A stretch of 64,000 nt of DNA from Oopsacas minuta (lineage: Eukaryota; Animalia; Porifera). This document shows, piece after piece, positions 1-64,000 of the stretch. Positions within the stretch are counted from its first letter, which is position 1. Each line of letters begins with the position of its first letter. The notes under the pieces are model-generated. The model was not told the origin of the DNA and searched no databases. It saw only the letters and a program-made list of their open reading frames with translations. The stretch lies in NCBI GenBank assembly GCA_024704765.1, contig JAKMXF010000011.1, positions 1 through 64,000 on the forward strand, in the 5' to 3' direction. The translations under genes and the position numbers were made by a program.

Positions 1-1880
1 TCTTAGCTCACCATCCCCGAAGCCTGAAAGTTTAGATCGCGGAAAGATCGAGAGTAAATTATTCTTTCAAGCCTTAGAACAGAGCCTTGATCTTCATAAT
101 GCTGAGGATAGTAAGTTCGGTGTCAAATCATTAGGAGAGCTAAAATGTAAACTTGAAGAATTTGAACTACCTTCTTCTTGGGTTAATTGATTTCAGATGA
201 CACGTCTATTAACTTGCTAAAGCTGTCAAAAAGACAAACATATATATATATATATACCAACATATGTTTCAATTAATGACTCCTTAACACCTACATACAG
301 GCTTCTGTCAAAACATTCAAATTCCTCTCACTATACACAATCTCAGTGATATTCGAGAAATCGATACCATCATCAGCGAGGTTTCTGCATACATTAAGGA
401 CCCTGTTGAAAACTGTATTCGTCAAGCTACTTCCAACATTGAAAGTACGATTTCGAAGATAGGAACTTCGAACGATATGCTAGAGAAATATTCGGAATTG
501 TTACCCCAGTTAAAATTTCCACGGTGCCAGTTTGAGAATACACTAATTCCCAAAAATCGAAGACGGTACAATGTTGTTACAATGGTGCTAGCTTTAAAAT
601 CACATTTGATATCTTCTACCTGCTACAGCTACTTATAGTCTTTGAATTGTTTAATATTTCCCCACCCAACAACTCTACGTAGTCTTTATGGAACTATAGG
701 CTTAGAGTGTGAGTTGGAAACATATCTGAAGGCTTCTACTGCTAATTTCAATAACCAAGAAAGGAATGTTACATTACATATGGATGAAATACATGTCAAA
801 TCAGAGTTTTCTTACACAGGTGGGAGAATATTCGGCTCTTCGACTACACAGAACGAAGCAGCCAATACAGTTCTAGCATTCATGTAATCAAGTGTATGCA
901 AAAAATGATACAGTTATACGACTCCTACCCCTTGCGCAAAATCTTCAGCTGCTCAAATACTTCCTATTTTACATGAAGTGATCAAGGATGTAGAAAGTTT
1001 CAATCTTCAAATTCAAGTTATTTGTACAGATAACTACCCTCTGAATGTGAATCTGTTTAAGTTACTATCCCTTACTTCCAATCTTGAAACCTGTGTTCCT
1101 CACCCATTAGACACTTGTAGACCTCTGTCTTATCTTCGACTTTGTCCACATCATCAAAACAGTAAGAAATAATTAGATAAATCAAATAGATTCTCGTCAC
1201 ACTTTAGCTGTCCTTCATTCGTATCTTGCGAATATACTTTAAAGGTACCATTTCAAGACCTTCAGAATCTCTTTAAACTTGAGCAAAATTCTGTCGCTAA
1301 ACAGCCCACCGATTAACAGCCAAATCTTGCTGGCCATCTAGCCTTGAAACACAGAATGTCAATTTAGCACTTCGCATATTTGACGACTCAACCTCTGCAG
1401 CTTTAACAGTCCATGCTTCTAAATATGGTCAAGTTTCAGAAACAGCTCAGTTCATTAGCCTTATTTGTAAGGCATGGAGGATCTTCAACATTAATAGACC
1501 TAATCAAGACATCCGTCTAAATGACGAGCTTTCTATGCCACTACAGAGTAATGACATTCGGTTTGTATTTCTTTCAGATGTTGTGAAATAGCTTGATAAA
1601 TGGAGAACTTTACCCCAAAAGCACGGAAAACTCACTGCGCAAGCCTTTACCAGTTGTCGCCATTCGTGTATTGTCCTTGAAGGGATAGTCAACCATCTTA
1701 CCAAAAACTGTGGTTTTGCCTATGTTCTTAGTTCTTTTCTTCAAAACAACCCAATTGAACATCACTTTGGGATTTACCGAATAATGAGCGGTGCCCAGTA
1801 CAATGTTACATTTTGCCAAGTTTTGCAAAGTGAGAGACTAATTAAGATTCCTGCAATTCTGAAGTTGTTCTCCTCTAGTA

Positions 1881-3189
1881 CGAAGGGCACTCGAAAAGTT
1901 TTTGACGTTGACCGACATATCAGATGGTAATAATAAAATTGACTATTACATTTTTTCAAAACACTCTCCCCCTGACAATCTATACATTTTTTAATTCTGG
2001 TAAACCAATTATCAAAACATTTTTTCCACTCTTCTTTGGATATGTCTCCGATCGCTTGGAAAAGTACCCCTCTCAACTCGTCATTAGTCGAAAATCTCCT
2101 CCCACGTAATTGATCTTTGAGTCTAGGGAACAACCAGAAGTCGCAAGGCGCTAAATCAGGACTGTAGGGCGGGTGAGGTAATGTTTTGAGTCCAGAATTT
2201 TCCAAAAGCTCACGAGTTCTGATTGCCGTATGCGATGATGCATTATCATGATGAAGAAGAATTCCTCTAATGCCTGTCTTCTCCCGCTGTGACTCAATTG
2301 CTGTGATGACTTTGTGTAGGCACACTATAGTGTACCAGTCGGCAGTAACAGTCTTTCTATCCTCGAGAGCAACAGCTTCGACAAACCCACTAAATCTGAA
2401 AAAATCGCCCACATTTGTTTCCCAACAGATCTAGCCCTCCGCACTTTGGTTGGAGGTGGGGTATTTTCTTCAACCCACTCCTTTGACATTCGCTTTGTTT
2501 CTGGATCATAATGGTATATCCATGTCTCATCACCTGTAAGGATCTCAGAAACAGCTCTTGAACTTCCATTAGCAAACCTTTTGAGCATAATTTTGCAAAA
2601 GTCTATTCGAGATATTTTTGCTGTAAGTTCAAATAATGGGGGATCCATCGGGCACACAACTTCCTGACACAAAGCTCTTTGTGCAAAATGATATTAATTG
2701 TCCCTGATGATAACTCGGTTTCATACTCTAACTGAGCGAACGTAATATGAGGAACTTTAGTAATTAGATCTAGCATTTCGTTAACATTTTCTTCAGTATG
2801 CGAAATATTCGGTCTTCCTGAACGAGAGGCATCTTCAAGAACAAAGTTTCCGTGAATAAATCCCTGTACCATCGTTCAATTGTACTTAGAGAGGGAGATA
2901 GATCCAGAAAATGTTCCTGTAAAGATTCAGAGATTTCCACTCTTGTCTTCTGTGGTTTGAATAAGATCAAAATCATTGCTCGAAAATCACGTTTTGTGAG
3001 ATCTGATTTAGATTGTGATATTTTAGAAGCCATGTACACTAAAATTATCTAATTTATGACAGTAGAAGAGATAAATGAATGAAAGTTTCAAAGTAGAGTA
3101 ATAAAATATGTCTAAAAAGATGGATGCGGAAAATATCCGACAGATTAATTGTTTCATTTCAAACGGCAAAACTTTTCGAGTGCCCCTAA
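1881..3189 (-). mobile_element. mariner (DD34D) transposon, frameshifted
   Basis: Imperfect TIRs cgaagggcactcgaaaagtttt / aaaacttttcgagtgcccctaa, flanked by TA (1879-80, 3190-91). Minus-strand ORF pieces 3039-1774 carry WIPHYL, ILTGDETW, LHHDNASSH and HPPYSPDLAPCDFWLF. Confidence 0.93.
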
Positions 3190-3191
3190 TA

Positions 3192-4524
3192 CAGGGTGTT
3201 TCACAATTGATGTCGTGTTATACAATATTACATAACTAATAGAATACTAGATATATTACTACAATTATTTGCCAATATATCCACCACTAAGTTCAATACA
3301 CTTATGGATTCGTTTTGGCATTCCATCCATCAATTTGTCCAAAACCTCTGGTGAAATATTGGACCATGCTGTTTTCAGTCGATTTTCCAACATTTTTATG
3401 TCTTTATCTCACCTATTGAATCTAGATCATCTTTCAAAATCGACCATATGTTCTCAATGGGACTCAAGTCTGGAGAGTTGGCTGGCCAGGTACCTTTCGC
3501 CAAAAACTATTTAGGTTACTTCTCAACCAATTTTGTGTCATGTTTGCCGTGTGAACTGGAGCGCTATCTTGTTGAAATATCGCACGGGACATATTTTTTA
3601 ACATTTTTCTCTCACAACTGTGCCTCTTTCTCGCTTTCTGTTCATTGTAGACATTAAAGTTCTACCCAGTATCTCACTAACATAGTACTCTGCAGATACA
3701 GTTTGTCCAACGGGAATGAAATGTAACTCCGACAGTGCACGATGTGACATCATACCCCATACTTGAATTTTCTTTGGAAATTTCACCATCTGAACGGGCT
3801 CGACATCCAATGCGTTTCTCGCCCAAACACAATCATTTTTCCTGTTTGGGGGATGATTTAACTCAAACGGTGATTCATCTGTAAATAATATGTTTTTCCA
3901 ATCATTTGCTGTCCAATTGACACGTTCTTTACAAAATTTTAACCTAGCAGCCATGTTTTTCTCTGTTATTAACGGCTGCCGCTGGCGTTTGTAAGATTTT
4001 ACGCCCTTTTCTTTTGTCAAATAACGGTACACTGTACTCTGAGATACGGAATGACCTTTCAACTTTAATTTCTTGGATAGACCACGTACAGACTGTCGTT
4101 TTTTGCCAATTGATTTAGTAATTACAATCTTGGCAACTTTCGATATGGACGATTTACGGCCACGTCCCCCTTTGTTTTCTAATGTCAAATCATTCTTGAA
4201 AAGTCGCCACCAACGCTGAACTGTACGGATATTAACTCCAAGTTTAAGAGACACAAACTTCTGAGAAGAGCCAGCTTGTAGCATGCCAACAGCCTGTGAG
4301 CGAATCATGATACTGTATTCTTTCACCATTATATTATGCAAATAATTAGCCCAATTTGGATATGGAAATAGAAGCTATAAAATGTTTCGATTGATGAATG
4401 AAATAATTACTCAATAGAACCCTGTAAGATTAATTATGATTGCAAGTTTAAATACACAGATATTATTGCATGGGTGCATAATAAACAAATTTAGAAAATA
4501 CGACATCAATTGTGAAACACCCTG
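3192..4524 (-). mobile_element. Tc1-like DD37E transposon, frameshifted
   Basis: Perfect 25-bp TIRs cagggtgtttcacaattgatgtcgt (3192-3216 / 4500-4524) with TA flanks. ORF 4341-3598 (HTH, ILFTDESPF) continues as FQQDSAPVH...WPANSPDLSPIENIW. There are 37 residues between the second D and E after repairing one frameshift. Confidence 0.92.
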
Positions 4525-7500
4525 TACTCCGGGTGAGAGCTCAATCTCATTAAAAGAATTTTAAAAGTCATTTTCAGTCTCTGAAGAATCTAGCGATGAC
4601 AATATAATCGATTCGGACCCCAATAACAGAGTGTTCACTGAAGAGGAGACACCAATCGTACTGAATACTTCTCTCATTCAATCTTTAGCCTTTATTGCCG
4701 GTTATTCTGTTCATTCCATCTTCAAAAGTGTTTTCTATTCTAAGCGCGGTATTACTCACTCTTCTGGCGTAAGAGATACGGAAAAAGCAGTAGTATTTGC
4801 TCTCAGTGTTTGTCAAGTATTGTTGAGGAAGATACTCTCGAATTAGATATAACTGATCCTGTCCATGGTTTAATATGTTCGATCGACAGAGGAGGCCTTA
4901 AGTGGCCTTCAGCTCCAGTACTTGAAGCAGTTGTAATTTTGTGGAAGGTCTACTCCAGGATCGAAATTGATTCTAGTCCCTTCAATCTCTTTATAACAAG
5001 TCCATCTCGGAAGATCTTAGTCCCCTTAACATTAAATGTAATCGAAAGTAATGAAACTGAGTTTTGGGGAAATAAATGCCCTACTTGTGACACAATAGGA
5101 TGGAATATCTTAAAGATTATTTTTTCAGCACCAACTGTATCCTAGCTAAGAAAGTGAAGAATATGAATTCGTCGAAAAGGACATTAACTGAAAGCTCGCA
5201 TAACTCTCGTAAATACCCAAATTCAAATCAAAATAATTATTTTTGGAATAGATTCATATCAGATTCATACACGAGGGCAATGGATCCAGAACATTGCACG
5301 ATTGCAACAATGCTACTTAACATGCCTTTGAGAAGCTGTTCCATAGAGGAGTTTTTCTTGCACGACTAGGATTGCATGTGACATCAGATCTGTACTCACT
5401 GGCGAATATCATCACTGGTCAGCATTAGTCAAAAGGGTCCTACCTTTCCTACAATCGCAGAGATAAAAATTCAATCTGAAGCAAGTAACTCAGAAGACGA
5501 ATTGAATACCTTCCTTCAAAAGGTTTTAGCAAAGTGCCGCAGGAGTGCTCGTCGTTTGTAATTATTTCCTTAGATATATGCGTATCTTTACACAAAATTT
5601 CACAACTGTCAAAGTAAAACTTCTATTTATATGTATGAGTACTGAGTATATGCTACAGGCATACTAATCTGATTTATCATTCTCTGAAGGTTCATGATTT
5701 TTTCTTTACTATTTAGGATCCTAAATAATGGGAAGAGCCTAAAAATCCATTTCATGTGTTTTACTCAGATAATGTTGAATTAGCATTAGAATGGGATGAA
5801 TTTTCTTAACCGGACACAAGATTTGACAAATAAATATGCTGCTAAAATATAAGGCGTATGACCAATTAGGGGAATGAAATTAGGAGCGATATCGTCGAAA
5901 TCTTGTATAACTTGATGCTAGTGAGAGCTGATAAATCTGATAATGGATCATGTGACCCGCGAGGCTCCTGGAGTTCTGAAGCTCCTGATCACCGGCTCCA
6001 TCTGCCATTCGGTAATATTCCCATGGGCATTCCCATAAATAAGGGATAATAAATGTGCGCACATAGACCGAGCTCACTATAATTTTGAAATCTTTGGCTA
6101 GTAAATTCAAAATAGTGCCTAAAGTAGTCCCAAAATGTGTTGATAAAGCAAAATTAATCCGATTTTAGTGCTGAATGACAAATTGTGTGCATTTGCTAGT
6201 GCTTTCAATGTTTTTTAATCTAACATTTCCATATAAAATGTATGTAGCCTTGGTGCAAATGGCAGAAAATGGAAATATATTAGCTAGGAACGCTGTAGGA
6301 TGTGTTAGGACATATCTAGCATGATCATACGGACAAAAAATACTGCAACAAGTGAGATAGCCTCGCCCTGGCAATTTTTGTGGGAAATATCTTCTAGAAT
6401 TTAATCAAGAAGAAACTCTTACTTAGATCAAATGTATTCAAAAAAATTCTGGTTAATGAATAATTCAAAAAACTTAGAAATTCACCCATTTTGCAATTTA
6501 GAAACAAATATTAAATATCAATTATTGACTTTTGACGTAAAAGCCAAAATTTGATGAAGTAAATTCAAATTCAATATAGACAATAATCAAGTGTCAAAAA
6601 TAGCAAAAAATAACTTCGGAACGCGGTACTTTCCTCTGTTTTTGAAAATTGATCTATCAATGAGCCTAGTTTCAGTGACAATTAGCAGCAATATATTTCT
6701 ACTAATATTCTAACACGACAAACTTATATTTTGACAAATTTTCAACCGAATTAAAAAAATACTTCAAATTAGCCTGTTATTAGGGACAATCGACCAAAGG
6801 CCGATTTCATATTGAATATCTCTAGAAAAACATAGCTGAGGCTAGACTTCGTCTTTGCCTTATTTATTAACCGAATATTGACGGGAAATCTGTGAATTTA
6901 TTTCGCCAAGAAGGTGCTAAATCTCGTTATGGTCCTGGGATTTGTTAAAAAGAAGTGGTAAAAATTATTGTTGCTTTCGTTACGAACGTACAATTCGGCA
7001 GGATCGGTTAAATATGAATTGTAAGCCCTCAAACTCGGGTCTTGAAACTTGTGTCCATTAGACAAAATATCATGTTCTATATTTCAAAAGTCTCAAATTT
7101 TTGTCTGAATAAAAATGTATTAAATAATTATTGAATTATATTTAGTCATTCAAGAATATTTTTGTCAAAATGAGTGAAACTTTGTGCTTACTGTTACTAT
7201 AAATACTACAGATGAGATTTTAGAATTCATACTCAATGACCTGATGACACTGTTATACAAAATATTAAAATTGACATGATAAAGTTGGAGGTTACCATGG
7301 ATGGCATACTTCATGAAAATTCAATATAACTCTAAAAGATAAAATATTTGCCAAAGAAGTCAGTCCAATACCTACAATATACCCGACTTCCTTGACCAAA
7401 ACATTTCATTTTGATATGACAATTTCTACACACAAGGACAAAGTTTACGTTATCCCCATTTATGGTCATATTTAAATTACATCGTCAGTATTCGTAAACA

Positions 7501-8116
7501 GATAGGGTTGGCCCTGGGATATCTCCCCCAGAATTAATGCTTCAAGGTTAGCTGAATTGATAATGAATATACTATTAAATTATTTAAAATGGGTATATGA
7601 TCTATGGGCATAATTCCCCCCCACAGAAAACTGTCTCTATCAGACCCTGATGATAGTTAGCGGAGATATCATAAGTAATCAAAGTTATTGAATATCATAA
7701 CAAAATGAATTATTAGGGTATTGGAATTCGGGGATATCCTAGTTATTGGACTGACATATTTCGCGAAAATAAATATTATTATAAATAATAATACATAAAT
7801 ATGTGATCCATTTTACCTCAGGAATTCGCCAACTTTATCATGCCAAATTTGAAAATTTTGTATAAAATTTCATTAGATCATGAATTTTAATTATGAAATC
7901 GTATCTGTAACATTTATCGTTCTAAGGGGTTTCACAGATGGAAACATTTAGACCTAAAATGCTTACTAAGAACAAAATTTTGCATTGTTGGATAGAAGAA
8001 ATAAATTTCGATAATATATAATACTTTTCGGACAAAAAATGCACTTTGAAAATATAGAACATTAAATTTAGTCTAATGGACCCAAGTTTCAAGATTAGAG
8101 TTCTAGTGCGTACAGT

Positions 8117-8516
8117 CAGGGGTGTATTCACAAAGATAAAGTAAGGGAACGCTCGAAAACATTGCCCCCTCCACTAAAATTGGCGCTCTCATGTAGTAAA
8201 TTGGCATCGCCTTTTGACCTAGTTTCAAGACTTGTCTACATTGACATTTTATAAGATCAAGATATTCTCACTAAAAGTATAAAATGCTAAGTAAAAACGT
8301 GATGAAAATAAGCATTTCAACATGTAAACGATACTTATACAAAATTGGAAAATACACATATATATTTCTTGGTAACAACAAAATTGAAATCTAATGTCTA
8401 AACTGAAAATTAAAGTGAATAATTCCAATATTTCCATAAAGAAGCCCCTTCACGTTCCCCATCTAATAGAAAGTAAGGGAAATGCATTTCCCCCCGTTAC
8501 CGTCCAATAACCCCTG
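8117..8516. mobile_element. hAT-type MITE (400 bp, non-coding)
   Basis: Ends caggggtgtattc / ccaataacccctg. The 8-bp flanks cgtacagt vs cctacatt match at 6/8 (decayed TSD). Confidence 0.55.
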
Positions 8517-8603
8517 CCTACATTCAATATTTATAGGAGTATATGATATAAACATAAAGTGGAATTCTTCGTCAAATTATAGTGTCATTTCACCAACTTC
8601 GAT

Positions 8604-9837
8604 TCTATTTGAGGTCAATATACCACCTAAATTTTGAACTGGAAATAAATCAAGGTAGTAATCGGAACTATGATGTACCTCTAGGTGGAATGTTGGGAAA
8701 TTAAATTCATCAGTTGTATTACATACCTCACTAGACTTTTTCAATATATTGAAGATTTCAAGAACATCCCAAAATACCCTTCTAAGAGAATTTTATATCA
8801 CTAACTCAATTTTCCATTATCAAATTTAGAATTAGATTTTCCCTATCTACAAAAAAAGAAAATTGGAAAACAAAAATTTATTCTGCCATTTGTATCATCG
8901 GCATCAATTCTAACAGATTGTAGTTATCAAATCTTGTGAAGTTATGTACAATTGAATCAGTAATAACCATTTTAGTCAGGTAGAATAGCTTCGAAGCATC
9001 AAAGTATTTTAAAAATCTACATTACTGAGGCATCAAAATTTCCTAGGCCCACGTCGTTCAGAAACATCTTCGAACCCAAGTTGAAATTAATTTGCGGTTT
9101 CTGCTATTCGCCGATACATCCCCTGCGTCAACCTTTTCACAATTAGTTAAATCAACTACTAACAACGTAAAATTTCCAGCAATTTGATGAATCTCTTGAC
9201 CATATATTGGGATATTTTTCCCTAGCAACGCAGAAAGGTGGTAGAATTGTAGAAACATTCCATTCTCCAAATTTATCCTACCCCCATCGAGTGACTCCTC
9301 TTTCGACACGGCTAGGCACCTGAGTCTAGTTATGCCCATATCTATAAACTAAGGAAATCTAAATAACCTTTGAACACGAATTTACTAGATCGACCTCCGC
9401 GGTTTCTCATTTTCTTGATATTTCTTACAAAAATTGTTGTATATACAGGATGTCTGTTTTGATAAAATAAGTAGCTAAAATTGATTGGTGTATTCTGGGT
9501 AACTGGCCAAAATAATTTGAAAAAATTTATTTGATTATTCGACATAACCTACATCTTATGATAAATCCTAAAGGATAATTTGTGTTCATGCAGATAACGA
9601 TAATCCATTCTTTGGGAAGTGGGTTGATTGTCTCAAACTATCTCAAGTATCAATTTAGGGCATTAATTGACTCTCAATGAATAGATTATCGTTTCTTCAC
9701 ATCCACACTAGTTATCCACAAGGATTTATCACAAAGGTGTCGGTGTTATCGACTATTAGAGTTATTTCCTTATTCTTATTACATAGCATGACATGGTTCC
9801 AGTTCCAAAGTTTAGTGGTATATTGACCTCAAATAGA
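8604..9837. repeat. 41-bp inverted repeat pair (8604-8644 / 9797-9837) enclosing ~1.15 kb; probable decayed foldback/TIR element
   Basis: tctatttgaggtcaatataccac (23 bp) is identical in inverted orientation and is followed by ~18 bp of near match ending gaactggaa. Confidence 0.5.
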
Positions 9838-10518
9838 CATACTGGGAAATCAATTAAATCCATAAATAGAAACAATGTATCTTGCAATAATTGGAATGTT
9901 AATAATTCAAACTAAGAAAATCCAAGCAATTTGAAATGTATTAGTGAAAATATATATTCGGTAGAATTTTATAAATGAAGAAAATCTCAAATTTGTGACG
10001 TCATAGTTTGATAATCACACATCGCAATTTTGAAATCACACGAATACAAATAATTGATTACTACTCTTACTCGCCAACTTCGATAGAAATCGGAGTAAGT
10101 TGGCGAAATGACTATGATTCGACGATAAACTTCACTTGAGATAGATTAATTGCCTTTAAATAGTATATATATACAGTGGAAACTCCTCAATACTTACACC
10201 AACGGACGGTCAATATTTGTTCGCCTAATCAGCAGTTCGTATTAACAGGAGTAATACAAATTGGATAACCAATGTTAGAACTGCTCTTGTTGTAATATTT
10301 GTATCACGGCTTAAAACAACGATCAATGCTGAGCCATAAAATAAGTATAGTCGGAACAGAATAATAGAAAGACAAAACCAATTAGTAGGAAAAAACATGT
10401 TTCGACCATATTCTATACTTAAATGTTAATAGATGAATACAGTAGGGGATCAATTATATCATCCAACCACACATACTTGGAAAATATATTCGTTATGATG
10501 AAGAACATGTACAACAAA

Positions 10519-11442
10519 TTATACAAATTCGAAAATTTGAACGCCATATCTTTCATTCATAGAAATAACAATTAGTTCCCCTTTAGATGTAAGGAATATT
10601 CCCTTAGGATAAAAAAAATATCCAAATTCATTTCCTTCCCCTCCGATTTTGTAGAGAAGAAATTTTGCTGTGGGGTCAAAAATTTTAATTGAATGATCAA
10701 CTAAATCAGATATGATAATATTTGAATCAGAAGCAATGAGAAAAGAGCTAGGAAATCTAACTTGCATTCCGCAATCAAGTTCGCTACGGGTAAGAATTGA
10801 TTCAATAATCTCTCCATTGAAATTGAAGATATGTACACAGTGTGTACCAAAATTGGTTAATACATACATATGTTCTTTATGAAATGTTATGTCAACAGGA
10901 CTAATTAAGCCTGTAGATTTAATATCTTGTACGAATTCCAAATTTTGTGTAAATATGCAAATTCTGTTATTATTATTATCAGGAACATATAAATTATAGT
11001 TTGGGGCAATGGCTGGTTTTCTTAACACATTATAATCAATGAGAGGGTCGAATCCATTTTTCCCAATTCTTTTAACCATCTGAAGTGAAGAAATTTCATA
11101 TTTAAAAAGAGAATACCCTAGCCATCCCCAATCAGTGACAAATAGGAACTGTTCGTGAAGAACAAGATAGGAGGGTAGGATCAAATCATTATTACCAAAG
11201 GTATGAACAAATTTACCATGAGAATTGAATATTTGTATACGTGAATTAGCTTGGTCGGTAATAAAATATTCCTGAGTTTCTTCACGGTAAGCAATACTAC
11301 GGGCACGTGAAAGCTCACCATTTTCAACGCCGCCAATTCCAAAAGCAAGCACAGCCTTATGATTTTTAGCAAAAATTTGAGGTGATGACTCATCTCGACA
11401 TATTTTGGTAGAATGAGTTAGTGATTTTTCACCACAAGCCAT
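10519..11442 (-). CDS. NHL-repeat six-bladed beta-propeller protein (TRIM71/LIN-41-type NHL domain, stand-alone), ~307 aa
   Basis: Uninterrupted ORF with repeated NHL blades: FGIGGVENGELSRARSIA..FITDQANSRIQIFN, LYVPDNNNNRICIF, IIISDLVDHSIKIFD, GEFGYFFYPKGI-like end blade. The start is placed at ATG 11442 (MACGEK). The upstream extension to 11568 runs into a MITE, and a possible splice acceptor (tttcatatag) ends at 11457. Confidence 0.85.
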   Translation of the reverse strand: MACGEKSLTHSTKICRDESSPQIFAKNHKAVLAFGIGGVENGELSRARSIAYREETQEYFITDQANSRIQIFNSHGKFVHTFGNNDLILPSYLVLHEQFLFVTDWGWLGYSLFKYEISSLQMVKRIGKNGFDPLIDYNVLRKPAIAPNYNLYVPDNNNNRICIFTQNLEFVQDIKSTGLISPVDITFHKEHMYVLTNFGTHCVHIFNFNGEIIESILTRSELDCGMQVRFPSSFLIASDSNIIISDLVDHSIKIFDPTAKFLLYKIGGEGNEFGYFFYPKGIFLTSKGELIVISMNERYGVQIFEFV

Positions 11443-11506
11443 TGAGAAAATATTCGCTATATGAAATTGATAAATAGAAAAAACAAGAATCAACAATTTC
11501 AACATA

Positions 11507-11953
11507 CAGTGGAAGCCGCTTAAACGGGCCAATGATTTGAGAACAGATTTTCTACATAGATAAATCACCGGATAATTGGGACATCGAATCGGTTAATCGA
11601 GATTTTTATCCCGATTAACCGAATATAAACTTTATAATCGCTTAATTGGGATTTCATCCCAAATATACGATTGTATATTTGTTCAGAATTATTGTAACAT
11701 GGTTTGTTTATAAAACTAGGAATTTTAATATTCTACAACCATAACAATACAACACCGATACAATTGCTATTTGAAACTAAGATTATTAACTCTGCTCACT
11801 CCCTATATAATCAGGGTGTAGTAGTAGTGTAATAAGATATTTCTGATTATGATCTGAGACCATGGAAACTACTTTTGAATACTTAAATATAACATCTGTT
11901 AATCGGGACAAAACATTGACTCTCGAGCTGTCCCGATTAAGCAGCTTCCACGG
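11507..11953. mobile_element. pogo/Tigger-like MITE (447 bp)
   Basis: TIRs cagtggaagccgcttaa / ttaagcagcttccacgg with TA on both sides (11505-06, 11954-55) and internal atcccgattaa/ttaatcggga repeats. Confidence 0.7.
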
Positions 11954-14579
11954 TATATACACAAAATTGTCTAGAATATTTGAAAACACAAATTTTCTAA
12001 TATTTAATATATGCAATAGACCGCGGACTATGGCAGCATTAGATAATATACTTGATAAACTTATGAGAACATGTTAGTTGACCAGGTTCGGACTAAATTT
12101 GTCAATATTCGTTCCACCATATATTTTCTACCAACACCTTGCTAATTAATGGTGTAGAATGTCAAATATCGATGCCTAATTGAAAAATGTAGAAAATTTT
12201 CACGAAAATATATTTTCTCATAAAAACGTGTTACAACATGTCTTTATTCCATGTTAGTTAGTCTTTTCAGTTTCATCACATAACTCAGCAACACATAGCA
12301 TTTATGGCCATTTTTTGAGTATTTCTGGATTGGTTAAATATTAGTTTTAGCTACTCCACAATTAGACGAAGACGATTTGTTTGCTTCAGTAGCCAAGACT
12401 GGACGCAAAAAAACTGTAAAACTAAAGGGTACGGTTGATAAGTGGATTGTAGGAGTGTGGTGCGACAATTGGTACCATATGTTGTGTATGGGTATCAAGT
12501 ACAAAAAGGATATCCTACGTCATTATTTCTGTTAAAATTCTGCTTGTCAGTAATGATTTGGTTGTAATTAATTATATCTAATCGTTGTTGAGGCAGAAAA
12601 GGTAAAGGATCGTATTATTCCAACATATCGACACAATTCAGTATCATTGTAACATAATAGAAACGTGAATATGGTGAACATATGACTAAAATACATCAAA
12701 ATAATTATAGTCAAAATAAATCGATGATAATCAAAGGTGAAAGTACTCATATTTAATTTAAGGATCATTAACTAATACATACAGTTACAATTGTTGGGCC
12801 TTAATAAAACTTCTATATAATTGGGCATGTTTTAAATGATGGCCTTTCAAAAATATGAACTGTATTTTGCATACGAGGAATAGCATCTATCAAGTCTTTG
12901 CTAGTATGTTATTTCGATAATTTTCGCATTAACAATCTGTCCTTGTTGTATATGCAAGTTTGACAATGCCTGAAGAAAAATTAACCCTCAGACATGAATT
13001 TCAAAGGAAATTTCACAGTAAAGACAGGTGGAACACCTTTGGTTGTTTTAGCCTAAACTCTATCATTTTAAATATTATGAGGGACAAATAATTCAAAGGG
13101 GGACTTGTCTGACTAGAAAACCCTTTTCCTATTCCTATATTCCACTCATGGTATTATTGGCAAATTCTAGGCGGTCTTGAATATTTTGGCTGATATTCGA
13201 GGTATTTTTCTAATTTTACAGGGATTTTCCAAATTTGATGCCTCGAATGTCGATAAATAGTCATGTACGACACAGCTTCGCCATCCGACGTAATTCTTTT
13301 TGAAAGTTTTCATGTCGATTTTCAAATTAACCAAAAGACTTTGCGATCAGAATTTTGTTACCCCATTTATACTTTTCGACCTGCCAGAACGGGTACTAGT
13401 TTCCAAAGTTGTACCATTCTTATGAGCATTCCACCATCTTTTAAGTATTTCTCATATTTTTATGAATGAACAAATTATACCGCTGATACGCCACAATAAT
13501 AATACAATGAGCCACGTGCCGCATGCATAGTCCGGTGGATCTCATGTGGAACTGTAACAAGTTTCTCATTAACATTGGCCTTATACTAGGATAAGCGAAT
13601 ATTCTGTGTACAAGGTAAACAACTTTGAATTAGTCTTAGAAACTTGGATGCAACGGATACATAGGATATTAATGCTGAGTCTGATTTTTCATTTTTACTT
13701 TGTTAAATGAAAGTTCTTTGGATATTAACAGTATGAGTCTTAATGGGCGAATTTTTATGAGTTAAACCTAACTAGAACAAATTCTCTCTGATGAGGTATC
13801 TTTAAATTGTCACATCTTATAGCTAATATAGAAAAACAATGAAATTTACAAGACTAACTTTTGGCTCGTTGCTTCGCGGTGAACTCGGCTCATTGCGCCT
13901 CAAAGTATCCATAATTATCTAAATACACGGACCCCTTCGGGAGGTAGTTAGGTAATTCATAAGTAGATAATTACACTATATTAAAAGTCAGCCTGAACAA
14001 TTGAATCTGCTTGTTACCGCATTGGTATATGCCCTAAGAGAATAGACCTAAAGCCCACGTTTTACACATGATATAAACTAATGCCAAGGCAGACCTTGTT
14101 TTAGGCTAGCCTATACCTTTCCTGGGGTCATCTGTCCTAGGATCCTAGCTCAGAGTATACCCGATTAAACTATGGTCAAGGGCAGATAGTATGCTTTTGA
14201 GTAGGGGAGTAATCTGAGCCTTCACACCAGGATCCCTTGATTTGAAAATATGATCAGCATTGTATACCCTAGTAAGTCGTATCAACACAATTTATTTCTA
14301 CTATCTAGGAATATATGGAAAATGTGATGGGGAATTTGTACTTATGTTATCATTTTAGCTTCAATTATACTACATATTACTATTATTGCATTCCTCTACA
14401 TCAGTGTTCCTCAACGTCTGACATTGCATTCCTCCCATAACGACTCTCAGGTTCTTCCATAACCTCCCTATGTTTGAATCATCATTATGCCTTATTTTGT
14501 AATAGTAATGATAAATTTCAGTTAGTCGACCAAACAAATAATTGTTCTCTAATAATTGAGTGACTATCTTACCAATATC

Positions 14580-17157
14580 CAGGGTTAGGGTCAATTACAT
14601 TTGTTTAATTACAATTACGAATCAATTACAAGACAGGTAAAATGTTTGATTATAATTAATTACAATTATAGACGTACGAAAATTTCTAATTATAATTACA
14701 TTTCAATTTTTTCCCTCCAATTACAATTAATTACAATTACACTGTATGAATAGTACATTCAATAATGAATGCAATAAACAAGATACAGCATAAATTAAGA
14801 CAATCTTAATAACTAAACAAATTATGAGACGAATATTATACTAATCTACTATTTAAGAAGGATGATACTATTTCCAACTCAAATTAAATTCTTAATGGTA
14901 GCTAGAGTTGCACCTTATGAACATTAGTTCTTCAAACCGATGATCTGATATCCTACATCTCTCTGGCTATCGAAAACAACCTTTCAACAGGGGCTGATGA
15001 AGCGGGTGTTGTAAGATACCACAAAGCAACTTTAGTAAGCTGAGGAAATTCTTCCTGGTGTTGCTGCCAATAGATTAATGGCTCAACATTCTCTGAAATC
15101 GTTGGTTGAGAGAGATAGATATTCACCTGGGTTTGTGACGTTTCCTTTGAATTCGATATTGGAGTACTTTGAGATGCCATAAGGTTGAATAGTTTGCATC
15201 TTTTCCTTGCAGGTAATGATGTTGCCTCCAATTCATCCATTTCATTTGGTCCATATTGTAATGAGACTCTTTCAATAAGGAGATTAGTGTAACGAGTAAC
15301 TCCATCAGGTCTACACCAGTCTAATTTCCACCTTGGATCAAGGATTGCTGCTATTTGAAATCCTTCATTTGTTCGTATCGTGCAAAACAGGTATTAACTG
15401 ATGTTATTAAAGTTGTGACAAATTGTGATATATATTTGGATGAAAGAGTGGTTAGTTCTGATCTCATACCTCGAATGCAGGGTAATATAAGACTAGCAAT
15501 GACGAGGTTCTGACCTTGGCACTGATCTGTTGGTATCTCAAAGGGAGTGAGTATTTCTGTTATTCTTTGAAGATTTTCATTTCGTACTTACTAAGTTTGC
15601 CAGGGAAATCTAACATTTCCATTTTCGCAGGATCCGCTTGAAGAATAGACTTTAGCATCTTATTAATACTATTCCATCTTGTATCATTCTTTGCTTGTAA
15701 CTTTATATCATTTTCAACTAACTTTGTAGCCAAGGTTGAATGGCGGATGTGGCTAACAAGTTTGGACTCTTTATTAATAGTATTCGATATTGATCTTATC
15801 TCCTTCAGTCCATCCTTAACTACTAGTTGAAGAGTATGTGCAAGAAGGGGACGTATTTAGGGAGGTAATCCAAAATATTGAAACCAGGAAGGAATTCCAT
15901 TTCATTGTCCTCATCATCACTGTCACTATCACTTACATTATCTACTTCAAATCCAGGAAGAGTTAACAACGCTTTAATCATATTTGCAGCATTGTCAGTG
16001 ATTATTGTAGTGATCTTTTTTCTCAATATTGAAACTACAAGTGACTTGTTGGTAATTTAGAAGTATGTTTTCAGCAGTGTGAGGACCCTTAAAGCGACGA
16101 CAGGCTAACATGACACTCATAAGTTTGAAATCCTCAATAAAATATCCTGTTTTGCCAACATAACTTCTCATATCTCTACTCGACCAGAGGTCTAATGTCA
16201 AACAGATAGCATCCACTGCATTGAGACATATGAGAATGTTGGCATGAAGTTGAGTTGTTCTCCCAGGTAGGAGCCTGGTACTAAGATGTTTACGGCTAGG
16301 TAAGATGTAGGCTGGTTGAGCTTTATGTAAAATGCACGGAAATTGGGATAGTCAACTCTGGAAAGTGGTTGTAGTGAGCAAGCAATAAAGTTTCCAACAC
16401 TTTTTGTAAGATATATTTGCCTAGGGTCTTTTAAACTCCAAGTGTCTGATGTAACAGAAATAAATTTCGTAATGCTCTGATTGGACGATGAATTAGTCGC
16501 GGGATTTATGTCAACCTCTGAATGATGCCTCTAGTGATTAGAAAAAAAGTAATTTAACCTTTCAATAGTGAAAATGTAACTACGTATTTTGAGACTTACC
16601 TTCATGTGAGTATGGAAGTTCGAGGTTGGTGTATAAGAGCCAGATACCAATTTGTTACATTGTTTACATTTCAATTACATCTGCAGCTAGTGTGATTTTC
16701 AGGAGGATCAAAGTGATCAAATATAAGAGGAGACATTGTAAATGAAATGTTAATGTGAATACTACGTTGGAAGTTGTTATAACAAATGAAAGTTCTAATT
16801 TATATTATATTTTGACAATGATAGTTTATTTGGCTTCTTTATTAAATGAAAATATTGATCGTTTCATTTGTTTTTTCACAGATTACATGTATTTTTAGTA
16901 TTCATGCTGCAGTGATATTTATAGGAATTTTGTGTTTACGAACACACAGAATTTTATCATTCACTGGAACATTTCACACCCATGAAAAATCGAATATGTA
17001 ATTGAATTATAATTGAACTGTTACACCAAATTGGAAATCAATTACGATTAATTACGTTTATAAGACTCCTGATATTTCAATTACAATTTAATTACGATTA
17101 CAGCGTCATTGTAATTTTTACAATCACACAATTATAATTGTAATGAACCTAACTCTA
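14580..17157 (-). mobile_element. hAT (Ac-like, BED-finger) transposon, decayed
   Basis: Imperfect TIRs cagggttagggtcaattac / gtaatgaacctaactcta, dense subterminal aattac/gtaatt arrays at both ends, and a degenerate 8-bp TSD (ccaatatc / cctataat). Confidence 0.85.
14953..16736 (-). pseudogene. hAT transposase (ZBED-like) with a 69-bp phase-0 intron (16531-16599) inside the BED finger
   Basis: MSPLIFDHF...CKQCNKLVSGSYTPTSNFHTHMK|RHH (gtaagt...cactag intron), LTLDLWSS, ITDNAANM, AHTLQLVVKDGL, and PASSAPVERLFSIA (C-terminal dimerisation domain). Several frameshifts. Confidence 0.87.
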
Positions 17158-17427
17158 CCTATAATGTATATTGATGAAATTAATTGCGACGATGCAGCTG
17201 ACCATAGATAGTACTCAACCAGAGTTTAGGCATTTACGTATAAATAGATAACCCTAACTAACCATAGTTTGGCATCCCACTCATAATCCTCTCTCGTTCC
17301 ACGGATAGTCCTAAACCACCTCTAAAAAACTCTTTGTCCTTATGAAAGGTTGGCGTACGATGCTCCTGGTTCTTGTAATTATTATTGCATCCTGGCAACC
17401 CCCAAGTTATCTTCGTATCAGTAATAA

Positions 17428-20364
17428 CACAGTGGCACGAAATGACAGTTTGGTGGAAATAGCAATTTATGTAACAGATATGCATTTATGATGTATTATT
17501 GACGTATAGGTTATCTACCCTATACAACAGATTTACACTATCAGAATTTATATACGGCTTCGGAATCACGAGTCATGACGTCATTGGAATGTCTATATAG
17601 TTATTAGAAATATACTTAATCATCCTCTATTATGAGGGAATTAGCAATAAGATCTTGTTTACTAAGAGTATCGCTGTTACTTGAGGTACTTTTCCGCATC
17701 TTTCTGTTTAGTGGAAGAATCGGATCACTTTGGCAGATGATCCGTGGGAAAACATCTTTTAAGTTTTCTTCAAAGGAAACTTCCTCGACAAACGTTCTCT
17801 AAATCTTCTGAGTAACTTATTGCTTGACTCCAGACCACACTCTGATAACTGTTCCAGTCCATAACCATCATTATAATCAGAAATAATGCTTGCTGCATGA
17901 GCTAACAGTTTGTGCATTGTAGGGGTTATGTTAGCTCAAGAAAATTGCGTCAAAATCAGCTGATAAAGTTCGCGACATACTAATGAGAGTTCGTCTGTGT
18001 GTATTCTTCTATTAGAATTATATACCCGTAGGATGGCTCCAAGGTAGGTGTGGATATCAGTGATCACTTGTTTGCAATTTGATGGTAATACTGTCAAAAT
18101 TCAGTACAGGAAGTCTCTCTCACTATCATCTTTCCTCACTAAGCATCGTCTCACAACATTTCCAGTTGTAGAAGTTCCACCTTGTGAAGAAGCACAATCA
18201 ATCATCAAATTCAACTTTTCTTTTAACAAACCGCAAATAAAACTCTTGGTGTATTGGACTTTAGTAGAAGTTGGTGACCATTTAGTTACTCCAGCAGTTA
18301 GATGGCTTACCAGAGACATAAACCAACTGAAACACCTAAGGTATGTGTGTAAAGGTGAACCCGGGATTATGTCTATATCAGATTAAGGTGCATGCATAAG
18401 ATTAAATCTTTCGTTAGAACTTAGTGAGAGAAATCACTCTTCATCAACTTCTTCAAATATGATCTTTGCATCACTGATAAACCTATTGATGGGAAAGCCA
18501 TCCTGGACAAAAGTTAAATCGTGCATCTGCTCGAATGTAGTTGTGCAAAACTGACAACAAGCTCCTCCTGCACCACTCAAAATTTGAGCCATTTTTCCAT
18601 CAATTTGCGAACGCAAAATTTGCACACTAGCAGTGATACCATTAATCAAATTTAGACCATCATTTTCGATATACTCAGTCTCCTTGTTAACCATTGTCGA
18701 CATAAGAGAGCCTACATTTTCTAGATTTTCTTGAAGAGCAAGTATGGTTATTGGCCTTATCGAGAATGGGGAATTCGGAACAGAGTTCTTCCAGAGGAGT
18801 TTCCTTAGTGATTGGTGATAGAAAGCACCTTAAATCCAAATAATAGAAAGTCCTTGGTTGTTCAATTGGGATGGGAAGTTGCTTGTTGATAAACGCGGTG
18901 GGAACCTAACCCATCTAACCCATCAGATATCCGAATCTTAAGTGGTTGGTCATCACTGTCAATGGGAGTATTTGTGGATATTATCCTATTCACTGTGTGA
19001 GTGAGTAATGTGTGATAGGAAATGCCAATGCCAACCGGATATTCTCTTTCCACTATTTCCATCTCATCAATTAGGCAAATTTGACAACGATGGATTGCAA
19101 CTCTATTGTAACCAGGAAGAGTGATATCCTCATTAGTTAATATACGTCTTAGGTCGATGTATTTTGACTTCCCAATTTCTAATGAGTCTAGTAAGAAGCA
19201 AGACGAATCTAAAGAGAGTTTCTTGTTGAAATTTCCTAATCCATGACTCCTGGCAATTATATTTTTGCTGATATTAGCGTGCTAACATCATGCTCTTCCT
19301 GTGAATACAACAACAGTAAGTAGCTAGAAATCATCTTAGGTGAAACTTCTTCCTGCTGTGCGACAGCTTCCAGATGTAATCTCAGGTTGGCTAATCGATA
19401 TCATATACCTTTATTACTTAATTCGCTGATGTGCTTCCGAGATACTCGACTAAAATCTTCCTCGAATGCAATTGTAGATTCCTTGAAGGGTCTAGCTTCA
19501 TTTGAAGACTGTGGAATGTCATCCATTTGAGGATCCCTACAAAAGAGCAATTCCTCCCAAGTTGCTAAGTCCTTCTCTTTCAAATATATTTTTCTTTCAG
19601 ACTTAATATTTGAAAATTTTCGGCGGAAAAGGTCACAATTGGACTCTTCAAGATTATATTTAGAAATAAACTCACGAGCAATCGTACTAAACGCTTCCTC
19701 CGAGTTGGACATATATAGAAATTGAAGGCTTCTTTGTTGTTCATTAGGACGGAGTAAAATTGAAACTAATTAATAAACAACCATAAGATAAAATTCGTTA
19801 CAAACAAAAGGGCTGTAAATTACGGGACGACCAGTAGAAATAGTTGCAAAACTCAATTAGCGCCAAGTTGCGACAGGCTAGAACTAAGTTTATTTTGTTT
19901 TAAATATAACTTTCTTCAAAATAAAATCCAATTTACAACGGGCAACAACGGGCAAAGATAGTTGTGGCATTTAAAACTCAATTGACCAAACATAAATTCA
20001 CCAAAATTATTTGGAATTTCTACCTAGTATATTCTAAAAGCTAATATTATAATTTAGTAGTCATGTATTTCATTATAATGGCCACTTAAAGTACTTCAAT
20101 ATGACAGGTTACAATTTTCATATAAATAACTAAAACAAGAATATGTGTCAAATTCCTTTGGCTACTTTGAGAAACCTTGATTTTTGTGTTTTATCATGTT
20201 GAAGTTGCTTATCTAGAAATAACTATTGTTCAAAAGTAAAACTATCAAATATCATTATATGCTGTATTTCTGGGTTTCTGAGTATGCTGAATAAGATAGG
20301 ATTAATTAGATATCAAAATATCACTGTCAAATATTGCGCAATTTCCACCTGTCGTGCCATTGTG
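17428..20364 (-). mobile_element. Transib/RAG1-like transposon A (2937 bp)
   Basis: Perfect 5-bp TSD AATAA (17423-27 / 20365-69). Left end CACAGTG+17 bp+GGTGGAAAT; right end (reverse complement) CACAATG+8 bp+GGTGGAAAT. Confidence 0.92.
17677..19712 (-). pseudogene. RAG1-core-like (Transib) transposase A
   Basis: RKHISELSNKGIRYRL (NBD-like), RISDGLDGLG (D600-like), SQIDGKMAQILSGAGGACCQFC (D708 + CxxC), STTGNVVRR, TPTMHKLLAH, and SECGLESSNKLLRRFRERLSRK (cf. RAG1 SEGNESGNKLFRRFR). Frameshifted. Confidence 0.88.
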
Positions 20365-22859
20365 AATAAGTATGTATTCAAGTAATTATTCAACAACTAT
20401 AATTGATTGAATAAAAGAAAAGGGTTAGTAAACAAATATGCATGTAGTGTAATGTATTTATACTATACGATATACTAGTGCAGTATTCTGCGGTTCTGTA
20501 CGGCATTAAAATATCCATATTAACCTTAATTCAAGGAAGTGCCTATGTCCTAGTATACAAGAATGCTATGGCATATTTGAAATCATATTTCAAAGATGAT
20601 AAAGAGGTGGTATTTCCTGTGGTATCCTTCAGACCGCATGCGACCTGATAATCCAATATAACTGTCTATGACATGTGGTTTGACAGATAATTTATGCTGC
20701 CCATACCTCTATGTAATTTCCTACACTGAACAATCAATCTAGTAGTAAATTGGTAAATTTAGGTTTCGAATTATACATCGCCCATAATATTAATTATATG
20801 AATTATAAATATCTCCTTGTATGACGATATACACATTTTGGTTTTTGTATATGAAGAATGACCGCAAAGAAAAGGAAGCTCAAGAGGAGCTCCAAATATT
20901 CATACCAGGATGGGAAGGAGAGTTTCGTGTAACTGAGCACTATTTTGTTTGTCTGTAATTTGTGATTCACAAATATCTTCCATGAAGAGTAGCAATTGAA
21001 CGAACATTATGCAGCAAGGCACAAATTGTTTACAATGATAAATATCCAATGTACACTACTGTCTGATTGGCCAAAAAGCTGTACTAAGAAGAAAGCATTC
21101 AACAGTTGAGGCTTTGACATCATTCTGGAGTTAGGTACATGAGAAAAATCTGAGATTTATAGCAATTGTTCTGCTGTCAATATTTGGATCTGCGTAATGT
21201 TGAGAATAAGCTCGACTGTACTGTATTCTTTGATGAATGCAGTACAGTCGAAGACATGTAATAGTCTTACAACACAACACACATCAGAATTATTAAAAGC
21301 TGCAGGCACAAGTTATTCATCTCAATTCGAAGTTGTCCCTAAATAGTCCAAGTGCATCCATCACAATAGCATTAAATTATTCAACTATCTATCATGAAAA
21401 TTGATGTATTTCACATTACATATTAAACTTAGTAAATTCTATAATGCTTACAAGTAATTTGCATCAATAAGTATTGAAGGAATCAGGAGGACAAGTATAT
21501 TCAATAAGTTTCACCATAAATTGAATTTGAGCTATTGACATCGATTTCCGCCTGTACAAAACAATTTAAGACGATGCAGCCTGATCAGAGAGAAAGTTGC
21601 GGAACCCTGATCTATAAAAATTTTGTAACAAATTTCAGTATCTGAATTGTCCATCACCTGATCCATTTCATAAACCGTTTTTCTGTCTATAACTTGGTAA
21701 TAGCTTACTCCGCAGAATTATTCGCAACAAATTCCCATATATAATTCCTTATTTCTAACTTAGCTGAAGGTTTTGTAAATATATAATTAATACTGAATCT
21801 TAGATATAGCGTTTCTGACTACTTCTTTGAGTAATTGTTTCAATAATCAAATTGTTCTACTCTGAATGGGGTAATTTTGTATTTCATCAACAAAGGTTAT
21901 ATTGTTGCTTATTCGGTAATCAAATTTTCATCTCTTCTACAAAACGCCTCAACTGCTATCCTGATAGGACTCAATACTTGCAGATTTATATGGTGTATAC
22001 TTTGTGAAATTGGGCTTTAAGTTCAGGTGGATTATTTGGCATTCTGAAAATATGAACTCTGTTATCTGGGTAATAACTATTTTAGCTTTGTTTTGGCGCC
22101 ATAATATTATGTCCACTTGTGCCATATATTTGTGTCTGTATTGTCTGTAGTGTATTCTTCATGTGTGTTTGCAATATCCTATGTATTTCTGTATATTAAG
22201 TTTGCTGTTTGTGTGAATTTAGTTGTTGTTGTATATAGGTCTTGAAAGTGAAGTGTTTTGCTGTATTGATGAAACTGACTGAGTCTGGTTGTCATTCTGT
22301 TGGCGATATGAAGTTCTTCGAATGAAGAATTTCTGGATCTAAAGGATAAAGGTTTGTTTGTTTATTGTGATTGCACATTGTATGTAGATAGCATTCGGTA
22401 AATAAGATCCCAAAAGCTCTACGCTTTCGGAGGAAAATTGAATTATAATTAACAACACATACCTTTTGGAAACGAGATATGAGGAGGGTGTTTGAACACA
22501 CAAATCCCCCTTAGATACACCACTGATTGGATCGCAAATATTTTGTTCCATATAGAATTGGGATATATCGTTGAAAATGAATGAACTCATGAATTAAGTA
22601 ATTCAATAAATATTTAATTTGGTTTGATATGGTTTTTAGGTTAATGTTGGTTTGATGGACCATGTGCGCTTTAATTATCATAAAAGCCCCTACAAAAACG
22701 CCTCAATGTTCGCTGATCTATATCAGATTTTTGCATCTCCAGCCCCTTTAGGTACTCAAGTAAGTTGAGAGAAAGATTATTGAATAATTTTAATTATTTA
22801 TAATACAATCCAAATTATAGATATAATAGTAGTACACTCCAAATATAAACACACATGCG

Positions 22860-24762
22860 AGTTCGGATTCAGCGTACTTAGTTATCCCTGGGTAGTCGTT
22901 TAGAGCAAGCCTGTATGCATATTTTGAATTTTGGATAATTTGTTTACTATATATTCATAAAAACAACAATAAATTTACATTCGAGAAACTTGAAAGTTCG
23001 AAATACTGGTTCAGCGTATTATGTTACCCTGTGTAGCCGTTTAGAGCAAGCCTGTGCGTATACAGAGTTAGGTATAAGTTCTGCAACAAGCATAAACTTG
23101 TATATTTCTAATGTTACCAAAGTAGTAGCTGAGATTCGTAATGAATTAGTAAATATACATACTAAGGATACGAAAATAATCTAGCTCTTCGAATGTAGTG
23201 CCCTTTGCTGCGATACATTGGCTCAATCGCTGTAGAAATTATCGGCAGCGGCACGCAACACATCTTCATTGATTAAATCCCACTCTCATCTCAAGGAAGA
23301 CTTCAGACTTTCGAAATTCTTGTGAGGCTTTGCACATGCCCTGGACTCTAAGATGGATCATATACAGAAATCCATAGGGTTTAGATCTGGAGAAGAGGCC
23401 GGCCATTCTTCAGTTGATATAAATTCCGATACTTTGAGTTTCAACCACTCAGATGTCATTTTGGCTTTGTGGGAGGGAACGGAATCTTGCTGGAACACCC
23501 AATGCGCGCCATTGAAGTGCTCACCACCCAAGGCTTCAATGCGGTCTATAAAATGCTCTCTACATACACCTCTTTGTTAATTTTCACCCCTTGGTCAATG
23601 GACACGAGAGGTGTCCGACCATCAGAGGTAATGGCTCCCCAAACCATGACAGATGCAGGTTTTTGAGTTCTTTTGATTGTGCGTATTGATGACGAGATAT
23701 AATTTTGATCTGGAAATAGAAGTCTCCTGTTTTGGCGATCATATGCCTTTTCTACAGTAAAAATCTTCTCATCGGAGAAGACAATACTCTGGCGTGTGCC
23801 ACCAGTGAACCTTTTTCTCAGAATCAGACATTTTTCATACTTACGCCTCTTATTCACCTCAGAAAGTAACTGTTCCTCTCGAAATTTGTAGCATTTCAAG
23901 CCTAAATCCTCTTTTACTATCCTCCCCATACTTTTGGTTGAAATATTGAAGTCTTTTGCCATGCCTTGGATGCTTCTGACAAGATTTTCCTGACCCTCTC
24001 CCGGACGAGCTTCCTAACAGCGGGTGTACGAACAGGACGAGGTCTACCTTTTCTGAACCTGTCCTGGGTACTGCCAGTCTCATTGTAACGTTTGATTGTA
24101 TGGTAGATAATCCATCTGTTTATGGACAGTATTTTTGATAATATAGAAGCTGACTTGCCTTCATTATGATACAAGATCACTAATGACCGTTTTGCTTCTA
24201 TATTCATAAATCAACAAAATTTTTCTACTAGGACTAAAACTCTAAATAGTGTTTAGAAGATATTGAAGATAATAAATGATAAATACATACTCATCTAAAA
24301 ACATTCCCTGAACCTCTAGCTAAATTTAAATTTTGTTGCAGAACTTATGCCTAAGCCTGTATTTTGAGATTTTGGATAATTTGTTTACTATTTATCCATA
24401 AAACAACAATAAATTTACATTTGAGAAACTTGAAAATGCGAAATTTGTATCCAGCGTACTTATTATCCCTGCATAGCCGTTTAGAGCAAGCCTGTTTGTA
24501 TATTATGAGATATGTAGAATATGTTCACTATATATTCTTGAAAATTACGATAAATTTACATGTGGTTAATCCAAAAGTGTGAAAATCGGATTCAGCATGT
24601 AAGATATATTCAGTAAAGTTTATCTGATTCTATGTGCTTCCTTGATAAACACGATAATAGATATTTATGCGAGAATTTTAAAATCGCATACCGTAAATCC
24701 TTTCCTTGAGAACGGTTATAACAAACAGACAAACAACATTTGAGGTTTAATAATATTGATGT
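22860..24762 (+). repeat. DINE-1/Helentron-associated-like non-autonomous element with ~141-bp central tandem repeats (~3.5 units), interrupted by a maT element
   Basis: The unit (cagcgtac..tttagagcaagcctgt..tattttga..ataaaacaacaataaatttacat..gagaaacttgaaa) recurs at 22870, 23012, 24452 and 24593, a period of 141-142 after removing the insert. The tail ends acaaacagacaaac...tttaataatattgat. A homologous copy lies at 42352-47850. The HINE assignment is inferred from structure. Confidence 0.6.
23063..24359 (-). mobile_element. maT (DD37D) transposon, frameshifted
   Basis: 27-bp TIRs cagagttaggtataagttctgcaacaa / ttgttgcagaacttatgcctaagcctg with TA flanks. The ORF pieces from 24207 downward include VFSDEKIF and FQQDSVPSH...WPASSPDLNPMDF (37-residue spacing). 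Confidence 0.92.
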
Positions 24763-25609
24763 GTCCGGTTTTGATAATTAGAAATGTCTCAAGCCTACTC
24801 GATATTCATGAAAGCTAATGTTAAATCAGTATAGCCAATTTATAGCATACTAGCGTGCTTCAATTGCTAGGTCGCTAGGCGAGAGCTTAGTGCCTCAGTT
24901 TAGATTAAGTTATAAACAGTTAAATTTCTCAGTGCCTTTGATTACAACGTGACGGGATTAACTTGGTACTTCGTTCTTCGGGTGTATAATAAAGCAGAAA
25001 TTTTAAAGATTTTATCATCCATGGCCATACAAATTAGTTGAATTACCTTCTGTGGTGACGCTGGAGATGCTTTGTCGCTTTTTGCAGTATCTCGACACTT
25101 CACTGCTTCGGATAATAAGAAAATTTGAAATTTTGCGAAATTTGGAAAATTGGATTTTTTGTACAATGATGCAGCCGTATTCACTAAGCATACTTAGTAC
25201 TCAAGTACTAAGTATGTACTTAGTTAAGTACGTACTTAAGTATGTACTTAATTAAGTACATACTTAAGTATCACTTATATTCATGAATTTGTGAGTTTCT
25301 GATGGATTGCTTTACAGAATTACTTTCAATCATTCAGGAATATACTTTCAAAACTTTCATGGTTTATGCATGATCTCACGATAATATTGTGGTTTACGTT
25401 CATGAAATACTTCACAAATAATGCTACAAGGAATTCCTCAAACGCTTATGATATAACATATCTGTTACTAAGGAATGCATTACTTTGTACGTAATATTGA
25501 ATAATATCATTCTGAATTATACATTCCAAGTTACACTAATGATTGTTTTGCTAAATACAATTATGATCAAATATAATATATAAATATTCCAGTATTTTAA
25601 TATAAACAA

Positions 25610-26651
25610 ATGACACAGATGATTCCACTATTTCTCGCAGAAGAAGAAACCTCTTCCTCAATGGCACGTCAACGAGTTTTCAGGGATCTCAATGATCCCC
25701 TAGATTGTTATGATGATATGGAACTTGTTCGACGTTTCCGTTTCTCTAGAGTTTCAATATCTAAAATTACAGAGTTGATAGCTAACTATTTGAATTTCAC
25801 CGAGCGTTCTTGTGCTGCTTCCCCTCACTTGCAAGTTTGTGTGGCACTTCAGTTTTTCGCTTCTGGAACGTTCCAGATAATTTGCGGGGATGGGATAAAC
25901 GTAAGCCAAGCTTCTGCCTCTCGTTATATCCGAGATGTTTCTCTGGGTTTGCAAGCTATATACCATCAGTTTGTTAGTTTGCCTGGTCTCAAGAGGGTAG
26001 AAGTTAAAACAAGTTTTATGAAATTGCTCACTTTCCAGGCGTAGTAGGATTAGTTGACGGAACACACATACGAATCCAAAGACCCTCGGAAAATGAAGCA
26101 GATTATATAAATCGGCATTTTTACCACTCAATTAATGTCCAAGCTATTTGCCAACCAGATGGAATGTTAAGTGATGTATTGGCACGTTTTCCTGGGTCTG
26201 TTCACGATTCACGGATTTGGAAGAATTCAGGTGTTGGGATGCATGTTGAAAATACCTTTTCAATAGGGGGCATATATTAGGAGATAGCGGTTACATGATG
26301 AGGCCATATTTACTCACTCCTTATCGCCAACCAATATCTACACCCCAATTTAACTACAACTATGCACATAAGAGGACAAGGGTTATTGTTGAACAGACAT
26401 TTGGGCGATGGAAACGAAGATTCCACTGTCTTCATGGAGAGCTCAGGATGAGTCCAGATAAAGTTTGTTCCATCATAGTTGCTTGTGCAGTATTGCATAA
26501 CATAGCAATACAGTGGAAACAACCTCTCTTAGAAGATGAAGTCTCCGATTATTCCTATCCGGATGATGTTCTTGACTTTGAAGAAACTGTTGGGCATTTG
26601 GCATCAAAGCATTACAGGGATCAATTTTCTATTCATAATTTCAGCAACTAA
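25610..26651 (+). pseudogene. Harbinger (HARBI1-like) DDE transposase, frameshifted
   Basis: ALQFFASGTFQ, GLVDGTHIRI, ARFPGSVHDSRIW, LGDSGY, LLTPY, and AHKRTRVIVEQTFGRWKRRFHCL. Confidence 0.92.
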
Positions 26652-26748
26652 ATTCACATAGTATATATGTTGTGATGTAGATATGTAAACATTTTGCACA
26701 GTTAGTGATTATAAGGTAACATGGAAATTGTATTTTTGAAAAATCTAT

Positions 26749-26843
26749 GTAGGGTGTTGGTCTTTGTAGTTTTAAAACATCTAAGTAGGGTGTTGGTCTT
26801 TGTAGTTTTGAAACATCTAAGTAGGATGTTGGTCTTTGTAGTT
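26749..26843. repeat. 36-bp tandem repeat, 2.6 copies, between the two Harbinger genes
   Basis: gtagggtgttggtctttgtagttttaaaacatctaa begins at 26749, 26785 and 26821. Confidence 0.9.
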
Positions 26844-26952
26844 GGATATTTATTTGTGAAATGTATCAAGTATCGCACTTGAATTGGGAGCTAGTTGTTG
26901 CATTATGAAAACTATAAATTGGTGGCGGTTATTGATATTCCAAAGCAAGAGT

Positions 26953-27651
26953 ATGGACAAAGGTCGCAAAGTAAATTGGACAAAGGAGGAGGAGTATACA
27001 CTCATTGAGGCAATCCAGGATGCTGGAGATATATTGAGAGGTATTGCTGGTCAGTGCGCGGAGATAAACAAAAAAAGACGAGGCTTTGGAACAATGTTAT
27101 GAGGAAAATCAATTCTATCCATGGCAACAACCGAGATGTAAAAGATATAAAAAAAGAAGTGGAACAATCTAAAAGGTTCCGCAAAAGCCCGTGTGGATTC
27201 CAGTCGAAGGGAAGCGAGGAGGACAGGAGGAGGGCCAAATGAAGCTGGTGAAGTGGAGGATGAAGACATCCGCATCCTTAGCTCCGATAGGGAAATATCT
27301 ACATCTGTGACGGAGAGAGTATCACAGATGTTCTCAAGTACGCCAGCGTTCTCTGGAATATGTGGTAGTGTTGATATGTTTCAAGCCCCAACAACATTGC
27401 CTTCACACACTGAGATTAGCGAAAGCAGAGAAGTAACACTAGTGTTTGAGGGACCAGAAGTTACTGTAGTTAACAGTCATCCAGAGAGAAGGTATAGGCG
27501 TAAGAGGAGCATCGAACAGTCAACAAAGGTCTCTGATTTACTTCCTCTGCAACGAGAAGTGCTCCTTAAACAGATGGAAGTATTCTCGGCTCAACTACAA
27601 CTGATTGAAGAGCAGAGGGAGTATTATCGTCATAAAAGCAGAGACTTTTAG
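26953..27651 (+). pseudogene. Myb/SANT-like DNA-binding partner of Harbinger (MSANTD/NAIF1-like)
   Basis: MDKGRKVNWTKEEEYTLIEAI...KTRLWNNVMRKINSIHGNNRDVKDIKKKWNNLKGSAKARVDSSRREARRTGGG, reconstructed across two opposite single-base shifts in A-tracts (~27070, ~27155). Confidence 0.85.
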
Positions 27652-28255
27652 AAAAGATCAACAGCAGCAGCTTTAGATATACGATTTAGTCATATTGTAA
27701 CATCATAGAAAATCATAATTTATAGTGAAAGTATGAATTAATCAAAGAAAACGAGTGACTGAAGTGATTACATCAATGTTATCGCTTAATATACGTTTGG
27801 AAACTTAAAATAGAGCTTGAATAACTTAAGCAACCTCGGTAGGTTACTTAACTTTTGTATTTAAGTACATACCTAAGTATGAGCTTAAATCTTAGTGAAT
27901 ACGGTTTAAGTATGTACTTAGCACTTAAGTACTAAGTACATACTTAAGTATGCTTAGTGAATACGGCCCATGACATAAGAATCCAATGATGAGTTAGCTT
28001 TTGGTCAGAATCATGAAGCCTAAATGTGTGGTATATTGAGGGGTACCTATGATTTACATTTCAAACTTCTATCATGTACGTATATTGGCTGAGCAGTCCT
28101 TAATGATGTGATTATTCGATAAACCAAAGTTGTCATAATTTCGTCATAGGTGTGAATTTTCGTCTAAGACTCAAATTTTTCGAGCCAGACCCAAAATACC
28201 CCTGTATTCCAAATCTGCCCTGGGATCCTCCAATTTCTTCAATCAATTCTGGACA

Positions 28256-28312
28256 TACAATATATATGTAGATATATATACATATATATTTATAGAGAGA
28301 GAGAGCGAGAGA
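28256..28312. repeat. (TA)n/(GA)n compound microsatellite
   Basis: Direct reading of the sequence. Confidence 0.7.
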
Positions 28313-29649
28313 GATTAAATGCCTTTAAGGACTGGCAATGTAGCATATATAAAAATTATTTCAGAAATCATTCTTTTAAGAATGATTAGTTTTTATTCAC
28401 CTACAGGTGTTGTCTCCAATTTTATGAATATTTATTTACAGAGTCAATTTTACTATAACTTTGTTTGACATTTTCTATTCAGCAGCAGCAAAAATATATG
28501 TAATAGATATACTCCATGGTCCAAAATGCCATATCAACTTATTAATTGACAACATGTATCGGTTTTGATTCCAAATTTTTTTGTCAGACAATATCCATAT
28601 TCACTAAATATGGTTGTATTTTATTCATGATGATGCTTCATACTAAATGTACATATGTTCCACAATTCAACTCCCACATCAATTTTCACAGTACGTACTT
28701 GTCAATTTGGTGGACATGATTTAGTATCCGTCCATAAACTCTACTAGATTCAGAAACACATTCATTTCCCCCTTTTTGAAATCGGTGGCTTAGAAGGTAT
28801 GGTTTACTGTATATTTTATGATATATTCCTTACAACTTCAAAAGCATTTATGACAAACTTAGCGAATCTAAATTATGTATAGTCCACTCCGCTTAATAGC
28901 ATTATCTAGTTGATCCGGGTAAATACGAAGAGGTGAGAGTACGTCTGCCCGGCAAGCTACATTTGAGTTACAATAACATGGCCTCCAGAGAATCAGATTA
29001 TTTAATTCTCTTTCATCGACTATTTAATATTTTACACTAACCAACATATGCTTACTGCAAAATTCTACTTGCTACCTTAGTCCAACCATGGTTTAACAAG
29101 GCTAGGCCAACCATAGCCGAGATTAATCTACTCGCATCGCAATCGTCAATCTTTACCATTCTCCAAACATGTTTGGAGTAATTACAGTTTGGATTGTCTT
29201 TTACTCTAACTGATAGATAATGAATAATTCGAGATGTGTTTTAACCATTACTATCCGAAAATCGCCATTAGTGCGTTGTTTCTGCTAGCTCCTGCGGAAG
29301 GCTTTTTCTAGGTATCTTCGGCCCCTTTACAAATTTATCATTGAATGGTAGAAGTAAGCGTGGGGGTGCTCTATGCAGCCTGCGAGCATTTCATGCCCTT
29401 TGAACTTCTGGTATTACTTGTAATCTTATTTACCTTCTGTGTGTCCACACCCTTAGAGATTAAGACACCATATTTGGAATGTATACTCCTAGTGAGAATT
29501 AGTTATCATCAGGTAATCACTAGATTATGTAAGGGATAGCGTTAAGCGTGGGTAGTGGTAGTGATCGAAATAGTTTTCCGCTGAATAGCATGGCCGGATA
29601 TTCTACCTACCGATTAATTATCAAAAGATTCGATAGAGCTAAACCGTTT

Positions 29650-30316
29650 ATATTTAGGAAATAATTTGGCCTGAAACAACGTCAGAGCAATTGTTACATA
29701 ATACCCAATCGGTTGATTCTTTCCAAGTTTCGTCTTTGTCACAGGTTCTGGTTCTTTCTTGTGGCATATACTGCACAGGGTATCCGTCTCGTCCAAGCTG
29801 CTGGTTGAGCTAGAAGATCGTAAGTAACAGGAGAAACGCCACGCTCCTTCATACCTCTCTTCACTCCAGTACCTCCTCTACCTGTTATAACGATCCGCCC
29901 TCGAGCCTGATACACTTCTTCTATGGGGAATTCTCAGCCCAACTCCCTCCCTCTATAGCTTCTTCTGCCTTCTGCTTTCAATAGGGCACTCTCTCTTTGT
30001 TGCTTGAATAGTCTCGCTCTTCTTCTTCGTCTTTGATAATTCAACTTATTCTGAGCTCATCGAGAATAATCTGACCAGTATTCTCGTTTCAGAATTGCAC
30101 TATAAGTCCGCCAAGAGGGAGACAGGCCAAAGTCAGTTAGGATTCTCAATAGTGAAAGTTCGACTTGCATTTGGGACAGAGACTCCATATAGTGTTATGT
30201 AAGGATTCATTAGCATTTTGAGTCACTCCTAATGGCAGAATGCTACATAATTCTTCTGTCGCATGAGTATAGAATACTTCTTTCACCTTTCTATGTCAAT
30301 TGGTTTGAAGGTTGTT
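29650..30316 (-). pseudogene. C-terminal part of a Kolobok/Mutator-like transposase, with catalytic E region, basic tail and degenerate PHD finger
   Basis: KEVFYTHATEELCSILPLGVTQNANESLHNTIWSLCPK (30290-30160), then CSICHKKEPE...DWVLCNNC (29790-29690, frameshifted). It joins in frame-consistent fashion with 38294+ once Transib C is removed (SWCLLRNPSGSSASTALT|TFKPIDIE). Confidence 0.72.
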
Positions 30317-31050
30317 CACAGTGGTTTAATAGGGAAGTTAGTAAAGAATAGCTATTTTGGTGTGAGATAGCCATATGAAATGTATTATTTACATATCCAT
30401 TATTATATATAAGGAACCAATACATCTTGTCATAACAAGTATATGGCCCAAAATTTCCAAGTTATGACGTCATTGATACATGTGAAATTTTAAATTTTCT
30501 TCAATAAATACATTTTACTCGACTTTATCGCCATGAAATCTATTGATTACATATGGGTTATCCGTATTTGGCAATCAGCTTGAACTTAAAATTTTGTTGT
30601 AGGGCTTGTATTTATAGAGTCATGATGTCTTCAGAATTATGACATTACACTTATGATGGAATTTATCTTATTGATTTACAAAATATACCTTATATTCATA
30701 CTTAAGTTCATGATTGGCAATCTGCATTAGAGGTTAAAGTCATGAATAAAGTCTGTATACAAGTTTTCTGATTGTTCATAGCATTGCAGCATTTAGATCT
30801 CGTCATGTGTCTAGATTGACCACATCGTTCACAAGTCAAAATTCTTCGATAGTTTACTAAGATTAGATCACTTTGAGAGGTTAATCTGACGAAGATATCC
30901 ATAATATTTGTCTCAAAAGTAACTTTACGAGCTAAATTCTCCCGATATTTTCTAACTAATTTGTTCCATGATTCCATGCCTTCTTCTGAAAATGCCTTTA
31001 AGCCATAGCTAGAATTCGATTGACGTATTAACTCCTCGGAATGGGTCAAG

Positions 31051-34000
31051 CACAGTGGCTTAAAATGGAAGTTAGTAAAGAATGGGTACTTCCAGTTGAA
31101 ATATATATATATAATGTATTATCAGCATATAGGGTATCATATGGCGCATTCAAAATTTTTATAAGGTTTCTATATATCATGTTCTGACGTCATAGCTTTG
31201 TGCTGAATTTTGTTTTCTTTAATATCTGATTGTATAACAATGTTAGCCCTATAAATTGTATTATTTGAGTATAGTATATCATATCCATGGAAGCAATTGC
31301 AACTGTTAGAAATATAAAATTACTTATAAATTTATATAATGACGTCATACACAATTTTTTCATATTTTTGCTTTTGTACTTCATACTTCTAAATGCGTTT
31401 TTAGAAATTATTCATATCTTTTGCTAATATATATATATCAATTCTAACAATTTCTGGATAAAACAATAAGCAATTGTATTTAGGGATGTTTTATTTTTAT
31501 TTTTTATTTGCTAACATTCAGCAAACTACGTTGTTACAATATCATATCAATAATAAGGCCCTTAACGATATTATCAATAGATGATTCTAATAAATCTGTT
31601 GCATTGTCTCTACAGCACTTAGCTCTCCCGGTATGACCGTGTTCTCCGCACTTTGCGTACACCACTGTCGATCGATATTTCATTAACACAGGATCGCTTT
31701 CAGATGAGAGTCCGACAAATTTATCAACAACACTATCCTTGAAGGAATTTTTTCTTGCTAGATTTTCCCTATATTTCCTGATTAATTTGTTGCAGGCTTC
31801 GGATCCTTCTTCGCTAAAGCATTTCAATCAATACCCAAAGTTCATCTCTCTCAGTATTTCTTCAGAATGGGCTAGTAATTTATGTAAAGTCGGTGTAATG
31901 TTTACCCAGAAAAGGATTGAAAAATAAGGAAATAGGTATCCGTACAAAGGTTACCCAATTCTTCTGTATTGATTTTTCTGTCTGAATTTATGATTCTCAG
32001 AATGACAGATAATTATGTGTGCAATTTACAAAGTGAGTCCCTATGATTAATCTTAACCAAAGACATTGTGCATTCAATAAACTTGGAGTCATTTGAAAAA
32101 GCTCTTCGAGCCACACCGCCAGTGGAAGTAGAACCTCCTTTGGGGTCTGGTTGGTCTCATCTTAGACTTGTTACTCCTTGAACTATGGTTCGCATATCCA
32201 TCATAGAGTCTTTAATTTCTTTTGATGATGGTGACCATGTGAGCTTGTTACAATTCAGGTGGTACACAAGTAAATTTAACCATCTAAAAATGCACGTATA
32301 GGAATGTAAGGGAGAAGCAGGTAGAATATCTATTGTTGATAATGGCTGGTGAGTCAGGTTAAATCTTTGATTTTTTGGTAATGAAAAGAAATCATCAATG
32401 TCTTCCAGTTCTCCAAATAATTGAATGGCATCTGAAATGTTTCTATTGATGGGATAGCCTAGCAAAATTGACTCACGATCTTTTAGTTCTTTCTGCGTTG
32501 CAGTACATAGTTGGCAACTTGAACCTCCTGCTCCTGAGAGAATACTTGCCATTTTACCATCAAACATTGATTGGACAACATCGACAAATATATGTTTATC
32601 ATCGGCAAAATAGAAACCTTGGTCCCTCATTTGATCTGTTTCGGGATTGATGATATCTTTCATAATTTGACGAATATTGTCATGATTATCTGTGGCAGCA
32701 AGAAGGAAAATTGGACGTTGGGAGAATGGAGAATTCGGGCAGTTGTTTTTCCAAGGTTCCTTTCCACTAGAATTGACAATGTGTATTGCTTTGAAGCAAA
32801 ATAGGATGACCGATTTGGTAGACATATTCGTATTTGGTTGATTATATACAGTATGCTTTCCAGATCCATCTAAGTCATCAGCAATTTGAAATCGGAGAGG
32901 ACAATCCTCATTTGAAGGGGACGGTAGAGTGGACATAATTCTACGATAATGTATGGTAGACGAATTGAGCGTATGGCACAGACACACCAGCTGGGGCTGT
33001 AGGATTCAGGTATAGTTGAATCATACTTCGTAGTACTAAATTATTTCGACGATCGGCCACCCTTTGATATGTAGAAAAGTGAATTTCATTAGATAACAAA
33101 GTTGTCGTAGTAGAGTATACTTCCTCTTGCTAATCTCTAGTAGATCCAAAAGAAATAATGCCTTGTCCACATCCAATTCTTTGCTTTTGGATGCACGCCC
33201 GAATTGACCATCGAATTTTCCCTGCACAATTGATTTAGATACCCTTGCAACTTCTCGATTGTCTTCTTCATTGCACAAAAATTGCAAAGGAAGAGCTGCA
33301 ATTGTAATTTCAGAAGTTTTTTCAATTACCGAGATGGACTTGATAGACTCAAGGACACTAGAGATCCGGGAACGCTGATGTTTCAATGAAAGATTGATAA
33401 GTTCTTTCTTTTGGCGCACCGACCTAGTTTTGTGGGGGGCCTGCGAGGCTACAAATAATTCTGAGCAAATTTTCGAATGCCACCAATCTCCATGCAAAGA
33501 TTCAAGAGACTTTTTGAAGTTCTAATCATATCTCGTATTCTACGTAGAATCAATTCAAGTTTGGCCTGCTTGGCATCGTCTAATCCATGGAGATTGCTAA
33601 GATAACAGAGAGTTGTTTGGGCGCAATTGCCATTGCTTTCATGATTCTCGCTAAATCGAGACGGGATTCGGGGATGTCATCGGAGCAATTGGTTCAGCCA
33701 TTGATCACGGATACATTATCTGAGAAAATATAGGTGTATGATTGAAACATAAGTACACGTATATACACACGTATATATGTTTAATTTTGTGCAGTAATTT
33801 CCAAGAAGATTTAGGATTAGTTGGGTATTCAATTATATAGTTACAGATATCACTTTAGGAATGTCCATAGCAACGATTACAGACAATGGAATGTGACTAA
33901 AAAATCAAAGTTGCGCAGTGTTTCGGGCCTCTCATCTTCATATAACATAGTATAAATGTAAACAACAACTGGTACTATTTTCGCTTTGACGTTTCTTGAC

Positions 34001-34417
34001 TTTTTCTTTTCAGACACTTCAAAAATTTTATCAAATGGAAAAATGGAGTTCATTTTTTACCTTGGGTACAACAATCCTTCACATGAAAAGTACACAGTTT
34101 AGAATATATCTGATAAAAAATTTGAAATCAGTACGCAAAATTGTCTAGAATAGACGAAACAATAGATCACTAATATATTCTATACAGAATCAGAATCAAT
34201 ATGAATATCTTTTATATTTTGAATTCTCCGAAACGATAATTTCAGCATCAAAAACCACAAAGTTTCGATCCAAATTTTACATAACTAATAGGCTACCAAA
34301 TGATTCGAAAATTGGAATGGATGCAACTTGAATGTTTAGAAACACAATGAAACCATAAAGGAATGAAAGCATTAATATATACAAAATTTCTTAATTCTTT
34401 ACAACTAAGCCACTGTA
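31051..34417 (-). mobile_element. Transib/RAG1-like transposon B (3367 bp)
   Basis: 5-bp TSD TCAAG/CCAAG (31046-50 / 34418-22). Left end CACAGTG+17+GTAAAGAAT; right end (rc) TACAGTG+8+GTAAAGAAT. Confidence 0.92.
31534..33700 (-). pseudogene. RAG1-core-like (Transib) transposase B
   Basis: KKELINLSLKHQRSRI (NBD-like), QIADDLDGSG, SMFDGKMASILSGAGGSSCQLC, PLHSY, STSTGGVARR, FSEEGSEACNKLIRKYRENLARK, and a tail YAKCGEHGHTGRAKCC. Frameshifts and stops are present; the start position is approximate. Confidence 0.88.
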
Positions 34418-36342
34418 CCAAGAGCTTGTGCAGGGTTAGAGTCATGCTAGCCCAGGGGAAAGAATCTAAGATGACAAGGTAGGTATCCTTGCACAATTTC
34501 CCCAATTCCAAAGTGTTAACCTTGTGACTTGAATTGAAAACCCGAAGAATGGCTGAAAGCTGAGTATGTATCTTTGATAAGATTGGGCGATGTTGTAATG
34601 CTACGGTTGATAGAATGCATTCAAGGTATTCAGTTTCATCCGAAAAGGCTCTTCTAGCAACATTCCTGTTGAGGTGGTTACACAGCTAGAATTAGGCTGG
34701 TCAACCTTTAATCCTGTCTTCTCCTAAATAAATGTTTGAAGGAATTCCATTGACTCCTTGATAACTGTGAAGTTGGGGACCAGGTAAACTTTTCGATGCG
34801 AAGATGATATACCAGAAAATTCAACCACCTAAAATTTGTTTAATTATGTGAAGATAAGTTCTGGATGATTAATGGAGTACTAGATTACTTACCTAAATAC
34901 GCATATGTATGAATGAAGTGGAAATGCTGGATGTATGATAATCTCTGAAATTGATTGATGAGTTAAATTGAAGCGTTCATTAGTCGAAAGAGCAAAGAAC
35001 GACTCAATGTCATCAATGTGCGAAAATAACTCGATAGCATCTGTAATATTTCTGTTGATGGGGAACCCTTCAAGAACTAAATTCCGGTCCTTCAAATCTT
35101 TATGTGTGGCAGTGCACATCTGACAACTGGCTCCTCCGCTCCAGAGAGAAGGGCTGCCAACTTCCCATCAAACATTGAGCGGAGAATATCGACATTGACA
35201 ACACCATTTTCTAAAGGAATCCCATTTTTGCAACATCGGTGTATCGAGATCAATCATACTTTCCATGAAGGAACGAATATTTTCCTCGCATTCTGTCGCA
35301 GCGCAGAGAAAAACAGGCCTTTGAGAGAAGGGTGAATTAGGGGGATTTATTCTGCCAAACAATCCTGTTTGTTACCGTATGGATGGAGATGGGCTTGAAA
35401 CAAAACAGAACGAAGTTTTGGTGAAAGTATTAGTTGTCTGCTGGTTGTAGATAGTGCAACAACCAGAACCATCCAAGCCATCTGCGATTTTAAATGTGAG
35501 TGTGAATTCTTCACTTGTGGGGTGATCTACCATTGACCATATTCTTTCCAAGGTTTCTGAACTTGAAAAAAATATTGTGCGTGTATACCTATTGGTTTTA
35601 GCTGGATTAGGGTATAAAGTTATACTGGATCGCGAAATCATGGCATCTAGCTAACTTGCTGTAAGATGGGAAATGTATATTGTCTGATAGAAGTGTCTGA
35701 CATAGTTGAGTGTATTTTCGTCTGCCCACTTCAAGTAAATCCAGCAGGATAAGGCTTTATCACCTGGAACATGCTTGTTACTGAGGTTACAGAATCCTTC
35801 ATTGACAATAATCTATTTCGCTACCATAACAACCTGATGATTATCCTCCTCATTTGCCAATAGTTGTAATGAACGTGCTGCAATGCTTATTTCTGTAGTA
35901 TTATCAATAACTGAAATGACTTAATGCATTCTAACAGATTTGACAATCGAGTACGCTGTTGCTTCAGAGAGAGATCATCAAGATGCTTCTATGTCTCACT
36001 GAATGAATAGGAACTTCACCATCGTCAGAAGACGACTCTAGTAAATCAGAAATACGGTTTTTCTATAACTCAGGTTTCATGGAAATGTTAGAATGCCACC
36101 ATTCTCCTTCTAAACAATCCAAAGATCTCTTCGCCTACTTGAATCTGTCCCGAATTCTTAACAGCAAGGTTTCCAAGAGTTTCCTATTATCAGAGTCTAT
36201 TTCAAAGTGTTTTTTGAAATATTATGTCTTTTCAAAGATACACTATTATTGTCTTTCAGGATTCTTGCCGATTCAAGGCAGGACTTTGGGAAAGTTAACT
36301 CTTCTGTCATTGTTTTCAAGAAATTCTGAAAAATATATTGTA

Positions 36343-37655
36343 CAGGGTTGGGCATAAGTTCTGCCACAATATTATAATCCAGCCAAAAATTATTCCATTA
36401 GTTATTTGTATCTGTCATTTAGCTCAAACTTTGTTATAATATATATTTTTCACTCTTTCCCTGAAATTTTATATTATCTTAGCCTTTTGAAGCGATAATT
36501 GGTCATGGAGCAAGAGAGGTCGAAAATCATTGAATTATTTCAAGCAGGAAAAAATCCTTCAGAAATCTTCAATCTTCTGAAATTCCCTAATAGCAGAAGG
36601 AAGTTCATTACTCGAACTATTGAGCGATATGAAGTGACTGACGGGATTACTGATAAACCAAGATCTGGCCGTCCACGGTCTGTAACGACACAAAGGCTTA
36701 AAAAAGTAGTACGTCAACGAATTCGCCGAAATCCCCGCCGGTCCATGAGCAAAATGGCCAAAGAACTAAGAGTTTCACGTAGATCAATCGGACGAGTTGT
36801 TAAAAATGACTTGCATATGCGCTCTTTCAAGAGAAAGAGAGTCCATCACATCACGACCCTAGTGAAGGCAAAAAGAGCATCGAGAAGCAAGGGACTTCTT
36901 AAGAGGCACGCGATCCATGGTCTCAATTCATTCCTGTTCTCAGATGAGAAATTATTCACCATTGAGGAAGCAACGAACCCTCAAAATGATCGCATTATCT
37001 CATCCTCAATTTCTTCTATCCCAGAAGAACTTCGATATGTCAGCCGTATACAAAAGCCACTTTCAGTCATGGTTTGGGCGGGAATATCATCAATTGGCCG
37101 GACACCACTCATATTCGTGCCTGCTGGCGTAAAAATCGACACCCGAACCTACCGTGAGCTTATTTTAGAACCTGTAATACAAGATCTCTCTAAAACTATG
37201 TTTTCTGGGAAACCTTTCGTGTTCCAACAAGATGGTGCTCCAGCCCACACATCGAATGCCACTCAGGCCTGGCTTCGAAGCAATAATCCAGATTTTATTC
37301 AAAAGGAAGAATGGCCACCATACAGCCCCGATTTAAATCCAATGGATTATTCTATCTGGTCCATTTTGGAAACGAGGGCATGTTTGAAGTCTCACACCAA
37401 TATAGACTCTCTGAAAAAGTCTTTGTGTCGAGAATGGGAGAGAATACCCCAAGAAATACTCCGTGCCGCTGTAGAGGCCTTCCCTAAGAGACTAAAGGCT
37501 GTAATTGAAAGAAAAGGAGGATACATCGAATAATTAACGTATCTGCGAATCTATATACTATATTTAGTAGTACATACCGAATTTCAACATAATACAATAT
37601 ATCAATCGGAAAATATAGTTTTTTAAAAATGTGGCAGAACTTATGCCCAACCCTG
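36343..37655 (+). mobile_element. maT (DD37D) transposon, complete and apparently intact (1313 bp)
   Basis: Perfect 26-bp TIRs cagggttgggcataagttctgccaca (36343-68 / 37630-55) with TA TSD. It is inserted ~30 bp upstream of the putative ATG of Transib C. Confidence 0.96.
36505..37533 (+). CDS. maT DD37D transposase, 342 aa, uninterrupted
   Basis: First ATG at 36505. Paired HTH region with RSGRPR, FLFSDEKLF, FQQDGAPAH, and WPPYSPDLNPMDYSIW (37 residues between the second and third D); ends GGYIE*. Confidence 0.95.
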   Translation: MEQERSKIIELFQAGKNPSEIFNLLKFPNSRRKFITRTIERYEVTDGITDKPRSGRPRSVTTQRLKKVVRQRIRRNPRRSMSKMAKELRVSRRSIGRVVKNDLHMRSFKRKRVHHITTLVKAKRASRSKGLLKRHAIHGLNSFLFSDEKLFTIEEATNPQNDRIISSSISSIPEELRYVSRIQKPLSVMVWAGISSIGRTPLIFVPAGVKIDTRTYRELILEPVIQDLSKTMFSGKPFVFQQDGAPAHTSNATQAWLRSNNPDFIQKEEWPPYSPDLNPMDYSIWSILETRACLKSHTNIDSLKKSLCREWERIPQEILRAAVEAFPKRLKAVIERKGGYIE

Positions 37656-38293
37656 TATTATTCAGTAGATTATATATATAAGTAACTATAATAAATTTCA
37701 AGAACTAATTTCAATACTATTTCATTCCATTGTTACAGTATGCTACAATAGGAATTTCGTAGCACCGAAAAGTTGTAATGGAATGTCATTGAAAATTAGG
37801 TTGCGCACTATTTCGGGTTTTGTGGTTTTAGATTATATTTTTAGGAATCCTAATGCCTGTATCTGATTAATTTTGCGCAGTTGTTTTGTGTTGTTTATTT
37901 TTTCCTGACACTTTAAGCATTCCTCTTTATAAAAATTCTGTACCGATTTTACTAGATTTTAGAAATTTCATGTTCACAAAATATATAAATATACAGTCAT
38001 GGAAACAAGATATTTAGATTTAGCATAGTCGAAATGTATAGAGTATACCAGAGTAGTAACATTCGATTATGTAATTGCTCTTACAAGGTTCAGTTGAAAT
38101 TGGGTCTAAATTTAGAAATCATGAAGCCTCAATTTTCCTATGAATATTTCGCATCTTTGATGAAGAAGTTTTACAGCTTCTAGGGTCTCAATCGCTAGAT
38201 ATTTTATTTGAGAATCATTTAAACAATATAAAATGAATATAACCATCAAATACGAATCAATTTTTGTCTATTCTTTGCTTCTAAACTACTGTG

Positions 38294-39700
38294 TTGTCAG
38301 AGCAGTAGATGCTGAAGAACCTGATGGGTTTCTCAACAGACACCATGATGTCTTTCCAGTAGGACAGCCAAAATGATCCCCTGCCGCATTATCAACTAGT
38401 ATATGTAGAGCAGAACACAGCTTGATTGATGCTAGACCATGATGTTGATAGATGACAGTATATTAATTTGCGGCGATATAAGCAGCCTTCCATTCAGATA
38501 GTGCGTGTTGTACATAGTATTATTTTACGTACTTCTCTTCTTCATCAGACTCTTGACTACAGACGTTTCACGATCCATTAAACGAATGTTCACAAGATTG
38601 TATGGAATTAGTTCTTCACCTGCTGAAAACTTCTTGAACCTCCATATCTGTTAACTGAGTATGCCAGATGATTTTTCTCTGAGGAGCGTCCCCATATCCT
38701 GTTGGCTATTTCTGGCTCCATACCTTGAGAAGATCCAGTGTAGTTTCGATTTTAGTTTGGATTATGACGTTCTAACCACTTCTCGTACTCGGCTGACCGA
38801 TCTTTGATTTCTCCTCTGTCCAGATAGAGCACTTCTCACAGAGACGGCTCGTGATTTCATAGTCCAGTATCTTCTTGGTATCGCTAGAGATAACAGCACC
38901 GAAACCTATATTGGAATAGAATCCTATGGTCTTCCAGGAGCTATCGAAGCTGACGGTCACGTTAGTCGCGTTAGAATTAGGTAATACTTAACAGTCTGAT
39001 CTTTGGCGTACCAGTTTAGCAGTATCAGACATGGTACTCCCTACTGCAACTTTTGTAACAGTTTCTAGACAGCTCAGATATGGAGATTGCATGCTCTGAA
39101 CTGGTAGGGGATATCAACTATTGTAGATAGTTTGTGAATATTACGCCACTAAATACCAGTAGAATGTACAGCTATAGCACTCTACTGGATTGTATGAATC
39201 CATGAATCCATTTTTCTTCGTAAAGGGAAAGACTCCCAACACATTCGCTGCAGGAAAGGTGGAGAATACATCTGGTAGGTTGCTAACATGAAGAATTCTC
39301 ATTCCAGTTGGCATGCGTTTTTCTCTTTTCTCATGAATCTGAAAGTAGTAACACAGGTTTGGAACGCGTTGTTGGTGGAATGCGAAATTTAGCAATGTGG
39401 CCTCTGTGTGTGTGAGTAACTTTAGGTATTTGCTATTCTTTGCTCTAGGCAGTTTCGGGCAAAGCGGTATTGTCAGGTCTTGCACATCTGTAAGAGATGG
39501 TGACAAGTTTTATACGCATTTCCATAGAAGCGACGATTTCAAAGGCGTCCTATACATTTATCAACTGAAGACTATCTTTTTCTTGAGATGTTGTAGGAGA
39601 CAGTCCAAGTGAGGTGGATGCTTGAGAAATCCCTGAAGAAGTTGGACTAACTACAATCTGAGATGTAGAATCAGAATGAGGAGGACATAAAGGCAAGGTA
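38294..39700 (-). pseudogene. N-terminal/core part of the Kolobok/Mutator-like transposase
   Basis: VSFDSSWKTIGFYSNIGFGAVISSDTKKILDYEITSRLCEKC (first-D motif, D-G/S-x-W-x2-R/I-G type), NYTGSSQGMEPE, and DHFGCPTGKTSWC. Heavily decayed; termini not resolved. Confidence 0.72.
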
Positions 39701-40828
39701 GTATTTAGAGGAGGTACAGGAGGTGATGGTATATAGGAGATATCCTCTCAAACTTAAAATTGTGATGAGTCTGAGAAACAACCCTGCTCTTTGAGGATAT
39801 GCTCTTCATACCTCGAACTTGATTCATTTGGTGTGATCTGAGACAATGTAAATTATCTAAATTGTCTGGAAGAAAATAAGATCAGAACACTTGTAAACAT
39901 TTTGGATAATATCTTGCGAATATATTTAATATTATTAATTTCGAGGAATGCCCAAAATATTAACAGTTTCCTTTTCCCTCAAAGATCATACTGTTAGTTC
40001 ATATTTTTTTACTGTAATGAGCGAAAATGTTATCACTGCCCTAAGATGTTGTCTCAAAGGATCTATTTCATGCATCGCTAGTTTCTGCACAGAACCGAGG
40101 ATCCGCAAAAAGGTTAGCGTTATGACGTGCTGGCTCCATAACCCAAGAATCTTCATCCCTGCCTCATTGTCATATCGCTAGTATTCTAGGGGGGTGAATC
40201 ACTAAATCACTACGTTACTAACGGGTTTGATGGGGCAGGGAGGGTTCGAGCAACCCTCGTTTGTTTTCGAACCCATAGAGCTGATAAAGAAATATAGGTT
40301 TAAGGTCCCTCAAATGTATGCGAACCCCTTATCCGAACCGTCACCACCCCCTCGTGACTCATACCTACACGCTTCAGAAAGTTCGGATTGACGCAAATCC
40401 GGCAAGACTAGACACAAAGAATGATGTGAAGTTGGCGCCGAAACAAATCGAGGACATAATCCTTAAAAGTCTTATCCAAAAAGTACGATGAGCAACCAAC
40501 GACCTCCAGCCATGTAGAGTAGTATAGGTAGTCCCTACTTCTGGCTTGGTGTTACGTAAGAATTAATCCTGCAGAGCGTTCGTTAATGCGCTAACAGCTA
40601 TAACGTATATAATTATAACAATCAGCAATTACCATATATATATACACTTCCGAAAACACGAGAAATAATACAAGTGGTGGGTAAGAATGAATAGAATTCG
40701 CAAATAAGCCTATATTAGTAAATTGCAACTACATGTGAATATGCATATTACTAGCCTTTGGCTCGTAGCATTGCTCCTCGAGGTATCCATTATTCTTCTT
40801 ATTGACGGCCCCTTTAAGTATTATAATA

Positions 40829-42172
40829 CAGGGTGTCCAATAACTACTGGCTAATCCATTGTTAACATTTGTCGAACTAATTAGATATAGTAGTATTAGT
40901 GTATTTCTACAAGATTTTGTTGATGTTCTTATCTACTCAGAAACTATCTTTGCGGCTATGACGAAATTTTTCTGTCTACATTTTGTGTATATGTAGCAAC
41001 TTTGAGATTTTACTCTTATTTCTGTTATTTTGGGGTAGTGTTGATGGATTCCGACATCCGATATAGAGCAATTGGTTTGTTAGAAGCGGGTACAAGCCAG
41101 AAAGAAGTAGCATGTAGGTTTGGAAAGGGAGTTCGAACAATCATACGTTGGTGGTTTCGATTCAAACAAAATTCTAGTCTCACACATCGAAAGGTGCTGG
41201 ACGACCTAAAAAATGGACATGGCGGCCAAAATGGTGATCGTGAAATCGTTGGGTAAAAGACATCACTCAACTAAGAAATTGTCGACTAAATTGAAGTTAA
41301 AGGGGTACCAGATTTCAAAGAGTACTATACACAACTAATTACGGAATTAATTAGCTGTTAGGGCATTTAAAAGGCCGAAAAAACCCAAGCTGACTCAAAA
41401 TCAGATGATAAACAGAGTCAAATTCTGTCAAAAAGTGAAAGATTGGACAGTCAACGATTGGAAGAAAGTTATGTGGTTAGATGAATCACTATTTGAATTA
41501 TTCCATTCGAGTAACACGCAAAATGATCGTATTTGGGCTCACAATACTCAGGATGTTCTCCCTCGAGACACAATAAAGAATCCACCCAAAATAATGGTCT
41601 TGGGCATGATGAGCTATCGAGGATTATCAGACTTAGACTTTATTCCACTAAAACAAACAGTCAATGCGCTATACTATGTTTCAAATATTTTGGAAGATAC
41701 ATGCCTTAATACACTCAAGAAAAGAAGAATAAACGGGCCTGTTTATTCTAGAAAATTGGTATTAAAAAGGTCGGAGGCACATTTCATGCAAGATGGTGCT
41801 CCTGCTCACAGGGCCATAGTTGCACAATAATGGTCAAAAAGCAATTTTCAAGCTTTTGGACTAAGGATGAGTGGCCTGGTAACTCACCAGATTTAAACCC
41901 AATAGAGAATATATGGGGTATAGTGAAACAATCCATTGGTAAAATGAAGCAACCAAATAACGTTAAACAACTGAAAAATGAGCTCGAAATTGCATGGAAA
42001 AATATCCCACCCCGATGCCTAGAGAATATTGTGGCAGGCATGCATGCCGAAAGGATCAATAAATGTTTACGACTCAATGGAGATTATAAGGGCAAGTAAC
42101 CGTACATTTTGAGGTCTTATATTTCATAATATATTTTAGAATTGATTTGGCCAATAATTTCTGGACACACTG
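40829..42172 (+). mobile_element. Tc1-like DD37E transposon, decayed
   Basis: Imperfect TIRs cagggtgtccaataactactgg / ccaataatttctggacacactg with TA flanks. Motifs VMWLDESLF and FMQDGAPAH...WPGNSPDLNPIENIW; same family as 3192-4524. Confidence 0.9.
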
Positions 42173-43948
42173 TATAGATATATTTAGAACAATATAATTC
42201 ACAAATATACGTATATGGCTCATATGTTGCTGAATTATTTTGTAAGATCCCCATTCGTGGTCGTTGAGAGCTACTATCTACGTAAATTTTGAGATGTTGC
42301 TAATTGTTTCCTGTATATTCATAAACAACAATATATTTACATATCAATAATATCTATATCATTAAATCTCAATTGTTGTTAGTTAGGTTTGTTTATTTGT
42401 GCGTTATCAAGGAACGGATTTGCAGAATGTAATTTTAAAATTGTCGCATAACTATGTATTTATCGTGTTCATAAGGAAGTAAATATAATTCAATACAACT
42501 TCAGCAAATACATCGAACATGCTGATTCCGATTTTAACTCTTTTGGAAAAATCATATATAAATATATTGTTATTTTAATGTTAATATAAGTAAAGAAACT
42601 TGCCGAATTTTAATATATTCATAAGGGCTTGCCCAAAATGGCTATCTAGCCGTAACTAAGTACCCTGAATCAGAATTTTCGGATTTTCTAGTTTCTCATG
42701 GGCAATTTCATTATTTTTATCAATATTAAGGAGCAAATATTTGAAATCTTAAAATATACAGGGTGGTCCATAAGTTCTCTCCCATACTTTAATACATAAC
42801 CATAGATTTTATGGTAAAGCTAGGTAATTGGTTTGCTTTTCAAGCTTCTATAGTCTTATAAGTATTCGAAACAGTTCATCTTAATATCTCATAGTTTTAT
42901 CTAGACAAATTCCTCGATGGAAACGGAAAGGTTGACAATTATCGAATTATATCGAAATGGGAAAAGATCAAGTGAAATTTTGAATATTCTCAATATACCT
43001 AAAACGAGGCGAAAGTTTGTATACTGTACAATTAATAGGTATAAAGATACTGGCGGCGTCTCTGACAAGTCAAGATCTGGTCGTCCCGCATCTGTAACGA
43101 CAACAAAGATGAGGAAGATCGTAAAGGGTCGTGTATGGCGAAATCCCAGTCGATCGATGAGAAAATGGCTGCAGAGCTCAGGGTATCTCGTTCTTCCTTC
43201 CAAAGAATTGTCAAAAGAGACCTGGGTTTATCCTCATTTAAAAAACGTAAAGTACACTATCTTTCAAGGGTAATGAAAGAGAAGAGGCTGAAAAGAAGCA
43301 AAGGTCTTATTGACCGGTTCGCTATCAAAGGTCATGATCACGTCTTGTTCTCAGGTGAGAAATTCTTTACGATAGAGGAAGCTTATAATCAACAAAACGA
43401 CAGAATATTGTCTTCTATAGCGTCTACCATCCCTGAGGAGTACAGATATGTAAAAAGAGTCCAGAAACCATGTTCTGTATGGTTTGGGCTGGACTATCCT
43501 CACTTGGCCGGACTCCGATAGTTTTCATCCCAACTGGGGTAAAAGTAAATGCTCAAACTCACCAAAACCTTGTTCTAAATCCTATAGTCAAAGATCTTAG
43601 CAAGTCGATGGTTAACAATGAAGCCTTTTTGTTCAACAGACGGTGCCCCTGCTCATACAGCAAATACCACTCAAAACTGGCTTCACTCCGAAATTTCTGA
43701 CTTTAATTCCAAACAGGATTGGTCGCCATCTAGTCCGGACCTTAACCCTCTAGACTTCTCAGTTTAGTCTAAATTACAAACAAAGGCTTGTCATAAATCT
43801 CATAAAAATCTGGAGGCCCTGAAGCGATCAATAATACGTGCTTGGAGTGAAAACTCCTAGGAGAACATGCGAATGGCAGTAGAGGCAGTTCCTTCACGTC
43901 TTAGGGCTGTAATTAAGAAAAAAGGTGGATATATTGAATAAGGCTAAT

Positions 43949-46900
43949 CGTGACCTACGTTATAATAAGGCCTGTTCACTAGTGCGATTTTTTGGACCAT
44001 GGATGTCGTTTAAGTCTATTAAATTTTATTTCAAATAATCATGTATTTGATGTTATTCACCCAAATCGTGAACTTAAAAATTGTTCTTAGGCGATTTTAA
44101 AGACCATGGATGTCGTTGAAGGCTTGTATTAGAAGTATTTCTTAGAAACCCATAATATTTATATTAATTTATGAATCAACCTTTTTGTTACATTCAATTT
44201 ATTGAAACAATACATTTAGGTACTCACTACCCGTTGTACCTTGTCCTCTTGTACTTTTATCCTAAGTTGTTTAGACAACTTAGCTTTTATCTCTGTAATG
44301 CCGCTCTCCACCCTGTTCTATCAGTTATGTGCATTTCTTTAATCTACCTCTCGATTTCTCCTTTTTATAGTTTCAATTAGCTTGTCATGCCCAACAGGTG
44401 TTCTGCCCCGGAAGTCGGAGTAATTACGCAGGAGAACCTTATACTCCAGTCTTTAAGTTGTCAAATGGTCCACCTGATCTTGTCAATCGTTGGCATCGAG
44501 CGCTCTGTGGAGAAGGTATCAGAGACTTAAAGAATGTGTTTGTGTGCTCAAAACATTTCCTCGACGAAGAAATTCAGACCAGTTTTTCTATCCATCAACC
44601 AGATGGAACACACTTAGAAGTACCAGCTAAGCCTAAATTGCAGAAGGATGCAGTGCCAAGATTTCTACCTGGATGTCCACTTCATCTCTCTTCGTCATCT
44701 GACACCATACCTCCGAGATTTGATAGATCTTTGAGAGAACAGCATTTGATTGATACTGCAATTAATGAGAGTCTATTACAGTATAACCAAGACAAAGAAC
44801 TTTTTCAGATTACCACACTGGAAGACTTGGTATCCAAAACGAAGCACTCGGGTTTGCCTAATCATTGGTTAGTTGGTCTTCTATGATAATTCCTTTAATT
44901 TACTCAAACCTTCTATAACGAATAACAGTTTGATTGCAATTAGATGCTCGTTAACTATTACCGAAACATTACATACTATGGGTTTCTACGAAGGCATACG
45001 CATTCCTCTTTCTCTCACTCAGATAAATGATATTCGTCAACTTAACGATTTGCTTAAAGAAATTGAAAACCATTCTGCCCCTACTAATTCTCCTGAAACA
45101 TTCCAACACCATGTCAGAGAAGCAACCGGAAGCATTCGTAAAGCTATTGACTCCCTTTCAACTGGAAAAGAATCTGGAAACCAACAGCCTCTATTATCAA
45201 GTCTTCAGTTTATTCTATGCCAATTGGATAACGCTTTGATCGCGAAAACTATGAGGCGATACAACATCGAAATTCTTGCCTTGTCCTCAAATGCCAGCTT
45301 ATCTCGCCAGTTTGTTATAGATATCTTCAATCCCTGGACTGTCTATCATTGCCGCACCTTTCTACTCTAAAGCGCTTATATTCCAATTTTGGTTTGGATT
45401 CTGAGTTTACCAACTATCTCAAACAATCAGTCACTCAGTTTAACAAATGGGAACGAAATGTAGTGATTCAGATGGATGAAATTTATGTAAAATCCACATT
45501 TACATACAAAGGAGGTAAGATAATTGGATCTTCTTTGAATCCTACTGATCCTGCAAAAACCGTTTTTTGCCTTCATGATATCAAGTTTGTCCAAACGATG
45601 GTCCAGTATTGTCCGTTTACTGCCCTGTTCCAGCTCATCTGCTGAGGTACTCTTTCCTATCATCAAAGATGTTATTCGTGATGTTGAAGCATGTGGACTC
45701 TCTGTACACGTTTTGTGTACTGATAATTACCCGATGAACGTTGACATTTTCAAGTTATTTTCTCCCAGCCGACTTCTAGAGCATATTGTTCCTCACCCTA
45801 TGGACTCAAACCGGCCATTGTTTTTGCTTTTTGACTTCGTTCATATAATCAAATCGATACGTAATAACTGGCTAAACCAAATAGATTATAATAAAACATT
45901 CACTTATCCAGATTTTGAGAACATACAAGTTGCGAGCACTGCAGTTTTCGAAGAAATTCGCGAATTATATAAAAGTGACCAACACTTTGTTGCTAAATTA
46001 GCTCCAAGATTAACCTCTAAAGCTTGTTGGCCTTCCACTTTAGAACGACAAAATGTTTCTTTAGCTTTAAGGATATTTGATGAATCTACAGCCGCTGCAT
46101 TAAACGTTAGCTACCAATCGCGATACCACACTTCTACAAATTCACAGACTGCAGACTTTATTGCCATTATTTGTAATGTTTGGAAGATATTCAACATCAA
46201 TACTCCGAACAAGGGTATCCTTCACAAAGATGAATTTTCAGTTCCACTTACCTACAATGATACCAGATTTATGTTCCTTCAACGTGTAGTTGATTGGGCT
46301 GAAAGTTGGCGAGTCATGCCTGACAAAAGAGGTAAATTAAGTCCTCAAACCTTTACAAGTTTCCGTCACTCTTGTATTGCACTCCCGTGCATTGTAAACC
46401 ATCTGACTGGAAATTGTGGCTATTCGTACGTCCTTTCTTCGTTTTTGCAAAATGATCCACTTGAGCATCATTTTGGCTTGTATAGGATGATGTCAGGAGC
46501 ACAATACAACATTACTTATTGCCAGGTCCTTGAAACAGAACGGAGAATAAAGTTGTCCAGCATACTCAAATTATTTTCGAAAATGCCTGTAGAAGATCGC
46601 ATATCACTTAAGAACTTCTTAGAATCGTGCTCATCCTCTTGTGACCAAGACTCCCATGCGTCTTTCAGCTTGGAGATGTATCTCTCGGCGATTCAGGGAT
46701 ATTCAGGGATAGAATTAAACAAGCAAATACTCCAATCACTCTCCTTTATAGCAGGCTACTCAGTGCATGCCTATTACAAACATTCTACTAAATGTCAATC
46801 ATGTCTCTTATTCCTCACTGAAAACAAAGAAATGGAAATTGAAGAACCTTCAGATTCTGAATATCGATTAATTCAGATAATCGACCCAGGCTCACTAAAA

Positions 46901-47573
46901 TGGCCAAGTAGTGATGTCATAGACGCAATTATTACGCTATGGAAAGTATTCTCTTCTATCGAGAGTCAACCAAGCATATTCAATAACTTTATAACTGGTC
47001 CTTCTAGAAGTATCCTGATAGGGTCAACAACAAGTCTTATAGAAAATGAACAAGCTGAAGTATGGAGAGTGATGTGTGACGAATGTGGTACACTCATGTG
47101 GGATGTATTAGCTAAACTATTGACTGCTACTTCAAACTGTCTTATATCAAATAAGATTAAGAACATGAATTCCCAGCTACCCTTGAAACCGTGTGTCGAA
47201 AATACTCGAAAATTAAAGAAATTGAAGCCTAATTAACTTATCACATACCACTTTAATATACGTATCTTTTGTTATTTTGTACTATTATCAGGCACTCACT
47301 ATTTGAAATATGCTTAGTATTAAATCCAATAATATTTTATCTCATGGATTCACATTTTAGTTAATTTTCTCTAACTATAACATTTATTGTAAAAATAAGG
47401 ACTTAAATGCATCCAGGGTCTTCAAAATCGCTTAAGAACAATTTTTAAGTTCACGATTTGGGTGAATAACATCAAATACATGATTATTTGAAATAAAATT
47501 TAATGGACTTAAACGACATCCATGGTCCAAAAAATCGCACTAGTGAACAGGCCTTATTATAACGTAGGTCACG
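43949..47573 (+). mobile_element. P-superfamily (Galileo-like) transposon, 3625 bp, with long TIRs
   Basis: 164-bp TIRs (43949-44112 / 47410-47573, 4 mismatches) starting CGTGACCTACG; exact 7-bp TSD GGCTAAT (43942-48 / 47574-80). Confidence 0.94.
44387..47236 (+). pseudogene. THAP-domain P-element (THAP9-like) transposase with ~4-5 frameshifts
   Basis: THAP domain MPNRCSAP..RSNY...RW...VCSKHF; catalytic motifs VVIQMDEIYVK, LCTDNYPMN, LFDFVHIIKSIRNNWL and FLQNDPLEHHFG. The 3' 553-codon ORF is open. Confidence 0.92.
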
Positions 47574-47869
47574 GGCTAATATATTATTTTCCAAATCATG
47601 TGTACGTTGTTGTGTTAAGATTTTAAGTCATTTCAGTGGCTTTTGCCAAAATTATGGGCTTTTATCTGTGGGACAGAACTTATGGGCCACCCTGTATGTA
47701 GAGACCTGCTATTACTGAGGCAACAAAGTATGCTTAAACTGATTTGGCATTTTGAAATTTCTCTAAGGTAAATTTATTTGTTGTTTTTATGACTATTAGA
47801 GTAACCAACTAGTTTAAATCTGAAAATTTACGTAGAGACCTGCTCGGATGTTCCACATAGTAGGAGAAG

Positions 47870-48370
47870 GGTTACAGGTTGTATAAAGTATTTCCATATA
47901 ACAACGCTTTCGAGGGCGTCTCATTCATTTATCAACTCGAAGACAATCTTGTTCTTGAGATGTTGTAGGACACAATCCAAGTGAGGTGAAGGCTTGGGAA
48001 ATCCCTGGAGAAGTTGGACCAACTGCTGTCTGAGATGTAGATTCAGTTTTAGGGGGCAATTGTACGGTTGGCTATTAGCAGTAAGTTATGCCAGGCTTCC
48101 CAACTCTTCCAATTATTTTTGAATTCCAAAGCAATGAATTTAGCGCGATAGGATTCACTTCTAAAATTTAATTGACACAATGTACAAGTACTCCCAGGTT
48201 TGGTGAATCCAAGTGTAAGACTCAATAACGTTATGAAATATAACGAGGCCCCGGTTAAATCTTAACCCGAGCACCGTTCTGGTTATCGACGGCCCTCACG
48301 CAAGACCTGGAAACTAGGCACTAAGAATAATGTGAAGTTGGCACGAAAACAAATCGAGCACACTTTAACA
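47870..48370 (-). repeat. Deleted fragment related to the 5' region of the Kolobok/Mutator-like element
   Basis: 47880-48045 is clearly homologous to 39500-39670 (atttatcaact..gaagac..ttcttgagatgttgtagga..ccaagtgaggtg..aaatccctg.agaagttggac). 48310-48360 matches 40405-40455 (aagaat.atgtgaagttggc...aaacaaatcgag). Confidence 0.7.
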
Positions 48371-48592
48371 TATTATCTTTGATAGTGTTCTCTTCTACAA
48401 ATATGCCGAAATTATTTTCGAGCCAAAACGCATAGATATTGAAATATACTGTCACTCTGTTTATTAGTTAAACTGGTTACATATCTCAGGCTTATCTTTC
48501 TGAATCTGCACGCATGACCACAATAATATACTGCTGTACTTTTTCTCACTAGGCTTCAATACATTAAGGTCGACAGGATGTGAATTCTTTAC

Positions 48593-50370
48593 CACATGTC
48601 TCGAGAAATATATATGATAGAGCTTAAGAATGTATTTATGACATATAGGAATATGGTATTGATATATGCATTACAATGTCTAAAATATGATTTCTCATCA
48701 TCTGGCTTCGCAAGAGCTATTCCTAGAACGAAAAAGGCTGCTTTCTAAACTGTCTTTTAACCATGTTCTCTGTATTTTAGTGCTTGACAGTTCTATATAA
48801 TGACAGAGAGGAATAGTTTATTTGAAAATAATAGTTGATATAATTGGAATGTGAACACATTCCTGTGTTGCCAAGTGAACCTGTTTTCATTTGATTAAGC
48901 TATAACTCAAAAACTATTAGTGCTATGGTTCTAAACTGTATGCCAGTAGTCTGTATTTGATATACTTTTTCTTGATACTTTTTGAGATATTTTGACATGT
49001 GGTATATATACAGTTAAGGGACAAAAGTATTCGATCACACAAATATATTGTCATAAATTGTATACTCTTTCCCGCTCCTATATACTGTATAGTCTATATT
49101 CGTAGCTGCAATCTAGTAATTTGCATAGAATAACATGTTTTTCAAGAATTTCAAAAAAATATTCTCGATTTACACTTTTTGATGGTGTTAATTATTAATA
49201 ATTATTAGATAATTATTGATAATCAAAATATGTGGTAATTCAAAACCTATTAAGAATCTATAATTTCTGACTTGATATTTGAATTCTACTTAGGCGAGTT
49301 ACCCCAGATTCAAATTTCCAATCGTATTGAACAATTTTTACCAAAGTTATAGAAGAATTTCAATTTGTGCCACTTGTTGCAAAAAGTGACACCGGTGGCA
49401 GGAAAAAGCGCCATTACAAGGAAATCAACTAGGGTTAGGAGGAATAAGTCATAGTAATATTTTCGAATTATATGACTATGCTAACCCTTGAATTACAAAA
49501 TAACCTCTTGGTAACGGCCACTTGTGCCCCTTGGGCAAAAGGTGGCACAAATGGCACAAATTGAAATTCATCTATAACTCTGGCAAAAATTGTTCAATCC
49601 CATTGAAAATTTAATCTGGGGTAACTCGCCTAAGTATAATCCAAATATCAAGTCAGAAATTATAGATTCTTAATAGGTTTTGAATTACCACATATTTTGA
49701 TTATCAATAATTATCTAATAATTATTAATAATTAACACCTTCAAAAAGTGTAAATCGAAAATATTTTTTTGAAATTCTTGAAAAACATGTTATTCTATGC
49801 AAATTACTAGATTGCAGCTACGAATATAGACTGTACAATATATAGGAACGGGAAAGAGTATACAATTTATGACGATGTATTTGTGTGGTCGAATACTTTT
49901 GTCCCTTAACTGTATGGTAGTCATATAATATATGAAAAATGTCAATATATCTCAAGTATTAACTGAAATCAAATGAAATATACTACTAGTAAAAAGAAAG
50001 TTGACTATTACGAACAATTGGTATAAAGTTGAGAGCCATAGCATTCATAGTTTTTGAGTTATAGCTTAAATAAATGAAAACAGGTTCCCTTGTCAACAAC
50101 AGGAATGTGTTCACATTCCATTCATATCAACTATTGTTTTCAAATATACTTTTCGCCTCTGTCATTATATAAAACTATCAAGCACTAAAATACTGAGAAC
50201 ATGGTTTAAATATAGTTTTAAAAGCAACTTTTTCGTTCTAAAAATAGCTCTTGCGAAACCACTAGATGAGAAATCATATTTCACAATAGAAATACATGCT
50301 TCGCTATCATATCCCTATTTGTCATTAATACATACCTCTACTCTAAAACATATATTTCTGGAGATATGTA
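48593..50370. mobile_element. Foldback element: ~400-bp inverted arms with a very short spacer, hosting a MITE at its centre
   Basis: 48593-49000 is the reverse complement of ~49940-50370 (e.g. ggaatgtgaacacattcctg / caggaatgtgttcacattcc; ataactcaaaaacta / tagtttttgagttat). Exact termini uncertain. Confidence 0.75.
49011..49912. mobile_element. Tc1-type MITE (902 bp) with ~360-bp TIRs
   Basis: Ends cagttaagggacaaaagtattcga / tcgaatacttttgtcccttaactg with TA flanks. Arms 49011-49372 and 49552-49912 are near-perfect inverted copies. Confidence 0.88.
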
Positions 50371-52149
50371 ATGTTGGCCCTCCCGTTTACATGCCTTCTC
50401 GGTGACATACATAGTATTATATTTTATGTAGGCCGTAGGCCATGCTGCACCATTTTGTATGCTACTTACGTCACGGGTCCCCGAACATTTGACTGCATAA
50501 GAGGGAATAGAGGCATTTATGAAGAAAATAATTATGTACACTCATCTTGATATTTGGCCGTTTAGGAGGTCGAGCCTTATTACTTCTCTTAGAATGAAAA
50601 TTTGTAATGTAAAATATACACGAGTTGTATTTACTATTTATTCATTCATCAGTTTACACCAAAGAATTCTTCATGCATGCTAGTACAGTTGCCAGGAAAA
50701 GTATTCAAAAATATTTCTATTAATGCTATAGGCAATTGAATTTGAATATATACAGATTGTGATTTGCCTTTGATGACTATGGAAAGTTACCTGTAATATT
50801 CTTATATTAGACATTTCATAAAATTTGACATCAAAGAATAAATATGTGCTTAGTAATAGTCAATGGTTATGCGTTATTCTAACTTTCTTAAGTGCTACTA
50901 AGAGATTGTTATTACGTCACTTTTTTTAGAATCCTTAACGGAATAACTGCCCAACTTCTCATACCATCGCAATACATTATGAATACTCTTACTAATGTGA
51001 AACTCACTGGATACTTGTTTTGTAACATTCATGGAATGTTTTAGCATACTATCCAAAATCTTTATTTTCTACAAAATACACAATACAATAATTCTGGTAA
51101 AATGCGCCGTTTCTACAATATAGAAATCACTTTGTCATTTGTTATATTGGTTAACTTAGCCCTAGGCTAAAGTCAACGGGTTACTATTCGGCCGTAGAAA
51201 GCTATATCGTAATCTAGACACAACAGGCCTATATTTTAACTACTAAATTTATCACAAAATAATTTATGAAATACTAAATGGCTCCAAATGGTGCTGACCA
51301 AAGAATTTGTAAACCAATATCATTTAGCCCCTTTACTTGACATTGCTCAAATTTTTTGTGATGATACACTTGAACATACTTTAGATAGTACACAGCAAGA
51401 GTTTAAGGTAAATCTAAATCTATACCCTCAACACTATGATGGGGTGCAACAGTCGAAAAATCAGTTTTGATCTTAATTTCACTTTGAGGCACCATAGCTG
51501 TTAAATGAAGAATATATACTGTTTTGGTGAGAAATTCGATAAGCTAGAAGAGAAACTTCCCAGAATCATGGCACGTCGGAGAAATTACAGCCCCTGGCGC
51601 CATAATTTGTCTCGGGCCACATTTGTGCTTCCTACTTATATATTTAAGTAACACAGTATAAATATTTATCACAAACATTTCTAGTACAAATAAAGTGAAG
51701 GTTGAGTCAATTTAAATCATTTTATTTCTTTTCTGGCCTTTCTTGAAGCAAATATGTCAATAAGCTTAGCAAAATTTCACTTGCCTTGACAAATCATTTC
51801 AATGCTAAATTTTGCAGATCATTCAGTCTCTCTTGACTCATAGCATTCCATAGAAAGTATTTGATCAATTTTAGTTTGCTGAACGAACGTTCAGCGGATG
51901 CCATAGTAACAAGAAGGGAATGGAATATAATGAGAACAATGCACACATTTGGAAACAAAAATCAAATTTCAAATTTGGAATTACATTAAATAGTTCCAAA
52001 AGACCATGAGATGTTGGATTAAAGTTTGCAGTATGAATTCTTCTTAGATTAATCAATAAATTCTGAAAATCGTCCAGGATGCTAAAATTCTACTAAGTTT
52101 CATACAAGCAATGTGGATTTCTTGATCTCCCAATTCCATATAACGCCAA

Positions 52150-54660
52150 AGAAAACCGAACAGTATATAAATAGTATTCACAGCATTGTATCCTTTTAGT
52201 AACCCTTGCAATATTGAATCAATTATGTTAAGAAAAAACTTCATGCTTAAATTGAGTTCCATAATCCTCCATTATTCCTCTTCAGTTTCTGCGTACAATC
52301 TCTTTCGTTTTTCCTACGAATTTCGGGAAAAGAGGAATGAATATTCATGCTGTAGGCAACAAGCCTAAATTATTGAACTATTGACGACCAGATGTCTCAC
52401 AGTGTTTCAAATGAGTAATGAGATTATTTAGGTTCTGTATTTCGATGTCGATAGTTGCAGAATGACCATGAAGTTGAGGGTTTTAAATCTGGTAATTTAG
52501 CTCATTTAAAATCTCAAGACTGTTTGAGGAAGGTAAAATCAGAAATTAAATCCAAAGATACATTTTCTTATATCTATACAGAAGATGTAGCAGCCACTCA
52601 ACAATATTTTAGGTATTTGTTACCGGATTCTCGTATTCCAGGTTATGTTCCATATTTCGTACAAGATCCCTTCATAGGTCATATGTTTACTTCGTAACAA
52701 ATCTACTTGCAGAAACTTATTCTGAATAAGCCTATCATTTTAAATTTAGATGTAACATTTTCTTTGATTAGTAAACCATCTACCTGTGTTAATAAACTAT
52801 TTTATTATGCTCTGACAATGCAACATCCAAAGATGCTAATAGTCCAGTTCCTGTGGCAGAGATGATAAGTAGTGAACATGGGACTGCAGAAATATAACAT
52901 TTTAAAATATATGGTGGTAAATATTATGTTAGTTTTATATCCAGAGATTCGAATACAAAACGTTGAAATGGACTATAGTGGGCGATGATACATAGTACTT
53001 GTTTGGCATTTAATAAGTTCCCTATTTTACGTTATCTCCAAAATTGTTGAAATTTGCAATAGGTGGTGAAAATTTGAATCTTCCCAAAATTTTGCATGTT
53101 TGCTAAGCACATGTAATGCGTAAGATTAGTTATAATTTACATAAAAGTTTAAACTTGAGAAGAAACTAAAGCAAGTGATGTTACATGTTTTTGGTCGTAG
53201 GTCAACGAGTAAAATATTCACGAAGTTGGTAATTTATTTGAATTGTTTTGTTTCATTTTATATTTTGAAATACAACTCAATTTTACAAAACCAAATTAAT
53301 TGAACTAGAAAATTGTGTTATAGGAGAATATATTATTGGTAATGACATTTCAGAAGAGCTTGAAGATGATAGCAATAATTAAAATGCAGTTACGTATAAA
53401 GAAATGTCCCCTTTCGGTAAACATTACGAACAGATAATTTAAAATCTAAATCTCAAATTCATGATATCGAGAAAATTTCCAAGGTTAAAGATTTTATTAA
53501 TTCACATTTTTCTAGCATAATATAATTTTGTTAACTTATTACATGCCATTGATACCCTTGTGGAGTGGAATTATTTTGTTTTAGAATATGTGGTGACAAA
53601 GACACCACTGTTACAGACAGCAACGCTAGTGTAGAAAGTGGTTTAGGATAGTAAACATAGTATTTTAATTACGAAATTAGGTTAAAGGCCGCAGATTTAA
53701 TCGGATTGATATACGTTAATATAGTTGACAGGATTGCTACATTCATGTTCGCTTTACAACATTAGCAAGTATATTATTTAAACAACAGGAAAAATGTTGT
53801 GGCAAAAGAGGATGGTTGCAAGAGGAGTGGTCCAAAAGGAAAGACCAAATTTAGGTATATTACGCCTTTAGATTAAAACTTTCAAAGGCATTTGCAAGTT
53901 ATAAATCGAAATATAACCATTAGATAGTCAACAAAAGCCGTTAGCAAGTACAGAAATCAAATGTCCAGTTAAGTCTGTGTGTGAGCATAATAAATACCCA
54001 GAGGAAGTTCAAATATTAGTTTACTAAGGATGTTGAAATATTTTCCGATTTAGACCTTATAGACTTGGGTGAACTAGAATCTAAATTTCAGAGATTCCAA
54101 CACATTACTTATAAGGGAAGAAATGTTATTTGTGAAAGCTTGAACTTAAAATTGTATAATTCACTAGCTTCTTCCAGAAAAGAAATACCACTAAATTCCA
54201 ATTTCCGCGAATACTATCCTTCTAAAATGTTACATGTTACTGGAGATGGTAATTATGTATTTTCTTCACTGGCATTTAGGATGACAAGTACGAATAATTT
54301 CCATCAAATTCGATCACTTATTACAGATAATATGGTTGGAAAGTTGAAAGAACCCTGTAATAAATTTATCAAAAACAAATTCCACGATCAGTAATTAATT
54401 ACAAAAATGTTAGTGACTATACCATTAAAACGAATACGCGTAAGAACACAACTTTGGGAACTGACGTGGAAATATTTGCGGTAGCTTTGTTATTGTAAAC
54501 AGAAGTTTGGATTTTACTGCAACTTGGAAACAAGTGGATGTTCTTTTTAAAATGTATAATGTGGTTAGTGCTCTAGAATCACCTCCAGCAAATCCTTAAG
54601 CCTCAATATATTTAAATCACAATGGGGTTCATTATGAACCCATTTTAAAGGTAGATAAAG
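52150..54660 (+). pseudogene. MULE/NOF-FB-like transposase fused to a C-terminal OTU cysteine-protease domain, heavily decayed
   Basis: GYVPYFVQDPF, LNLDVTFSLISKP...LFYY, PVAEMISSEH, VEMDYS(W)AMIHSTCLAFN, LHVC*AHVM, SNASVE.WFRIVKHSI, then GDGNYVFSSLA (54240), LGTDVEIFAVA (54460) and YLNHNGVHYEPI (54610). Termini not found; start approximate. Confidence 0.7.
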
Positions 54661-54741
54661 CTGTTTTGTCTAAGACTACACCCCAGTGAGAATATGCCGA
54701 CTTCAATATGTATTCATATTCGGATCATGGATACTGTAGAG

Positions 54742-57270
54742 TAGTGTTTCTCAAAGTGGGCCGTAGAGCCCCCTGGAAGGCACTGAAAGGGGGGGAGGGG
54801 GCGGCAGCGCAGCAAGGGGTGCTGGGGGACGCTATAGGTCATAGAAAGCGAGACAGAAATACGACCTGACGTAAAAAAAGTGGTATCATATTCCTCATTA
54901 TACATTAACAATAGGTGCTAACAAGTACTTCAATTATCAAAGCCATTTACAGTGATAATACTCTTGGTGATTGTTAACAACAGCTAATCCTTAAAAATGA
55001 ATGAAGAATTCTTGGGAAACGTGAATAAGACCGAATTGTGTTTTGACTAGATTAGCATTTAAGTATGCTCGTTCGGATAACTGGGGTGGTAGTAGATTGG
55101 ACTTCGTTGGATCTGTCTCAGGCTTTTATTCCAGTCTTGAATAAAATTCCGTCATATTCCAGTCTTGAATACAATTCGGTCTTACTCCATTCGGACTTGT
55201 TCCAGTCTTGGAAAAATAAAATTTCATACTATAAATTCAGTCTTAATCAGTCAACCCGAATTCTTTTCTTACAATGTCTATGGCTTTCCTAATCGAAATA
55301 TAATTATCAATGTTCTTCAAACAAATATAACTTCGTAATAGTAAGTACTCTGTTTAATTTCACTATAAATACATACGTAGAAATCTAAACCGAAAGGAAT
55401 TGATAAACTCGATTGAAGAAATGAATAGTAAAAAGAAGTATAGACAGTATAGTGCTGATTATATCAAATACGGATTAGTTAAATCTCCTTCCAAAGAACA
55501 ACTCCCAATGTGTTTGTTGTCGAACAAGTTTTTTCTAATGAGCGAATGAAGCCATCGAGAGTGATTGATCATCTGAAATCGCGTCACAGTGATAAGGTAG
55601 AGAAAGATGTGCAATTCTTCATTAAATTGAGAGACAGCCGCAAAAACAATGGGCGGAATCTTTGGAAGAATAGATTGACAAAGCATTGATGGTTTGGTTT
55701 CCTCCTATAACATTTCGTTACTAGTTGCAAAATCTGAAAGCTACAAACAATTGCTGAAAAATTCATTCTACCTGCAAAACAGGAAACAGTTACAACTGTT
55801 ATGCATTCAGATGGGCGAAGTGTGATTAAGTACATTCGGTTAAGCTGTGATACTGTGGCTAGGAGAATAAATTTGATGGCTAGTGATGTTGAGAAAACCC
55901 TATACAGTACTTAAAAACAACGGAATTTTCTCTTCAAATTGACGAATCCACATTGCCAGCTAACGAAGCACTGCTCGTTGCATATGTCCGATATATTCTC
56001 GATGGAATAATGGTTGAAGAAATTATATTTGCTAGCAAAGTCGTGAAAAATTTCTTTCAGAAAAAGGAAATTCCCATGAATAATATCATTGCTTGTGCAA
56101 CAGATGTGGCGCCAGCTATGGTTGGTAGATATCGTGGTTTCATTTCGTACTTGAAAAAGGCTGTGTCTGAGGTTTTTGCTATTCATTGCATCGTCCATCG
56201 AGAACATTTGGTAGCAAAACATCTAAGTGGTCGCTTGCACAACTCAATGCATATCGTCATTACCGTTATCAATAATCAAAGCTTCCGCACACAGCGAAAG
56301 ATATTTCGCCGGACATGTCACGAAAACCAAACAGAATTTGAACGTCTGCTTTTGCACACAAAAGTGAGGTGGCTCTCAAAAGGAAAGTGTTTCAGTCGGT
56401 TCTACAGCCATTTCGACACCATTTTAGAATTTTTAGAGGAAGAGAACCGCAGTTAATGCAGTTTGTCAGTGCAGCGAAATCAGATGAAGCTTACTTGACT
56501 GACATTTTTGATAAGTTCAAAGCAATGATCTTGCAACTACAAGACAATTTATTCACTCTGGTCAAGTGCAAAACTGCTGTCAGCTCCTTCATAGGGAAAC
56601 TAAAGTTATTTAAACAAAATATCGGTCGACGAGAATTTTACCAGTTTCCTCATCTAGACTCCAAATTTCAGATGACGATTTACTAGCATATTGTTAACAT
56701 CTTGAAGTACTGAAAGCGGATACGATCAAGCGGTTCACTGACTTTTTGGAACTTGAACCCGCTCATTGGTTAATTAACTCTATCTTTTTGGATGCCCCAA
56801 CAGTTCCACTCTATTTGCAGGAAGAGCTGATGGACTTGCAAAGTGATTGCGAGGAAAAAGCTCATTTTACACTGATGGGGTATGAACGATTTCGGATTGC
56901 AATCACAAGACGAAATACATTTTCCAATTTGTGGAAAGTAGCAAAACTGCTTGTTCTGGCGTTCCGACATCATATCTCGTTGAGAGAGGTTTTAGTGCAG
57001 TCGTTCAATTACTAACGAAGCAAAGAAACAGACTAGATATTTCTCAATGCGAAGATTTGAGATTGTCGCTAACTGATATGAAACCAGATGTAAATGGGAT
57101 TATCAACGAACATCACGCTCAAGTACACCCTTCTCATAAATTGATGACTACTATTTATTATCGTTAAACAAATACGAGTGGTAAAAATATTTAGACTTTC
57201 TGGAGGGGGGCGGTATCGAGGCAATATTGTTGACAAGGGGCGTTGTCCGAATAAATTTTGAGAAACATTG
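54742..57270 (+). mobile_element. hAT Buster/Charlie-type transposon (2529 bp), decayed ZBED8/SCAND3-like transposase at ~55421-57140
   Basis: TIRs tagtgtttctcaaa / tttgagaaacattg; 8-bp TSD ctgtagag/ctgtaaag with central TA. Motifs FSLQIDEST, CATDVAPAMVG, IHCIVHREHL, HTKVRWLSKG, PTSYLVERGFSAV and HPSH. Confidence 0.92.
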
Positions 57271-58796
57271 CTGTAAAGTATTAATTTTCTACATGTACAC
57301 CTGATGAGGGCCAAAATATCAGGATAGGTAAATCTATGAGGTTTCACATGTTGAGTTAGATGATTTTACTTTTCTGAATCTCATTAGATGTAATAGACTG
57401 TGCAAATTATCCCTTTCGTGAACCATGATCCTAATATGAATCCTATTTTGAGGAGGTATTTTATCACTGGAGGTTGTTTTCATTAATGGTACATGTGTAA
57501 TATATATTAGATAATGAAAACATTGATTCATAGATTTTTTTAGTACTTACATTCTTATGGCAAGTGTGAATGAAGAGCAGGCCTTATCGATGCACACTAC
57601 ATCTGCGGATTTAATTTTTATCCCATTATTTAATAGTTCCGTTTGCTATAAACACATATATATGTATAAATAAGGTCTGTACAAAGTACAGAACATAATT
57701 TGGCTTCCGGGAACCAGTTGCAGCATCTCAGGATTGGCGGATGAGATATCACATTTTCTGTATATGTTATTGATTAATGAGGTAAATGATAGAGTGTTCT
57801 CCTAGTTGACAGACTTGTCTTTCTTCTTAATTATTCAGTTTTAAATATTTACATTGTTGAAACGTGGTTCATGCATGTTAAATCAACTTTTGAAAGTGTA
57901 ATACGCAAGAGGTATGTTTCCCTGTAATATATGTAAATTCAGGTATTTATAAATCAAGAAAGCATACAGCGCAAAGTTATATGTTTCTGATTGTGTATAA
58001 TCAGACACGAAGAAATTTCGTGCAGTAGCATGAATTGGATTCATTTGTTGCAGAATTAATAAGATAAAATTACTATATTTGTATTTTAGGAATAAATGGT
58101 TGGTATTTATGGTTGTTTTAACTTATGGATTAAAATAGCTCTGTATACTAAGTATATCTAAATTTATCTCTTCGAACCATCTTGAGGAAGAAATTATATA
58201 CTATGAGACAGGTATATAATACTATATTTTCTGACTATCTGTATAAATTTATTCTGGTATTACTTGTGTAATGTATATCAACTAATTTTGGGTGTAAGTT
58301 AATATTGAATATTATCTGTATAAATGTATATCGGATAATACTTGTATAATTCTATACCAGAAATTACCTGTGTAAAATGTGGGTATAATTTTTAATGTCT
58401 ACAGTATTGTATCCACATAATGTTCAGTATCAAATAAAATGGAGTATTGAATATCGTTTTTAGCATTTACACCTTCAGATTTACAATAATGAACAATTGA
58501 GATTTGGATTCTAGAGCTTGAAGCTGAATTATGTTCCTACAGATATTTATGACAAAATACTTCCATTTGGATAATATAATTAGTAAACACTACATAATTA
58601 TACCGATTGGTTGATGGTTTTGAATTTAGAATAAAATATTAGAAGAAAGGTAAATGGAACCACCAAGTAGCGTGACTCTGCTTCTCTCATTCCTTGATAT
58701 AACAACATTCTTAAGTCATTACTTCTGAAACATATATTTTTGTAACTGGTTCAAATTATCTTTTGTAATTTTTTTAATTAAATAAATATATATACT

Positions 58797-59480
58797 TCCA
58801 ACACATTTTAGTACTGTTGTATGACAGAACAATTACCATGACAGAATAATTACCTCGTATTAGTATAACCATGGATATTTATCCATGACAGTTCAACTAC
58901 TTTTGGCAATATACTACTGTTTCACTATGTTTTCGCAACAATTTCAGTCCCAATATCAAGATTAGGCTTAGATTCTTATTCTAAAATTCGTAACCATACA
59001 TCTACTGCACTTCTCATACAATTTCCAGTCCAGCTAATAATATTTTAATGGGTGAGTTTGAGAGTTAAGAGAGAGATACTATAGTACAGTGGAGTGCCCC
59101 AAAACGGGCACTCTGACAAGCAGACAACCCTTCTATAATGAACAAAGGTCATGTCCCTAACGGGTCCGTAATTCGGAGATTACACTATATACCCCTGAAT
59201 AAATAATTACTGTTCATTATTTTCGAACAGAATTTAGAGACTAGAAATTTATTAAAATAGTATTAAATAGTAGTGAATATAGTCGGAAAGTTAGTTTAAA
59301 ATAAGGAATCTAAGCCTAATCTTGATTTGGAACTGAATTTGTTGGGAAGTCCTAATAAACAGAGTTAATTGCCAAAAGTAGTTGAATTGTTATGGATAAT
59401 TATCCATGGTTATAGAAATATAAGGTAGTTATTCAGTCATGGTAGTCGTTCTGTCATACAACAGTAAGAAAATTTTGGAA
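58797..59480. mobile_element. Foldback/MITE with ~200-bp inverted arms; a ~100-bp pogo-like remnant lies in the spacer (~59087-59188)
   Basis: tactgttgtatgacagaac / gttctgtcatacaacagta and aagattaggcttagattcttatt / aataaggaatctaagcctaatctt are inverted pairs. Confidence 0.7.
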
Positions 59481-62400
59481 TTGTTGAAAGAAAGTTAGAA
59501 TGGGAACTATAATACGTATGATAATCTGGCTTCCTATACGTAAATGTGTGATAGTTTTTCAAATTAGTCATATTACAGATTTACAATAGATATTATTGAA
59601 GATTAATTAAATACAAAGTATATAGAATAAAAAAGTCTCAATTATTAGCGACCCCCTAGTTTTTATAGCAATTAATTATAGAATACAAAATAAAGTATCT
59701 GTAAATTTTGAGGTGACTCTGTTAACAATAAACCTGCAGCATTAAATTCCAAGTTTGAGCTCGTGATTCCGAAAAAATTGAAAAATTATCGATTTTTTAG
59801 AAAATCGATGTGGATAATAATTTTCAGTATTTATGGATAATATTGATATTATGGAAACGTCCTCGTCGCAGCTATCGATTGTTATCAAAATATAACAGTT
59901 TGAGTTTGATTTTGGATATCAAATATCAATTTGAACAGACCATACTTTTGTAAAATGATACTCAACCCTTCCACCGTAACTCTGACTCCAACTTTGAATA
60001 CTTGTATCTCCCAGAGTTTTGGAATTTTTGATGAAATTTAATTTACATAAACGTTCATGTGTCACAGATATAGACAAAAGAATTCAGAGTCAAATTTTCA
60101 CCTTTAAGTTGTCTTTTCTAATAGAGAAGCGACCCTACTCGTCATGTCACGAAAGTTAACAAAAACTTAAAGAAAAGATATTTTATAAACGTCCAACACT
60201 CTTCTACCAAATGCTATAATTTTCGGGTAAATCTGATGAATATAAGTAGGAAAATTAGCGATTGAACTAACCCTGTCCGAATATCCTACCAACTTCACAG
60301 TCGTAAATGAAACTGATGCAAAATGCCAGAATGCTTAGAAAAGTGATGTAGGCGAATTCGGATATGGAGGTTTCTAGATATGCAGTCAGTTTCACATGAA
60401 GACGATAGATTGGTAAAGATTAGGTTTATTATAGACTTAGTTAAATTCAAACCGAATAGAATTCCAAAAATTCATACTTTCACCACAGTTTATGCAGACT
60501 CGGCTAATCTTTGATGCTTTTTTCGGGTTTTGAATTCAGAAATTAAGTAAAATTGAAAATAAATCAATAAATGACACAATTGGCATACAAGAAAATCTGT
60601 GGTGATCAAATACTTTTGTTCATAAATTGTATATCTACTGAATTGATGCCATTTCTAGATGAGTCGAAACCAAAATATTCATAAAATAGAATAGTCTGCA
60701 TCGAAATGGAGGATATTTAATGAGTCATCAATTTGATAAGAAAATCAACAATCCCAGGTTTAAAAGGATATTGAATCTTAATCATACCGACGTTGACCAA
60801 AGAGCGCCAGTTTTGCATTCCCGCTTGCACTTCGCGGTATTGTTATCAAATAATTCCAGCGCTTCGGATCCCACTCGCGCTCTTGTTTCAATAATATTAT
60901 CGCTTCCATATTTTCATCCACATAAAATTGATCCCCGCTTGTTTTAAGTTTGCCCTGATTTCGCAACCAAGGCCTACGCGAGGTCTACGGTATTACGTAG
61001 AGTATTTAGAGCGCTAGACATATTTTGGCGCTCTGCCTAGTACGCGCTCCGAACTCTTTTATTTAGAAAATCACTGAATAATACAGTTATCAAAATTGAC
61101 CTATTTATGTTTTCTAGGGCTAATAGAAGTAATAACTTGACAAGTGGAATGTGTGTGCAATTTCCAGAAGGAAATTTCTCAATTCTCGGGAGACCACATA
61201 TTGTCCTCCAAATTATTTGAACTTTAAGATATATATATTTCGAAACACAAGAAACAAAAATCTACTCCAAGGAAGGATCCCAATTATTGTTATTTTTCGC
61301 AAGTTAATGGATAGAGTATATGTATTACCAAGAAAGTAATGTACAGTGAGCTTAAAGCTACAATATTATTGATTTCAGTAATACAAATTATTCCCCAAAT
61401 GTAAGACTCTCCTACTAATACTGTAATTCAAACAAAATTAGCATGCACTCATATAAATATGATTCGGTGTATTGTCAAATGTAGTTTATAGATAAGGTCA
61501 TCTGTTCACCAAGAGATATAAGCCTCATCAGATGAAACGCGCATAGACATTAGAATCTACAATCAGGAAGATAAACCAGATTTGTATAGGTTTACACAAA
61601 TGCATTCTTTACTAACATAGCTTGTTCCTCTAGGTTAATATATTTATTTCCAGTAGCTGTGGATGATGAGGAATTCCTCCCAACGTATCTAAAATGAAAG
61701 ATGAATGAATATAGCAGCATCTTAACACAATAGAGGGCATCAGTTATACCAATATTTATAAGGCTATAGACAGAGGATTGAGAGTAGAATATAACAAATT
61801 AATTCCACATTTTTATCATTTTATCATTGAAAACAATTATCAGCGATTAAATCCAGTTTCTAGTATATTGATTCGATTGCTTAAAAATACGAAAATTAGC
61901 ATAAAATATTACCAATAGAGACAGAGAGATTGATAATTCTTTAATCTAATAATTGGCATGAATTGAATTGTACGTAAATATAGTATAAAGCGCTGAAAAA
62001 TTGAGATTCTGTTAGTGTAATAGAGTATGATAATACATAATTGAACCATCCAGACTATATCAATACATTAAAAAGGTGAATATATGTGTGTGTAATATAT
62101 AACTAAATATATATGTCGCAGTGTAGAACAGTGGGATAGGTTGGTTTAGGGGGCTTTGGTTCAAAATTATGTGCCGGCGCTATCACTTCAAACTCAAATT
62201 CGCATTATCAGGGATTATTGGGCATGGATCAGTAAATTTTTGGCTTTCTGTAAGTGCACAATACTAATTTACAATACTATTGAGTAAATTATATATAAAT
62301 ATAATTAAACCATAATAACAAATTTCCTAACAGATCAATATCATTTTAAGAATGATTTCCGTCTCAAACAATCCTACACTTGCTAAAAGCAATCAATAAA

Positions 62401-62886
62401 GCGAATAATGATAAATCGACTGATAAAAACACAAAATAATGTAGGAAAGTCTGCGAAAATAATTGTTCAATCTTTACTCGATATGCGTTATCAGAAATTT
62501 TCACTATTCCAACTAGATTATATTCAGATTCTAACAGGAATTCGGTTTTTGGCAAAACATTCGATTTCTGAATTTTTGCCGTAGTATTTTTGCCTCCTTG
62601 TAATTGCTTCTTTCTCCTTAATACTATTCAATTACTATGTTTTTGCAACATTGATTATGTTAAAGTGCAGTTTTAATGTTTGTTTTAAGGGATATTTCGT
62701 TAGCTTTCTTTTTCTTTTTCATGTGTTAAGTGATAATAATTCTTGATTTCAAGTGGAATATAAATTGATCAAAAATGATAACTATTGTTCATTGTTTAGT
62801 TATTATACCTAACATAATGATTTATGTTGGAGAGCAGAAACTCCGGTTTCGGATGTATCTTGAAAAGGATTTCAGTAGTAACAGGG

Positions 62887-62952
62887 ATATGAATTGATGG
62901 TAGAAATAGTGAATAATGCATATGAATTGATGGTAGAAATAGTGAAAAATGC
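62887..62952. repeat. 33-bp tandem duplication
   Basis: atatgaattgatggtagaaatagtgaa(t/a)aatgc x2. Confidence 0.9.
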
Positions 62953-64000
62953 AACATCATCAAGTATTGTGAACCATGGCGTAAAATCAAGAGTAGTCTG
63001 TTCAAAATTTCAGGAAATAGTGAATTCTCATTATGATTAAGGTACTGCCTGACTATAAATAGTATTACGATGGGCCAAATTTACAGACATATATACTACT
63101 AAAACGCGATTAATCTATAAACATATGTTAGGTGCTCCATTTGACTCTTTGTTAGAAAACGCTATCGTTTTCCCTTTTTATGTCCTAAATACAATATTGA
63201 TTCATCAAGTAAAAGATAAAAGGGATCAAATAGAGTTAGTGATACTACTATGAATCTTTGTAATGGTGCTAGTTTCTCTACTTGATGTCCGGTTTTCATC
63301 CTAATAGGAGAACATTATAGTATTTCAAAGATAGTGATATGAAAACTTGGATTTTAGTAGTTTGAGGGTGGTTTTATGTCGGATACTAATATCTTTGGTA
63401 GCTAATTGGGTACTATAGAAGATATTAGCGAAAACAGTTGAGATATGGACTAGTCTCATAAAGCATATTTTGAAAATACTTAAACAATAAATTCCAAAAT
63501 GTAAACGAAAATAAACCAAAAAGAATTATTAAGCGAAAAAGAATCACTTCCAAACTACTCAATTTCAAATTTCAGATCTCTTTCAATGAAAAAACAAAAT
63601 AACTCTGCAAATTTGGATGAAAAACAGATATTTTGAATGAGGCATTCCATGTTAATTCAAAGAGAAATATAATTCTCCTAAAAATATTTGGAATTTGCAT
63701 ATTACAACCTGTAGATCTTGTAATAATACCCTGAAACTTTGACATTTCAATCACTTCATAAAGTCAGGTTATGCCACTTTTGTATCCTGTTTTATTGTAT
63801 ATTTTAGATCCTAGAAACTTAATGCTTTTAGTTAAAACTTGATAATTATCAGGGCAGCAGTATTTGTTTGGATATTTTACCGCCTCCCTTGAAAATTTAT
63901 TTTTCTTCGGAGTGTCGGAAAATTTTCTACACATAGGTTTTTTGATTGGATTCAACCAAACTTGACCAAAAGTTAGTCTATTAGTAGAAATATAATACCT

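Follow-up and report, generated by a model that had tools for sequence, protein, structure and literature searches.

Three decayed RAG1-like transposons of the Transib superfamily carry asymmetric, two-part ends with 8-bp and 17-bp spacers

Results

Three Transib-type elements in one window

The window, i.e. the complete stretch of 64,000 nucleotides analysed here, contains three decayed transposons, which we refer to as elements A, B, and C (Table 1). All three copies are dead. Their own lengths of 2.9-3.4 kb are each occupied by one RAG1-like reading frame. For element A, full-length relatives match positions 17768-19439 on the minus strand (tblastn); this reading frame contains several stops and frameshifts, and its zinc-knuckle tail has decayed. 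In B, the DDE motifs are still discernible (DLDGSGKH, FDGKMASILSGAGGSSCQLC, and SEEGSEACNKLIRKYR), and the tail, YAKCGEHGHTGRAKC, corresponds to a zinc knuckle without its first Cys. The transposase of C survives as two minus-strand remnants (30708-31052 and 34964-35641), and its tail aligns with the CxxCxxxGHxxxxC tail of the relatives.

Table 1. Positions of the three transposons, their ends, and associated features in the window.
Feature	Position	Strand	Remarks
Element A, decayed Transib-type transposon, 2937 bp	17428..20364	gene on minus strand	ends read directly
A gene-downstream (3') TIR, long: CACAGTG + 17 nt + GGTGGAAAT	17428..17460	+	
A gene-upstream (5') TIR, short: CACAATG + 8 nt + GGTGGAAAT	20341..20364	-	read as reverse complement
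A target-site duplication, AATAA/AATAA	17423..17427 and 20365-20369		5/5
Element B, decayed Transib-type transposon, 3367 bp	31051..34417	-	sits inside the transposase gene of C
B 3' TIR, long: CACAGTG + 17 nt + GTAAAGAAT	31051..31083	+	
B 5' TIR, short: TACAGTG + 8 nt + GTAAAGAAT	34394..34417	-	reverse complement
B target-site duplication, TCAAG, partner CCAAG	31046..31050 and 34418-34422		4/5
B transposase, longest open piece, 276 aa, RNase H core	32157..32987	-	query of the search for relatives
Element C, decayed Transib-type transposon, own sequence ~3.3 kb	30317..38293	-	split by B and the mariner
C 3' TIR, long: CACAGTG + 17 nt + GTAAAGAAT	30317..30349	+	
C 5' TIR, short: CACAGTA + 8 nt + GCAAAGAAT	38270..38293	-	reverse complement
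C target-site duplication, TTGTT, partner TTGTC	30312..30316 and 38294-38298		4/5
C C-terminal transposase remnant	30708..31049	-	catalytic-E motif SEEGMESWNKLVRKYR, zinc-knuckle tail CERCGQSRHMTRSKC
Tc1/mariner	36343..37655	+	nested in C, separate from Transib

The RAG1-like, Transib-type nature of A, B, and C, which a preliminary description had proposed, was borne out by their relatives and the profile of these relatives. The ORF of B retrieved 602 relatives at E<=1e-3, and full-length members carry the RAG1_RNase_H domain (PF26100). Their profile matches HzTransib (6pqn, 4e-71), BbRAG1L (6b40, 4e-47), and RAG1 (1e-36), the last alignment spanning the GGRPR nonamer-binding helix. The ORF fragments of the window themselves have no Pfam match, and phmmer found no match between the B ORF and PDB sequences; the family assignment therefore relies on the relatives and their profile. 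The relatives also contain the C-terminal CxxCxxxGHxxxxC zinc-knuckle tail, which is seen in C and, partly, in B. Apart from the nested mariner, no other ORF of at least 80 aa has a family match, and no room is left for a RAG2-like gene. Transposase homology, target-site duplications (TSDs) of 5 bp, TIRs with CAC heptamers, and the absence of a RAG2-like gene identify A, B, and C as members of the Transib superfamily. Based on the CTT1-type CCGHC tail (in C and B) and the asymmetric TIRs, they appear to match 'Subgroup I' of this superfamily.

The ends share a common register

All six ends quoted in the preliminary description were confirmed in letters and coordinates. Direct reading gives a spacer of 17 bp at the gene-downstream end and of 8 bp at the gene-upstream end in A, B, and C alike, and each element is flanked by a 5-bp TSD, which is perfect for A and has one mismatch each for B and C. 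CAC-type heptamers (CACAGTG, CACAATG, TACAGTG, or CACAGTA) are present at all six ends. The 'spacers' are themselves constrained: following the heptamer, both ends of each element begin with the same 5-6 nt, with GCACG in A, GCTTA in B, and GTTTA in C as the first five. In the long end, the 9 additional bp hold a conserved AAAT(A)GG-type motif, and ~8 of 10 long ends show sequence conservation in this segment. The three elements share only ~45% protein identity in the core and at best ~70% identity in DNA, yet all are spaced at exactly 8/17.

Such a layout might be produced by coincidental 9-mers in AT-rich DNA, or by joining ends that belong to different elements. A match of 8/9 is found at some offset in 32% of random pairs, and B and C have a 9-mer in common, so that cross-pairings between them score too. 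At the fixed offsets of 17 and 8, matches of at least 8/9 were obtained in 5 of 20,000 random sequence pairs (2.5e-4 per pair); significance lies in the common register and not in the mere presence of a common 9-mer. The pattern heptamer-N17-GNNNNGAAT occurs three times in the window, compared to 0.21 expected matches, and three or more were seen in 0 of 100 shuffles. When every offset combination in the window was scanned, the +9 diagonal was occupied by A, B, and C alone. Misassignment is further contradicted by the TSDs and the five matched nucleotides, which tie each end to its partner, and the same register was found in independent assemblies. The fixed-offset rate, the TSDs, the matched nucleotides, and the independent assemblies refute both explanations for practical purposes, leaving them almost no credence, and chance fails to account for the 8/17 layout of A, B, and C.

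Other blocks are conserved specifically at the downstream end, namely ATGTATTAT at +64 and a palindrome, TGACGTCA, at about +148.

Spacing and polarity in relatives

Relatives with ends were obtained from other assemblies and have 24-63% protein identity; the closest named relative is from the glass sponge Oopsacas minuta. The sample, seven complete elements and five single ends, is small. Among the complete relatives, at 25-63% identity, L007 is spaced 8/17, with AGCGGTAAT at both ends and without a direct TSD. Two others are spaced 8/18: L008, with GGCAGCACGG and a TSD of 4/5, and L009, with CACGCGGACA, a 10-bp difference, and no direct TSD. Single 3' ends have the long form (L004, 17; L021, 17; L024, 18) and single 5' ends the short one (L005, 8; L025, 7-8). 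Every definable other pair except L003, as well as all recovered single ends, follow the short-upstream/long-downstream arrangement, with 8 (7-8) versus 17-18 bp. L003 is complete, 63% identical to B, and carries the long form at its 3' end, but a clear distal 9-mer is absent from its 5' end, where an any-offset search gave only a weak 6/9 candidate at offset 7. Since this element is flanked by a perfect TSD (GTGTA, 5/5), a matched distal block is not obligatory.

The conserved, length-based synapsis rule suggested in the preliminary description is upheld in part, namely as a conserved trait of the ends rather than a coincidence among three copies. Polarity is kept in the relatives, L003 excepted, but the spacing is not exactly 8/17: the long form in other copies measures 17 or 18 bp by family, and the two ends differ by 9 or 10 bp. 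No symmetric pair of Transib ends came up in an unbiased pair scan. While some ends of relatives had first been located via the 9-mer of the partner end, a later scan relying on terminal identity only gave the same offsets.

The two ends of an element also resemble each other in sequence. The distal block matches at 8-9 of 9 positions within six of the seven complete elements, with a mean of 7.6/9 within versus ~3.3/9 between elements, and the 5 nt following the heptamer match at 4.9/5 within versus 2.4/5 between elements. The distal block therefore co-varies between the two ends of one element.

Ends were not definable in several loci among L001, L002, L006, and L010-L023. L001 and L002 yielded no matched end pair, and the Oopsacas minuta locus L006, with 62% identity to B, had no recognisable TIRs. 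In the 12 Tara/marine contigs of the P0161 family (L010-L019), the 3' side enters 44-bp tandem repeats and one 5' end only was obtained, and the contigs of L020-L023 end short of the 5' end. A narrower profile scan of metagenome contigs returned six short loci, of which one, L025, had a 5' end that could be used.

Comparison with known asymmetric ends

Transib families with an RSS12-like 5' TIR and an RSS23-like 3' TIR have been described previously (Kapitonov and Jurka, 2005; PMC1131882). According to Tao et al. (2022; PMC9435367), asymmetric TIRs are found in all Subgroup I Transibs, and the ends of AanRAGL have a spacer of 4/13 bp between an element of 13 bp and one of 10 bp, i.e. a 9-bp difference. 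A heptamer-TR2-asymmetric spacer-nonamer layout with 10-bp asymmetry has also been reported (Martin et al., 2023; PMC10629977), and ProtoRAG prefers asymmetric TIR pairs, TIR recognition being aided by its CTT* domain (PMC8289069). Work on BbRAGL argued that invertebrate RAGL depends for the most part on the terminal 15-17 bp, with relatively little sensitivity to asymmetry (Martin et al., 2020; PMC7204232). Publications on Transib, AanRAGL, PflRAGL-A, and ProtoRAG already describe asymmetric two-part ends with a difference of 9-11 bp. The spacing of 8/17, for which novelty had been considered, therefore constitutes a further case of a described trait.

The Subgroup I element MleTransib_2823 of Mnemiopsis leidyi, as presented in Tao et al. 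(2022; PMC9435367), likewise lacks RAG2, its RAG1-like transposase has a CTT1 zinc knuckle and an NBD-equivalent region, and its ends comprise CACAGTG with five matched bases, a spacer difference of ~10 bp, and a second matched block. However, this block (ATGACATTAAG) is separated from the heptamer by 10 and 20 bp, compared to 8 and 17-18 bp in the clade of the window elements, and the long form is located at the authors' 5' TIR rather than gene-downstream. Polarity is consequently not universal in the wider group, judging from this one Mnemiopsis example, on which our comparison of Subgroup I ends is based.

AanRAGL from Aureococcus anophagefferens shares the two-part TIR, the 9-bp difference, and 5-bp TSDs; counted in the same manner, the window elements would read 12 bp + 3/12 bp + 9 bp. 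In contrast to the dead window copies, AanRAGL was shown to be active in culture, and it has a RAG2-like gene of its own and other block sequences (Tao et al., 2022). The insect elements Transib5, Transib2_AG, and TransibN1-3_AG (PMC1131882) likewise combine a short 5' with a long 3' end, a CAC heptamer, and 5-bp TSDs, whereas their spacers measure ~12 and 23 bp, their nonamer is A-rich, and they are members of a branch with another C-terminal tail (Subgroup II in the scheme of Tao et al.). In ProtoRAG/BbRAGL-B and PflRAGL-A, too, the heptamer borders on a conserved region (TR2), with a distal element beyond an asymmetric spacer, but they encode RAG2L, with spacers of 27/31 in ProtoRAG and a 10-bp difference in PflRAGL-A. 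The RSS of V(D)J recombination resemble the ends of the window elements in being two-part signals with the identical consensus heptamer CACAGTG and spacers that differ by about one helical turn, and the enzyme core, including the NBD region, is homologous. Unlike in the RSS, RAG2 is absent here, the distal block of the window clade is G-rich (nGYGGAAAT) and not ACAAAAACC, and spacers of 8 and 17-18 bp lie outside the 12+/-1 and 23+/-1 bp that define the 12/23 arrangement.

Discussion

We propose that A, B, and C are fossils of three RAG2-less Subgroup I (CTT1) families, in which two-part ends with a one-turn offset favoured the pairing of a left with a right end; we place the probability of this reading at roughly 0.7. 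It starts from the observed anatomy of the ends, its conservation, the end-to-end co-variation, and the protein family, and extends them to the roles of individual domains and to a pairing preference. The transposase of this branch keeps an NBD-like helix and the C-terminal CxxCxxxGHxxxxC zinc knuckle, and each end is predicted to form a two-part binding site for it. The proximal block consists of the CAC heptamer and five element-specific bases, and the distal block of 9-10 bp, roughly nGYGGAAAT, which are element-specific, too. At the gene-upstream end, both blocks are nearly contiguous, 3 bp apart (equivalent to the 8-bp 'spacer' from the heptamer), and at the gene-downstream end one more helical turn, carrying the A-tract/GG motif, comes between them (17-18 bp). 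We infer that the proximal block is bound by the catalytic core together with the zinc-knuckle tail, and both distal blocks by a dimeric NBD-like region. With a one-turn offset, the distal block would still face the same side of the helix and the two ends would be structurally distinct, and the transposase might therefore favour left/right pairing, comparable to ProtoRAG with 27/31 and RAG with 12/23.

Asymmetry could also be inherited baggage without a role in pairing, borne by a transposase that accepts any ends. The extra 9-10-bp AAAT(A)GG motif might then, for example, bend the DNA intrinsically, provide a site for a host factor, or serve as a regulatory signal of the 3' end, which would agree with the sequence conservation of this segment in most long ends and with the additional end-specific blocks downstream. 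L003 has transposed without a clear upstream distal block, and for RAGL-B enzymes a rather low sensitivity to asymmetry has been argued (PMC7204232). However, spacing stays within 1 bp at both ends across families of ~25% identity and the flanking blocks change in concert; symmetric pairs were not seen in our scan, and ProtoRAG, the only relative tested, prefers the asymmetric pair (PMC8289069). We therefore regard the baggage explanation as unlikely and favour left/right pairing.

HMGB1 supplies the bend at the 23-RSS. A strict version of the pairing model, in which an 8-bp end would have to join a 17/18-bp end through the NBD-like dimer, with the A-tract of the long spacer providing an HMGB1-like bend, appears doubtful to us; if true, the 'one-turn rule' would predate RAG2 capture.

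The window elements bear on whether, in the evolution of V(D)J recombination, the 12/23 rule arose from asymmetric transposon ends or after RAG2 capture. With them, a broad clade of RAG2-less Transibs, for the most part marine, is added, in which one-turn asymmetry and a fixed polarity are kept down to ~25% protein identity and the two ends co-evolve in both blocks. This conservation lends further weight to the published view in which asymmetric two-part ends are the ancestral state of the RAG/Transib superfamily as a whole; the window elements alone leave the overall picture unchanged. With lengths of 24 bp and 33 bp, their ends offer compact substrates for end discrimination without RAG2.

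Ends of the three elements

Elements A, B and C are decayed RAG1-like (Transib) transposons whose remnants all lie on the minus strand, so their window-left ends are gene-downstream (3') and their right ends gene-upstream (5'). Stops and frameshifts interrupt the transposases of all three, and the catalytic motifs DGSG, DGK...GxGGxxCxxC and SE.G.E..NK are still legible. B was inserted into the transposase gene of C; given that C carries both B and a 1.3-kb Tc1/mariner insert, its own length is ~3.3 kb. A scan of the window for extra copies or short derivatives of A, B and C found none.

All six ends quoted in the preliminary description agree with the sequence. The assignment of each end to its partner follows from the target-site duplications (TSDs) and from the five bases after the heptamer, which are the same at both ends of an element (GCACG in A, GCTTA in B, GTTTA in C). 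The 'spacer' is itself constrained, its first 5-6 nt being the same at either end of an element. Within the 9 nt by which the long end is longer, A, B and C carry AAATGG or ATAGGG with AGTT after it. In this AT-rich DNA, 32% of random pairs of sequences have a 9-mer in common at some offset, whereas with the offsets set at 17 and 8 such a match occurred in 5 of 20,000 random pairs, and the long-end pattern has three matches in the window against 0.21 expected. It is therefore the shared register, rather than the mere presence of a 9-mer, that places the layout beyond chance.

The 3' ends also have in common subterminal blocks that are absent from the 5' ends: ATGTATTAT at ~+64, TATAnGG at ~+124 and the palindrome TGACGTCAT at ~+148. 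A CRE-like palindrome, TGACGTCA (often ATGACGTCAT), is found 134-148 bp inside the gene-downstream end, at exactly 148 bp in A, C and the related locus L003, at 134 bp in B, and at 144 bp in L021, a distant marine family with three copies there; it could serve the transposase as a subterminal site or be recognised by a host bZIP protein. Past the distal block, several short ends carry an A-rich tract resembling the RSS nonamer (ACAAAAATT, CAAAAATTG, ACAAAAATC), set in an AT-rich background and ~18-20 bp from the heptamer at 5' ends.

Coordinates and end structures of the features discussed (window positions unless a locus is named; L loci are transposase relatives from other assemblies or metagenome contigs; spacing is given as nt between heptamer and distal 9-mer, 5'/3')
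Feature	Position	Structure
Element A	17428-20364	2937 bp; minus-strand transposase remnant; perfect TSD AATAA
Element B	31051-34417	3367 bp; minus-strand transposase remnant; duplication TCAAG/CCAAG
Element C	30317-38293	minus-strand transposase remnant; duplication TTGTT/TTGTC
TGACGTCA sites	17576-17583, 30465-30472, 31185-31192, 31340-31347	4 of the 5 in the window
5' ends with nonamer-like tract	38249-38293 (C), L007:238-282, L025:155-199, L009:48-92, L008:2591-2635	
L007 (~28% identity to B)		5' TACAGTG + GTCTGACA + AGCGGTAAT; 3' CACAGTG + 17 nt + AGCGGTAAT; 8/17
L008		5' CACAATG + 8 nt + GGCAGCACGG; 3' CACAATG + 18 nt + GGCAGCACGG; 8/18; TSD 4/5
L009		5' CACAGTG + 6 nt + CACGCGGACA; 3' CACAGTG + 16 nt + CACGCGGACA; 10 bp difference
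L003 (63% identity to B)		5' best candidate block 6/9, at offset 7; 3' 17 nt + GCAAACATT; perfect TSD GTGTA
Single long 3' ends		L004 (17), L021 (17), L024 (18)
Single short 5' ends		L005 (8), L025 (7-8)
Repeat outside heptamer	L009:39-54, L009:3885-3900	AGAGCATTT
Repeat outside heptamer	L021:3116-3127	CATTT
Tc1/mariner nested in C	36343-37655	perfect TIRs of at least 26 bp (CAGGGTTGGGCATAAGTTCTGCCACA); TA duplication
Its unbroken ORF	36499-37533	344-aa transposase; HTH_32, DDE_3
Its diverged copies	near 42926-43941 and 23278-24363	
P-element-like transposon	~43949-47573	near-perfect TIRs of at least 60 bp
P-element-like ORF	44398-44886	THAP
P-element-like ORF	45575-47236	553 aa; TNP-like RNase H and GTP-binding insertion domains
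Tc1/mariner transposase remnants	1774-4341	HTH_Tnp_Tc3_2, DDE_3
NHL-repeat beta-propeller ORF	10519-11568	

Spacing in relatives

The layout was tested by retrieving the DNA surrounding the transposases of relatives and reading their ends. In alignment, the nine short ends need no gap and the ten long ends one at most; AAAT(A)GG is present in ~8 of the 10 long spacers. Distal blocks match on average at 7.6 of 9 positions within elements versus 3.2-3.4 between elements, and the five post-heptamer bases at 4.9 of 5 versus 2.4. A pair scan requiring only terminal identity of at least 11 of 12 bases, followed by a search for perfect common 9-mers at any offsets, gave A, B, C and L007 a 9-bp shift, and L008 and L009 a 10-bp one; it yielded nothing for L003 and no symmetric Transib pair. 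The asymmetry is clade-wide in this small sample, with 8 (±1) nt upstream, 17-18 nt downstream and one unclear exception, L003. The conserved 8/17 asymmetry put forward in the preliminary description therefore extends to distant relatives, but its exact figures do not hold throughout, L008 being 8/18 and both L008 and L009 being shifted by 10 bp.

In the sub-lineage of L009 and L021, the inverted repeat runs on outside the heptamer, and no 5-bp direct duplication flanks L009. The element may really end further out, or the flank may belong to a preferred palindromic target.

Divergence and protein family

B and C are ~70-75% similar in DNA, in patches, while A has no DNA-level match to either; identity in the protein core is 45% for B against A and likewise for B against C. 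Identical spacing despite differing block sequences is thus conservation across a long divergence, the three not being recent copies of one another. A search with the 276-aa ORF of B returned 602 relatives at E≤1e-3, mostly fragments, the nearest with a named organism being from the glass sponge Oopsacas minuta itself (62% identity to B). Some are full-length (550-780 aa) and contain PF26100 RAG1_RNase_H; a C-terminal CxxCxxxGHxxxxC is shared by these proteins and the B and C remnants. Built from 13 relatives, a profile matches HzTransib (6pqn, 4e-71), amphioxus RAG1L (6b40, 4e-47) and RAG1 (~1e-36), and its alignment to RAG1 begins at the GGRPR nonamer-binding helix, while alignment to the solved HzTransib chain does not begin until a more internal position. 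Based on the zinc-knuckle tail (CTT1), the region equivalent to the nonamer-binding domain (NBD) and the asymmetric TIRs, A, B and C are Transibs of the Subgroup I type of Tao et al. 2022, and at ~3 kb each they leave no room for a RAG2-like gene.

A 955-aa Transib-like protein, followed by 44-bp tandem repeats, is identical on 12 contigs of differing marine samples (L010-L019; Tara Oceans and other marine metagenomes) and probably belongs to an element that is active in some abundant eukaryote of the plankton.

Published asymmetric ends and a possible role for the offset

Asymmetric ends are, in principle, an already published feature. ProtoRAG was shown to depend on the 27/31 asymmetry of its TIRs (Tao et al. 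2019; PMC8289069), the hypothesis of Yakovenko et al. 2021 was founded on an earlier published observation, and Martin et al. 2023 (PMC10629977) described a layout of heptamer, TR2 (the conserved region adjoining the heptamer), asymmetric spacer and nonamer with a 10-bp difference, and argued for asymmetric TIRs in the ancestral RAGL. Tao et al. 2022 (PMC9435367) report asymmetric TIRs in all Subgroup I Transibs and an AanRAGL TIR of 13 bp + 4/13 bp + 10 bp; counted likewise, the window elements have 12 bp + 3/12 bp + 9 bp, which is nearly the same layout. In their supplement, a Mnemiopsis Transib has CACAGTGGGGAT, separated by 2 or 12 nt from a matched block; its ends differ by 10 bp, and the long form is at the authors' 5' TIR, whereas in the window elements the long form is gene-downstream. 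We found no paper stating 8/17 as such, in a search without Repbase, Dfam and Figure 1g of Tao et al. 2022.

By analogy with the solved RAG, BbRAGL and HzTransib complexes and the dissection of ProtoRAG TIRs (PMC8289069), the heptamer and adjoining bases would be gripped by the catalytic core with its zinc-knuckle tail, and the two distal blocks by the NBD-like region, which is a dimer in RAG1. A spacing difference of 9-10 bp would move the distal block ~3 nm outwards without changing the helical face on which it lies; with this one-turn offset, one end must bend or the NBD dimer tilt, so that a left-right synapse would fit best. An intrinsic bend could come from the A-tract of the long spacer. 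On the main rival view, the extra segment has another purpose and the enzyme is indifferent to pairing, as was argued for RAGL-B enzymes (PMC7204232); L003 would suit such an enzyme. A pairing 'rule' is a reasonable hypothesis.

Neighbouring transposons

The window consists largely of nested transposons. Judging from its sequence, the Tc1/mariner inside C may still be active, and the long, near-perfectly identical TIRs of the P-element-like transposon suggest that its insertion is young.
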